This document shows, in pieces, positions 1 through 64,000 of a stretch of 64,000 nucleotides of DNA. Each line of letters begins with the position of its first letter. Positions within the stretch are counted from its first letter, which is position 1. This DNA comes from Eledone cirrhosa (lineage: Eukaryota): contig OZ024742.1 of NCBI GenBank assembly GCA_964016885.1, positions 173,662,001-173,726,000 on the forward strand, given 5' to 3'. The position numbers and the translations under genes were made by a program. The notes under the pieces are model-generated. The model was not told the origin of the DNA. It worked only from the letters and a program-made list of their open reading frames with translations, and made no database searches.

Positions 1-1
1 A

Positions 2-997
2 ATCCCGGACCACATCCGCCTTCAGAATGGGACTGTCATTCACATTATGACAGAAGGCAAAAGGCCGCAGTGTTTTGTTTGTGGGGAAAAAACCCATTTG
101 CGAGCCTTCTGCCCTCAACTGCTGAAAGAGGCAAGGGGTCGAAAGGCTCCACTGCTGCCGATGCCGGGGCGAGGACCACAACCATCACCTGCACCGGCAA
201 AACCACCAACAACAACACCAATAGAAAGACCACCACCAACATTGACCACACAGGGGGGAAACGAGGAAAGCTGTCAAATTCCCCCTCCCCCCCAAAATAC
301 ACACAACAATAACACCTTAAACATACATACAGACACACTTACAGACACAGACCCCTCATCTACCAGTAGTGAAAATGAGGGAAATCCAAAATCCCCCAAA
401 ATACAAAAAAGGAAACACAAAAAGAAAAAAAAAACTCACACAAGCGCAAAGGCACCCACAATAAAAAACGCAGACACCACCCACGCAAGCATCTCTCCAA
501 TAACACCAACATCAACACCACCATCACTATCACCGGAATCCCCCAAACGCAAACAACCGAAACAGACGCAAGTACAAATATACACATACAACACAGACAC
601 CGCACTCACAACAAACACAGATACAACCGAAACAACACCACCACAATCATCACCACCACAGCGACGCAAACAAATAAAATCACACCAACAAAACATACAA
701 AACTTCGTGCTCGTCAGGAGGGCCAACAAGGAACTGATGGCCCTCGTAGCACGGAGTGAAAATATACAAAAAGAGGGGGACATTTTTAAATCGAGCACAT
801 TTCGCGTGCCGGAAGATTTGGTTCTGGTGCGAATGTCGCTCGACATATTCAAAGAAATACGAGACAGCTTTCCTCGGGACGTGGGAACCCCGGACGTAAA
901 ACCCACTTCAAGACTTTTAAAGGGGTTTCCAAAAGAAACCCCACTAACTATGGAGGTCGAACAACCCGACCTTCACAAGAGCCCGGAAGGTAAGTAA
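2..997 (+). CDS. Tx1-like ORF1 (gag-like, zinc knuckle), 5'-partial
   Basis: CFVCGEKTHLRAFC knuckle plus Pro/Thr-rich linker; frame open from position 2 and aligns with ORF1 of the copy at 14793-16782. Confidence 0.8.
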   Translation: MPDHIRLQNGTVIHIMTEGKRPQCFVCGEKTHLRAFCPQLLKEARGRKAPLLPMPGRGPQPSPAPAKPPTTTPIERPPPTLTTQGGNEESCQIPPPPQNTHNNNTLNIHTDTLTDTDPSSTSSENEGNPKSPKIQKRKHKKKKKTHTSAKAPTIKNADTTHASISPITPTSTPPSLSPESPKRKQPKQTQVQIYTYNTDTALTTNTDTTETTPPQSSPPQRRKQIKSHQQNIQNFVLVRRANKELMALVARSENIQKEGDIFKSSTFRVPEDLVLVRMSLDIFKEIRDSFPRDVGTPDVKPTSRLLKGFPKETPLTMEVEQPDLHKSPEGK

Positions 998-1028
998 ACC
1001 TTCCTCTGTCTCTGTTTAACCTGCCAAC

Positions 1029-4000
1029 ATGGCCGTATTAAGAGTAGGATGTTTAAATGTTCGAGGCCTGGGATCGTCCTGGAAGCAGGTTCCCCTGCTC
1101 AACGACCTCAGGTCTATAGAAATGGACGTAATTTCAGTCAGCGAGACCAGGATCTCCGACACGCGCGCACTAGCCCCCATTTTCGACGACTATCAGATCT
1201 TTGCATCTGTTAGCCGGCCGGTAATGGGAGGCGGGGTGGCAGTGCTGTTTAGGAAAGGCCTGGATCTCGAGGTAAGGTCGATCTTCCGGGACCCGAACGG
1301 GAAGTTGGTGGTCCTGGATGTGAGCAATAATGAAGGTGGTGCCTTTAGACTGGTGGCAGTCTATGCTCCTACCGGGGCAGGACGGACGGACTTATTTAGA
1401 CGCCTGGAAACCTTTCTGGGTACGTCTCGCCCTTTACTGTTAGCGGGGGACTGGAAGGGCATCTTAGACGCACGCTGGGACTGTGTGGGAGTATCCTATA
1501 GGAGCGAGGGGTGCAAAAGCCTCAAGAAACTACTGATCAGCCAGTTCCAACTGTCTGACAGGTACCGACTAGATTTCCTTAATGCGCAGTGTGGACCGGG
1601 GCTAACTGCATAGGGTCATCTAGATCGTATATAGACAGGATATTCATTAGGAAAATTATCAGAAATAGTGTAAGCTGTCCGCGTTTTGAAACGGTCGCCT
1701 ATTCAGATCACAAGTTTGTGATCTGTATGGTCGACCTAGATAAGACGCGTAGGTTAGGACCTGGTTACTGGAAGCTAAACATGTCATTTCCGGCACGTAA
1801 GGCTTACAGGGACCAGGTCAACAATTTAGTTAGGAAAAAGTTGACAGGGGGAGTCGTCAACAATAGATGGTGGGGGGCTCTCAAAAGAGAGATTAGAGTA
1901 ATGTCGATAGAGTTTAGCAAAGAAGTAGCATTAGAGAAAAATAGAAAGGAGGGGGAGTTGGGAGATAAGTTAGACGAGACTATTGGTAGTGGCATTGCAA
2001 CTGATGTGCTAGAGGCGAGAATGGCATTAGACCATTTCTTCAATGCGAAACACGAAGGGTGCATTGTCAGAGCTAAGGCGCGTGCTCTGAGAAACGAGGG
2101 AACCAAAGCTGTTCGATGGGCCCGCGTGGCAGAGGTGCAGCGTGGTAATAAAACAACGATTCGGTCTTTGAAGGACCGAGACGGGCACGAGCTGAGCGAT
2201 TCCAAGAGGTTGTGTGAGGCCTTTCGCCAACATTTTGCTCGGTTGTTCGGGGGAAGTGGCGGCTAAGAGATGGTGGCGGATTTCAGTCCCTACCTCGATG
2301 GCTTGCCGCAACTCTCGATGGCTGACGCTGGGCGCTGCGAAAGGCCAATTACTTCAGCCGAGATTCAGGATAGCCTTGTAGGCTGCATGAGGCGCAAGTC
2401 ACCCGGTTTGGATGGTCTGCCCTACGAGCTTTACGTAAATATGCCAGACTTGTTCTCCAATCTCCTCGAAGCCCTCTACTGCAACTGGCAGCAAAATGGG
2501 AGTATTCCCAGTTCTGTGAGCCGGGGCGTTGTGACGCTGATAAGGAAAGACGAGAACAAGAAGGACACATTAGACAATTTCAGGCCCATAACTCTGCTCA
2601 ACACAGAGTTTAAGATTTTGGCCAGGGTGTTAGCGAAGAGGTTGGCGCTTGTCGTCGGGGATTTGGTTGGGGAGGCGCAAACTTGCGCAATCCCAACCAG
2701 GTCCATACAGGACAACCGCCACCTAATGAGATACATCATAGAGAGGGTAGGGTGTAAACCTGGCTTCGGTGGGGCTCTGATCAATTTAGATCAATCGAAA
2801 ACATTCGATATGGTCGACCATCGGTATATGGAGGCTGTCCTCAAGGCGGCTGGCTTCGGCCCTGTCTTCAGAAGCTGGATCGCTGCAATGCACAGCGGAC
2901 ACTGCTCGATGGTCATAATTAATGGCCACCTCTCGGAACCGTTTCAGGTCTCCGGATCGGTCCGTCAAGGGTGCCCTCTCTCCTCTCTTCTGTACGTATT
3001 GACTCTCGAGCCTTTACTGCGGAAGCTGGAGCTGTTGCAGGGCATCTCGCTCGAACCGGGATACGGAAAGGCTGTGTCGGCTTATGCAGACATCACCGTG
3101 ATGGTGTCGGACCCCTCAGAAATGGAGGTGGTCGGCAACTTATTGGAGGAATATGAAAGGTTGACGGGAGCAAAACTTAACCCGGAAAAGTAAGTAGGCT
3201 TGCAGCCCGACGCATGGAGAGGCATGTCCATGCCGTCCAACAGCGTCGTTAGGCGCGGGACGGACGGACCGCTAAAGTTGCTAGGGGTTTGGTTCGGGCT
3301 AGACCTCCAGGTGGATAAGAATTGGGACGAGATGACGGGCAGGGTAGTCAGTCTCACCCAGAAATGGGCTGGGATGAAGCTGTCACTGAATGGTCAGGCG
3401 GGGGTGGCGAACGCGTACATCGCGTCCGTCAACTACTACTGTCTGACTGTTGTCCCTTGCCCCCGTTCGCGCCTCGCCATCTTGGAGCGGCTCCTCTTCA
3501 AATTCTTGTGAAGGGGTCAGGTTCCGCTGGTGAGGCGGTCCATCAGCTGTCAGCACCCTCTACGTGGAGGGCTGGGCATGCCGTGGCTAATGAGGCGCAG
3601 GCACGCGCTGAGGCTGCGGCATCTCCAGATATTCTGCCTAAACGGTGAACAGGTGTGGTCGCCGTTCATCAGCCGGGCCTTTCCGCAGCTCATTTCTTTG
3701 ACTGGGCTGCAGTCCTGGGTCAAGAAGAGACCGAGACTGGGTGACTGGCATCTGGAATGTTGCCAGGCACTCACTGCCCTCTACCAGGCGGGCAATGCGG
3801 TCAGTGGAACTTCCACTCTCGAGTTCTATAGAGGATTAGTGGTGGCCAAGTGCGACGAAGCACTCGGAGAGGCTCTGGGAGTCAACGAAGTCGAACTAAC
3901 CAGTCTGTACCGGAGGACTTTCGAGCCGGGGACGATGAATAATTTCCAAAAATCCATCGCTTGGCATTGCTACCGGGGGGCACTGCCGGTTCGAGATAAA

Positions 4001-4448
4001 CTCTACAGGCACGGAAGTGCTGTCAGACGGACCTGCCCAAGATGCGCACAGAATAACGAAACCGTTCTGCACGCACTCACCCAGTCTCCGTGCATTACTG
4101 ACTTGTGGAGTTATGTTGAACAGCTGTTGTCGCGTGTAGAACGGATCTGGCTATCGGCCGATTCCATAGTGAAGATCGAACGCCGCCTTCTTTTGGCCAG
4201 GTAGGGCAGGAAATTGTCCTCTGTCTGGTGGCAGTAGCGAAAGAGGTTGTATGGTGGACGAGGTTGAAAGACTGAAGACAGACACTTTTCTCTTCGGGCA
4301 ATCCCTCATCAACTTTTTCAAGTTTCACTTGGAAAGGAATGTGAGGGTGGATAGAGAGGTGCTGCCCCCCAGTACATTTGCTGAAAGGTGGGTGAATGTG
4401 GCGAGAATGGCCCGCGTAAGTGGGCCTACTCTGGTCATGCGGCTATAG
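1029..4448 (+). pseudogene. Tx1-like ORF2 (APE endonuclease-RT-zinc finger), disrupted
   Basis: LNVRGL, SET, AGDW, YIDRI and SDH (APE); KSPGLDG, FRPITLLN, RQGCPLS and AYAD (RT); CPRC..ETVLHAL; split over ORFs 1029-1613, 1589-2266, 2270-3193, 3200-3511, 3530-4204 and 4251-4448 by frameshifts and stops. Confidence 0.9.
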
Positions 4449-4724
4449 GTAGGTAAATTTGAAGAGGAGAGGGGTGCCCTTCTAGGGTGCTCTCGAAGCG
4501 TCGGGTCGTTCAGGACTGGTGGGGTACCTGAGCGAACCCGAGGTGGTCATCCCCCCTATTGGGGAATTTTTTCTTGTTGTAATTTTATTGTTACTTTATT
4601 GTTAATATGTTATTGTTACTTTGTTTATTCATATTGTTTACTCGATTTTTCCGTAAAACCCCACTGTCCCGGTCTTTTGTATTGTCCCCTATATATCGGC
4701 CCTTGTGGCCAATAAATGAAATCG

Positions 4725-4762
4725 TTATTATTATTATTATTACTATAATAATAACAATAATA
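4725..4762. repeat. (TTA)n switching to (TAA)n microsatellite at the Tx1/Dong junction
   Basis: ttattattattattattacta taataataacaataata read directly. Confidence 0.9.
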
Positions 4763-5877
4763 GATGGAATGTTGCTGAACAAAAAGAAATGGATAGGAAG
4801 ACTAGGAAGCTATTGACAATCTACAACATGTTCCACAGAGGAGTGATGTCGATAGACTCTACTTAAGGAGATCTGAAGGTGGAAGAGGTCTTATCAGCAT
4901 AGAGGACTGTGTTCAGATGGAGAAACACAACCTACCCAAATACGTGACCGATAGTAAGGGTCCAATGCTCAGAATTGTGCTGAAGGAGAGGACAATAGAC
5001 AAGTGGATGCCCAAGGAGGAAATAACAAGGAGAAAGAGCAGCCTTCATGAAAAATACCTTCATAGTACCTTCTTTGAGAAAACGGAATTCAGAGATCCAC
5101 AGGCATGGAACTGGTTGAAAAGAGGAGAACTTAAAAAGGCTAGTGAAGGAACGCTAATGGCAGCGCAAGAGCAGGCCCTCAAAACGAAGAGGCTGAAACA
5201 CCATATATACAAGGAGGAGGCTAGCCCACTGTGCAGGATGTGTGGAGAGAGAGAGGAGACTGTGTCTCACATTGTATCCGAGTGTAAACACCTAGCCCAG
5301 ACTCACTATAATCGCTGGAGACATGATGTGATGGCCAAGGTAATCTACTGGCACCTATGCAAAATAAACAATTTACCACATTCTGAGAAGTGGTATGAGC
5401 ATAAGCCAGAGTCGGTGATAGAAAACGATCAGGTGAAGGTTCTGTGGGATTTTAGGACACAAACGGACAAGAAACTGGAACACAATAGACCTGACCTGGT
5501 GGTTTGGGACAAGGGAAAAAGATCGTGCCTGATTGTGGATGTAGCCTGCCCATTCGACACGAGATTGCAAGAGAAGGAGAGGGAGAAAATTAATCGATAC
5601 CAGGACTTAAAGTGGGATGTAAAAAGGATTTGGAACTGCCATGAGGTCAAAGTGGTCCTGATTGTCATAGGCGCACTAGGTACTATCTCAAGGAGTTTCC
5701 AGGGTTGGTTAAAGAAAATTGGCCCCGCCCCGCTTTTGGAACACTTCAAAAGGCATGCTTGCTGGGAACAGCAAGAACACTCCGATACGTCCTGAATATC
5801 TGAGGCTGCAGGTAGTGGATTGATATTCATTTCAACAAACTTTCCAGTTAACTAACATCAATGACTGAGGGTCAAAG
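4762..5877 (+). mobile_element. R4/Dong-like RLE retrotransposon, 5'-truncated copy 1
   Basis: CRMCGEREETVSHIVSEC zinc finger and RPDLVV..IVDVACPFD..KEREK restriction-like endonuclease (ORF 4917-5795); (TAA)n on both sides; homologous to 10670-11790. Confidence 0.9.
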
Positions 5878-5883
5878 AATAAA

Positions 5884-5930
<47 letters not shown>

Positions 5931-5931
<1 letters not shown>

Positions 5932-7050
5932 GTTTTCTTTATTAACCACAAGGGTTCACATAAAGTAGTCATTAAGGACAGTACAGGACAATACAGGACG
6001 GTACAAATGGGCATTTCTGCGTGTAAAAAAACAGAGGTTGAAATAAAATAACAAAGAAAAATTCCCCAATAGGGGGGAGACTTCCAAGGGACATTTATGG
6101 AGAAAGCCCATTAAAAGACCACAGTGGCCCTGACCACCAGGGCAAGTGCCCTCTCCCAGTTTTCCACCTTTAATTTACAGACACATACTCAGAGAAGGCC
6201 CATTCATTCGGGCCATACTTGCTTCTCTCACCCATCTTTCAACAAAATGCTGGGAAGAGAGCACTGCCCTTTCTACCCTGATTTTCATTTTCAAATGAAA
6301 TTTGACAAAGTTAATTAGGGCATCACCGAAGAGGTAAGTGCTCGTCTTCAGCCCTTTCAAACGTGTCCACCATACTATCTCTTTCGCCATGACCACTAGA
6401 CAGATAAAAACTGCCTGCCCTTCCCGGCTAAAGAAAGAGGGAGCGGCAATCCTCACGATGGACTCAGGTCATAGCTGGATTCGTCCTACACGCGACAGCA
6501 GGTGTTCGACATAAACCTACAAGTCAGCAATGCTCGGACATTGGACGAGTGCGTGCCGGAGGGTTTCGTCCCCTGCGCGCATCTCGGACATGCCCGGCTG
6601 ACGGCACCTCCATGACTGTAGAGTTTATCCCGAACAGGCAAAGCTCCTCGGTAGCACTGCCAGGCCAGGGATTTCGGGAAGTTGTCCATAGGCCCCGGCC
6701 CGAAAGTTCTTCCGAGGGTATTGGCTAGTTGAATTTCGTCGACGCCTAGCGTTTCCCCAAGTACGTCGTCGCTCTTACCCTCCACTAATCCTCTATAGAA
6801 CGCCAAGGTGGAGTTTCCACCGATCACATTGCCCGATTGGTCGAGGGCTGTTAGCGCCTGAAGACATTCCGGTCTCAAAGCGCTCCCTCTCGGTTTTCGC
6901 TTGACCCACTACTGCAGCCCCGTCAAGGTTACGAGCCGGGAAAGACGTGTCTAGCAAATGGCGACCACACCTGATCACCGTCGAGCGCGTCCTTTCCACA
7001 AAAAGCGAAAGAGCAAACGCTCCAGCGCAGTCAGGCGGGGCTTAGGACAA

Positions 7051-7052
<2 letters not shown>
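5931..7052 (-). mobile_element. Tx1-like element, 5'-truncated copy 2 (ORF2 C-terminus plus 3' UTR)
   Basis: ORFs 6175-6456 and 6486-6878 match the ORF2 C-terminus; AATAAA near the 3' end; (TAA)n at 5878-5930 and 7053-7093. Confidence 0.9.
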
Positions 7053-7092
<40 letters not shown>

Positions 7093-7094
<2 letters not shown>

Positions 7095-7321
7095 GTGATC
7101 CCGATTGTCATAGGCGCACTGGGGACTATCTCCAAAGGTTTCCAGGGATGGTTAAAGAAAATCGGCCCCTTCACGCTTTTTGGAACGCTTCAAAAGGCAT
7201 GCTTGCTTGGAACGGCAAGAACCCTCCGATACGTCCTGAATATCTGAGGCTGCAGGTAGTGGCTTGATATTCAATCCAACGGACTTTCCAGTTAACCAAC
7301 ATCAATGACTGAGATTCAAGG
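7093..7321 (+). mobile_element. R4/Dong-like element, extreme 3' fragment (copy 2)
   Basis: Encodes VIPIVIGALG..LQKACLLGTARTLR plus the shared 3' UTR; (TAA)n on both sides. Confidence 0.85.
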
Positions 7322-7762
7322 AATAACAATAACAATAATAATAATAATAATAAAGAAGAAGAAGAAAAAGCACATGGTGGATATATATCGTTATGGAATC
7401 GCTCCCGTAAGTTTTTGATTTTTACTTATTTAAAACAACTGTGATAGAATAATTCTTATTAGAAATGACGTATAAGATTACAGTTTGTTACGCTCAGCAA
7501 GCCATAACGCATCACTCTAAGGCATAGGGCCCCAATATTTAATATTTAATTTTGGATCAGAAATGTTATAGTCGAAAAAGATGAAAGTGGCAAAATGACT
7601 AAATAGCTAAATGGCTAAGTGGACAGACAGGCAAATAATTCACCGCCAACACCACCACCGCCACCATCAGCACTGCCACGCGAAAAACTCTAGTCGAGCT
7701 ACCTCAACTTCTATTTCTACTTCAACTTCAACACCATCACTACCGTACTACCACCACGACAT

Positions 7763-7906
7763 CACCACCACCACTGCCTCATTATCGCTAGCGCCGCTAT
7801 TCTCTCCCACTACCCCCTGCTAGGTACTACTAGCAAAGCACCACCAACCACCACCACTGCCTCATTATCACTACCGCCGCTATTCTCTCCCACTACCTCC
7901 TGCTAA
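7763..7906. repeat. Two-copy duplication of a ~60 bp CAC-rich motif
   Basis: caccaccactgcctcattatc..ccgctattctctcccactacc..ctgcta appears twice, ~83 bp apart. Confidence 0.7.
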
Positions 7907-8180
7907 GACATGCATCGTAGTGTCCCCACTAAAAGAGGAAGGCATCAAAAGATATAAATAGACTGATTTGATGACCCGGTCAGAAAATCAAAAAAACAAA
8001 AATCAAAATCAAAACAGCACAGCAACAACGAAAAACGTAAAGAAAATAAAAATAAAAGAAAAACAAACAGTCAGACAGAGAAGGAAAAAAAAACTAAGTC
8101 AGACATTCAAACATTACATTACAATGAAACTTATGCTTATTCTTTTTTTTTCTTACCTATTTGTTTGTTTGTTTATTTAT

Positions 8181-11100
8181 GTTCGTCTACAGCGTGATAG
8201 TGCCACACTAAAATCACCGGGGGTGGTGATGAAATCACCGGTGGTTATGTAACCATGCATTCACCAATCCTGGATAAGAGTGTTTAAATGTCGAACCTAA
8301 ACAGTTCGAATAACGGTGAAGTGGAGACTGGAATGTCATGTGACAGACTCTCACCCAGCAGGTGCTCCCTGGCTCAGCAGCAGGGAACTGGCTGTCAACC
8401 AAATACTGCTGGTGTCGGAGGAAGCAGAAGAAGGAAAGGGACCAGAACCAACTGGACGAAACAATTGAATAGAACTGTTATACTATGTTACCTGAAGATT
8501 AACCCCAAGGAGAAAGGCTATAGGAAACGGATGCATAACATCTGAAACGAGATTGGTCTATTTAAATTAGATGACCAAAAACTGGCCGTGCAGGCTTGGG
8601 TAATAAGAACCAATGGGTGGATAAGCGAGCTGGAACTGGAGGAACTGAGCAGAGAGATTAGGTTGAAAATGGAGGGTGGAGTATGCCAGGCAAACGAGCC
8701 ATTGGGAAATGAAGGTGAAGAGGTTGAGAGAACGGAGGAACCATCCGAAGCAGACAATGATCAGAATGCTGAAATAAATAATACCTGGAACAAAGATACG
8801 GCCATTGAGGAGATGAATGCTGGCGGGTTAGGACAAGATTTAGTTGATATCCTCAACTTAGTGGTAGACGAATTGAACAATGATAGTGGGAAACCTATGA
8901 ACCTAAGATTTGTAGACAGGAAAAAGTTAAAAGAAACAACAGCTAAGGTAAACGAAGTCATCCCATAACTCGAGGCGAGGAGACTTCACCGGTGCAACAA
9001 TATCCTCAAAGCAACAGAAAATGCGGTGAGGAAATTACTTGGCATAAAAGCGAGAGGAAACCACAAACAAGAGAGATCAGAACATTGGTGGAAGAAATGA
9101 CTGAATGGTCAAATCAGGGAAATGAGAAATTACACTGGAAAGCTTGAGTCCCTGCTGAATGCGACACTAAAAAACATAGACACTAAAAATAGACTGGAAA
9201 TAAAGTACAAAACTAGGAGGAAAAAGCTAAATATTATCATAGAGGAACTGAAGCAACGCATTATAGCAAAGAGTGCAAATATTAGGCGATACGAGAGCAG
9301 AGTCAGTCAGTATAGACAGAACCGCCTGTTTGACAACAACCAGAAGATGTTGTTTGGACAGCTTGAAGGGAAAGAAAGAGGCAACGATGTGATCCCTGAG
9401 GCGGAACAAACTTAGACATTCTGGAGAGGAATATGGGAGCAGGATGTTAAACATAATGACCAGGCAGTGTGGATTGAGACAGTACAAAAGGAGATTAGTG
9501 AACAGGCACACCAACAAACTGATTTGAGTATCACAGTTGAAACTCTTAAGGGGCAGGCCAAACATCTAACCAACTGGAAATCACCAGGCCCAGATGGTGT
9601 GCAGGGGTATTGGATTAAAAATATAACATCCCTCCACCCGAAACTGACAACCATGTTCAATGACTGCTTGATGTCAGGTGGGGTCCCAGAGTGGTTTAGA
9701 AAAGGTACCACAGTTCTGGTAATGACAGACCGAATCAAGGGTAATGATGTTACCAACTATAGACCTATCACATGTCTGTCCGTAATGTGGGAAACTGTTG
9801 ATAAGCATTATGTCTGAGAAAATCTACCATCACCTCCAAACAACAAACAACTTGTTACCGGACGAACAGAAAGGATTCCGAAAGAAGTCACCTGGTACAA
9901 AGGACCAGTTACTTATTGATAAGATGGTAATGAGGAATTGCAAGAGGAAACACACTGGTCTTGCCATGGGATGAATAGACTACAAAAAGGTATTTGACAT
10001 GGTTCATCATTCTGGGATCACCAAAAGCCTGGAGATCTTCAAGGTGGCAGATAACATCAGACAGTTGTTGGGCAAAAGTATGAAGTCCTGGGAAACAGAG
10101 TTAACATCAACCGGAGAATCCTTGGGAAGCGTGAAGATCAAGAGAGGTATCTTCCAGGGAGATAGTATGTCCCCTCTGTTGTTTGTGCTTGCCCTGATAC
10201 CCCTGACCAGTGTACTGCGAAAAGTGAGAGCAGGATACAGGTTGGGAAAGGGAGGGCTTACCATCAATCACTGCTCTTCGTGGACGATCCTAAGCTTTTC
10301 GGGAAGAGTGAGAAGGAGTTGGATGTGCTTGTTGACACTGTCCGTATTTTCAGCAATGATATATGTATGCAATTTGGTATTAGTAAGTGTGGAGTCATTG
10401 AGATGAAGAGGGTAAGCTGAGCAGAAGTAACGGAATCCAGGTACCAACAGGTGAGATGATAAAGGAAATTGACTCTGAAGAAGGATACAAGTATGTGGGA
10501 GTTCTGGAGGGTGATGACATCAAGAACAAAAAAATGAAGGAATTGATAAGAACTGAATACATTCGGAGAGTAAGGAGCGTATTAAAGTCACATCTGAACA
10601 GTAGGAATGCCATAAGTGCAGTAAATTCCCGAGCTGTGTCTATTATTAGGTACAGTGCGGGAATTCTGAGATGGAATATGCTGAACAAAAAGAAATGGAC
10701 AGGAAGACTAGGAAGCTATTGACTATATACAACATGTTCCACAAGAGGAGTGATGTCGATAGACTCTACTTAAGGAGATCTGAAGGTGGAAGAGGGCTTA
10801 TCAGCATAGAGGACTGTGTTCAGATGGAGAAAAACAACCTACACAAATACGTGACTGATAGTAAGGAGCCAATGCTCAGAACTGTACTGAAGGAGGGGAC
10901 AATAGGCCAAGGGATATCCAAGGAGGAAATTACATCAAGGAGAAAGAGCAGCCTTCAGGAAAAATCCCTTCATAGTACCTTCTTTCAGAAAACTGAATTT
11001 AGAGATCCACAGACATGGAACTGGTTGAATAGAGGAGACCTTAAAAAGGCTACAGAAGGAATGTTAATGGCAGCGTTGGAGCAGGCTCTCAAAAGGAAGT

Positions 11101-11790
11101 GGTTGAAACACCATATTTACAAGGAGGAGGCTAGCTCACTGTGCAGGATCTGTGGAGAGAGAGAAGAGACTGTGGCTCACATTGTATCCGAGTGTAAACA
11201 CCTAGCCCAGACTCACTATAAGGGATGGAGACACGATGTGATGGGTAGGGTGATCCACTGGCACCTATGCAAAGTAAATAATTTACCACATTCTGAGAAG
11301 TGGTATGAGCATAAGCCAGAGGTGGTGATAGAAAACGATCAGGTGAAGGTGCTGTGGGATTTTAGGATACAGACGGACAAGAAACTGGAACGCAATAGAC
11401 CTGACCTGGTGGTTGTGGACAAAGAAAAAACATCGTGCCTGATTGTGGATGTGGCCTGCCCATTCGACACGAGAGTGCAAGAGAAGGAGAGGGAGAAAAT
11501 TAACCGATACCAGGATTTAAAGTGGGAGGTAAAAAGGATTTGGAACTGCTATGAAGTCAAAGTGATCCCGATTGTCATAGGCGCACTAGGGACTATCTCA
11601 AAAAGTTTCCAGGGATCGTTAAAGAAAACTGGCCCCTTCACACTTTTTGGAACGCTTCAAAAGGCATGCTTGCTGGGAACAGCAAGAACACTCCGATACG
11701 TCCTGAATATCTGAGGCTGCAGGTAGTGGCTTGATATTCATTTCAACAAACGTTCCAGTTAACTAACATCAATGACTGAGACTCAAAGAG
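8181..11790 (+). mobile_element. R4/Dong-like RLE retrotransposon, near full-length copy 3 (single ORF 8288-11714, disrupted)
   Basis: WKSPGPDG, NYRPITCL, RGIFQGDSMSP, degenerate FVDD, CCHC finger and PD-(D/E)xK endonuclease; several stops and frameshifts; ends in (TAA)n at 11791-11847; 5' boundary approximate. Confidence 0.9.
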
Positions 11791-11805
11791 TAATAACAAT
11801 AATAC

Positions 11806-11849
<44 letters not shown>

Positions 11850-12091
11850 TTTTCTTTATTAACCACAAGGGTTTACATAAAGTAGACATTAAGGACAGTA
11901 CAGGACAATACAGGACGGTACAAATGGGCATTTCTGCGTGTAAAAAAACAGAGGTTGAAATAAAATAACAAAGAAAAATTCCCCAATAGGGGGGAGACTT
12001 CCGAGGGACATCTGTGGAGAAAGCCCATTAAAAGACCACAGTGGCCCTGACCACCAGGGCAAGTGCCCTCTCCCAGTTTTCCACCTTTAAT

Positions 12092-14758
12092 TTACAGACA
12101 CATACTCAGAGAAGGCCCATTCATTCGGGCCATACTTGCTTCTCTCACCCATCTTTCAACAAAATGCTGGGAAGAGAGCACTTCCCTCTCTACCCTGATT
12201 TTCCATTTCAAATGAAATTTGAAAAAGTTAATTAGCGCATCACCGAAGAGGTAAGTGCTCGTCTTCAGCCCTTTCAAACGTGTCCACCATACTATCTCTT
12301 TCGCCATGGACACCAGACAGATAAAAACTGCCTGCCCTTCCCGGCTAAAGGAAGGGGGCGGGGCAATCCTCACGATGGACTCAGCTGATAGCTGGATCCG
12401 TCCTACACGTGTCAGCAGGTGTTCGACATAAACCCACAAGTCAGTAATGCTCGGACACTGGACGAGTGCGTGCAGGACGGTTTCGTCGCCATGTGCGCAT
12501 CTCGGACATTCCCGGCTGACGGCACCTCCATGCCTGTAGAGTTTATCCCGAACTGGCAAAGCTCCTCGGTAGCACTGCCAGGCCAGGGATTTCTGGAAGT
12601 TGTCCATAGGCCCCGGCCCGAAAGTCCTTCCGAAGAGATTGGCTAGTTGATTTTCATCGACGCCTAGAGTTTCTCCAAGTACGTCGTCGTTCTTCCCCTC
12701 CACTAATCCCCTATAGAACGCCAAGGTGGAGTTTCCACCGATCACATTGCCCGATTGGTCGAGGGCTGTGAGCGCCTGAAGACATTCAAGCCTCCAAGCG
12801 CTCCCTCTCGGTCTTCGCTTGACCCAGGACTGCAGCCCCGTCAAGGAGACGAGCTGGGGAAAAACGTGTCTAGCAAACGGCGACCACACCTGATCACCGT
12901 CGAGGAAGAGGTGGAGATGTCGTAGCCTGAGCGCGTGTCTGCGCATCATCAGCCACGGCATGCCCAGCCCTCAACGTAGCGGGTGTTGACAGCAGATGGA
13001 CCGCCTGACCAACGCTCCAGCGCAGTCAGGCGGGGCTTAGGACAAGATACGACGGACAGGTGGTAGTAGCTGACGGATGCGATGTACGCATTCGCCACCT
13101 CCGCTCGACCTTTCAGGGATAGCTTCCTCTCGGCCCATTTCTGGGTGAGAGAAGCCACCTTCCTCGTCACCTCGTCCCAGTTTTTGTCCGTCTGGAGGTC
13201 TGGACCGAACCAGACCCCTAGCAATTTAACTGGTCCGTCCGTCCAGCGCCCGACGACGCTGTTGGACGGCATGGACCTGCCTCTCCAGGTGCCGAGCTGC
13301 AGGCCCACTGACTTTTCCTGGTTGATCATTGCTCCTGTCACCGCTCCGTATTCTCTTAGTGTAGTGCCGATCGCTTCGATGTGTTTGGCGTTCGACACCA
13401 CTACGGTGACATCGTCCGCATATGCTGACACGGATCTTCCGCATCCTAGTTCGCGCGGGACCCCCCCTCAACGTCTCCAGTTTGTGCAGTAATGGCTCGA
13501 GAGTCAATACGTACAATAGGACGAGAGGGGACATCCTTGGCGGACCGAGCGCATGATGTTGAACGGTTCCGAAAGGTGACCGTTCACTCTCACTACAGAG
13601 CAGATGTCGCTGTGCATGGCAGCGATCCAGCCTCTGAAGACGGGCCCAAAGCCAGCCGCCCTCAGGACTGCCGCTAGGTACCGATGGTCGACCCTATCGA
13701 AGGCTTTCGATTGATCTAAATTGATCAAAGACCCACCCTTGCCAGGTTCCCTAGCTACCCTCTCTACGATGTATTGCATGAGGTGGAGGTTGTCGTGGAT
13801 AGATCTGTCGGGAATGGCGCATGTCTGTGCCTCTCCCACCAGACCACCAACGACAAGCGCCAACCACTTTGCTAGCACCTTGGCCAAAATCTTGAACTCT
13901 GTGTTTAGCAGAGTTATGGGCCTAAAATTATCTATGTTATCCCCCTTGTTCGGATCCTTTCTCAGCAGCGCCACCGCTCCTCGGCTCACAGAGCTGGGAA
14001 TTCTCCCGTTCTGTTGCCAGTTGCAGTAGACGTCCGCCAAGAGGCCTCCGAACAAGTTTGGAATGTGTACGTAAAGTTCATAGGTCAGACCATCCAAACC
14101 AGGCGATTTACCCCTTGTGCAACTAGTCATTGCATCCCGTACTTCAGCGGTTGTTATCGGCTTTTCGCAACACTCCGCCTCAGTGACCGAAAGCCGCGGC
14201 AGTCCGTCGAGGTAGACACTAAAGTCCATCCCTCGATCCGGCCCGCCACTGCCCCCGAACAGTTGAGCGAAGTGTCGCTGAAAAGCTTCACACATTTGCC
14301 CGGGATCGAGTAGCATGCGCCCGTCGTGGTCCACCAGTCGCCCACTAACACTAAAGAGCGGGACGTTCCAAGAAAGGTCTCCAGACGCCGGAAGAAATCA
14401 GGCCGCCCTGCTCCTGTCGGGGCATAGACGGCCACTAACCTGAAAGCTTGCCCGTCTCCGCTGGTCACGTCCAGCACCACCAACTTACCTTCTGGGTCCA
14501 GGAAGATGGCCCGTATGGCAAGATCCAAATCTCTCCGAAATGCACAGCAACTCCTCCCCCCGATCCCGAACGGCTGGGAGATGCGTACACATCGTAGCCG
14601 CCGAAGATCGGTGCGAAAGCCTGTGCTTCGGAGATTCTGGTCTCGCTGATGGCCACTACATCTATGTTTAGTGACCTGAGGTCGTTGAGCAGGTGGCCCT
14701 GCTTCCATGACGACCCCAAGCCACGCGCATTTATGCTGCCTATTCTGAGTGAGGTCAT
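12092..14758 (-). pseudogene. Tx1-like ORF2 of copy 3, disrupted
   Basis: ORFs 14465-14758, 14154-14792, 13504-14334, 12949-13431 and 12092-12961 are collinear with ORF2 of copy 1. Confidence 0.88.
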
Positions 14759-14792
14759 GTTGAAAAGGAGTGGAAAAGATGGGAAAGACCAC

Positions 14793-16782
14793 TTACCTTA
14801 CTTCTCGTAGGGGAAGGACGGTTTTTCCATCCTTTTCACTGCTTGTGGCCTCCTCAGGAAGGATGTCCTTATAAATCCTCCTGGAGAGTGCTTGTCGGAA
14901 GTCTCCGATGTCTTTGGGGAATTTTTGTTTTAGTGTCATGTACGTTTTCTGTGTGATGCGAGTGATTTGTATGTGTGGAGGTGGTGTGAATTTTGGGGCG
15001 TTGTGTAGTCTTTTTCTGTGATGCTGGTGTTGTGTTGGATGTAGTGTAATAATTGCTTGTTGTTCAAATTTAATGCTGTGTAGTGTGTATCGTTTTGGTT
15101 GTTTTGTTTTGTTTGCGTTTGTTGTGGGTTTGTTTCTGTTTCGCATTTTGGTGACTTTTGTGGTGTAGGTGATGGTGGTGTTGGAGTTAATGATCGTGAT
15201 GGTGTTGGTGTTTGGGTTGATGGGGTTGGTGATGCTGGTGTGGATGGTGGCATATCTGTCCTAACTTTTTTGTTTCTTAGTTTATTTGTTTCCCTCTGTA
15301 TTTTGTTTTTGGAGGGGGAAGGAAGAGAATTTTTTCTTTTTTGGTTTCTTTTTTTTTTCCGGATATCGTTTCCCACTCCTCGTCGTCACAATCTGTCTCC
15401 AGTTGTGATAGGCCGGGTAGTGGAAAATCCTCCACAGCCGTTAGTTTTGGTTGTGGTGCGGTGGATGGTGTAGGCGCTAGTGCTAGTTCTGAAGCGTTGG
15501 GTGGTGGTGGGGTTGGTTTTGCTGGTGGTGGTAGTGGTGTTGGTTTTGCTACTGTTGCTGGGGTTGTTGCTGTTATAGTTGCTTCTGTTGTTGCTGCTAC
15601 AGTTGTTGCTGCCATCTCTGCTACTGGTGGTGTTGATGGTTGTGTCACTGGGGTGGGTAGGAGAGGTGGCCTCAACCTTTTAGCCTGAGGGCAGAAAGCC
15701 CTTAGGTGGGTTCCTTCACCACAAACGACACACCTAGGTCTTCTGCCCTCGACAATTACCGTGAGGTGGCTGCCGTCAGTGAGGTCTATTACCTCTGGCA
15801 TCTCCTCAATGCTTTTTTGGTCCGCTTGGATCAGGAGCTCCATCCCAGATCCGGACCAGTTTTCCTGCTTTTCTTTTGCTATTGCTATTATTTTCGTGTT
15901 GGCTTCGATGCCGGCGAGGACAGCCGCTATTAGCCAGGGAATTTCGATGGCCGGTGGAGCGTGGGTCACCCTGATCTTTACGAGTCTCTGGCCACAATAG
16001 CTTGGGACGAGTGTGAAGTCGTCACTTTTTAATGGGGCCATGGAGTGTTCTCTAGCTTCCTCTGGTGTTTCAAAGAACACATCCACGGTTCCATACTTTT
16101 GCCCACGTCTGATGTGCGTTTTTCTTGCCCACACATGTCCCAAAGCTTTTTGGATTTGGGACTCGGATGCCCGTTCCACTCGGCGCGATTTTACATTTAT
16201 TGTTCTATACGACACGGTGCATAGGCGCCGATGCTCCATTTTATTAGGTGGGGGGTGAGGCTGACCCTGTACCCATCTTTCTTTACCATTTGTTTGGCAT
16301 TTTCTAAATCCTCTTGAGTTACCGTGAACGCTTCGAATTGTTTTGCTACGATGGCGAAACTGAGGGTCGGTTCTATAATGTCATTGTTGTTGTTGTTGCT
16401 AACGTTATTTGTGTTAATCTTAATTTTAGTTTCAGTTGTGGTGGTGGTGACGTCAGTCGTCTTTGGTGCGGAAGAGTCCATTTTGCTTGATTTCATTTCG
16501 ACATCACGAGTTAATTTATTTTTTTCTTCTTTTGTTTCTGTTGTCGCGGTGGTGGTGGGGGTGGTGGTTGTCGCGGTGGTGGTGGTGGTGGAGGCTTTAA
16601 CACCTGCAGTCATTGGTAATGGCGGGAAATGAATGTCTGCCTGAGACAAATTTAAAATATTGCTACTGCTTATATTTTTTTGTGTTGGCAAACGTAGTAA
16701 CATTTACAATGGTGGTGTCGGTGTGAGGTGTTATTTTGTGAGGAAGGCTTTCAGCTGCTTCGTGCAGAGGGGAATTAGCCAT
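14793..16782 (-). pseudogene. Tx1-like ORF1 of copy 3, frameshifted
   Basis: ORFs 16197-16703, 15277-16239 (knuckle), 14936-15376 and 14793-15146; probable ATG at 16782. Confidence 0.75.
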
Positions 16783-16989
16783 TTTTTTTCAAAGAAATTT
16801 TTGGATAATAATAAAAGTTAAAATTTTGGGCACAAGGCCCAATCTTTTTGGGTGTCCTTTTCGGAAAACAATGTATGTGTGCTTATAAACAGTTAACAAT
16901 AAAATTTTCCATAAATGGCAATTTTTAACAAACGGAAATAACAAACCTTTGCGGAGCTCACGATGATACGATTTACTACGTAGGTCGCC

Positions 16990-17038
<49 letters not shown>

Positions 17039-17537
17039 TTAGTAATGAACGAAAGATATATACTTTATATCATCTCTATTTATTTCCTTCTATATATTTC
17101 GAAGATGCAAAGTGTTATGTATAACATAAAGCAAAATATGTCCTCCTCAGACAAATAGGTAGAAATGTACAATTTGTTCCTGATATGCTGGTAGAGAAAC
17201 GAACTGGATAGATTGAGGACCGCCAGTCATATGACTAGAAAAACCTCAGCACTTAAGGGTGTTACGTGATTAGGTGGAAAACATTACATTATATGAATGG
17301 AAAAAATGAAACGAAATTTCATTTCCCACTCTTAGTACGGCTGTTACTTAAATATAAGTATGTATACGTACATACATATATGTATCCAGACGTACAGTAA
17401 TGCACACCTATATATATGTACGTATGGATTCACCAAACATTTATGATAATGCTCGGTGTATTTGTAAACAAACATCCCGTATTAAGCCGCAGTGTCTAGC
17501 AACCACCGTTGCTCGTTTGTCCAACACTGACAAAGGA

Positions 17538-17580
17538 ACGCTGTACTAGTTTCAAGCTTGTTAGATATCGTCAGCAACGT
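17538..17580 (-). ncRNA. Type I hammerhead ribozyme, family A (stem II mismatch)
   Basis: Reverse complement: ACGUUG CUGACGA U AUCU AACA AGCU U GAAA CUAG UA CAGCGU. Confidence 0.7.
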
Positions 17581-17966
17581 ATACCTTCCTGCCAGTTTGT
17601 TGAACGTCCGAAAGTATATACTTTCCTTATGCATATTAACGGCTGAGTAGCCCAATTTGCATATCGAGTGGGTTAATCGGCCAGGAGCACCGGAAACGAT
17701 AAATGGAAAAAAATGAAACGAAATTTCATTTCCCACTCTTAGTACATCTGTTACTTAAATATAAGTATGTATACGTACATACATATATGTATACAGACGT
17801 ACAGTAGTATGTATATATATATACATACATGCACACATATATATATGTACGTATGGATTCACCGAACATTTATTATAATGCTCGGTGTGTTTGTAAACAA
17901 ATATCCCGTATTAAGCCGCAGTGTCAAGCAACCACCGTTGCTCGTTTGTTCAACATTGACAAAGGA

Positions 17967-18009
17967 ACGCTGTACTAGTTTCAAGCTTGTTAGCTATCGT
18001 CAGCAACGT
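17967..18009 (-). ncRNA. Type I hammerhead ribozyme, family A, intact
   Basis: Reverse complement: ACGUUG CUGACGA U AGCU AACA AGCU U GAAA CUAG UA CAGCGU; palindromic stem III ACUAGU; stem I extends AAGG/CCUU and GUUCAACA-type/UGUUGAAC. Confidence 0.85.
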
Positions 18010-18382
18010 ATACCTTTCTGCCAGATTGTTGAATGTCCGAAAGTATATACTTTCCTTATGCATATTAACGGCTGAATAGCGGAATTTGCATATCAGTGGG
18101 TTAATCGCTCGGGTGCACCGAAAATGATAAATGGAAAAAATGAAACGAAATTTCATTTCCTGTACGTCTGTATACATATATGTATGTACGTATACATACT
18201 TATATTTAAGTAACAGCCGTACTAAGAGTGGGAAATGAAATTTCGTTTCATGTTTTCCATTTATCGTTTTCGGTGCACCCGGCCGATTAACCCACTCGAT
18301 AAGCAAATTGGGCTACTCATCCGTTAATATGCATAAGGAAAGTATATACTTTCGGACGTTAAACAATCTGGCAGTAAGTTAT

Positions 18383-18425
18383 ACGTTGCTGAGGATAGGT
18401 AACAAGCTTGAAACTAGTACAGCGT
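18383..18425 (+). ncRNA. Type I hammerhead ribozyme, family A (stem II mismatch)
   Basis: acgttg ctgagga t aggt aaca agct t gaaa ctag ta cagcgt. Confidence 0.7.
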
Positions 18426-18804
18426 TCCTTTGTCAGTGTAGAACAAACGAGCAACGGTGGTTTTAGACGCTGCGGCTTAATACGGGATGTTTGTTTACAA
18501 ACACACCGAGCATTATAATAAATGTTTGGTGAATCAATACGTACATATATATAGGTGTGCATGTATGTATATATATATATATACATACTACTGTACGTCT
18601 GTATACATATATGTATGTACGTGTACATACTTATATTTAAGTAACAGCCGTACTAAGAGTGGGAAATTAAATTTCGTTTCATTTTTTCAGTTTATGGTTT
18701 CCGGTGCACCCGGCCGATTAACCCACTGATATGCAAATTGGGTTACTCAGCCGTTAATATGCATTAGGTAAGCATATACGTTCAACAATCTGGCAGGAAT
18801 GTAT

Positions 18805-18847
18805 ACGTTGCTGACGATAGCTAATAAGCTTGAAACTAGTTCAGCGT
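18805..18847 (+). ncRNA. Type I hammerhead ribozyme, family A, intact (GUU site)
   Basis: acgttg ctgacga t agct aata agct t gaaa ctag tt cagcgt. Confidence 0.82.
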
Positions 18848-19224
18848 TCCTTTGTCAGTGTTGAACAAACGAGCAACAGTGGTTGCTAGACACTGCGGCT
18901 TAATATGGGATGTTTGTTTACAAACCCACCGAGCATTATAATAAATGTTCGGTGAATCCATACGTACATATATATATGCGTGTATGTATGTATATATATA
19001 TACATACTACTGTACGTCTCTATACATATATGTATGTACGTGTACATACTTATATTTAAGTAACAGCCGTACTAAGAGTGGGAAATGAAATTTCATTTCA
19101 TTTTTTCCGTTTATCGTTTTCGGTGCACCCTGCCGATTAACCCACTCGATTTGAAAATTGGGCTACTCAGCCGTTAATATGCATCAGGTAAGTATATATG
19201 TTCAACAATCTGGCAGGAAGGTAT

Positions 19225-19267
19225 ACGTTGCTGACGATAACTAATAAGCTTGAAACTAGTACAGCGT
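19225..19267 (+). ncRNA. Type I hammerhead ribozyme, family A (stem II mismatch)
   Basis: acgttg ctgacga t aact aata agct t gaaa ctag ta cagcgt. Confidence 0.72.
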
Positions 19268-19468
19268 TCCTTTGTTAGTGTTGAACAAACGAGCAACGGT
19301 GGTTGCTTGACACTGCGGCTTAATACGGGATATTTGTTTACAAACACACCGAGCATTATAATAAATGTTCGGTGAATTCATACGTACATATATATATGTG
19401 TGCATGTATGTATATATATATCCATACTACTGTACGTCTGTATACATATTTGTATGTACCTGTACATA

Positions 19469-19543
<75 letters not shown>

Positions 19544-19649
19544 GTGTGTGTGTGCGTTGTATGTTTTGTTATTTTTGCAAATGTTGGATATAGAAACATT
19601 TACCCACTCTTAGTACATCTGTTACTTAAATATAAGTATGTATACGTAT

Positions 19650-20310
19650 GAATCGGGAGAGCTGATAATATACAAAAAAACGAAATTAGTCAGGACGAAA
19701 ATCGTCTCCACATGGAAGCAGTAATACGGTTGACAGATAAAACCTATCTGAGGAAGCCTGACAATCTGGCATTAACCGGAGACCCTTCTTATAATCTCGC
19801 AATTAATATTGGCGATTTCTCTGGGAAAGAAATACGGAAGGCCATCAAAACCCTAAAAACAATAAGTTGCCAGGCATAGATGACATCACCACAGAGATAC
19901 TCAAATGGAGAGGTGAGTTTGTCACTATATGGATGCTTCAGATTTGTAATGCATGTGAGGTACCAGAGAAATGGCAGAACGGAGCAGTTTTATGCATCCC
20001 CACAAACGGTAACCATGCAGAATGATGAGTAACACTTCTATCAATAATTGTTTCTTCTTTAGGCACAAGGCCAGCAATTACCCAGTGCATTACTGGTACT
20101 TTATTTTATCGACCCCGTAAGGATGAAAGGCAAAGTCAACCTCGGCGGGATTTGAACACAGATCGTAAAGGGACGTAACTATGCTTGAAAGCATGGCGTC
20201 CGACCCTCTACCGATACTGCCAATCCAACACTTCTATCAATAATAGAGAAGGTGTAGCGCCAGATTTTCGTGAATCGAAAGAAATAGACAGTCGATCATA
20301 TTGTATGCTA
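19650..20310 (+). mobile_element. Decayed RTE-like LINE RT fragment interrupted by a SINE
   Basis: Translates as EIRKAIKTLK..KLPGIDDITTEILKW..VPEKWQNGAVLCIP..VTLLSI, typical of the N-terminal part of an RTE-clade RT. Confidence 0.65.
20049..20226 (-). mobile_element. tRNA-derived SINE with Nin/Deu-like central domain and 18 bp target-site duplication
   Basis: A-box-like TGGCAGTATCGG, B-box GTTCAAATC, GCCTTTCATCCTTACGGGGTCGATAAAATAAAGTACCAG; TSD aacacttctatcaataat at 20031-20048 and 20227-20244. Confidence 0.88.
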
Positions 20311-20329
20311 GCATAACACAAGAAACATC

Positions 20330-21685
20330 AACCAGATTAAAAAATAAAACTTTAAATGCAAAAAAGTAATTCTGCGCCACATTATCCAAAAGGATACTCA
20401 CACATATCCTTGTGGAGCTGCCTTCAACCTGCTAGGGGAAATGATTATCATCCCGTCGTCCACGTAAACAGAGTAAGTCATCTTTCTTACTTTTTCCCCT
20501 CTTTATCTAATATGTTAGTATCAATGCATGTCACCTGGGGGTTATCATGGAAACAGGGCCATCTGCTCAATGACCTCAGGTCACTGAAAATAGATGTGAT
20601 ATTCAAATGAGCCCTGCGTTTCTGAGGCACGACCCTTCTCACCCATTGTTGGTAGCTATGCTGTGTACGCACATCCAGGTCGTCCGGGACCTAGGGGGTG
20701 GAATCGTTGTGTTTTTCAGAAAGGTTTGGCTTTCTCGATACGGACCATCTTCCTGTGACGTATAGGGGTAGGACCAGCGGATTTCTTCAGCAGCCTGGAG
20801 AATTTTCTCGGAATGTCCTGCTCTTTAGTGCTAGCGTGCTACTAGAATGGATTTTGATACACACACTGTAACTGTGTGGAACTAGCAGATAAGGGATGGT
20901 GGTTGTAATAGCCTCACAAACCTATTTAGAGGTTTCCAACTGTCCGCGTGATACCAACTGAATTTTCTGAATGTGCCAATGTGGACATGTCACCAAGATC
21001 GTATCTAGATAGGGTATTCGGTAGGGAAGTATATAAGTTTAACATGGGGTGTCCACATTTCAAACTAGTCGACTACACAGATCACAAAATGTTGATCTGT
21101 TTTGTCGACTGGGATAAGCTTCATAGTGCGGGACCCAGTTCCTATAAGCTAAATTCAATGGTCTCGGCACGCAAAGATTACAAAACCCGGTTTGGGGAAT
21201 TTGTTAAGCGGGCGTTGACGGGGATAGTCTTCAACAACAGATGGTTGTTCACTCTGAAAAAGGTTAGAGTTGAATCAATACGATTTAGTAAAGGAGCAGC
21301 AATGGAAAAAAATAGACTATTTGGAGAACTAGTAAACATGCTAGAAGAGGCTGTTCAGAAAGGCAACACAGCCAACGTGCTCGCCATGAGATTGGTAATC
21401 GAACAAATCTTCAACGCGAAAAAGGAAGGCTGCGTTATCAGATGTAAAGTGCGTGTTCTTAGACGAGGGGACGAAAGCCATTCGATGCGCCCATGTAGTG
21501 AATACGCAACGGGGCAACAAAGCCATAATCCGATCTTTTGCCGACCACAAAGGGTGCATGATAATCTATCCCAAACAGATATGGCCACATTTTCAGCAAC
21601 ATTTCCTTCATATATTCCGGAGAAGTAGCAAGTCGAATCATAGGATTTCAGCACCTACCTCAACGGCCTGCTGCGGCTCTCGGTA
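20330..21685 (+). mobile_element. Highly decayed Tx1-like copy 4 (ORF1 end, APE domain and linker)
   Basis: GLSWKQGHLLNDLRSLKIDV, SYLDRVF, YTDHK and FNAKKEGCVIR match the other Tx1 copies. Confidence 0.8.
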
Positions 21686-22551
21686 ATTTCCTTCGACATT
21701 TTACATTTATAGCGCCGAGGTTAGCTATGCCTTTCATCCTTATGTGTCGATAAAATGAAGAACTAGAAATGCATTGGGGTCCATTTAATCTACTTTCTCT
21801 TTTCCTTCAAATCCTTGACCCTAAATTATTACCAGCCTCTTAGATTAATCTTTTAAAATTCTTTAAAATGCCGTTATACCTCACCATCGTATGTGGTTCT
21901 ACAGGAGTAGCAAAACATTGAACGCAAGCGATGTCTCTCTCCTAAAGCAACATATGGCCGCCGCTGAATACAAGATGAAATACATCCCTCATAAAGCAGA
22001 TAAAATACGCATTATTCATATTCATAAAACATCACTAATAACATATTAAGGAAAAATTCAATATAATCACGTCAACAAGAAACTAAATGCTTGCAGACCC
22101 GGTAAAAATAAATATAAATATTATGTATACAATATACAATGTGGTATAGAAACTCATCTGTAAACATAATAGTTGTAAACGTGCAGAACATTTTACATTG
22201 GACATACAATTACCACACTTTCGTTTATGAGATATATCAAGCGAAATATTACACATTTTGTTCTTACATTTTTTTCTTTAATGTCTTTCTTTATCTTTTT
22301 ATCACATTCAATTAATTCACAAAAGGGTTCGTTACTTTTTTTTCGCTTGCTATATAATCAATTTTTAAAAGCTTGCCAGATTGCGTTTCATTGTGAACAT
22401 CCGTTCTGCCAGTCTTTTTTATAGCATTAATTCCAGCTAAATATTGTTGATTTATGTGGGTAATTATATCTATAAGCTTCGTATAACATTTAGAGTTATT
22501 AACCTGCTCTCGTTTTCAAAATTCATCCGAGGTTTATGACACCACAAAATT

Positions 22552-23562
<1,011 letters not shown>

Positions 23563-23779
23563 ACCCTATGGCATTATAGTTAATACGAACCATTTTAATA
23601 TATGTAATAACTAATGATATTGAAGCAAAGGCTGACAGAAAAATAATAATGTTACGTTACCCAAAATATTTCATCCTAATATTTCAAGGTAAAACACTTC
23701 TTTTCAAATGACGACGATAGAAAATGCATCCTCATCCGGCAGATCTTCCTTGTTTTGTGTATGGATTTTAGATGAATGG

Positions 23780-24600
23780 AGCAGTCATGAAAGACATGCT
23801 CCTCCATGTAAATCCGTACTATTGTTCATAAACAGTTTATGCGTAATTAAAGTTTCCTTAATTCTTAAATTCCCTATATTCCTCTCCATCGCCTCTGTGG
23901 CCACGTCAATATCTCGGTTGAGGTATTTACAAACATTTATGATAGAGAAGGCACTTTACGCCATGTGCTACTTTATCTATATGTGTAACATCGAGAAAGT
24001 ACTTCCAACGTATGATGATCCATGTCGTCTGTATATGAGCCTGTAGACTGCATACGTTTTCTTGTACGCCTCCGTGTTTTTGATTGGGCAGTTAGAACGT
24101 GTGAACGTATCATTGTATACTGGTCAGGATTTGGAGAGTAATCACAGGGTAGGTCCAGAGTGTTTTCTTGTTGAAATGCGGGGCATTTAGATAGCATATG
24201 CTATACCTAAGAGCGCCTGTCCTCTCTTTACTCTTAGATGGTCCTTGGCATGACGTTATTTAGTTAGAGAAATTGCATAGTTGTTTTCGGTGAAAACTCT
24301 TTGGAATTCCTCCGTGCTCGTTTATTGGTCGCTAACCTCACTGCATCCGTTGCGTATCCGAGAGATTTCATTCCGCATATAGGTAATTCTAGCCATTTAG
24401 GGAAGAGCAGAATCATGGTGTACAAATATGTGCTTCCATTTATACAACCTCTAGAATTTGGTGTATATATGGATCCCTTCTTTTGTCCCTATTGGTGTAT
24501 ATATGGATCCCTTCTTTAGTCTAAGGTCGAGTGGCGAGAAATTCCAATGATATCCAGGTGGTCAACTTCGAATTTTATGTGTGCATCCTCGACTGAGGAG
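23780..24600 (-). mobile_element. Decayed Penelope-like element (RT thumb plus GIY-YIG)
   Basis: Minus-strand translation: HIKFEVD, KHIFVHHDSALP..RNEISRIRNGCS..FTENNY, AVYRLIYRRHGSSYVGST..LRIKETLI; internal ~35 bp duplication at 24458-24517. Confidence 0.75.
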
Positions 24601-24929
24601 TGGTAGTAAATTTTGACGGCTTCTTCACGTTACAAGGTGAGCTTCTGTATTCTGTTTTCAGGTTGTCCAATGACGAGTGGGCCCCAGGGCACTACAGGGG
24701 CTCACAGTAGCATAGCTGGAGTCAACTGTTGTATTTTAGGGGCCAATGTTTTGCTTTTAAAATAAATTTTTTTTAAATGTCTCAGACAAAGAATACAAAT
24801 ATGTTTAAATAAAAAAAAGCATTTGGTCAAACAATTTCCTAGGGAATTAATAGAAATCGAAATATAAAATATATGATAGTTCCTGTTTGAGTCACTAGCT
24901 TACTGTATTCATACATGGACACACGCACG

Positions 24930-25009
<80 letters not shown>

Positions 25010-25215
25010 TATCTATACGTACATACATATATGTATACAGCCGTACAGTAGTATGTATATATATACATACATGCACATATATATATATGTCTACCGTCTA
25101 CCTTCCTGCCAGATGATTGAACGTCTGAAAGTATATACTTTCCTTATGCTCAGCCGTTAATATGCATAGGGAAAGTATATACTTTCAGATGTTCAATCAT
25201 CTGGCAGGAAGGTAT

Positions 25216-25258
25216 ACGCTGCTGACGATAGCTAATAAGCTTGAAACTAGTACATCGT
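25216..25258 (+). ncRNA. Type I hammerhead ribozyme, family A
   Basis: acgctg ctgacga t agct aata agct t gaaa ctag ta catcgt (one stem I mismatch). Confidence 0.75.
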
Positions 25259-25730
25259 TCCTTTGTCAGGGCAGCGATGGTTGCTAAACACTGTACGGCT
25301 TAATTAGGGATGTTTGTTTAGAAACAAACCTAGCATTATAATAAATGTTCGGTAAATCCATACGTACATATATATGTGTGCATGTATGTATATATATATA
25401 CATACTACTGTACGTCTGTATACATATATGTATGTACGTATACATACTTATATTTAAGTAACAGCCGTATTAAGAGTGAAAAATGAAATTTCGTTTCATT
25501 TTTTCCATATATATATATGTATATATATATATATACATACAGGTACACATACATATATGTACGCGTCAGTTTAGCGGACGCCTATTATAGCGCCCGCTTT
25601 GTTCGTTTGTAAACAAACTGAACAGCCTGAATTTATGCCGCACGGTGTTAAGGCAACCACGTCACCTTTTTGTTCAACACTGACACAGGAACGATGTACT
25701 AAACTGATGCGTACATATATGTATGTGTAC

Positions 25731-25878
<148 letters not shown>

Positions 25879-26117
25879 GCATGCTACTGTACGTCTGTAT
25901 GCATATATGTATGTACGTATACATACATACTTACATTTAAGTAAGTGCCGTACTAAGAGTGAGAAATGAAATTTCGTTTTCATTTTATTACAACTCATCG
26001 TTTTCGGTGCGCCTGACCGATTTAACTCACTCGATATGCAAATTAGGCTGCTAAGCCGTTAATTTTCATAAGGAAAGTATATACTTTCGAGCGTTCAACT
26101 ATCTGGCAGATGGGTAT

Positions 26118-26160
26118 ACGGTGCTGATGATAGCTAACAAGCTTGAAACTAGTACATCGT
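26118..26160 (+). ncRNA. Type I hammerhead ribozyme, subfamily B, intact
   Basis: acggtg ctgatga t agct aaca agct t gaaa ctag ta catcgt. Confidence 0.87.
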
Positions 26161-26311
26161 TCCTGTGTCAGTGTTGAACAAAAAGGTGACGTGGTTGCCT
26201 TAACACCGTGCGGCATAAATTCAGTCTGTTCAGTTTGTTTACAAACGAACAAAGCAGGCGCTATAATAAGCGTCCGCTAAACTGATGCGTACATATATGT
26301 ATGTGTACCTG

Positions 26312-26349
<38 letters not shown>

Positions 26350-26586
26350 TGCTACTGTACGTGTGTATACATATATGTATGTACGTATACATACATACTT
26401 ACATTTAAGTAAGTGCCGTACTAAGAGTGAGAAATGAAATTTCGGTTTCATTTTATTACAACCCATCGTTTTCGGTGCGCCTGACCGAATCTAACTCACT
26501 CGATATGCAAATTAGGCTGATCAGCCGTTAATTTTCATAAGGAAAGTATAAACTTTTGAACGTTCAACTATCTGGCAGATGGGTAT

Positions 26587-26629
26587 ACGGTGCTGATGAT
26601 AGCTAACAAGCTTGAAACTAGTACATCGT
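26587..26629 (+). ncRNA. Type I hammerhead ribozyme, subfamily B, intact
   Basis: Identical motif to 26118-26160. Confidence 0.87.
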
Positions 26630-26780
26630 TCCTGTGTCAGTGTTGAACAAAAAGGTGACGTGGCTGCCTTAACACCGTGCGGCATAAATTCAGGCTGTTC
26701 AGTTTGTTTACAAACGAACAAAGCGGGCGCTATAATAAGCGTCCGCTAAACTGATGCGTACATATATGTATGTGTACCTG

Positions 26781-26820
<40 letters not shown>

Positions 26821-26935
26821 TGCTACTGTACGTCTGTATACATATATGTATGTACGTATACATACTTACATTTAAGTAAGTGCCGTATAAGAGTGAGAAA
26901 TGAAATTTCGTTTTCATTTTATTAGAACTTATATA

Positions 26936-27816
<881 letters not shown>

Positions 27817-27861
27817 ATATACATATATATATATAGTGGTAGAAAACTGGAAGGTAATACC

Positions 27862-28048
27862 CGTAGTGGTAGAGCACTCAGTCCATGGGACGAGTTATGT
27901 AGAAGTGGTTACACAATAGTTAGTTAACCATACCGAGAACAATTGTTTCACCTTAGCGGATCCTCAGCTTGGAAACTGATTACGAGCTGAGGATCCGCTA
28001 AGGTGAAACAATTGTTCTCGGTATGGTGAACTGAGTGCTCTACCACTT
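27862..28048. repeat. Short fold-back carrying two back-to-back minimal hammerheads (family D): - at 27934-27970, + at 27983-28020
   Basis: cgag ctgagga t cc gctaa gg t gaaa caattg tt ctcg and its near-perfect reverse complement; outer arms agtggtagagcactcag/ctgagtgctctaccact. Confidence 0.75.
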
Positions 28049-28163
28049 CTCTCTCTCTCCTATATATATATATATATATATATATTACGAAGGAAAGGTG
28101 GTAAGGAACCAGGTGGACCATAACGCACCAATATACTCAATACCTAGGGTAGTAGAGTGGGTA

Positions 28164-28279
28164 ATAGGAACGAGTAGGACCCAGACGGCTGAGCTCAAGC
28201 CGTTTCGACGACTAATTCTGGACTGAAAAAAAAAATTAAAACGGCTTGAGCTCAGCCGTCGGGGTCCTACTCGTTCCTA
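28164..28279. repeat. Inverted repeat of a pLTR-like fragment holding only the 3' half of a hammerhead
   Basis: gaaa cggc ttgagctca gccg tc on -, mirrored on +; related gaaa cggc aagatatga gccg tc at ~42152-42174. Confidence 0.55.
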
Positions 28280-28427
28280 TATATATATATATATATATAT
28301 ATATACTTACACATACACATGAGCTGATGACCAAATAATGTTTGTACAAGTTGAAAACATGTATGTATACATATATATAAATCCCTCTATATATATACAC
28401 ATGCACATGTACACACATACACATACT

Positions 28428-28510
<83 letters not shown>

Positions 28511-28620
28511 AATTAGTATATCTACCAACATATATATACAGATGCATACCTACGCTAGCAAATATATACATTTTGTCTTAGTAACTTTGTGGTTCAATGC
28601 AAGGAGATGCAGAACAATTA

Positions 28621-29340
28621 TATGAAAGACGTAAAATAAGAAAATTATAAAAATTAACTTACTTACTAAAATTTCACTCCAACTAATTAGTTTCTAAAAG
28701 GGAATAAACATGGTTTCCGAATGGAACATGGAGAATACCTTTCGTCATCAGGAAGTCAATTCTCAGCTAAGTTCCCAGGCGATGCGTGGACACAGGGAAC
28801 AATAATTCAGTGGATGGAAAAAAGCAAACGAGGACTAAATCCCAGGACATTGAAAAAATCAGTGCCTACTTGGTCGGTGGCAAATTCAGAAGAATCAATC
28901 ACGTGACATCGAGGTTAATGAGTGAGGTGTTAATAATTATCTCCAAATTATTTTGTTGAGTAAAAATTTGCCAAAACTACAACTATAGTTCATAGTAATA
29001 GCCAGTCTACTCTCTTATTAACACCCCACTCCTCACTGATTAACCTCGATGTCACGTGATTGATTCTTTTGAATTTGCCACCGACCAAGTGGGCACTGAT
29101 TTTTTTCAATGTCCTGGAATTTTGTCCTCGCTTACTTTTTTCCATCCACTGAATTATTTTTGTATAAGTTCCCTGTGTCCACGCATCGCCTGGGAACTTA
29201 GCTGAGAATTGACTTCCTGATGACGAAAGGTATTCTCCATATTCCATTCGGAAACCATGTTTATTCCCTTTCAGAAAGTAATTAGTTGGAGTGAAATTTT
29301 AGTAAGTAAGTTAATTTTTATAATATTCTTATTTTACGTC

Positions 29341-29350
<10 letters not shown>
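28621..29350. repeat. Fold-back with ~310 bp arms (28621-28930 / 29024-29350)
   Basis: Arms are reverse complements (ORFs 28721-28906 + and 28990-29247 - are near-identical); contains ctgatga..gaaaccatgtt core-like motif. Confidence 0.85.
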
Positions 29351-29371
<21 letters not shown>

Positions 29372-29377
<6 letters not shown>

Positions 29378-29835
29378 TAACAGATTAAAGTTTAAGCAAA
29401 GAATCGCTGCTTTCACCCTTAACGGGATCTTCTGAAACTAACAAAGTCAATCTGTAATCGCAGAGCTGGATATTTCAAAAACCGTTGCAACCGGAGGAAG
29501 ACAGGAAGACGATACTTTGGTTCGTGGAAACGTTCGCTGGCAAAGAACGGGAAAGAACGAATAACACGTCATTAATAGGAGCGGTGAAAAACAATTACGC
29601 GCAAAGACAGAACCACGTTTATGGTATAAAAGAGGTCATAGACTAATGTTCTCTTAGGTGGTGCATAGAGACGTTCTCTGGCAATGAACGAAAAAACGAA
29701 GATAATACGTCATATTTGGTGCGTGGAGAACAATAGCACGCAAAGACACAACCACGTAAATGGTATAGCAGAAGTCGTAGACTAAAATTCGAGCCCTCTT
29801 TGGATTTTAGTCTTCAAATTAATTATTATTACTAT
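29372..29835 (-). mobile_element. Solo Penelope pLTR-like element (family E), inverse homolog of 55080-55500; internal ~140 bp tandem; hammerhead-like motif at 29381-29454
   Basis: Reverse complement: cagattga..agttt CAGAAGA t ccc gttaa ggg t GAAA gcag cgattct ttgc TT aaact ttaatctg; partial third copy at ~35903-35956. Confidence 0.7.
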
Positions 29836-30235
29836 ATATATATAGATATATATTGTGTGTGTGTGAATGGGAAATACCAAAGATCATTTATTGAAAGTCT
29901 CTGGATATGTATACTTTTTATTAGAGAAGGTAAAACAGTATACTATTTCACAATGATGTAAACATTCAATTATAACATTCTGTATTAATATTTAGTATTG
30001 CTGTATACTGCCAGTAATATGTACAGTATATATATATAGACTATAATTAATAAAAAAAAAATACACACCTTTTTCCGTACAAATTTGATTTCACTGTTTT
30101 GTTTTCACTTATGTATTTTTTTAACATGTTATTTATTTATAATACAAATTATATGATAGCATTCTATATGTGGGTGGGCCCCATTCATCTCCTGGCAACC
30201 AATATTTTTAGACCCAGTCCGCCACTGAATATATG

Positions 30236-30327
<92 letters not shown>

Positions 30328-31256
30328 TGAATGTTGGTGACTGTGCGTGCGTGTGGGGGGGGGGGGGCGTGTGTGTGGAATGCGTTGCTTGATTCAGTTT
30401 ATAGAAAATGTACGTCGAATAAATTATTAAACAAAATAATATATTCTGCCAGATACATTACATTAATAAAACACATTTTACCTGTCGGTATTTTTCAATT
30501 AAAAGTATATGAGAAAGACGAAGTAATCAAAATTTTAGATATTATACTATAACGATTAACCAGGAATCTAATTTTCGGAAGCAATCCAATACACATAAGA
30601 ATTGAAATAATTACTTTAATTACTATCTAGTCGTCTTGAAAATTAATAAACTAATTATTTTATCAAATCTCTACAGGCTTATATAATGACATCAATCGTA
30701 GGGGATGGCAGAACTTATTTATTATTTACATTTTACTCTGTGGTTGAGTTGATGTAATATGCACTTATTCTCTCTAATGCATCTACATTGAGACAGAAAC
30801 TATACTGTCTATTACATCAATCTGAAATCTTTGGGGATATTAACATCAACAAACGATAGTGAAACAAATTAAGTCGGGAAAGAATTATTAACTACTAACA
30901 CTATTAACAATGATGTAGCACAAATAATATAAGCCGAGTATCAGATCGGACCAAGAAATTAATGTTTCCATTTTTCATTTGCCGGTCGGAACTCCTGTCA
31001 GAAAGAAACAGGATCTGATCAAGGAACCTAATAATCCGGATGAGATACAGCAAAGCACTTTATCTGATTCCGTACCAATTCTGCCAGTTCACGATCCCAT
31101 CACCTGTTGGTTATTCATCGATTCTGAAATGACTGAAGTGCAAAGTTAACCTCGGCGTATTTCACCTCAGATCATGATGCACCGGAGAAGCAACCGGGTT
31201 ATTTATTCAGACCCTCTAAGTACTTACCCTCTAACAATAGCGCAAACAATATATAA

Positions 31257-31436
31257 TTGTTTCTACTTTTGGCACAAGGCCAGTAATTACCCAGTGCATT
31301 ACTGGTACTTTATTTTATCGCCCCGTAAGGATGAAAGGTAAAGTCAACCTCGGCGGGATTTGAACTCAGATCGTAAAGGGACGTAACTATGCTGGAAAGC
31401 ATGGCGTCCGATCCTCTACTGATGCTGCCAATCCAC
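31257..31436 (-). mobile_element. tRNA-derived SINE, same family as 20049-20226
   Basis: High identity over the full length; further partial or decayed copies near 21710-21800, 31120-31180, 32420-32560, 35333-35460 and 57265-57362. Confidence 0.88.
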
Positions 31437-34400
31437 ATACACGGAGATTTTGCAACAGAAACTAGATCACAGGATTCAAACACTCATAATCTCCACTCAA
31501 CTGTTGTGCTGTAAATGGGAGTGAACAGGAATTTGCTTTAATGATTTATTCCAAGTCCATCATTGTTTCCGTGGAGAGCACATGGGTCCGGTATGTTTCT
31601 CGTTGAGTGTAAGTAGAATTTGAGCTTAGAACGCATAAAAGTGACACTGAGATACACCGCTATACCTCTCTGCCATTCCACTACCCTAGAGTGGTATTTT
31701 ATTTATCGAGCCTGATGATGGAGTGTAAATTTGACACTAATGAGATTAAAGGTCCCTCCCAAAGGAACACCCGCCGGACATGGTGCTCGAACCATCAGCA
31801 GGGTAAGTAGACGCCTTTCTGTTCTCATCAGCTGTCAACATATTCGACTTTCCCATTTTCCGTAGTTACTGGCCTTGTGCAGATTTAAAAACAAGTGTTG
31901 GCATAAACGCTTAAGAGCCAGAATAAATGTTTAGGTTTACTTAGTAAGATAGAATACTTTCCATGTGGTATTTATATTTTATCCATATTGGGTCAATAAA
32001 TTAATACCTGGAATGTATTGAAGTCAGTTTTCACAACGAAATTCTCACCAAATCAATATGAGACTTAGTGCCAATGTACAAAAATCAATTTTAATACCTG
32101 CCTGAGTCAAACGTCACTGAGTTTGTTTTATTGATTTTCCACTTGAAAAATAAAATTTAGCAATTTCGCATATTTATCATTAGTATATGTTTTCCCAGGA
32201 ATCTTCTTTGGTGTATGTATCCGTGCATGTCAAGTGGTTGCATCATTGCTTACATTATTAGTGTAGTTATAACACCCTTTTCAACAAAGTAGCTCACTCT
32301 GAAAATGTTAATCACTAACAATTATTTATACGCTAATATTACTAAGTAAACTTTACGTCTATACAGTTTTTCAACCATTAAGTGTATTTTTCGTTCCCTG
32401 CATTTTTCAAAAGGACGACGGCAGTGTCATTAGAGCATTGGAGTAAAAATGCCTCTGTACGTCTACCAGCTGAGGGCAGTCTGAATTCCAACCCCACCGA
32501 AGTCAATTTTGCCTTTCATCCTTTCGAGGTAGACAATTAAGCAGCCACTGCAGTATTAGAGTCAATTCTTCGTCACTTTCTATGTTTGGGTGAATTCGAC
32601 TGTGTTTCAATCTGGAGAGGAATTGGCTCTACTTGTTTTAAAATGATGAAGACACATCATGTGTCAGAACAACACCCTTACGAATCCACGTGGTGGTAAA
32701 GCCTATTTACCTTTACCGTTTATTAAAAAGTGGCTATTACTTTCCCATTAATCTGAGCGATCTTTGATAAATCATCTGCTATGCAGAGGAACTTATTGCT
32801 TAAATGTTCTATTTGTATTCTCCGTAGATGACGTAAGAGAAATAGTGTGGCCAGTGACAGGAGATGTTATTAGATATTTTGTTTAATATCTAATAATAGA
32901 GATTTTTTCTTCCTCAGTGTAGTTAAAGTATAATTTTTTACACATGTAATTAATTCTGTTAATGAAATGCTTGTAATTTGAAAGGAAATTAGAATAGTAC
33001 CATTAAAGTAGTTTTTTCGGTGCTGTTGACGCCAGAAACAGGAGTAGTCGTGTTTCTGGCGTCATAAATACTTCGACTGAAAGCTAATGAGCGGGGATGA
33101 TTCTGTTTGTAAACGTCCTCTTTCTCTCTTTGCTACCGATTACGTATGACCTTTTTCACTACCTCTGCGCTATCCTTTAATATCCAGCAATCTTCTATCT
33201 GTTGCTACCATTTTTGTCAGGTTTTACTGACTATGCCTACTGGTAATGGTACGCAGATTCTTCCACTTATTTTGCTTCTTTCTATTGCAACTTTCTTTCC
33301 TTTTTTTTCTCTCACTCTCTTATTTCCTCTCTCATACCTTTTACTCATGGCAAATCCCCCCCCCCCCCCATTATTGCCGTTTCTAGTTCGTTCCACTAGT
33401 TTATTTCATTCTATTGGCCATCATTGTAATAATACGACGTCCTTTATTTCGATATTCCATTACTTTTGTTTCATCGATTCTCTTCCCCTAAGCATTATTC
33501 CGTTAACTACCTACTTGTTCCCTATATAGTCGAAAGACTGGTATTTGACTGTATAATTATAATGATAACTATATCAACAGTTATATATTTAATTGTTCCA
33601 TGTATAATCTTTTAGCGCCAATGAACGACGTCTGTGACATATTTTCGTTTCTGTATGATACCAGAGTAGTGTTGGAATAAATTCTTTATGCTATTGATAT
33701 CGTCGGATTGAGTCTTATGCTTACAAATCATCGAAATATATCCATTTTACAGCTGATAAACTGGAATGGGGAAGTTTATGCTGCGTTTCGTTCACCCATT
33801 GACTATATTTGTATATTTTGTGTACAATTTTTAGAATATTCTGGATTAGCTACTTATTAAATTACCACGGTAATATATGGAAATGTCATGATTTCAATCT
33901 ACACGTTTGATGCGCAGATTGATACTGTAGTTACGTCTATCATACCTCTAAACACGAGCCGATCATCTATGGGTTATGTGCAAAGATTCATATGGTATAA
34001 AAACATGTTATATATGTATATATATATAACATATATATACTCAATGAACCAGAACAATTCTCCCCATCCATTTTTTCTTGACCATTATCTTTTGTTTGGC
34101 ATAAAATCTCTAAATAGCTACAAAAACATTCCCAAATACGTGCGCGAAATGTAATGTACTTGTTCAGGTGACAGTCATAATTTCATTTATAACCAATCAA
34201 ATTACATTTATAAAAACACTTTTTTGAGCCACTTTTGTTAAGTAAACAGAAACTCAAACACGAAATGGAGCGAAAGTTGATATGATTATTCGCGTGACTG
34301 CATCAATCAAGAACATTTCACTCATATATGAAAAAAACAATGTGAGCCTCCCCCCCCCCCCCTTTTTTAAGGTAAATATAATAAGAACTTTGTAAAGCGA

Positions 34401-34533
34401 ACTAGCCCGAAATTTATTATTCTTATTCATGTGGCAGTCTTCAACCAACCAAATTACTTTTCTAAAAACCAAGCATTTCGAGCTACATTTTTCCATATAA
34501 AACAGAAGTAACATTCGAACACCAACCAGATAC

Positions 34534-35266
34534 GAGAAAACCCACAAACACTTTATCTCAATTCTACTTTTGAAAAGCACAAGAACTGCGAAACCTGTAA
34601 AGGAACCAAATAAATATTCTTAAAAAGACTCAAGTTGCATTTTCGATTTCATCTTTTTTCCTCATATATATATATGAGAAAAACCACAAACCCTCCATCT
34701 CAATTCTACTTTTGAAAAACAGAATAACTGCGAAACCGGTAAAGGAACCAAATAAATATTCTTAAAAAGACTCAAGTTGCATTTTTGATTTCATCTTTTT
34801 TCCTCATATATATATATATATATGAGAAAAACCACAAACCCTCCATCTCAATTCTACTTTTGAAAAACAGAATAACTGCGAAACCGGTAAAGGAACCAAA
34901 TAAATATATTTTTATACAAAAAAGACTCCAGTTGCATTTTCGATTTCATCTTGTTTCCTCATATATATATATATATATGAGAAAAACCACAAACCCTCCA
35001 TCCCAATTCGACTTTTGAAAAACAGAATAACTGCGAAACCGGTAAAGGAACCAAATAAATATTCTTAAAAAGACTCAAGTTGCATTTTTGATTTCATCTT
35101 TTTTCCTCATATATATATATATATATATATCAGAAAAAACACAAACCCTCCATCTCAATTCTACTTTTGAAAAACAGAATAACTGCGAAACCGGTAAAGG
35201 AACCAAATAAATATATTTTTATACAAAAAAGACTCCAGTTGCATTTTCGATTTCATCTTGTTTCCT
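34534..35266 (+). repeat. Five-unit 142-155 bp tandem array, each unit with a U3-A8 minimal hammerhead (family F)
   Basis: ttc(ta)ctt TTGAAAA acag aataa ctgc GAAA ccgg TA aag gaa at 34704, 34852, 35007 and 35159, with a variant at 34562; units separated by variable (AT)n; alternating variants suggest a higher-order dimer. Confidence 0.8.
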
Positions 35267-35463
35267 TATACTTCGACACGTGTAGGACACCTCGTTTTTT
35301 TTTTATTTTGTAAAATAACCTCACTTTCTAATAATTGTTTCTACCTTAGGCACAAGCCCAGCAAATATCCAGTGCATTACTGGTACTTTATTTTATCGAC
35401 CCTGTAAGGATGAAAGGTAAAGTTATCCTCGACGGTCTCTACCGATACTGCCAATCCACCGGT

Positions 35464-35493
<30 letters not shown>

Positions 35494-35501
<8 letters not shown>

Positions 35502-35810
35502 GCTTTCACCGTATTTTTGACTAAAGGAATTTTAGCTTGATAACGGGGTTTAGAACCCTCAGATAAATGGAAAAAGATGAGTATTGACGTACATGCGAGT
35601 CGAACCCACATCTGTGGTTATCGCGACCACTGTGCTACCATTACACCAACACATCACCCATCTCTTTCCATTCAAATTAGAAACTACATTCTGAGCGAGT
35701 TTAAATGGCAAGTAAGTATGTTGTGAAACAGTGAGCGAGTTTGAAATTAGAAAATATATAGCTTTCACCGTATTTTTGACTAAAGGAATTTTAGCTTGAT
35801 AACGGGGTTT
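35494..35810 (-). mobile_element. ~260 bp unit with ~57 bp terminal direct repeat containing a tRNA-like cloverleaf
   Basis: atatatagctttcaccg...taacggggttt at 35494-35551 and 35754-35810. Confidence 0.7.
35585..35655 (-). pseudogene. tRNA-like sequence (tRNA-Gln-like D arm, non-canonical anticodon loop)
   Basis: GATGTGT TG GTGT AATGGTA GCAC A GTGGT CGCGATA ACCAC AGAT GTGGG TTCGACT CGCAT GTACGTC A; A and B boxes; T5 run ~10 nt downstream; lacks U33. Confidence 0.65.
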
Positions 35811-35952
35811 CCCTTCTCCTAGAATTCTGCCTTGACAAAGGCTAAGGGGTCATCTCTCCCGGTGATTTTGGACGCCCTTTGACGGGTTTTGTTTTTAGTC
35901 CTGCAGATTAAAGTTTAAGCAAAGAATCGCTGCTTTCACCCTTTACGGCATC

Positions 35953-36010
<58 letters not shown>

Positions 36011-36783
36011 TTCTTGGTTTCTAAGAACACCCAAGACATATTTTGGAATATATACATATATTTTAGCAATAAGATCACGATAAAAAGAGGTCGCGGCCAT
36101 TCCAACAGTCGATAAAAAAACTGTTTTATTCGAAAATAGGTAAGAGTTTGATCTCATCGAAAGTGCATTGCTGGGATGTTTCAATCAAGTCTCTGCTTAT
36201 TACAGGCCCATATCCTACTTTTTGTTTCACTAACTTCGGGTGGAGGTGGATGTCATTTCTTAGATAATAAACGTCATTGTATTAAATTAAATAATATGTA
36301 AATCTAAATATGTCAATGCTTTTTCGTATTATTTGTATATCTAAAACGTAGTTTTCCCTTTTGAAAAACTTGTATCCATTCATAGATTTGTGCATCTGTG
36401 TGTTGGACATCTGTCGGGTCCAACGAGGAGTTATGCAGTTGATTCGATTGACGGAACAGCCTACTCATGTCATTAACGGTAAAAAGACAGTGTATTTCGG
36501 AGAGAAGTGTGCCTTTAACGTAATTCTCAGTAAATTTTAGCGTGACATCGTATTTAAGAAGGTCTGGACCTTTGAATTATAGACACAACACACTATTGCT
36601 AGCAGAGTGAAATTAAGAATATATTGTACTGAAAGGTACCGCTGCGAGGCAATCGCACGACCGTTCTATCGTGAACAGAGCACATCAACCACTAAGTCAC
36701 TTACATTCACACATTGAAAATATTCTATGAAACACACACATACAATAGCTGAAAACTCGGTCTAGGGTGTGATATTCCTGCTA

Positions 36784-36829
<46 letters not shown>

Positions 36830-38429
36830 GAAGATGTAAAAAATAATTATATATACGTTTGTATGGTATTTTATTTACTTCAAATATTTACTTCCCATCC
36901 ACACTCTTAATGTTCCTGGATACTTTATCTATATCTCTCTATCTTCTCTCTCACTCTCTATCTCTCTCCCTCTCTTTCCTACTATCCCTGTCTCTCTCAT
37001 ATTACATGTATATGTGTGTGTGAATGGAGATAGAAAGAGAGCGAGAAAGAGCAGGAGATAGATATATACGAATACATATCTATATTTTTCTCAATATATA
37101 CCGTATTTACCGGCGTCGAAGGTGCTCTTTTTTCCTTAAATATGTCGAAAAAATATGTCATGTAACCTGGTGGTTGTGTTTCTCATATGCATATCCTAAA
37201 CCCAGCGGAAAATTATCTAGCTAGACAGTAATCTGAACACCTATATATGACCTCTCAATGAAGTATATAAATTATACTTAGTTAAAGTAATAAATAAACA
37301 AAAGTATCATGAAAATAAAATTATGTATATGTAATCGCAAAAATTGATCCCGTATAGGCAGAGTATGTTAGACGAGGCAACTGACGAGTGATAATTTTAC
37401 ATGTTGTGTCGCAATATTGTCGGTATTTTCACTCTCTTCAAACAACCCAATATTAAGGGAACACTAGATCATCTGTGACCCGTTGGGTCACGTTCACTTA
37501 TTTTTTTTAAATAACTAAAATATACACAAACATGTATATAATGTGAAATGAAACTGGAAGGCCCATATATATATATACATGTGTGTATGTATATATATAT
37601 ATAAATGTGTGTGCTTGTATACATATATATATATATTTGTGTGTATATATATAGATATATGTGGGGGTGGGGGTGATCTATATACAGTGTCATAGACACA
37701 CACATACATATATATATATACATACACACTCACATATATATATATACACAGCAACAACACCACCTCTCTCTTTCTTCGATTCTCCTTCTATGTCTCCTCT
37801 CCCTCTCTATATGTCTCTCTTTCTATCGTCTCTCTCACAACCGCTATCTCTTTCTCTCTATGCTTCTCTATCTCTCTCTCTCTCTCTCTCTCTGTTTATG
37901 ATGGTACCCAGAAACCCCATATCTCGGGAACCCGTGCTTCTATTTACGCGAAACTTGTTTTATTCCATTTGTATTCCCATTTCAGGGGCAACTCCTTTCA
38001 AAGTATTTTCCCATTATGCGACATTTTGGCTGCATTACATTACAGACAAGCAAGCAATCACAGACTTTTAGTATTAAATAGATAGATAGATAGATTACTA
38101 AGTGAAAAAAGAAGTAAATTTGTCATATGTTAAAAGGGTTTACCAGCAAATATTAAAAAGATTATCGTAATCTGTCTTGATATCAGAGCGGAAATCAGTC
38201 ACGGTTAGCAACTGTAAGGGATAACCCAAATAAGTGTTAGGATAACCAGCCAAAATAAGGTCTAGGAATATTCTGAGTGGCGTGCTGGAAGTTACAGTAT
38301 AGTTTTGCATTGGATCTGCATAGTTAACAAAGCACGAAGTTCCAGGATCTTATTTATACGTTTATTATTAATTTTTCAAATTTTTTGGTAATCCTCGAAG
38401 TCTTGAACGACGGAAAATATGGTATATTC

Positions 38430-38498
<69 letters not shown>

Positions 38499-39150
38499 TA
38501 TAATGTATATATATATGTATGTGTGGATATGTATGGATGTTTCTACGTATGTGTGTCGGGCTGTCTATCAATTTATCTATCTGCCCATCTGTCTGTTTAA
38601 CTATCCTTTTTCACTTCCAGTCTATTTTTTTCTTTTTATGAAATGTCAATTTTGTTTTCCTTTTCACATTCTTCAAATCTTCTATTTTTCTTACTCAAAT
38701 CTGTTGTTTTGAAAGTGAGAACCCGGGAGATTTTGATGATAAAACTAATATCTCTTTAGTCTATATCTGCATTTATTGTAAATTTCTCAGGAATTCACCT
38801 GGGTGCTGTAAACTTTGGAAATATTTACTAGACAAAGCAATTGTTCATTTTATTTCGACACTCGGCAGTCGTTTCAAACCCCTGGAGTGTTCTTGTAATG
38901 CCATATTAAAAACAAGTTTCTTCAAACAACGTTTTCGCAGCAATCTCAGTATTAATACTACATTACTATAGTTTCTGAGGAGAAATCTGATTCATGCGTT
39001 CAACCTATTATTCCATGTGTGTTTTCAATGGTTACACATTAGTTTTTCAATAGTATTATTAGTCGATTTACATTTGATTTAGATGTATGTCGTATATGCT
39101 GGTTTGGTGTTGTTAATTTGGTTTTGTTAGATTTGACTTTATTTCTTTCG

Positions 39151-39243
<93 letters not shown>

Positions 39244-39669
39244 ATTTGCGCTACGTTATTTAGAAATGGCTACAACTTGTGATTTTGGTTAGTAAGCATT
39301 TATGCAATAAATTAAAGCACTCGACGTTATGCCTATCATGTGCCATCCCGGACTGGTGCAGGAGCGGAGATAAATATTCATTAAAACAGAAGGTTGGACT
39401 GGAAATTTTCTTTGAAATATAGTTCAATGAACCAATTTCATCGTCCGATCTTGGTGCAAAGCATACGTGATTTCTGGGAGAGGTTGACGTTACAATAACA
39501 CCGAATTGGCAGGCCTTTCCCGAATCAAATCTGTTTGCAATGTTCTCTATTTGTGTTCGTCGTAATCTTAACTTATGTAACTAATTCTGCATAGTGTTTT
39601 CGAGGAATTAATATTGTAAAGAAAGTTTCCTGTCTGGCTTTCTGATATTTTTAATGAGCATATATAAAC

Positions 39670-39752
<83 letters not shown>

Positions 39753-39757
<5 letters not shown>

Positions 39758-42133
39758 TATGTCCATAGAATCATTTGATAAGATGTATACACTATTTCCT
39801 GTCCCAATCCGCATAATCAACCACACATAAAAGCAATTAAACCAGGCTATAAGATTAAAAGGCACCTATGAAGAAATAATAGATAAATAAACTTTCTAAT
39901 ACTTATCTATCTATCTATCACCTATCCATCCATCTATATATATATATATATAACGATTTACATATACACAAACTAGACAAAGTCATAGATATATATATTG
40001 TTGGCAACCATTCACGATGTGGCTCAATGTTGAATTAATAAATTAAATAATCAGAGCAATATACTATAAATTATGTCCATAGCATCATTTGATAAGATAC
40101 ATACACTATTTCCTCACCCAATCCGCATAATCATCTACACATGAAACCAATTCAACCAGGCTATAAGATTAAAAGGTACCTATAAAGAAATAATAGATAA
40201 ATAAACGACAGCCATATATTCGCGATCAACGGCAATAGAATATTTACCCAGCATTTCAATAGCACCTGGAAATCGATTAAATATATCGTCAACCATACAC
40301 AATTAAGTATAAAATTGAAGTTAGAAGAAAAAATGCATAAAAACATACCAGGATTACGTGTCTACCCTATAGGGTTTCATTCGCTTTTGGAAATATCCAA
40401 CAAGGATATATTTCCGAGCTTCGAAATCATGAGGAAACAAACTCACTTTGACGAAGATTTTTCTGAAATGATCCCCGCCAGAAACGAATACAAAATGGCT
40501 AAGAACTGTGACTTGGCAGTGCTCAAGTCAGAAAGAATGTGATTGGTGCCTTACGGCGAGTAGGCTGGTTGCTAGAAAGCGCAGCCTAATATTGCCTAAA
40601 TTGCATCTTAACCTTATAGGAGATTATCAAATATAAAGATTTACATATATACAAACTAGGCAAAGTCATAGATATATATGTTTTTGGCAACTATTCACGA
40701 TGTGGCACAATGATGAATTAATAAATTAAATAATCTGAGCAATATACTATAAACTATCTCCATAGAATCATTTAATAAGATATATACACTATTTCCTCAC
40801 CCAATCGGCATAATCAACCACACATAAAGCCAATTAAACCAGGCTATAAGATAAAAAGCCACCTATGAAGAAATAATAGATAAATAAACTACAGCCATCT
40901 ATTCGCGATCAACAGCTATAGAATGTTTACCCAGCATTTCAATAGCACCTGGAAATCGATTAAATATATCGTCAACCATACACGATTAAATATAAAACTG
41001 AAGTTAGAAGAAAAAATGCATATAAAAATACCAGGATTACGTTTCTACCCTATAGGGTTTCATTCGCTTTTGGAAATATCCTATCAAGGATATATTTCCG
41101 AGCTTCGAAATCATGAGGAAACAAACTCACTTTGACGAAGATTTTTCTGAAATGATCCCCGCCAGAAACGAATACAAAATGGCTAAGAACTGTGACTTGG
41201 CAGTGGTCAAGTCAGAAAGAATGTGATTGGTGCCTTACGGCGAGTAGGTTGGTTGCTAGAAATCGCAGCCTAATATTGCCTAAATTGCATCTTAACCTTA
41301 TAGGAGATTATCAAATATAAAGATTTACATAAATAAACGACAGCCATCTATTCGCGATCAACAGCTATAGAATATTTACCCACAATTTCAATAGCACATG
41401 GAAATCGATTATAGTTGAGATGCAATTTAGGCAATAAAAGGCTGCGCTTTCTAGCAACCAGCCTACTCGCCGTAAGGCAACAATCACATTCTTTCTGACT
41501 TGACCACTGCCACGTCACAGTTCTTAGCCATTTTGTATTCGTTTCTGGCGGGGATCATTTCAGAAAAATCTTCGTCCAAGTGAGTTTGTTTCCTGATGAT
41601 TTCGAAGCTCGGAAATTTCCCCTTGATAGGATATTTCCAAAAGCGAATGAAACCCTAAAGGGTAGAAACGTAATCCTGGTATGTTTATATGCATTTTTTC
41701 TTCTAACTTCAATTTTATACTTAATTGTGTATGGTTGACGATATATTTAATCGATTTCCAGGTGATATTGAAATGCTGGGTAAATATTCTATAGCTGTTG
41801 ATCGCGAATAGATGGCTGTCGTTTATTTATCTATTATTTCTTCCTAGGTAGATTTTAATCTTATAGCCTGGTTTAATTGGTTACATATGTGGTTGATTAT
41901 GCGGATTGGGAGAGGAAATAGTGTATATATCTTATTAAATGATTCTATGGACATAATTTATAGTATATTGCTCTGATTATTTAATTTATTAATTCAACAT
42001 TGAGCCACATCGTGAATGGTTGACAAAAACATATATATCTATGACTTTGTCTAGTTTGTGTATATGTAAATATTTATATATATATATATAGATGGATGGA
42101 TAGATGATAGATAGATAGATAAGTATTAGAAAG
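39753..42133. repeat. ~684 bp unit array: partial unit, two tandem units, partial unit, then one inverted unit (41415-42133)
   Basis: gatttacat landmark at 39955, 40638 and 41322; 39891-39950 is mirrored at 42075-42133. Confidence 0.9.
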
Positions 42134-42281
42134 TGTGTGGAACTAGCCATTGAAACGGCAAGATATGAGCCGTCGGGGTCTAGACGTTTTATAATTTAAC
42201 TATACTCAATTACCGCAAGTTTCGAATACTCTGTTGAGTAATGGTCTCACCAATTTCAAGCTGAATCTATCCTGGTTTATG

Positions 42282-42388
<107 letters not shown>

Positions 42389-43350
42389 CTCCGATATGTT
42401 TATATATGTATATACACATACATATATATTGGTTTGAGTGTATATGTATGTATATGAGGAAGCGTGCGTCCAAGTCAGCTTTGGGGATTTTTATAGATGT
42501 ATGTATTTATGTATTTCTGATTATGTGAATGTGTATGATTGTTTAAGTGTGATGCGTGCGTATGTATGCTTACGATTGAGTGGACGTGTGTATGTTACGT
42601 ATATTGTGATTAAGTGATATTTTCTGTCACGTAATTTTGGTTTCGGTTTGTGTATATGTGTGTATTTGTTAGTGTGTATTCTTGCATATGTAAGTATATG
42701 TATTCGTGTGAGACTTGTACTATAGGCTAAACAAAATCATGGCATCATTTAAATTAAATCACCAGCCATGAGGGATTTAAATTCGAGTTCCGTTCATATT
42801 AGTTCCTTACTCTATAAATAAAATATGCAAGAATAAAGCCTAAAAGAGAGTATATAATTTGATGTATAGGGCACACCGAAAATACACATATACACATATA
42901 TACATGTAAAATATACAAGATGGAACCAAAAATTAAAATAAAATAAGAAGATAAAACAGGAGTAATAGCAAATAGGCTCTGCTAGGAATTCTCGTATCAG
43001 GAATCTCTACGGCTAGAGTTTGATAGTTAAAGGTCACAACATGCCCAAATGTATACAAAATGTATTGCGATACCAGAACAAAGTTTTCGCCGAGACTGAC
43101 TTTGAAATAACATCCAAATAGATTTTTCCCTAATAAGGCGCAGTCATGACTGAGTTGGTAGGGAGTCCGTTTGGAAACCACGTGGCTTCAGAATACCTTA
43201 CACTACGGGTCATTCTGTTAAAAGTGTCTCCTACTATAGCCTTGGGCTGTCCATTGCTTGAGGAAATGTGCACCAGCCCATCTTATACACTTATCAATAC
43301 CGAACATGGTATATACACACACACACACAATACACACGGCACACACACAC

Positions 43351-43386
<36 letters not shown>

Positions 43387-43630
43387 TCACATGTAAGTAC
43401 GCACACGCAAGCGGTAGTTATATATTTCAGTGGGGAAATGGAAAATTTAAAAATGACAAATGTGCGGAGAGGGGGATGAAGAATGGCGAGAAGTCGTGGA
43501 GGGGAGATGGTGTGGAGGAGGAAGCGGGAGACGTAATGGAAAAGAGAAGAAGAAGAATTCACATACATACACACACACACACGCACATATAGCTATCTAT
43601 CTATCTATATATAAATATATATATATATAC

Positions 43631-43672
<42 letters not shown>

Positions 43673-43880
43673 TTTCTGAATTTGTTCAGCAAGATTCTTT
43701 ATCTGAAATCGTGTGTTGAAACCGACATTGTTATACTTTGGGAGGGCCATGTTGCCAATAAGAAACACACGCACCAGTTGCTTTCACTTCAATTTATTAT
43801 AATACATTTATAATAAATTTATAAATTTATAAATTTCTGGTTGGTTGGTTGGTTCCACAACCAGATAGTTGTTTATATAT

Positions 43881-43925
43881 AGTCATAGTTCTTTCGTCAC
43901 ACACTCTGTGACCTCTTCAGTGACT
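43881..43925 (-). ncRNA. Type I hammerhead (family G) in pLTR-like element 43671-44040
   Basis: Reverse complement: agtca CTGAAGA g gtcaca gagtg tgtgac GAAA gaac TA tgact. Confidence 0.75.
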
Positions 43926-44478
43926 GGGGATTCCTTTTTTTGTTTCAGTGCCTCTCCTTTGTTCTGTCCTACGCCATTTTGTTTCTGTGTGTGTGTTGTG
44001 TGTTCAGTCTGCGCATGCGCCACATCCGGGTGTCTGTGTGTGTTTATGTTCATTTATTTATTTGTTTATTTACATGTTACTGGTTGGTTGTTTGTTCTAT
44101 GTGTGTGTGTGTTTTCATTTTGTCCTTAATTGTAAGTTGTTATGTTGCTGTTCCACTCATATGTTCTATTTAATTTTGGTTGTAATTCTTTTATGTTTAT
44201 TGCCTCTGTAATTTGTCTAAACATTACGTATTTTCTTGTGTAGATTCTATGGTTATTTCTATGTTCGCTAATTTACTCTTGTGTTCTATTTTAGCATGTT
44301 GGTAGAGTACAGATGATTCTTTATTATCTTGAAGGTCTCGCCAGTATTCATTTATCCGTTCCCCTACACTACGCGCTGTCTCACCTATGTACACTATATT
44401 TTTGTCTCTACATTGTCCTTAAACTTTCCGTACACACATACACACACTCTTATATATATATGTGTGTGTGTGTGTATG

Positions 44479-44570
<92 letters not shown>

Positions 44571-44592
44571 CATATATTTATATATTTATATA

Positions 44593-44710
<118 letters not shown>

Positions 44711-44714
44711 TATT

Positions 44715-45143
<429 letters not shown>

Positions 45144-45484
45144 CATACATACATATATATATTTGAGTGTGTGTGCGTGTGTGTACGGAAAGTAAACGGA
45201 TACAATGAATCAAATCACACCACACAATGAAGATATATATTAGTTTAATACTTGAAATACGAGGAAAAATGTCTTAACCATTTGGAGGCTAGCCATTCGT
45301 CACGAGATGGAATGGGAAATAAAAGAAATACAAAAATAGAAAGTGAGATGAGGAAGGAAGAGACAAAATATATCATTTGAGATAAACCACGTCTTTCCAG
45401 TCAGCCATTTTGAGGAAACACACACTCAGGCGCAGATATATAATTCTATGTATATATGTGTGTGTGTATATATATATATATATA

Positions 45485-46045
45485 AACGGAAAAATGAAAC
45501 GAAATTTCATTTCCCACTCTTTGTACGGCTGTTACTTAAATATAAGTATGTATACGTACATATATATATGTATACAGACGTACAGTAGTATGTATATATA
45601 TATATATATACATACATGCATACATATATATATGTACGTATGGATTCACCAAACATTTATTATAATGTTCAGTGAGTTTGTAAACAAACATCACGTAATA
45701 AGCCGTAGTGTCTAGCCAACATCTTTGCTCGTTTGTTCAACACTGACAAAGGAACGCTGTACTAGTTTCAAGCTTGTTAGCTATAGTCAGTAACCTTCCT
45801 GCCAAATAGTTGAACGTCCGAAAGTATATACTTACCTTATACATATTAACGGCTGAGTAGCCCAATTTGCTTATCGAGTGGGTTAATCGGCCGGGTGCAA
45901 GCTCACAAGCTTGAAACTAGTACAGCATTCCCTTGTCAGTGTTGAACAAATGAGCAACGGCGGTTGCTAGACACTACGGCTTAATACGGGATGTGTGTTT
46001 ACAAACACACCGAACATTATAATAAATGTTTGCTAAATCCATACG
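45485..46045. repeat. Family A unit (-, hammerhead core mutated at ~45754-45792) fused to a partial + unit
   Basis: Homology to the 17297-17700 unit; ctgacta replaces ctgacga; + fragment begins at ~45901 inside stem II. Confidence 0.8.
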
Positions 46046-46273
46046 TACATATATATATGTGTGCATGTATTTATATATACATACTACTGTACGTCTGTAT
46101 ACATATTTATATATATATATATGAGTGTGTGTGTGGTGTGTGTGTGGGGGGGGGGGGTGCGTGTGTGTATGTGTATGTGTGCGTGTGTATGTGCAAATGG
46201 CTATATAAATCCATATTCAATGTGCTTTCGGACTATAAACCTGATGTGTTTTAAATATTCACATATATTCTTT

Positions 46274-46316
<43 letters not shown>

Positions 46317-46488
46317 TTAATTAATCAATTATACTATTTATGGTTATGTAAATACAAAAACCTTTTGCAGTTATATGTTTTTTTTATACAAACCCTAAAT
46401 AGTGGTAGGCAGTAATGTATTACTACCTTATTACCAGTAAGTTAAGTAGCTCAATGTAAAAACATCAGATGATTTACAGAGCATCTTT

Positions 46489-46523
<35 letters not shown>

Positions 46524-47192
46524 GTTTCGTGTGCGTGTGTGATTAAGTGCGTATGTTCATAAATTTACATACATGTGTGGGGGTTGTAGACATATACGTG
46601 TGGGTTGTTCCATAGAAAAAATTATTGACAAATATATACATAATATAGATGCTTGACATATATTAAAAGAGAAATATAACTAATTATTTTACATATGGGA
46701 ATGCCACCAATTACAGTATAGTGGTAGTGTTTACTGAACTGTTGCTACCACACATACATTGGCATGGAACTGTACTAAATATCTAGATTATCACTGTAAT
46801 TACCACTCATTAAAGCTAAACGATATCATCTGAAGTTTTTACCTCTCTTTCATTGAGCAATTTATGTTTTAAAACTTTCCTTTGATACTTAGATATTGTT
46901 ATCTTTTATCAACCGTCGAGATATTTGAAAATATGTTGTTAATATTTTCCTTCTTTTATTCCCTGTGTTTTCTATAATTTTGTCTTTATCAAACTACATC
47001 ACATAATTCTCGATAAAAGTATTCATATTATATTATAACATTTTTGCTAACGAAATCACAAGCATTTACATGCAATATATGGACACACACATACGGAAAG
47101 AAATATTTGCATATCAATAGAATATACATTGATTGATATATATATATACGGGCGGGGGTGTATGTGTATATGTGCGTGTGTGTATGTGTGTG

Positions 47193-47290
<98 letters not shown>

Positions 47291-48015
47291 TATGTATGTG
47301 TGTGTGTTCATGCATACACATGTTGCTTTCAGCAAATAATATGTTCCATTTAATTGGAATATTATATCTTGACACTGTGTAGTGAAACATTAAGTACTTT
47401 TCATTGCTATCCGTGTTTCTCATATATATATTGCTTCGTTTAGCACTTATATAACCATAAAATTCTCTGGAACCAGCTGTAAAATACAATGTTAAGTGTT
47501 TCAGCACATTGCCAAAATTCTTCAATTTAAAAGCCATAATGAAATCACCTCCATGATTAAAAATTACTTATTGATGAAACTGCAAGCACATAAAAGAGAG
47601 TGAAAAATAGGAACATTTTTAATATCTACTATTTAATATTCTATGGAGTTTCTAGTTGGAATGTATTTCAAGATTCATTCTTTCACTCAGCTGCTACTTT
47701 ATTTTAAACTGGCTCTTTCACAGAAAATCATTTCCCTTGATTTTCGAGTACTGGAATTTCCCGTCATTGTTTTAACTCCACTCATTACATATCATACACT
47801 CGAAATAATATTTCATAGTTTGTTAATTTAGAATGTGACACAAATTCATGCATTTCTCATACAACAAACTATAACATGTTAGGTTGGCAAATATATGACA
47901 ACATATACAACAAGGTGACCTTTGTTGGAGGATTTTAATTGGCCAACCTATCATGTTATACAGTGTTGCATGATTCAGACACACTCACACACATATATAT
48001 ATATGTGTGTATATA

Positions 48016-48103
<88 letters not shown>

Positions 48104-48148
48104 GAGAGTAAAACAAAGAATCCTTTAATACATCAAAAGTTTTTATTA

Positions 48149-48186
48149 GCCGACAATGTTTCGTCCTATTAAGGACTCATCAGGGC
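48149..48186 (-). ncRNA. Minimal type I hammerhead in the inverted pLTR (family H)
   Basis: Reverse complement: gcc CTGATGA gtcct taat aggac GAAA cattg TC ggc. Confidence 0.88.
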
Positions 48187-51100
48187 AATCAAAACAACAA
48201 GAGGTAATATCGGCAGATACAAGCCGGAAACTCTGAAGAATATGGAGTGTACATACATTAATGTCTTACCAAAATATATGATAATAAAAATGAAAATAAA
48301 AATAAAAACAATAAAAATATATAATAAGAATAACTAAGGATGTAGATAACATTAAGAACCATATTACAAATACAGTCCAAAGCAACTAACCTAAATCTAA
48401 ACAAATTTGGTTATATAGAGCAGGAATTATATATAACACAATATAATACATTATAATAATAATATACTTTTACCAACATTAAAATTACAAATTAAAAATC
48501 AAAAGGTACAATATATACATGTATATATGTGCGCACACTCATGTTCTCTGGGATTAATAGACTTGAATCTAATAAGTTTATCCAATTCGATATTGATGCC
48601 TACTACACATCAATTTCACCCATCCTCCTCAATAAAGCCTTAATGTTGGCCATGAGAGTGTCCAGCCTTACACGATCGCAGGTAGATATTATACTAGCAG
48701 CCCGTAAAACTATTATTAAATTTGAGGACACATTTTGGACCCGTAAAACACGCCCAATAATTTCGACGTTACAATGGGTTCGAGTGATTCGGCCCAGGTT
48801 ACTGATCTTGTTGGGTTGTCCCTCCTTAATGAACTATACGCTACCTTCCCGCACCTTATAGGCGGACTATATCGTGATGATGCATTGTTTGTAATTAACT
48901 CTAGCACCAACAATGTAGAACATAATAAGAAGAAGCTTTATAAGTTTTTTAAAATCTACAACCTTTCGATCACGATAGATAGAAATGATAGAGCGTTTAA
49001 CTTTTTAGATGTGACTTTGGACTTGGCCACTAATAGTTTTAAACCCCTCCATAAGCCTAATGAAATTCTTTCTTAAGTTAGCCCCAACTCTAACCACCCT
49101 AAGTCTATGATAAACTCTATAATTAAGGGCGTTTCTAATAGGATTTCCACACTATCTAAGGACATAGGAACACTTAATGAACATGCGTATACTACAATAA
49201 TGCCCTAGCAAATTCAGGTCACTCTAGTAAAATAAATTATAATAATAGTAACCTTAGAAAGTCTCCGCTTACTCTTAATAATAATAACATTATATCACAT
49301 AACATGGCCATGAATGGGAGTAGCAAATATAGTAACCGTAGAATTTATATAGGTGTATCTGAACCCACCCATAAGTTAACCCACCGGACTCGTAATAGCA
49401 AATATAATACCTCTAGGAGACAAGTTGAACCCCCTGTGCGCTCACGCATAGGTTTTGGTTTTGCTGGATCTTATTCTAATAATGTTGCTCCTACTGATCC
49501 TATCATTGGCCTTAATCCTCTTGTAGGGATTCCGGACAACAGCAGATCTACTGGAGGTAGAAACTATAATAGACATAACGAAATTATGGCTGATTCTATG
49601 AATGTGGCTTCAACTATTCCTGATAGTAACCCTAGTCTCGACGATGGGACATTTGATAGAGGTAGGGTCGATAAGAATAAAAATAAAAATTGAAGGCGAT
49701 TAAATACTTATTTCAACCCGCCATATAATCAGGATGTATCAACTAATATCCCTAGGTCTTTCTTCACTATCTTAGAGAAAAATTTCCCCCCTTCTCACAA
49801 ATACCATGGTATTTTTAATAAAAATGTTATTAAACTCTCATTCTCTACCACCCCTAATATTAGTTCTCATTTAGCTAGCACTAATAATAGGAAAATTAGG
49901 GATGGATTCTCCTCTCAACATACTACTAGTCTGAACGGATCTGACAATGCTTTACCACCAGAACAGTCCTTATCTAATAGAGGTCCTACGTGTAATACAT
50001 CACCACTCGAGCCAACCAATAACACCCGGAAGTGCAATTGTAGAGTGAGTGCTAACTGCCCGCTATACGGTAACTGCCTTTCTAAGAACATTGTCTACGC
50101 TTGCGAGGTTATAACTAATTCCTCTAATAGAACGTATATAGGATCTACTTCAAACACTTTTAAGACTAGGTTTAACTCTCATATCTCTAACTTCAAACAT
50201 GTTAGGTTTAAGAATTCTACCTCTTTAGCGCATTATATCTGGGATCTTAAGGGAGCTTATATACCATATAGCCTTAACTGAAGTTTAGTAGCACGATCTA
50301 ACCACCTTTCTGCACATAGTAAGTTTTGTAATCCCTGTATACTTGAGACACACTCTATTATTTCCTCTAGCGTACCCTTACTGAATAGAAAGTCTGAGAT
50401 ATTCTCTTCTTGCCCCCACGCCATTTCTAATTCTTATTTTTATTATAAACCCAAATGTTCTAGTAGTATAAATTGTACCCATTAGCAGATATATTCCATT
50501 ACTTAGTTTTTTGTTTGGGTTCTTTTGTTTGCCAACATTAATGTTATCATCATTATCACCATTGGTTTTTGATGACTCTTCATTCTAGCTCTCTTAATCA
50601 TTTGGCTACTGTACCATATCTATGTTTTCACTATTACACCTTGTTAATATACATAAGATTACACACTTTACGCCACTTACGTTATTCTATTATTATCTTT
50701 ATTTTTTTTATTTTAATTTTAATTTTAATTTTATTTTTAATTTTTAATTCTATTTTTATTTCTAAGTTTATTCTGATTTATCTTTCGACAACCCCCAACC
50801 ACCCTCCCCCCTTCCCCATCCCCCCATGCGCACATAAACTTATTGTCAACCCCTCCAGATTGACTATGATTATATTTACCCCCCCCCCCCTCTTTTATGC
50901 TCCGTTCTATTATTTATTATAGTATATCGACTATATTTTATGCCACTTCGCACCCTCCATATATTTCGTGAATTCTGTCCCCATTAGCCTACCTTAATTC
51001 TACTTAAGTCAGTTTTTTTTGATATCGTTGCGTATATGATAGTATAAAATGTTCATTCCTTTTTGTAAACATTTGTAACGATACATTAAAGTTTATATAC

Positions 51101-51431
51101 TTTAATGACTTAAACTACAGCTAATATTATACTACCTTATTGGACGGGTTTGTTATTTTTAATATTAATTTATCAAATAGGGTTTGGAGTCAATTAAAAT
51201 GATTGTTTTCCTTAGTGTTTACCTAATTTCTTAAATGCACGCGAGGCCTAAGTGTGTATATATTTGCTTTTGTTTTGTAATTTCCGGTTGATTTTATTTA
51301 TTTATTTTATTCTATATTCTATTTACTATTCACTGTCTGGCTTTGCTTACTCATCCACATATGTCTGTCTACTAACCTTGTAATTATAAGTATTTATATA
51401 TGTTATGCCAATTTATAATATATTATATTAT

Positions 51432-51617
51432 ATTGTATTGTAATATTGATCCTTATTACTTACTGTTCATTATATGTAACATTATGATATTTGAACTTTA
51501 TATATCATGTAAGATGTCTGGATTTTTGTAATATTGTAATATTGATCCTTATTACTTACTGTTCATTATATGTAACATTATGATATTTAGACTTTACATA
51601 TCATTTAAGATGTCTGT
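51432..51617. repeat. Two-copy ~96 bp tandem duplication in the PLE 3' UTR
   Basis: tattgtaatattgatccttattacttactgttc...aagatgtctg appears twice. Confidence 0.8.
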
Positions 51618-52031
51618 ATATTTTTTTCTGTAACATCATAATTTTTCCCTGTACCATTATAGTGTTTCTTTGAGTATTATATAATTTATTTTTCCTCATT
51701 TATTCTGTAACCCAGTATGAATCGATTTGTATATATTGCTTATGGTAAATGTTAGTACACTGTTAACGTATTATCATTGTATTTTATTGTGACATCTATA
51801 TTGTTTCTGTAAATTAACCGGGGATTATCTATTTTATTATATTATATTGAATTATATAATGTTGTTGTTTATTATTTGTTATATGTGTTTCTTGTAATTA
51901 TATCATATTATTGCCTCATGTATATTGGGTAGATGTATTAGTATTATTTTCACTCTTATCATGCTTATTTTTATATTCAAACTTCTAATAGGGCTAAATT
52001 TTGTGTAGTGGAACATAGATGTGTGTGTTGT

Positions 52032-52071
<40 letters not shown>

Positions 52072-52414
52072 CATATATACATGTATATATTGTACCTTTT
52101 GATTTTTAATTTGTAATTTTAATGTTGGTAAAAGTATATTATTATTATAATGTATTATATTGTGTTATATATAATTCCTGCTCTATATAACCAAATTTGT
52201 TTAGATTTAGGTTAGTTGCTTTGGACTATATTTGTAATATGGTTCTTAATGTTATCTACATCCTTAGTTATTCTTATTATATATTTTTATTATTTTTATT
52301 TTTATTTTCATTTTTATTATCATATATTTTGGTAAGACATTAGTGTATGTACACTCCATATACTTCAGAGTTTCCGGCTTGTATCTGCCGATATTACCTC
52401 TTGTTGTTTTGATT

Positions 52415-52452
52415 GCCCTGATGAGTCCTTAATAGGACGAAATATTGTCGGC
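52415..52452 (+). ncRNA. Minimal type I hammerhead in the 3' pLTR (family H)
   Basis: gcc CTGATGA gtcct taat aggac GAAA tattg TC ggc. Confidence 0.85.
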
Positions 52453-52599
52453 TAATAAAAACTTTTGATGTATTAAAGGATTCTTTGTTTTACTCTCTTA
52501 ATTTTTTGGATCTGTTTAACTGCATTGAGCTATACCTTTTACTGTTATTTCTATAATACGAAGAGGGTGTTTGACTCCAACACGCTCCAGTATTCTAAT

Positions 52600-52797
<198 letters not shown>

Positions 52798-53016
52798 TAT
52801 ATATATATAGTAAGTGTGTGTGTATACGTACATACATATATGTATACAGACGTACAGTAGCATGCATATATATATATACTATATATACATACAGGTACAC
52901 ATACATACATGCACGTATCAGTTTAGCGGACGCTTATTATAACGCGGCTTTGTTCGTTTGTAAACAAACTGAACATCACCCCTTTTTTTTTTTTTTTAGT
53001 TCAAACTGACACAGGA

Positions 53017-53059
53017 ACGATGTACTAGTTTCAAGCTTGTTAGCTATCATCAGCACCGT
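53017..53059 (-). ncRNA. Type I hammerhead, subfamily B, in a solo unit at 52825-53140
   Basis: Reverse complement is identical to 26118-26160. Confidence 0.85.
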
Positions 53060-53221
53060 ATACCCATCTGCCAGATAGTTGAAGTAAGTGCCGTATTAAG
53101 AGTGAGAAATGAAATTTCGTTTTCATTTTATTTCAACTTATATATATAGTAATAATAATAAATTTGAAGACTAAAATACAAAGAGGGCTCGATAAGGATA
53201 AATATATATCAAATATATAAG

Positions 53222-55500
53222 AACCGAAGTTGCTGTCATCCTCAATGCCCGTAAGTCGGTGATTAATTTCGACGACTCTATTTGGATTAAAAAATCTAAT
53301 AGAACCCCATTCGACGAGAGTATGGGCGCCAGCGATTTTGCGGAGGTTACTGATCTTATCGGCCTTTTGCTTCTTTTCTCTATCAAGGACGAATTCCCCA
53401 ACGTGGGTGGTGGTTTGTACCGTGATGATAGTCTTTTGGCCATGACTAAGTGCGGCCCACGTGCTTGCGACAGGTTCAGAAAAGAATTCACAGCCTTCTT
53501 TAAAGACTTAAACCTCTCTATACATGTTGAGGCCAACCTCTCGGTCGTTAATTAGCTCGACGTTACCCTCAATTTATCGAATGGCTTGTATTACCCGTAT
53601 AGAAAGACGAATGATACGCTTAATTACATAAGTAAGCATTCCAACCATCCTGCCAGCATAACCAAGAACCTGGTAAGAAACGTTTCTTTGGGGCTTTCCG
53701 TCTATCTACAAACGAGCATATTTTCAACGACCATTCCACATATTACAATGAAGCTCTTGCTCGGAGTGGATTTGTCGATAAGGTAGCATATATAGAGTAC
53801 GAGAATAGACCTAGAAGAAATAGATCCCGACGCATTATATGGTATAACCCACCATATAATATGGAGGTGGCCACACCATTAGCTAAGACCTTTCTATCCC
53901 TTATTGTTAAGTATTTTCCCCCTACACATAAATATAGTAAACTTTTTAATAGAAATACTATTAAAATTTCTTACACTACGACTCCTAACCTTGAACATAA
54001 CATCACAATTTCAAATTTAGCTAAACTAACTAGCCATAGGAACACGTGCAGCCCTGGAGTTAGTACTAACTGTAAGTGTTGGAATCGGGTTGATTGCCCC
54101 CTATCCGGGAATTGCCTCTCTAGTAACATTGTCTACAAATGTAAGGTTGAAACACCCACGTCACGTAGGGCCTACATAGGGTTAACCGCCAATAGATTCA
54201 AGCAGCGTCTTTACATGCATACCCATTCTTTTCGTTACCCTCTAAGAAGGAATATGACGTCACTTTCAGCTTATATCTGGAGACTAAAAGACAACCACAT
54301 CCAATATAAGTTACACTGAGAGATCCTAGCTAGAGCTAGATCGTATAACGGAAATAAAAGACCATGTGACCTCTGCGCCACTGAGGCCCTGGAAATACTC
54401 TACGCCACAGACAACATCTTAAACAAAAAATCTGAGGCAATTTCGTCTTGTAAACTTAAATTGCGCAACCCTTTCCTGTATTACAGCCCCACATTATACC
54501 CTAACGGATAGTACGATCTATACGCGGATATTTTACGTCTTGATGTGGTAGCTAAGTATATGTTATGTTTATACCATTACTTATTTGTATAGTTAAGTAT
54601 ATATTACCTGTATGTTTTGTGAAGGTACGTCTACATTCTCGTATGTATATTAGATTTTATATGTTATGGCGTATATTTTATATATTCTGGTACATATGCT
54701 TTTGGTTATGTGTATACGTGAGTTTTGTTTGCGTATGTGAGTATGCGGGTTCGTACGTATGTAGGGTGTGTGTATATGTGTACTTCGTGTTTTGGTTGAC
54801 GTAGTCTCCGAACATTTGTGTATTTACATGTAGGTATGTGTGTGCGCTTGTTATATTTATTTATTTATTTATATACGTTTATTTAATTATTTGTATACAC
54901 ACACACACACACATATTTATATGTGCGTGGATTGTTATACCTATGGCGAGTGTTTTCGAGTATGCTTGTGTATGTACGTATATGGATGCGTGTATGTATT
55001 TATTTAATTTCAATTAGCTCTGTATTTTATTTACTTTATTCTTAACTCTGAAACGGAGAATCATTCGGTTTCCTAGTTAGAATTTTAGTCTACGACTTCA
55101 GTTATACCATTTACGTGGTTTTGTCTTTGGGTGCAATTGTTCTCCACGCTCCACATATGACGTATTATCTTCGTTTTCTTTTCGGCCATTGCCAGAGAAC
55201 GTCTCTATGAACCACCTAACAGAACATTAGTCTATGACTTATTTTATACGCAAACGTGGTTCTGTCTGTGCGTGTAATTGTGTTTCACCGATCCAAAATA
55301 TGACGTATTATATTCGTTTTTTCCCGTTCTTTGCCAGGTAACGTTTCCACGAATCAAAGTATCGTCTTCTGGTCTTCCTCCGGTTGCAACGTTTTTTGAA
55401 ATATTCACTTCTGCGTTCATAGATTGACTTTGTTAGTTTCAGAAGATCCCGTTAAGGGTAAAATTAGCCATACTTTGCTTAAACTTTAATCTGTTATTTT
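53222..55500 (+). mobile_element. Second Naiad-like Penelope element, 5'-truncated; probable family E pLTR at 55080-55500
   Basis: MGASDFAEVTDLIG, GGLYRDDSL, WYNPPY, CKC..CPLSGNC..IVY..YIGLT, CDLC..LNKKSE; coding remnant to 54511; hammerhead-like 55421-55492 has GAAA mutated. Confidence 0.85.
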
Positions 55501-55509
55501 AATAAATAA

Positions 55510-55630
<121 letters not shown>

Positions 55631-55654
55631 TATATATATATATATACATATATA

Positions 55655-56230
55655 TATTGTTATGCTTTGGGAGGATCATGTTGCCAATAAGAAACACGCG
55701 CACCTGTTGTTTCACTTCAATTTATTATAAATTAAATTCATAAATTTAGGAATTAATACATTTCCGGTTGGCTGGATGGTTCCACACCCAGGCGATTGTC
55801 CATATATTGTTAAAGTTCTTTCGTCACACATTATGTGATCTCTTCAGTGACCAGGGATTATTTTCTTTGTTTTTGTGCCTCTCTTTTTTTCAGTCCTACG
55901 CCATCTTGATTTTGAAAAACAAGATGACGTAGGACAGAACAAAGGAGAGGTACAAAAACAAAAAAAATAATCCCCAGTCACTGAAGAGGTCACAAAATGT
56001 GTGACGAAAGAACTTTGACAATATATGAATAATGGTATGGTTGTGGAACCAACCAGCCAACCGGAAATTTATAAATTCCTAAATACATAAATTTAATGCA
56101 TAATAAATTGAAGTGAAACACGTGGTGCGTGTGTTTCTTATTGGCAACATGACCCTCCCAAAGCATAACAATATCGGTTTTAACACACGTTTTCAGAAGA
56201 AAAAATCTTGCTAAACAAATTTAGAAACGA
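55655..56230. repeat. Family G fold-back with hammerheads at 55809-55851 (-, decayed) and 55977-56019 (+)
   Basis: Arms mirror around ~55912; gtca CTGAAGA g gtcaca aaatg tgtgac GAAA gaac TT tgac. Confidence 0.82.
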
Positions 56231-56244
56231 AATATGTATATATG

Positions 56245-56316
<72 letters not shown>

Positions 56317-56678
56317 GGGATGCTTAAAACGTCCGTAAGCGGTAGACCATTTGAGCCCTCGATGTTCATACAGAGTACGAACATACTACACTGCCAATAC
56401 AGAGGAACAAGGCAACAACACACGCGCACACACACACACTAAAGCGAGACAACAACACACGCACACACACACACAGTAACATTTAACAAACAGGCAGAGA
56501 ATGGACTGACAGCCAGCGCCACCCCACTCCTACATTCGGCCGCTGACCTCTGCCCGACCGACCACCTTTCACGCGCACGCGCGCTCTGCTGAATACCTCA
56601 GATATTCAAAACAACAAACAGCGAAGGACGCGTTTCGCACCTTTTCGACAGACAACCTTTCCCCCACCCCGGAAAAAA

Positions 56679-56714
56679 CCCCAGTTGATGGATGTGAATC
56701 CGAAATATATAGGG
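56679..56714 (+). ncRNA. Degenerate minimal hammerhead-like motif
   Basis: ccc CAGTTGA t ggat gtga atcc GAAA tata TA ggg; stems intact but two core substitutions. Confidence 0.4.
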
Positions 56715-56968
56715 ACAATTAAATCTCTCCCAAGGTAACTCTCTCTCGTGTTGTTATTTTTATTTTATCCTTTATACTCTTTCCTTCATTCTTCTACACG
56801 TCTTATACACACCATGCATCTCAACGTACACCCACTTACATCTCTCTCTCTCCACCACCGGATCTTGTTACCCGGAGATTTACCCATTTGTATTGTCGAG
56901 GCTTCCAAACGATTTAAAGATATTTACTTATTATTCCACAATGCTTAAACTCAACTTCAATACTCTCT

Positions 56969-57002
<34 letters not shown>

Positions 57003-57004
<2 letters not shown>

Positions 57005-59830
57005 GTGAAATAGTAACTATTAACAGTACAATAAGGCCTTTATTTACGGCATTAACAGTTGTTTCATTGATTAGGATGTCAAAAGTTTGCGAATCACTCG
57101 AGGTTGTGTCACTAAATCTTAAATACTGTGTATGCCTAATCAAATCATCGGAATAACTGACACAATTACACTCGATGTTTGTATTTTTACTACGGAGAAT
57201 TCAAATAACAACATCAATAATAAAGAAAGAAAAAGAGAAAGAAAATGAAAAAGAAAAAAATAATAATTGTTTCTTCTTTTAGCACAAGGCCAGCAATAAC
57301 CTAGTGCATTACTGGTAGCTTATTTTATCGACCCCGTAAGGGTGAAAAGCAAAGTAAACCAAAAATAATAATAAAGAATTTAGAATGAAGATGTTAAAAA
57401 ATAAGTAAAAAAATATGTGAAATAATATATGAACATAATATGATTGTTGAAAATAGTGGTGGTGGTGGTGGTGGTGGTTAAAATGATAGTGGTGTGTAAG
57501 TATAAAGATGTGATGAGAGTAGTAATATTATTAATATGGAAATAAATATTAAATATATACATATGTATTGGGTAAATCACAGATGGTTAGAGTAGGAAGA
57601 AAGAATATACTAATAAATAACATATAAAAGATAAATTAATAAATTAGAAGTTAGTTTAGAGGTTAGGAGCTACAGGATAGGATATAAGGGAAGAGGTGAC
57701 ATAACTATAGCGAGAGAGAGTGAGAGGAATGAAAGAAAGTGAAATAAAGTTTAGGAGGTTTATGATGTTGATTTAGTGATTAATTGGTCTGTTGACAGTT
57801 AATAATAGTGGGTTGATATGTAGTTATTAAAGTAGACTCCGGGTGTTTCAGCTAGAGTTATGGGATTGTTGGATCGAATCATGTTGGTTTGAAATTTGCG
57901 AATTTAGAAGTTGCATTGTGCCTACAGAAAATTGATCTTTCTATTTTGCTGTTAAGCAGCATTTTGTCATACTTTAAAATAGGGAACGGCTCCATCTTGC
58001 AAAATCCTCAGTGGGATAATCCATTTATGTAGGCCTTTGCACCCGATAATTTCGACCAGCTAATCCTGTATTCTTGGTTTGTATCTTTAAGCTGCCAGAT
58101 TTTATTGGCCGGCGTTCTTGTGTTTTCTAGTCTATGGTTCTTCATAGAATGTCTGTGAACATACCATCTTTTTTAACTACACAACCCGTAGAACCTATGT
58201 GGTGCCATGCTAAGTTGCCCGAATTTATAGTACACAGGTACACTATATTTGACTCTAGGCATCTATTTTGTTATGGGCACTTATCCGGTAAGTGGCAGTT
58301 ACAATTGGAGGCCTTCCTGTGTGCAGGTTCTCCGTTGCGGTTTTGTATGTTGTTATGTATGGGCTGACATTTAGGTCTATTGATGTTTTTTGTGATGCGT
58401 TCTGACGTGTGTGTGGTTGTGATGTTGTTATGTGTTTCTTTTTGTATTTGGTGTTATGGTGTTTGTTTGTAGGTTATTTTCATTAGAGATTCTTCTATAG
58501 TTAATTTTATGTATGTGTGATTCTATATTGGCAGCAGTAGAGTAAGACAGTTTGATAGTTTTTCTGTTAAAGATTTTATGGTATTTGTGAAGGTTAGGGA
58601 AGTGCTTGTCACTTAGTTTAAAGAATGTAGAAGGTAGTTTGTTTTTTTATAGTGGTGTTGAATATTGGATTGAACCATAAGTATTTCCTATCTCTGGATT
58701 TTCTTTAGTTCCTAGGAGCCCTTATATTAATATTAGGTTCAGTTATTTCTGGTGCTCGTTGTCTATTTCTATGTTTAGTCCTATATTTGCTATTTCTATA
58801 AGTGTGGGTGATGTTGCTGTCGTTTGGTGTGTTGTTGTTGTCTCTATTTGGTATGTATTTGAGCCTCTCATTGTGGCCTGCCTTAAGTGAAGCTATGTTA
58901 TAGTAGTTCGTGTGTTCATTAAACATCTCTAGGTTAGAAGTTAAGCGTGATATTCTGAGGGATATACTATGTGCTATGGGGTTAATTATGGAGCGAGTGT
59001 GGTTTGAGTTATAACTAATGTATGCTAGATTTTCGTTATTTTTATGGAAGGGCTCTATTAGTCCCGTGTTTAGATTGAGTGTTACATCTAAGAAGTTAGC
59101 TTTTTTAGAGTTAAGTTCGAAATTGGTGCCTAGGCCTAGTTTATTGAAGAAGATTCTAATGTTTTTACGTAATCTTTCCAGATTTTGATTATTTAGGTTT
59201 TTAGCTAAAAGGAGTGTATCGTCTCTATAAATTCCTCCTTGGAGGTTATTAAATTCCGTATGTAAGTTATCCGCTATATATATTCCAACTATGTCTGTTA
59301 CTTGAGCTGAGTCGCTAGATCCCATAGTGATATCGAAGCATCTTGTTTCGACGGATAAAGTCATTAGTACGCTGTATCAAACCGAGTGTATATTCCCTGT
59401 TTGTAGGTATATGTATGTTTTTTAAGGACATGCCTATGTGGTGTCTTTCCATGTTAGTGCCTTGAGTTAAGGTTGTTGCTCAACCTAGTTGGAGCTGGGT
59501 GTATGGTATAACAAATTATAGTTATAGGTAATCCAGTTAGAGGTTGTGAATAATCTGTATTGTGGATAGTTTTAACGTACAGCGTCGTTTGACTCAAATA
59601 GAAGTTTCCTTAATTAAGTGGCGAGTACACGGGAATTCCCATGCAGGTAAATCTTGGAATAATGATAGTGAAAAGAGTGAAGAATATTATGGTCAACAGT
59701 ACAAAAAGGGTTTTATTTAGAGTATTCACAATTGTTTCATTGATGAGGATGTCTAAATATTGCTAATCACTCCAAGTTGTGTCAGTCAATCTTAAATACA
59801 GTGTATGCCTAAACAAATCATTGTTATACT
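57003..59830 (-). mobile_element. Third Naiad-like Penelope element, flanked by direct pLTR-like repeats (57020-57155 and 59695-59829)
   Basis: ORF 58705-59364 with MGSSDSAQVTDIVG, GGIYRDD and NFLDVTLNL; WFNP, CNC..CP..C..IVY..HIGST and CRH downstream; repeats carry a long-stem-II hammerhead-like motif. Confidence 0.82.
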
Positions 59831-59971
59831 TGGGGAGAATCATATTATTGTAATATTACCAGAAATAATAACAGAACACACTCACTCTTTGGTTGGTTTT
59901 TCGCTTCTGTATCTTTTGTAACTCGATATTTCTGGCAATGGTATTACAACAATATGACCCTCCCCGAGTAT
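59827..59971. repeat. Small fold-back with ~40 bp arms
   Basis: tacttggggagaatcatatt..ccagaaata / tatttctgg..aatatgaccctccccgagta. Confidence 0.6.
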
Positions 59972-59983
59972 AAATATATATAT

Positions 59984-60035
<52 letters not shown>

Positions 60036-60127
60036 AATGAGTTATTTGGTTTGTTTATTCGACAAAGTTAATTTACAACATATTAGAAGCACTAAACTGT
60101 TTTTCCGGAGTATCATTAATATCAATA

Positions 60128-60456
60128 GTATTAATAAATGGAAAATATCTTTATACGTATTTCAAGGGTACTAATATTTTAGTAGGCTTTTGTCGGATAA
60201 AATACAATAATCAGTGTAAAGATGGTGACATAACTAAGAGATAGTGACATATCTAAGAGAGTGACATATCTTCATGTGAACTTCGTGTTATAAGTTCATT
60301 GAACTTATAACAAAAAGTTCACATGAAGATATGTCACTAAATTTACACCAATTATTGTATTTTATCTGGCGAAAGCGTTCTAAAATAGTAATACCCTTGA
60401 AATACGTATAATAAAATAGATATGGTTTTATAAAGATATTTTCCTTTTATTAATAT
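60128..60456. repeat. Fold-back (family J) with hammerhead-like motif at 60359-60417 (+)
   Basis: Mirror centre at ~60299; attttat CTGGCGA aagcgt..accctt GAAA tacgta TA ataaaat; 7 bp stem I and palindromic stem III; A6 mutated. Confidence 0.7.
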
Positions 60457-60536
60457 TATATTTATTTATATATATTTGATATATATTTACCCTTATCGAG
60501 CCCTCTTTGGATTTTAGTCTTCAAATGTATTATTAT

Positions 60537-60647
<111 letters not shown>

Positions 60648-60784
60648 CACCCGTTTTACGTGTGTTGTGTTGAGGCAATTAACTATGTGTATACTCTGGT
60701 AATGTATCTTACATTGCCCATTGAGTGCGCTGAGATACAACCGGTACTGGCATTAATAAATATGCTGGGTCCGTCAGCCCTTAT

Positions 60785-60880
<96 letters not shown>

Positions 60881-61106
60881 GTGCCACAATTATATTAAGG
60901 CCGTCATGTCTGAGTATATCATAACCATGCGCCATGTGACCTGTAGAATATGCTCAAAGATTCCAAGTAGTGTATATATATATATATAACCAATGATTAG
61001 TATGGTTCGTTGATTACTCAACGAATACAATATTACAATAGATTAGAAGCACTCAACAGGACATTTTCTTGGAGTTTTTAATATTATTCAAAATGCTAAC
61101 AAAAGA

Positions 61107-61350
61107 AAAATATTCTCATAATCAAAATATATATATTTTATTATACATATTTCAAAGGTACAATGGTGTTTAAGTACGTCTTCATTAGACAAAATATCTG
61201 ATTTGATATGTGACATACCGCTACGGTTTTAATCATTCAATTCCAGTATTGGCAAATCATATATTGTGTACGATGAAAATGTACTTAAACACAATATTAC
61301 CTTTGAAATATGTATAATAAAGTATATATTTTGATTATGATAATATTTTT
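61107..61350. repeat. Related family J fold-back with decayed hammerheads (61134-61196 -, 61263-61323 +)
   Basis: Cores CTAATGA and ACGATGA, each followed by ..ccttt GAAA tatgta TA ataaa. Confidence 0.6.
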
Positions 61351-64000
61351 CAAGTATATATTTTGATTATGATAATATTTTTTTGAATAATATATATATA
61401 TTATTATTATTATTAATACAATAACAGGAGGCTCGACTGGTGTAAATCCTTGAAAGGTTTATTATACTATGATCATTTCAATGACCGGGTTTCGTATGAA
61501 TCCGGTGATATCATCAGGTATTCGAAATATAACAAAGGAATATATAAAAATCTATGTGTCCGAAAATCAGAGACAGAGAGGACGACTCACCAACTAGCTG
61601 TTTTCACCTCGGTCAGTCGCCCTCAAGTGATGGCTATTCGGTCTACTAATGACCATCTGGTGAAGAGGCGAAGGCTTAAAGTGTACTACCACCTTTCCGT
61701 CAGAGAATAAAAAAAGAGAAGAAAGAAAGAAAGAAAAAAAGTCAGCGTAAGTGTCACACTACAGTCAGGCAGGAAAACGCCGCGAAAAATGTTATACCAA
61801 AGAACCTATATTTTAACAAAGGCATATATAATGGGTGTATGTATGGTCAAATGTGTGAACATAAAAATTGGAACGTTAACTTATGTTAAGAGTTAAAGGA
61901 TGAAATTAAATTAAAAGTTTAAAAAATTAAGAGTTAAAAGAAATGCTTTAAATAATTAGAAAATTAATATAAAATTAAAGGTTTGTGTTGTGGCATTTAT
62001 TTAATGAAACTACAGAAAGAGTCTGATATGAAAAAGTTTAAGTGTATTATTGGGAATCCCTATACGTTATCAAGGTGGGATATAGAGTAAAGATTAAAGC
62101 CTTCGATTGTAAATCTTAGCCAGCACCTCCTAACCACCTGTCAGCCAGTTTCGAGTGGTATCGTCTAGCGAAAGAAATGGAAATTAATTTTTCCGAGTAC
62201 TCTAGGAACGTGACTGCCATAGCCTTCGAGTGTGCTAGCGGGAAGTCTACCATCTTCGACAGACCATCGTCTATACCAAACGAATATTATTAATTCACAC
62301 AGGAGGGGTTTATTTACGTGCCAGTAGAGGGAGGCATGATACAGCTAACATTTATGCCTAAGCCCAGAGTTTAGAAGTATAAGTATAATATGGCGGTCAA
62401 AACAGGCGGCGCGGCGGGCTCCGGGGCAAATCCAACCGTTCCGAGTAATTTCATTTACCGAAAGAGGGGAAATTTATTTTTCCAAACACTCAAGGAAGGC
62501 TGAACTTTCCGAGCGCCCGGCGCACAAACGGGAAAGCCACAACATCAGTCAAAAGTGGTAAAAACCAATGAAAATAGACTATAATTATTTTTAAATCCCA
62601 GTTAGTCCGGGTTATAAGTAGTGTGGTTCTTTGGTGGCTAGGGAACTATGAAAGATGCATAAAGACCTGAGTAAGGAATAATAAGCAGAAAATCACAAAT
62701 AAATAAAAGCAGGATACAAAGATACATTAATAAAGTAAAAAGTAAAATACATAAATAAATAAAACGCTGTCATAATGATGTAGTGAGACGGAGGAAATAT
62801 ATGAGAACATATCGGAGGAATCAAAGCAAAGGGTAAATACAAAATAGATCAAGTTGCAGTAAGATAATACAAGGTTATACATATAGATATAGAGGATGGA
62901 AGATATGGAATGGTATCAGGTGGTACCTAGTGTAAGTTCGGGTCCCAGAACTTCAGTGTGAATCAGAAAAAGCCCTGAAGTATAGAGTAGAGAGTTCAGT
63001 AAATACAATACATGTTTAAACATAATACGTAGAATTTTGTCGGAATCCGAATATTACCGACAAGGAAGCAGCATTGGATCGGGTGGGCGATAGACAAAGC
63101 ACAGAGCAGCCAAAATCCGAATGGTAAGTAGATCAGTTAATCCCATGCTGCCAATAGCTGTACACTGAAGTCAGTGCCGCTGTTCAATATTACATCCTGT
63201 TATTTTATTCATAATAATTAATTCCGTATTCGCACGACCAACTACACAAACGAAGACGGGTTAACTGCACTACGTTGAGTACTTTCCATAATATTGCATC
63301 AAGATTGACCATTCAGAATGACCAATTATATCCGGTAGTGAACCAACAAACCTAAATATATATATATATATAAGTATTAAAGTTTCCGTTGAAAATTGAA
63401 AATGTCAGAGGAATGAAGAGTGCTTTATGTAAGTTACAGAGCTAAATATTTAATGTATAATAAACAATACAATATAATTACCTCATTACCAAAGGTTTCC
63501 CGAATAAGATACAAGAAACGTCCGCATTCGTTCGTCAGACAAGGCAATTTAAATCATAGTGAAATATTTTAAAAACCTTTTCAAGAAAGGCTAAAGGTTT
63601 AACGGGCAAAAAATAAATAAAAGTAATAATACAAGAAATGTATAAAAAATAAAAATCAAGAAATATAGTAAGGGGACGTGTACATATGTGTGTATGTACA
63701 TATGTGTGTACATATATGTGTATGTACAACTGCATGTGTATAGTGAAAAAATGTGTGCGCAAGAACATACATGGGGGCAAACATATTAGTGTATGTGTGA
63801 CCACAAATACATATATATATATATGGTGAAAATAGAAATTGTAACATAATAGAGTTAGCGTACATAGAGACTTAGTATACACATACACACACGCACAACC
63901 ACATACATGTATGTGATATATACAGGGAAGGGAGTGTATAAAGTCAACGCAGTGTCAGACGAAGGTCGATACAAATATAAAATATGACGAATAAATGTAT

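Follow-up and report, generated by a model that had tools for sequence, protein, structure and literature searches.

The locus at 17293-19475 raises the question of what kind of element a non-coding repeat of about 420 nt with one hammerhead motif per unit represents, and how its copies came to be arranged as they are. The whole stretch of DNA analysed, 64,000 nucleotides in length, is referred to here as the window. Our analysis indicates that the locus is probably an insertion of a non-autonomous Penelope-like element (PLE), that is, a non-LTR retrozyme, which is likely to have been copied by the reverse transcriptase (RT) and GIY-YIG endonuclease of an autonomous PLE, probably one of the Hydra clade.

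A motif scan identified five CUGANGA cores in the locus, three on the plus strand (+18389, +18811 and +19231) and two on the minus strand (-18003 and -17574). In each of these, GAAA lies 14 nt after CUGANGA and is followed by CUAG, UH and a proximal stem I of 6 bp. Stem II consists of a U-U pair, 4 bp and a tetraloop, and stem III is a single pair closed by CUAG. The canonical metazoan type I hammerhead is described with a helix I of 6 bp, a helix II of 4 bp, a helix III of 1-2 bp and a palindromic loop (PMC4209133). The five cores fit this descriptor, with self-cleavage a prediction, and the retrozyme reading first made from the sequence alone agrees with it. That sequence-only reading had also given all five units an AGCU/AGCU stem II; the five cores with GAAA, CUAG and 6-bp stem I were recovered, and stem II is intact in two of the five (18811+ and 18003-) with one mismatch in each of the other three. 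Four of the five cores therefore depart from the consensus, three by the stem II mismatch and one (18811+) by a U at position 17, and only -18003 is fully consensus in core, stem II and proximal stem I. Cuts are predicted on the plus strand after 18419, 18841 and 19261, the positions already proposed, and on the minus strand between 17973/17972 and 17544/17543, which would give monomers of 422, 420 and 429 nt.

The same scan of the 64-kb window returned nine hammerhead matches with a stem I of at least 6 bp, eight of which come from the 420-nt family, and returned matches in 0 of 30 block-shuffled windows. Rfam gave 0 matches at the gathering score and none of its 117 E-value matches was a hammerhead family; its microRNA matches were TA-hairpin noise, far below gathering scores. 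Thus, the hammerhead identification rests on the motif and the published descriptor (PMC4209133). A 31-nt core pattern had 0 matches among the metagenome and viral contigs searched.

The extended stem I proposed earlier is well supported, since 92.7% of 232 cells are paired across eight copies, compared with 33-42% when the pairing is slid. In the same eight copies, with their palindromic CUAG loop, helix I is paired in 100% of cells and helix II in 90.6%. The 420-nt monomer has a GC content of 37% and is highly self-paired (folding z of -6.2), stem I pairing one end with the other. The palindromic stem III had been argued to favour double hammerheads between neighbouring units, and in four of four adjacent pairs the double-hammerhead fold is predicted to be more stable than two single folds by 6-13 kcal/mol. 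Against this structure, folding without constraints gives energies 7-14 kcal/mol below that of the double hammerhead. The units have no ORF in common, and the 20 ATG ORFs of 40-102 aa are interrupted at different sites in each unit, so the earlier statement that there is no coding capacity holds.

Core positions mutating as fast as their flanks had been named as grounds for refutation, and the copies do not show this. Across seven copies, 0 of 15 columns of the core and palindrome vary compared with 97 of 258 other gap-free columns (Fisher P=0.0015), the latter count being somewhat inflated by a loosely aligned stretch in subfamily B. Position H17 is A or U, and all 11 fixed core positions (C3-A9, G12-A14 and A15.1-U16.1) are invariant in the seven aligned copies. 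Two stem I pairs are altered on both sides between subfamilies, from U-G to G-U and from A-U to U-G; this covariation represents a single subfamily split, and the count of two-sided pairs was matched in 376 of 500 shuffles. In the sequencing runs, 19228 T>G and 19264 G>T are each common, and at that pair U-A, a third state, is found in a copy from organism B. Among the 40 of 88 variant rows listed for the runs, the free position N7 is the one core position to vary, a weak test that is not significant by itself, with about one core variant expected by chance.

BLAST and alignments resolve the locus into two arms placed head to head, with their truncated 5' ends meeting at 18159/18160 and a total span of 17293-19475 (Table 1). 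The original description as an array over 17297..19649 remains correct for the plus-strand units of about 420 nt, which are in tandem (TRF period 420, 3.1 copies). It does not hold for the inverted minus-strand units, and its right end took in a separate 52-nt fragment. Reading the locus as a plain array also missed the departures in four of the five cores, the two variants among the units, the dispersed high-copy mobile family and the PLE footprints.

Table 1. Features of the locus at 17293-19475 and the other insertions of the same family in the window; hammerhead cuts are predicted.
Feature	Position	Strand	Description
Inverted 5'-truncated arm	17293..18159	-	Partial unit, full 429-nt unit, partial unit; long 3' end at unit position ~273
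59-nt tail	17293..17351	-	Stretch between the short and long 3' ends, on the inverted arm only; X1 equivalents 19055 and 19114
Type I hammerhead	17519..17605	-	Cut predicted between 17544 and 17543; stem II mismatch
Type I hammerhead	17948..18034	-	Cut predicted between 17973 and 17972; consensus core, stem II and proximal stem I
Forward arm	18160..19475	+	Partial unit, two full units (422 and 420 nt), partial unit; short 3' end at unit position ~214
Type I hammerhead, extended stem I	18358..18444	+	Cut predicted after 18419; G-G mismatch in stem II
Type I hammerhead	18780..18866	+	Cut predicted after 18841; U at position 17, stem II intact
Type I hammerhead	19200..19286	+	Cut predicted after 19261; private G>A at 19240 in stem II
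(TA)36 tract	19471..19542	.	Adjoins the short end; presumed insertion target
Detached 52-nt unit fragment	19597..19648	-	98% identical to unit 17544-17972, with its two-base variant
Second family insertion, head-to-head	25003..25510	.	Short end left and long end right, both in (TA)n; core +25222
Subfamily B insertion, 469-nt unit	25516..26930	.	Two intact cores (+26124 and +26593) within 26075-26665; long end lies in (TA)n; inverted arm stops within the internal TA tract
Head-to-head insertion, damaged cores	45482..46110	.	Long end left; right arm stops ~20 nt before the short end
Subfamily B head-to-head insertion	52810..53138	.	Core -53053; short end left, long end right

The 420-470-nt repeat is a high-copy, dispersed, non-coding family in an animal genome. 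Counting the locus itself, there are five insertions in the 64 kb, which belong to two subfamilies; subfamily B (25.5-26.9 and 52.8-53.1 kb) has a 469-nt unit that is 75-78% identical to the first. In run X1, which may be the source sample, the unit was matched by 10,532 of 17,142,217 contigs. In run X20, a second sample with the same species label, it was matched by 73,254 of 12,467,656 reads, and the rows listed for this run contain opposite-strand and tandem joints and not the 19055 and 19114 ends. Under two further species labels the family is again present, with 6 contigs in X4 and 13 in X5; both runs come from the 16 of 19 holder rows in the run search that had shares of at most 0.20. 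The holders listed in that search included no RNA run, which says nothing for or against expression.

Several features of these insertions are those of PLEs, whose copies carry an inverted 5'-truncated copy at the 5' end, a tail of 30-40 bp at one end and partial tandems (PMC8557442). First, the layout is head-to-head in all five loci, with variable junction positions, and exactly one long end (~273) occurs in every locus. Secondly, an exact short end (~214) is found on the other arm in three of the five, and the remaining two stop earlier in TA-rich sequence. Third, nine of the ten arm ends run into TA repeats. The tenth is the left end of the inverted arm, which stops at 17293-17296 beside a short AT-rich stretch and not (TA)n, and this counts against the PLE reading. 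Lastly, among the rows listed for X1 (19 of 539), loose contig ends that continue as (AT)n lie at 19055 (32 contigs) and 19114 (28 contigs), 59 nt apart and at the same two places as the ~214 and ~273 ends in the window. Both unit positions are at predicted hairpins. Nine of the 15 joints listed in the runs are opposite-strand, several of them supported by one or two read starts. The 59-nt tail of the locus exceeds the 30-40 bp usually cited for PLEs. For an anole PLE, in vitro work showed nicking and extension of both strands in AT-rich DNA, and a tail equal to the gap between two internal RT start sites on the RNA (PMC11167929).

Two assignments were rejected. The element is not itself an autonomous PLE, as it has no RT and GIY-YIG ORF, and a plant LTR retrozyme (type III hammerheads in LTRs, with a 4-bp target duplication) is ruled out by the type I topology, the tandem units and the lack of an LTR pair.

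Hydra-clade PLEs are described with a CxCX5C linker, hammerheads and (TA)n targets (PMC8557442). A tblastn search with P0001, which carries the RWK and DKT motifs of this clade, identified three PLE remnants in the window, two of which carry CxCX5C before GIY-YIG. At 48100-52603, one remnant shows the short-end/long-end footprint in (TA)n that also marks the 420-nt family. This decayed Hydra-clade-like PLE retains RT and GIY-YIG remnants and CxCX5C; its inverted pLTRs are 98.8% identical and minimal hammerheads occur at -48183 and +52418. (TA)n lies to either side, and one arm carries a tail of roughly 100 nt beyond the end of the other. The intervals 53149-55502, 29345-29853 and 57888-60540 contain two further PLE remnants together with short copies of their ends flanked by (TA)n, and hammerhead scans of these intervals found none. 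An autonomous element with a homologous end was not found in the 64-kb window, where the best match (E 0.016) was AT-rich chance similarity, and neither the PLE remnants nor the two other small hammerhead families of the window have sequence in common with the 420-nt unit.

The copies could instead be 5'-truncated pieces of an autonomous PLE with tandem hammerhead repeats in its 3' region, with no independent small element. Their footprints are the same as those of the ORF-bearing PLEs of the window, one of which (53.1-55.5 kb) carries a tandem repeat of 139 nt close to its 3' end, and conservation of the core could come from autonomous parents. However, 0 of the five loci continue in line into ORF sequence, with arms of up to 1.1-1.3 kb, and the unit hammerhead is canonical, whereas metazoan PLE pLTRs are reported to carry mostly minimal variants, as does the PLE core at 52418. 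We therefore consider this origin unlikely.

The units of the array differ in their history. The markers G19042, T19189, an 8-nt deletion and T19245 are present in units from about 18620 onward and absent from the minus arm and the first plus unit, and both marker states occur commonly in X1; A, for example, accounts for 62% of the depth at 19042 and 42% at 19189. Since the units carry markers of two common family variants, the array was not made from one circle, and a single circle copied round and round was rejected as the source of the whole. Each segment also has 1.6-4.8% private changes, which marks an old locus in decay. Uncommon variants of the inverted unit 17544-17972 recur at the right end of the array (19262-19475) and in the detached piece; two variants are common to the two units, one of them rare in X1. 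This suggests local conversion or a shared template.

Such mosaic units would also be expected if a PLE-derived unit were dispersed as monomers or partial dimers and arrays arose later in the DNA by unequal exchange or gene conversion, with the hammerhead as a passenger and without circular RNA. Local tandem amplification has been proposed (bioRxiv 10.64898/2026.07.22.740005), and hammerhead cleavage is dispensable for insertion of the anole PLE in vitro, where hammerhead mutants still insert (PMC11167929). This account is nevertheless quite improbable when set against the invariant core, the covariation of stem I across subfamilies 75-78% identical, the exact PLE ends retained by multi-unit arms, and the abundant circles reported from related retrozymes in mussel, coral and axolotl (PMC7229834). 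A MITE- or Helentron-like DNA element or plain satellite with a hammerhead-like motif by chance is scarcely credible, for while the unit has internal palindromes and a TA microsatellite and lacks an Rfam hammerhead match, shuffled windows yielded no such motif, the motif is selectively conserved, and the inversion junctions differ by locus while the 3' ends are fixed, which is not as terminal inverted repeats would give.

Under the preferred reading, a non-autonomous PLE copied by the enzyme of an autonomous one, the following sequence of events may be proposed. Tandem copies would be transcribed, and neighbouring hammerheads, paired with each other by way of the palindromic stem III, would release RNA of unit length. 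The long stem I would hold the monomer ends together for a host ligase, as reported for other retrozymes. The PLE protein would then nick both strands of a TA tract, and reverse transcription would start inside the unit, at about 273 on one strand and about 214 on the other. The two start sites would produce two arms joined at their truncated 5' ends, with the tail on one of them. Since an arm can cross as many as three cut sites, a single linear monomer would not serve as template, and a circle or an uncut multimer would; the data are compatible with either. Two family variants probably contributed to the array in at least two rounds of growth, followed by decay of about 2-4%. More tentatively, hammerheads may supply a circular RNA on which the PLE-type enzyme primes, on both strands of the TA target, at two internal sites and then rolls through the junction, a possibility that we rate below even chances.

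Other repeats of the window were also recorded. An unrelated type I hammerhead family occurs at 55657-56232 and 43670-43987 (cores +55981 and -43920). The copy at 55657-56232 lies between (TA)n tracts; it is a near-perfect head-to-head pair whose tail measures about 58 nt. A third hammerhead family is represented at 27836-28060 by a 225-bp head-to-head mini-element with core +27987, a palindromic loop III, unequal ends and (TA)n tracts on both sides. These two small families, although unrelated, share the head-to-head and unequal-end plan with the 420-nt family. Two more hammerhead-like cores, at -61517 and -63538, have long stem II regions. At 39750-42134, a unit of about 690 bp is present in tandem and inverted copies, 94% identical and flanked by TA repeats, and looks like another PLE-type insertion; units of about 150 bp at 34530-35270 are in tandem with short TA tracts between them. 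The scan found no hammerhead in either of these regions. Nested decayed LINEs, L1/Tx1-like and in both orientations, occupy 1000-16400, and within them a stretch of 2.2 kb is duplicated (4762-6985 and 10669-12904, 93% identity) and bears the end of a LINE of the restriction-like endonuclease type. The named relatives of the LINE proteins are distant and come from shrimp, anole and coral; the repeats may resemble those of octopus. Finally, a tRNA-Ser-like sequence at 35584-35656 (ARAGORN), possibly a SINE head, is unrelated to the retrozyme family.

Taken as sequence evidence, the repeat would be a new family of the known metazoan non-LTR retrozymes, and its insertion footprints support mobilisation by PLEs. 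The retrozyme class and the PLE link are already published, and the mobilising enzyme of animal retrozymes has so far been argued from co-occurrence and pLTR homology. Here a canonical-hammerhead retrozyme itself carries PLE-specific integration marks. These favour PLEs as the mobilising elements, and in particular the Hydra clade with its (TA)n targets. In the literature searched, with Repbase and subscription papers outside its scope, neither this family nor PLE tails on a retrozyme are reported. The two fixed ends would be defined priming sites, so that circle and uncut multimer become testable in the existing in vitro PLE system. If priming on circular RNA is true, the insertions would offer a first direct footprint of circles from animal retrozymes being used as transposition templates.

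The metazoan non-LTR retrozymes of Cervera and de la Pena (2020) have units of 350-390 bp in mussel and 330/350 nt in axolotl, and the present unit is slightly longer (420-470 nt) (PMC7229834). Both have non-coding tandem units, one canonical type I hammerhead in each and a self-paired monomer. A one-pair helix III with a palindromic tetraloop is also found in axolotl HHR_Amex1 and a U-U at the base of helix II in HHR_Amex2; unlike those retrozymes, the present family combines these weakening features in one motif (PMC7229834). Head-to-head arms, a tail and a (TA)n target are not described in the available text of that paper, in which 'inverted' and 'microsatellite' occur 0 times. Metazoan retrozymes are known there as RNA circles, whereas this family is known from DNA (PMC7229834).

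Several PLEs resemble the family in turn. For example, Hydra-clade PLEs (Craig et al. 2021) have in common with it the (TA)n insertion, hammerheads, inverted 5'-truncated copy, one-end tail and partial tandems; the family differs in having no RT or GIY-YIG ORF, a 59-nt tail and no homology to the PLE remnants of the window (PMC8557442). The non-autonomous Chlamys PLEs, such as MRC1, are likewise multicopy head-to-tail insertions of a non-autonomous PLE. However, they are from green algae and have 3' sequence in common with known autonomous partners (PMC8557442), whereas no partner of the family was found in the 64-kb window. Poseidon of Anolis (Frangieh et al. 2024) also has two fixed ends downstream of the hammerhead cut site, AT-rich targets and extension of both strands, but it is autonomous with a mechanism shown in vitro, whereas that of the family is derived from genomic ends (PMC11167929). 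Among vertebrate retrozymes, co-occurrence and pLTR homology were the basis of the case, drawn from 35 genomes that included no mollusc, and eight of nine frog retrozyme dimers did not cleave in vitro (bioRxiv 10.64898/2026.07.22.740005). The main text of this preprint has no tail, target-site or head-to-head analysis, and its supplements may list further families. It reaches the same conclusion as the one favoured here, that animal retrozymes are non-autonomous PLE sequences (bioRxiv 10.64898/2026.07.22.740005).

Follow-up and report, generated by a model that had tools for sequence, protein, structure and literature searches.

Dimeric hammerhead variants have reportedly been described from Penelope elements by Lunse et al.

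A U3-A8 pair in the hammerhead core is a natural covariation of several hammerheads and is active in vitro; in the same source, Perreault's filter rejects a mispair at 10.1-11.1 (PMC3088659). About 1300 matches to minimal hammerheads with U3-A8 were found in the Cercyon elements of Schistosoma mansoni (Cervera and De la Pena 2014, PMC4209133), where hammerheads of this type had low activity even as dimers, and minimal animal hammerheads lie mostly away from ORFs, with a helix I as short as 2 bp (PMC4209133). Penelope-like elements typically occur as tandem copies in (TA)n with a tail of 30-40 bp (PMC8557442). Animal hammerhead repeats span 150-450 bp, and retrozyme circles are highly self-paired molecules of 170-400 nt (Cervera and De la Pena 2020, PMC7229834). 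The HINEs of the oyster (Cg_HINE) consist of about 5 monomers of 140-180 bp inside a dispersed element with a right flank of ~60 bp (PMC7492417).

The array described here lies in a 64,000-nucleotide stretch of Eledone cirrhosa DNA (the window). With the minimal type I hammerheads of Penelope elements, including those of Cercyon with U3-A8, its motif shares the U3-A8 core, G10.1-C11.1 as the family majority, a palindromic 15.2-16.2 and loop 3, a short helix I and a predicted need for dimers. It differs from them in the absence of an extra nucleotide separating position 9 from 10.1 and in a stem II of 4 bp rather than 7-8 bp; no Penelope ORF is nearby, no covariation was seen, and the motif occurs in one member of an old subrepeat series. 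The animal non-LTR retrozymes resemble the array as short, low-GC tandem repeats with one type I hammerhead-like motif per unit. However, the array unit is shorter than the 170-400 nt circles, is poorly self-paired, is embedded in a longer element with fixed flanks, and has a core variant and a 10.1-11.1 mispair; neither a self-paired circle nor a monomer that makes up the whole mobile unit was found.

The HINEs of the Pacific oyster also have about 5 copies of a 140-180 bp monomer and a conserved right flank of about 60 bp. The array differs in its (AT)n runs between monomers, in a right flank with just a 4-bp hairpin (hairpins have predicted energies of just -2.4 to -3.7 kcal/mol), and in lacking a tetranucleotide microsatellite before the array and the 11-12 nt subTIRs. 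The subTIR search gave no inverted match of 11 or 12 nt with at most one mismatch between 35255-35335 and 33960-34530; it skipped nearly pure A/T words, and a SINE-like repeat may hide the true right end. Despite the alike architecture, the parent element is not filed as a HINE, because subTIRs were not found.

The original prediction had called U3-A8 a natural swap, and it does match published variants (PMC3088659, PMC4209133); the core variant itself is thus already published. Literature on hammerheads, retrozymes and Penelope elements in octopus and cephalopods, and on U3-A8, held no description of the array family in titles and abstract beginnings, and the supplementary motif alignments of PMC4209133 and PMC7229834 may bear on its novelty.

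The tandem array and its hammerhead-like motif

The array and the motifs within it are as follows.

34530..35270, plus strand: tandem array in which 4.9 units, each of 142-155 bp, follow one another as A A B A B; a higher-order period of 307 bp is superimposed (TRF, unit comparison)
34656..34683, no strand assigned: (AT)n run within an inverted repeat, marking the first of the four junctions between units
34562..34605, plus strand: hammerhead-like motif of unit 1; G10.1-C11.1 formed, stem III non-palindromic; putative cut after 34599
34704..34747, plus strand: hammerhead-like motif of unit 2; U3-A8, A10.1.C11.1 mismatch, ACCGGU; putative cut after 34741
34852..34895, plus strand: hammerhead-like motif of unit 3; putative cut after 34889
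35007..35050, plus strand: hammerhead-like motif of unit 4; putative cut after 35044
35159..35202, plus strand: hammerhead-like motif of unit 5; putative cut after 35196

Both the tandem repeat and its hammerhead-like pattern are real. TRF recovered the repeat of about 150 bp that had been claimed, with a period of 155 and 4.9 copies (34530-35270), together with a second period of 307 bp in 2.5 copies that represents a higher-order duplication. Core-to-core spacings are 142, 148, 155 and 152, and the GC content of the unit is low (0.27-0.30). The variable (AT)n linkers that had been noted between units were found, with 6, 9, 9 and 11 repeats (34664-34675, 34806-34823, 34961-34978 and 35109-35130). 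Two variants of the unit exist, as had been proposed, a short form A and a form B that is 7 nt longer in the 3' half; they do not strictly alternate, the order being A A B A B. No target duplication was seen at the array edges, where the flanks of the parent element are continuous with the array on both sides. A coding reading of the unit was rejected: a 121-aa minus-strand frame (34254-34619) had no Pfam match, and stops and (AT)n runs interrupt the frames. A scan for bacterial promoters, which is not relevant to animal DNA, gave no promoter signal above shuffles.

All five units read U3 U4 G5 A6 A7 A8 A9 (UUGAAAA, from 34570, 34712, 34860, 35015 and 35167), followed by GAA, A15.1-U16.1 and A17 (34599, 34741, 34889, 35044 and 35196), a type I core in which the Watson-Crick 3-8 pair is U3-A8 throughout. 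Stem-loop II measures 13 nt and stem I consists of 3 bp, a 2-nt bulge and 3 bp in every unit. The core was thus read exactly as the original prediction had it. The rest of the anatomy, which had been ascribed to every unit (CAG/CUG stem II, GAAA, ACCGGU, GUA triplet and a bulged UUC-CUU/AAG-GAA helix), is complete in units 2-5 only; unit 1 has the non-palindromic ACCUGU and a different stem II, in which G10.1-C11.1 is formed and the inner pair is broken. Overall the hammerhead anatomy stands, with one feature that had gone unmentioned: positions 10.1-11.1 form an A.C mismatch in units 2-5, while the pair is intact in unit 1. The ACCGGU palindrome of stem III occurs in four of the five units and in the family majority. 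None of the seven predicted pairs showed compensatory changes among the five copies.

The element that holds the array

The unit is an internal subrepeat of an element of ~1.3 kb and not a free-standing monomer. The parts of this element are listed here.

34044..35320, no strand assigned: dispersed, high-copy, non-coding element of ~1.3 kb, ends approximate, that holds the array; (TA)n to the left, SINE-like repeat to the right (read/contig coverage)
34096..34229, plus strand: old subrepeat a, without hammerhead core (a-c z 9.6 and a-b z 4.0 with window letters; 11.9 and 7.9 with majority letters)
34230..34347, plus strand: old subrepeat b, without core; its first 46 nt match the hammerhead-like segment at 27/46 ungapped
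34356..34483, plus strand: old subrepeat c, which shows homology, in its 3' half and junction, to the array unit's 3' half (z values, shuffles)
34484..34529, plus strand: 5' part of subrepeat d, occurring once; the tandem units have an (AT)n run in its place
35271..35320, plus strand: right flank of ~50 bp, conserved and high-copy in the family, with a T-rich end

Four read or contig sets were compared with 33900-35500 at 80% likeness: three contig sets from one sample, perhaps the window's own source (X1-X3), and a RAD library from a second sample (X4). Coverage runs from 34045 to about 35320. Depth on the motif in X1 reaches 1-2 x 10^5 per position against about 23 on unique flank, and the family is plainly very abundant and dispersed, even though depth does not equal copy number. 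Individual contig pieces span the upstream flank and the unit (e.g. 34468-34630 and 34441-34628). In X4, 106 raw reads connect 34504 with 34675 across 26 intervening letters and so lead from the upstream flank into unit-2-type sequence. In the right flank, majority differences (at 35274, 35275, 35278 and 35304) occur in 63-86 contigs per run.

Subrepeats a, b and c (118-134 bp) are mutually homologous (z 4.0-9.7 with window letters, 7.9-12.6 with majority letters) and share a TCACGTGA palindrome in family-majority letters; none of these three siblings contains a hammerhead core. The 3' half of c, taken together with the c/d junction, can be aligned with the 3' half of the array unit, both where unit 1 ends (z 5.0 and 6.1, 0/1000 shuffles) and where unit 5 ends (z 3.5 and 4.9), and the unit is therefore the fourth member of the series, d, with the same bounding junction. 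The a/b and b/c junctions gave no significant alignment to the unit's 3' half. In the tandem copies, an AT run within an inverted repeat takes the place of about 30 nt of d.

As a separate observation, a, b and c (34096-34483) each carry, in majority letters, a GCGAAA/CCGAAA word, the palindrome and a C(C)AA(T/C)CAA word. These words resemble E2F, E-box and CCAAT promoter sites, and they could be promoter or protein-binding repeats of the element. To the right of the array, the SINE-like repeat resembles one from octopus genomes. A tRNA-Ser(CGA)-like sequence lies there on the minus strand (35584-35656) between two perfect 57-bp direct repeats (35495-35551 and 35754-35810), and 35495-35810 may be a SINE derived from a tRNA, its target duplication being unusually long.

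The read sets also give the majority letters of the family. Among the 40 of 479 differences that were listed, the majority differs from the window at 34719, 34867 and 35174, where it has G at 10.1, and in loop 2 at 34725, 34873, 35028 and 35180. At 34596 the majority letter restores the stem III palindrome of unit 1 (97% in X1, 86% in X4). The family majority thus has G10.1-C11.1, a 4-bp stem II and a perfect palindrome. The G10.1-C11.1 pair is present in 96-99% of family depth; non-G at 10.1 amounts to 1.1% (X1) and 4.3% (X4) of depth, so the A10.1 variant occurs in the second sample too. The non-palindromic stem III letter accounts for 2.9% (X1) and 13.8% (X4), and form A for 4.6% and 6.4%. 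Units 2-5 share minority letters, among them the allele that breaks the 10.1-11.1 pair. As non-G at 10.1 is so rare, the tandem copies make a worse hammerhead than the parent family. Positions 3 and 8 do not appear among the 40 of 479 differences listed, and we infer that U3-A8 is the family majority. Scans of metagenome contigs, viral contigs and prokaryote genomes with motif and subrepeat patterns gave no match, and hence no homolog beyond the source data, as is expected of an animal repeat.

Within about 5 kb on either side of the element, Pfam and tblastn found no remnant of a Penelope ORF. Only 1 of 12 frames matched in Pfam (six frames each of 29800-34600 and 35200-40000), to DUF2956 with an E of 0.013, below the cut-off, and when pieces of the Penelope ORFs found elsewhere in the window served as tblastn queries, these two intervals were likewise without a match; non-autonomous copies need no such ORF.

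Canonical hammerheads of the window, chance expectation and folding

The window is AT-rich, runs of (TA)n and (TAA)n are abundant in it (113 TRF rows), and broken LINE-type RT ORFs lie in its 1-16 kb part. It also contains repeats with canonical hammerheads. Repeats of 420/469 bp with (TA)n between them, arranged both in tandem and inverted (17293-19478, 25149-26929, 45479-46121 and 52613-53083), form a family that carries a type I hammerhead with a canonical CUGAYGA core and a palindromic ACUAGU stem III; 11 copies were found by motif, two of them with a damaged core, and a 1.8-kb palindrome (17293-19114) lies within the family. These repeats are a much better candidate for a retrozyme or a non-autonomous Penelope element than the 150-bp array. 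A Penelope-like element at 48099-52502 has 443-bp inverted ends that are 98% identical, each with a canonical hammerhead (48183 on the minus strand, 52418 on the plus strand), and a GIY-YIG ORF inside it (49694-50278); further remnants lie at 53840-54316 and 58172-58637. Nested inverted and direct repeats of ~700 bp (39746-42134) show, on the minus strand at 40292 and 40975 and on the plus strand at 41735, a UUGACGA ... GAAA pattern with a U3.G8 wobble, which may represent a further hammerhead-like family or a chance occurrence. Several long palindromes inserted between (TA)n runs (28619-29349, 40631-42079, 55524-56307 and 59969-60611) are of the inverted-copy type of Penelope-like elements.

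How often the composite pattern of the array arises by chance was estimated with a loose descriptor that admits units 2-5 and that was composed after the motif had been seen. In shuffles of one unit, 27/20000 gave any match and 2/20000 one with a palindromic loop 3. Block-shuffled 64-kb windows gave any match in 60/300 and a palindromic loop 3 in 3/300; with a 4-bp stem II closed by G10.1-C11.1 the count fell to 0/300. The composite is uncommon by chance, with the qualification that the descriptor is post hoc, that palindromes are commoner in real repeats than in shuffles, and that 1% events turn up often across very many windows. Rfam gave no match at gathering score in the window and no hammerhead match, yet the canonical hammerheads of the window were missed as well. 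Two Rfam candidates were rejected as chance: MALAT1 (RF01871) on the array unit (34664-34746, 34812-34894 and 35119-35201; 24-27 bits, best 26.8, against a cut-off of 70, E 1.2-3.6), and snoR160 in 33500-36500 (E 1.8, among 4227 families).

Predicted folding was compared with that of the canonical families. As circles, the monomers of the four complete units fold weakly (z -1.2, -1.9, -1.5 and -0.9; 42-48% of bases paired) at -0.06 to -0.09 kcal/mol per nt, against -0.30 and -0.33 for two of the window's repeats with canonical hammerheads (420 and 469 bp), whose z values are -6.4 and -8.8. In a two-unit RNA the palindromes are predicted to pair between copies with a probability of 0.76-0.82, stem II with 0.5 but stem I with no more than 0.004, and core U3-A6 would be paired about half the time with a UCAA that lies upstream; a canonical control pair is weak the other way, with stem I at 0.2-0.8 and a dimeric stem III at 0.009. 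The need for a second copy, as originally proposed, thus agrees with the palindromic stem III and its predicted inter-copy pairing. The ACCGGU self-duplex is predicted at -8.3 kcal/mol, and the best stem I duplex at -1.6 kcal/mol, compared with -5.5 and -3.8 in two canonical families.

One dimeric active site would cost 4.2-4.7 kcal/mol here, compared with 3.4-4.3 at the best site of three canonical pairs. As these costs are nearly equal, folding fails to separate the array motif from true hammerheads. The cost of two sites, from ensemble energies, is 10.7-11.3 here and 3.9, 11.4 and 15.9 in the three control pairs. A sharper contrast, in which the dimer fold exceeded the optimum by 10-12 kcal/mol and that of a single canonical pair by 1.0, was dropped as evidence because it had this one control.

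Origins of the array and of the motif

We favour an explanation in which ordinary duplication of DNA, within a longer mobile element, gave rise to the array. This is likely. The fuller reading, that the motif is a look-alike within such a DNA-duplicated subrepeat, we regard as evenly poised, and a look-alike is somewhat more likely than a working self-cutting RNA. Unequal crossing-over or slippage between the homologous subrepeat junctions of the element would have multiplied subrepeat d. The c/d junction would have misaligned with the junction that ends d, so duplicating d, and at the new junction about 30 nt would have been lost and the AT run expanded. The first duplicate would have carried A10.1 and form A, and further duplications of single units and two-unit blocks, with AT runs slipping meanwhile, would have led to the order A A B A B. 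The 307-bp period and this order point to block duplication at the level of DNA. Copying via ribozyme-cut RNA, on the other hand, should keep or improve the ribozyme, and the loss of the 10.1-11.1 pair in the array copies argues against such a route.

The motif itself may have arisen by drift, without RNA function, when the ~46 nt that open the subrepeat were present a second time, a less secure step than the duplication. In a profile search with a, b and c, the five motif segments were among the next six matches in the window after the profile's own members (E 0.61-9), and the score of unit 2 was exceeded by only 10/2000 shuffles. The ungapped match of the 46-nt motif segment to the start of b reaches a level found at 4/127159 other window positions, one of them being the start of b; the positions of b aligned to the segment hold no core. 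Pairwise local alignment of the motif-bearing half with a, b and c was not significant (z at most 1.8 with majority letters, with one raw value of 2.7). Since the alignment test was chosen post hoc, a derivation of the motif segment from the subrepeat start is suggestive only.

In favour of a look-alike are the 10.1-11.1 mispair of the tandem copies, the weak fold of the circular monomers, the low predicted pairing of stem I together with the predicted blocking of the core by the upstream UCAA, and the lack of compensatory change among the five copies. Several observations count against a look-alike. The composite is rare under shuffling, both as it stands and with G10.1-C11.1, and the majority letters fit a hammerhead better than the window's do. 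That the family majority repairs exactly the two features that the local copies lack is the best argument for a real ribozyme. The window is also rich in true hammerheads of the same build, so that the prior for another family is not low, and its canonical family likewise has a mismatch at 10.1-11.1 (U.U).

A ribozyme role for the parent family is possible, and the rival that builds on it deserves serious attention, even if we would not bet on it. The parent would be a non-autonomous Penelope-like retroelement and the motif its genuine, though weak, type I hammerhead, cutting as a dimer via the ACCGGU palindrome. The 150-bp copies would then either be pseudo-LTR-like or have come from later duplication, as DNA, of the parent's 3' part, with a tail of ~50 bp. 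Besides the rarity of the composite and the intact stem II and palindrome of the majority, the predicted inter-copy pairing of stem III and the closeness of the one-site dimer cost to the values for canonical families of the window are consistent with this, as are the published minimal motifs with U3-A8, with a helix I of 2 bp and with sites away from ORFs (PMC4209133). The arrangement of (TA)n, body, tandem 3' copies and short tail fits Penelope-like insertions (PMC8557442), in a window where (TA)n is everywhere. Depth upstream is lower than depth on the unit, as 5' truncation predicts, with the reservation that depth is not copy number and that the upstream part is more diverged. Opposed to these points are the sibling subrepeats without core, a stem I whose 3' strand falls partly at the start of the sequence common with subrepeat c and whose predicted duplex is weaker than in two canonical families, the missing Penelope ORF remnant within about 5 kb on each side, and the lack of covariation among the five copies.

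The original prediction went further and took the unit of 142-155 nt to be a very small retrozyme. On such a reading, dimeric hammerheads would release it from tandem transcripts, and the circularised monomer would return to the genome as tandem cDNA. We consider this improbable. There is one motif per tandem unit, GC is low, the size falls at the low edge of the 150-450 bp range of animal hammerhead repeats (PMC7229834), the excess of unit depth over flank depth would fit arrays elsewhere, and the A10.1 variant is present in the second sample. The monomer, however, is predicted to form a weakly paired circle, unlike the highly self-paired circles of retrozymes (PMC7229834); the unit is internal to a longer element whose flanks continue on both sides without target duplication, its 3' half is homologous to an older subrepeat, the array has a higher-order duplication, and its minority allele worsens the hammerhead by loss of the 10.1-11.1 pair. 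Still less probable is the view that a working U3-A8 hammerhead arose de novo in one subrepeat of a DNA-type dispersed element, and that a ~150-bp piece around it is now separating from the element as a tandem unit that cuts as a dimer. The smallest retrozyme would then be seen at its birth, next to its non-catalytic ancestral subrepeats.

Only this least likely reading, a ribozyme born in a subrepeat series and escaping as a 150-nt circle, bears on the origin of retrozymes, which is an open question. If the motif does cut, the locus would represent a high-copy animal repeat family fixed for an already published U3-A8 core, and a cheap test case for dimeric cleavage. If the explanation that we favour is true, it would be another short satellite-like array grown within a mobile element, and a warning that look-alikes in AT-rich repeats can show the hammerhead pattern in full.
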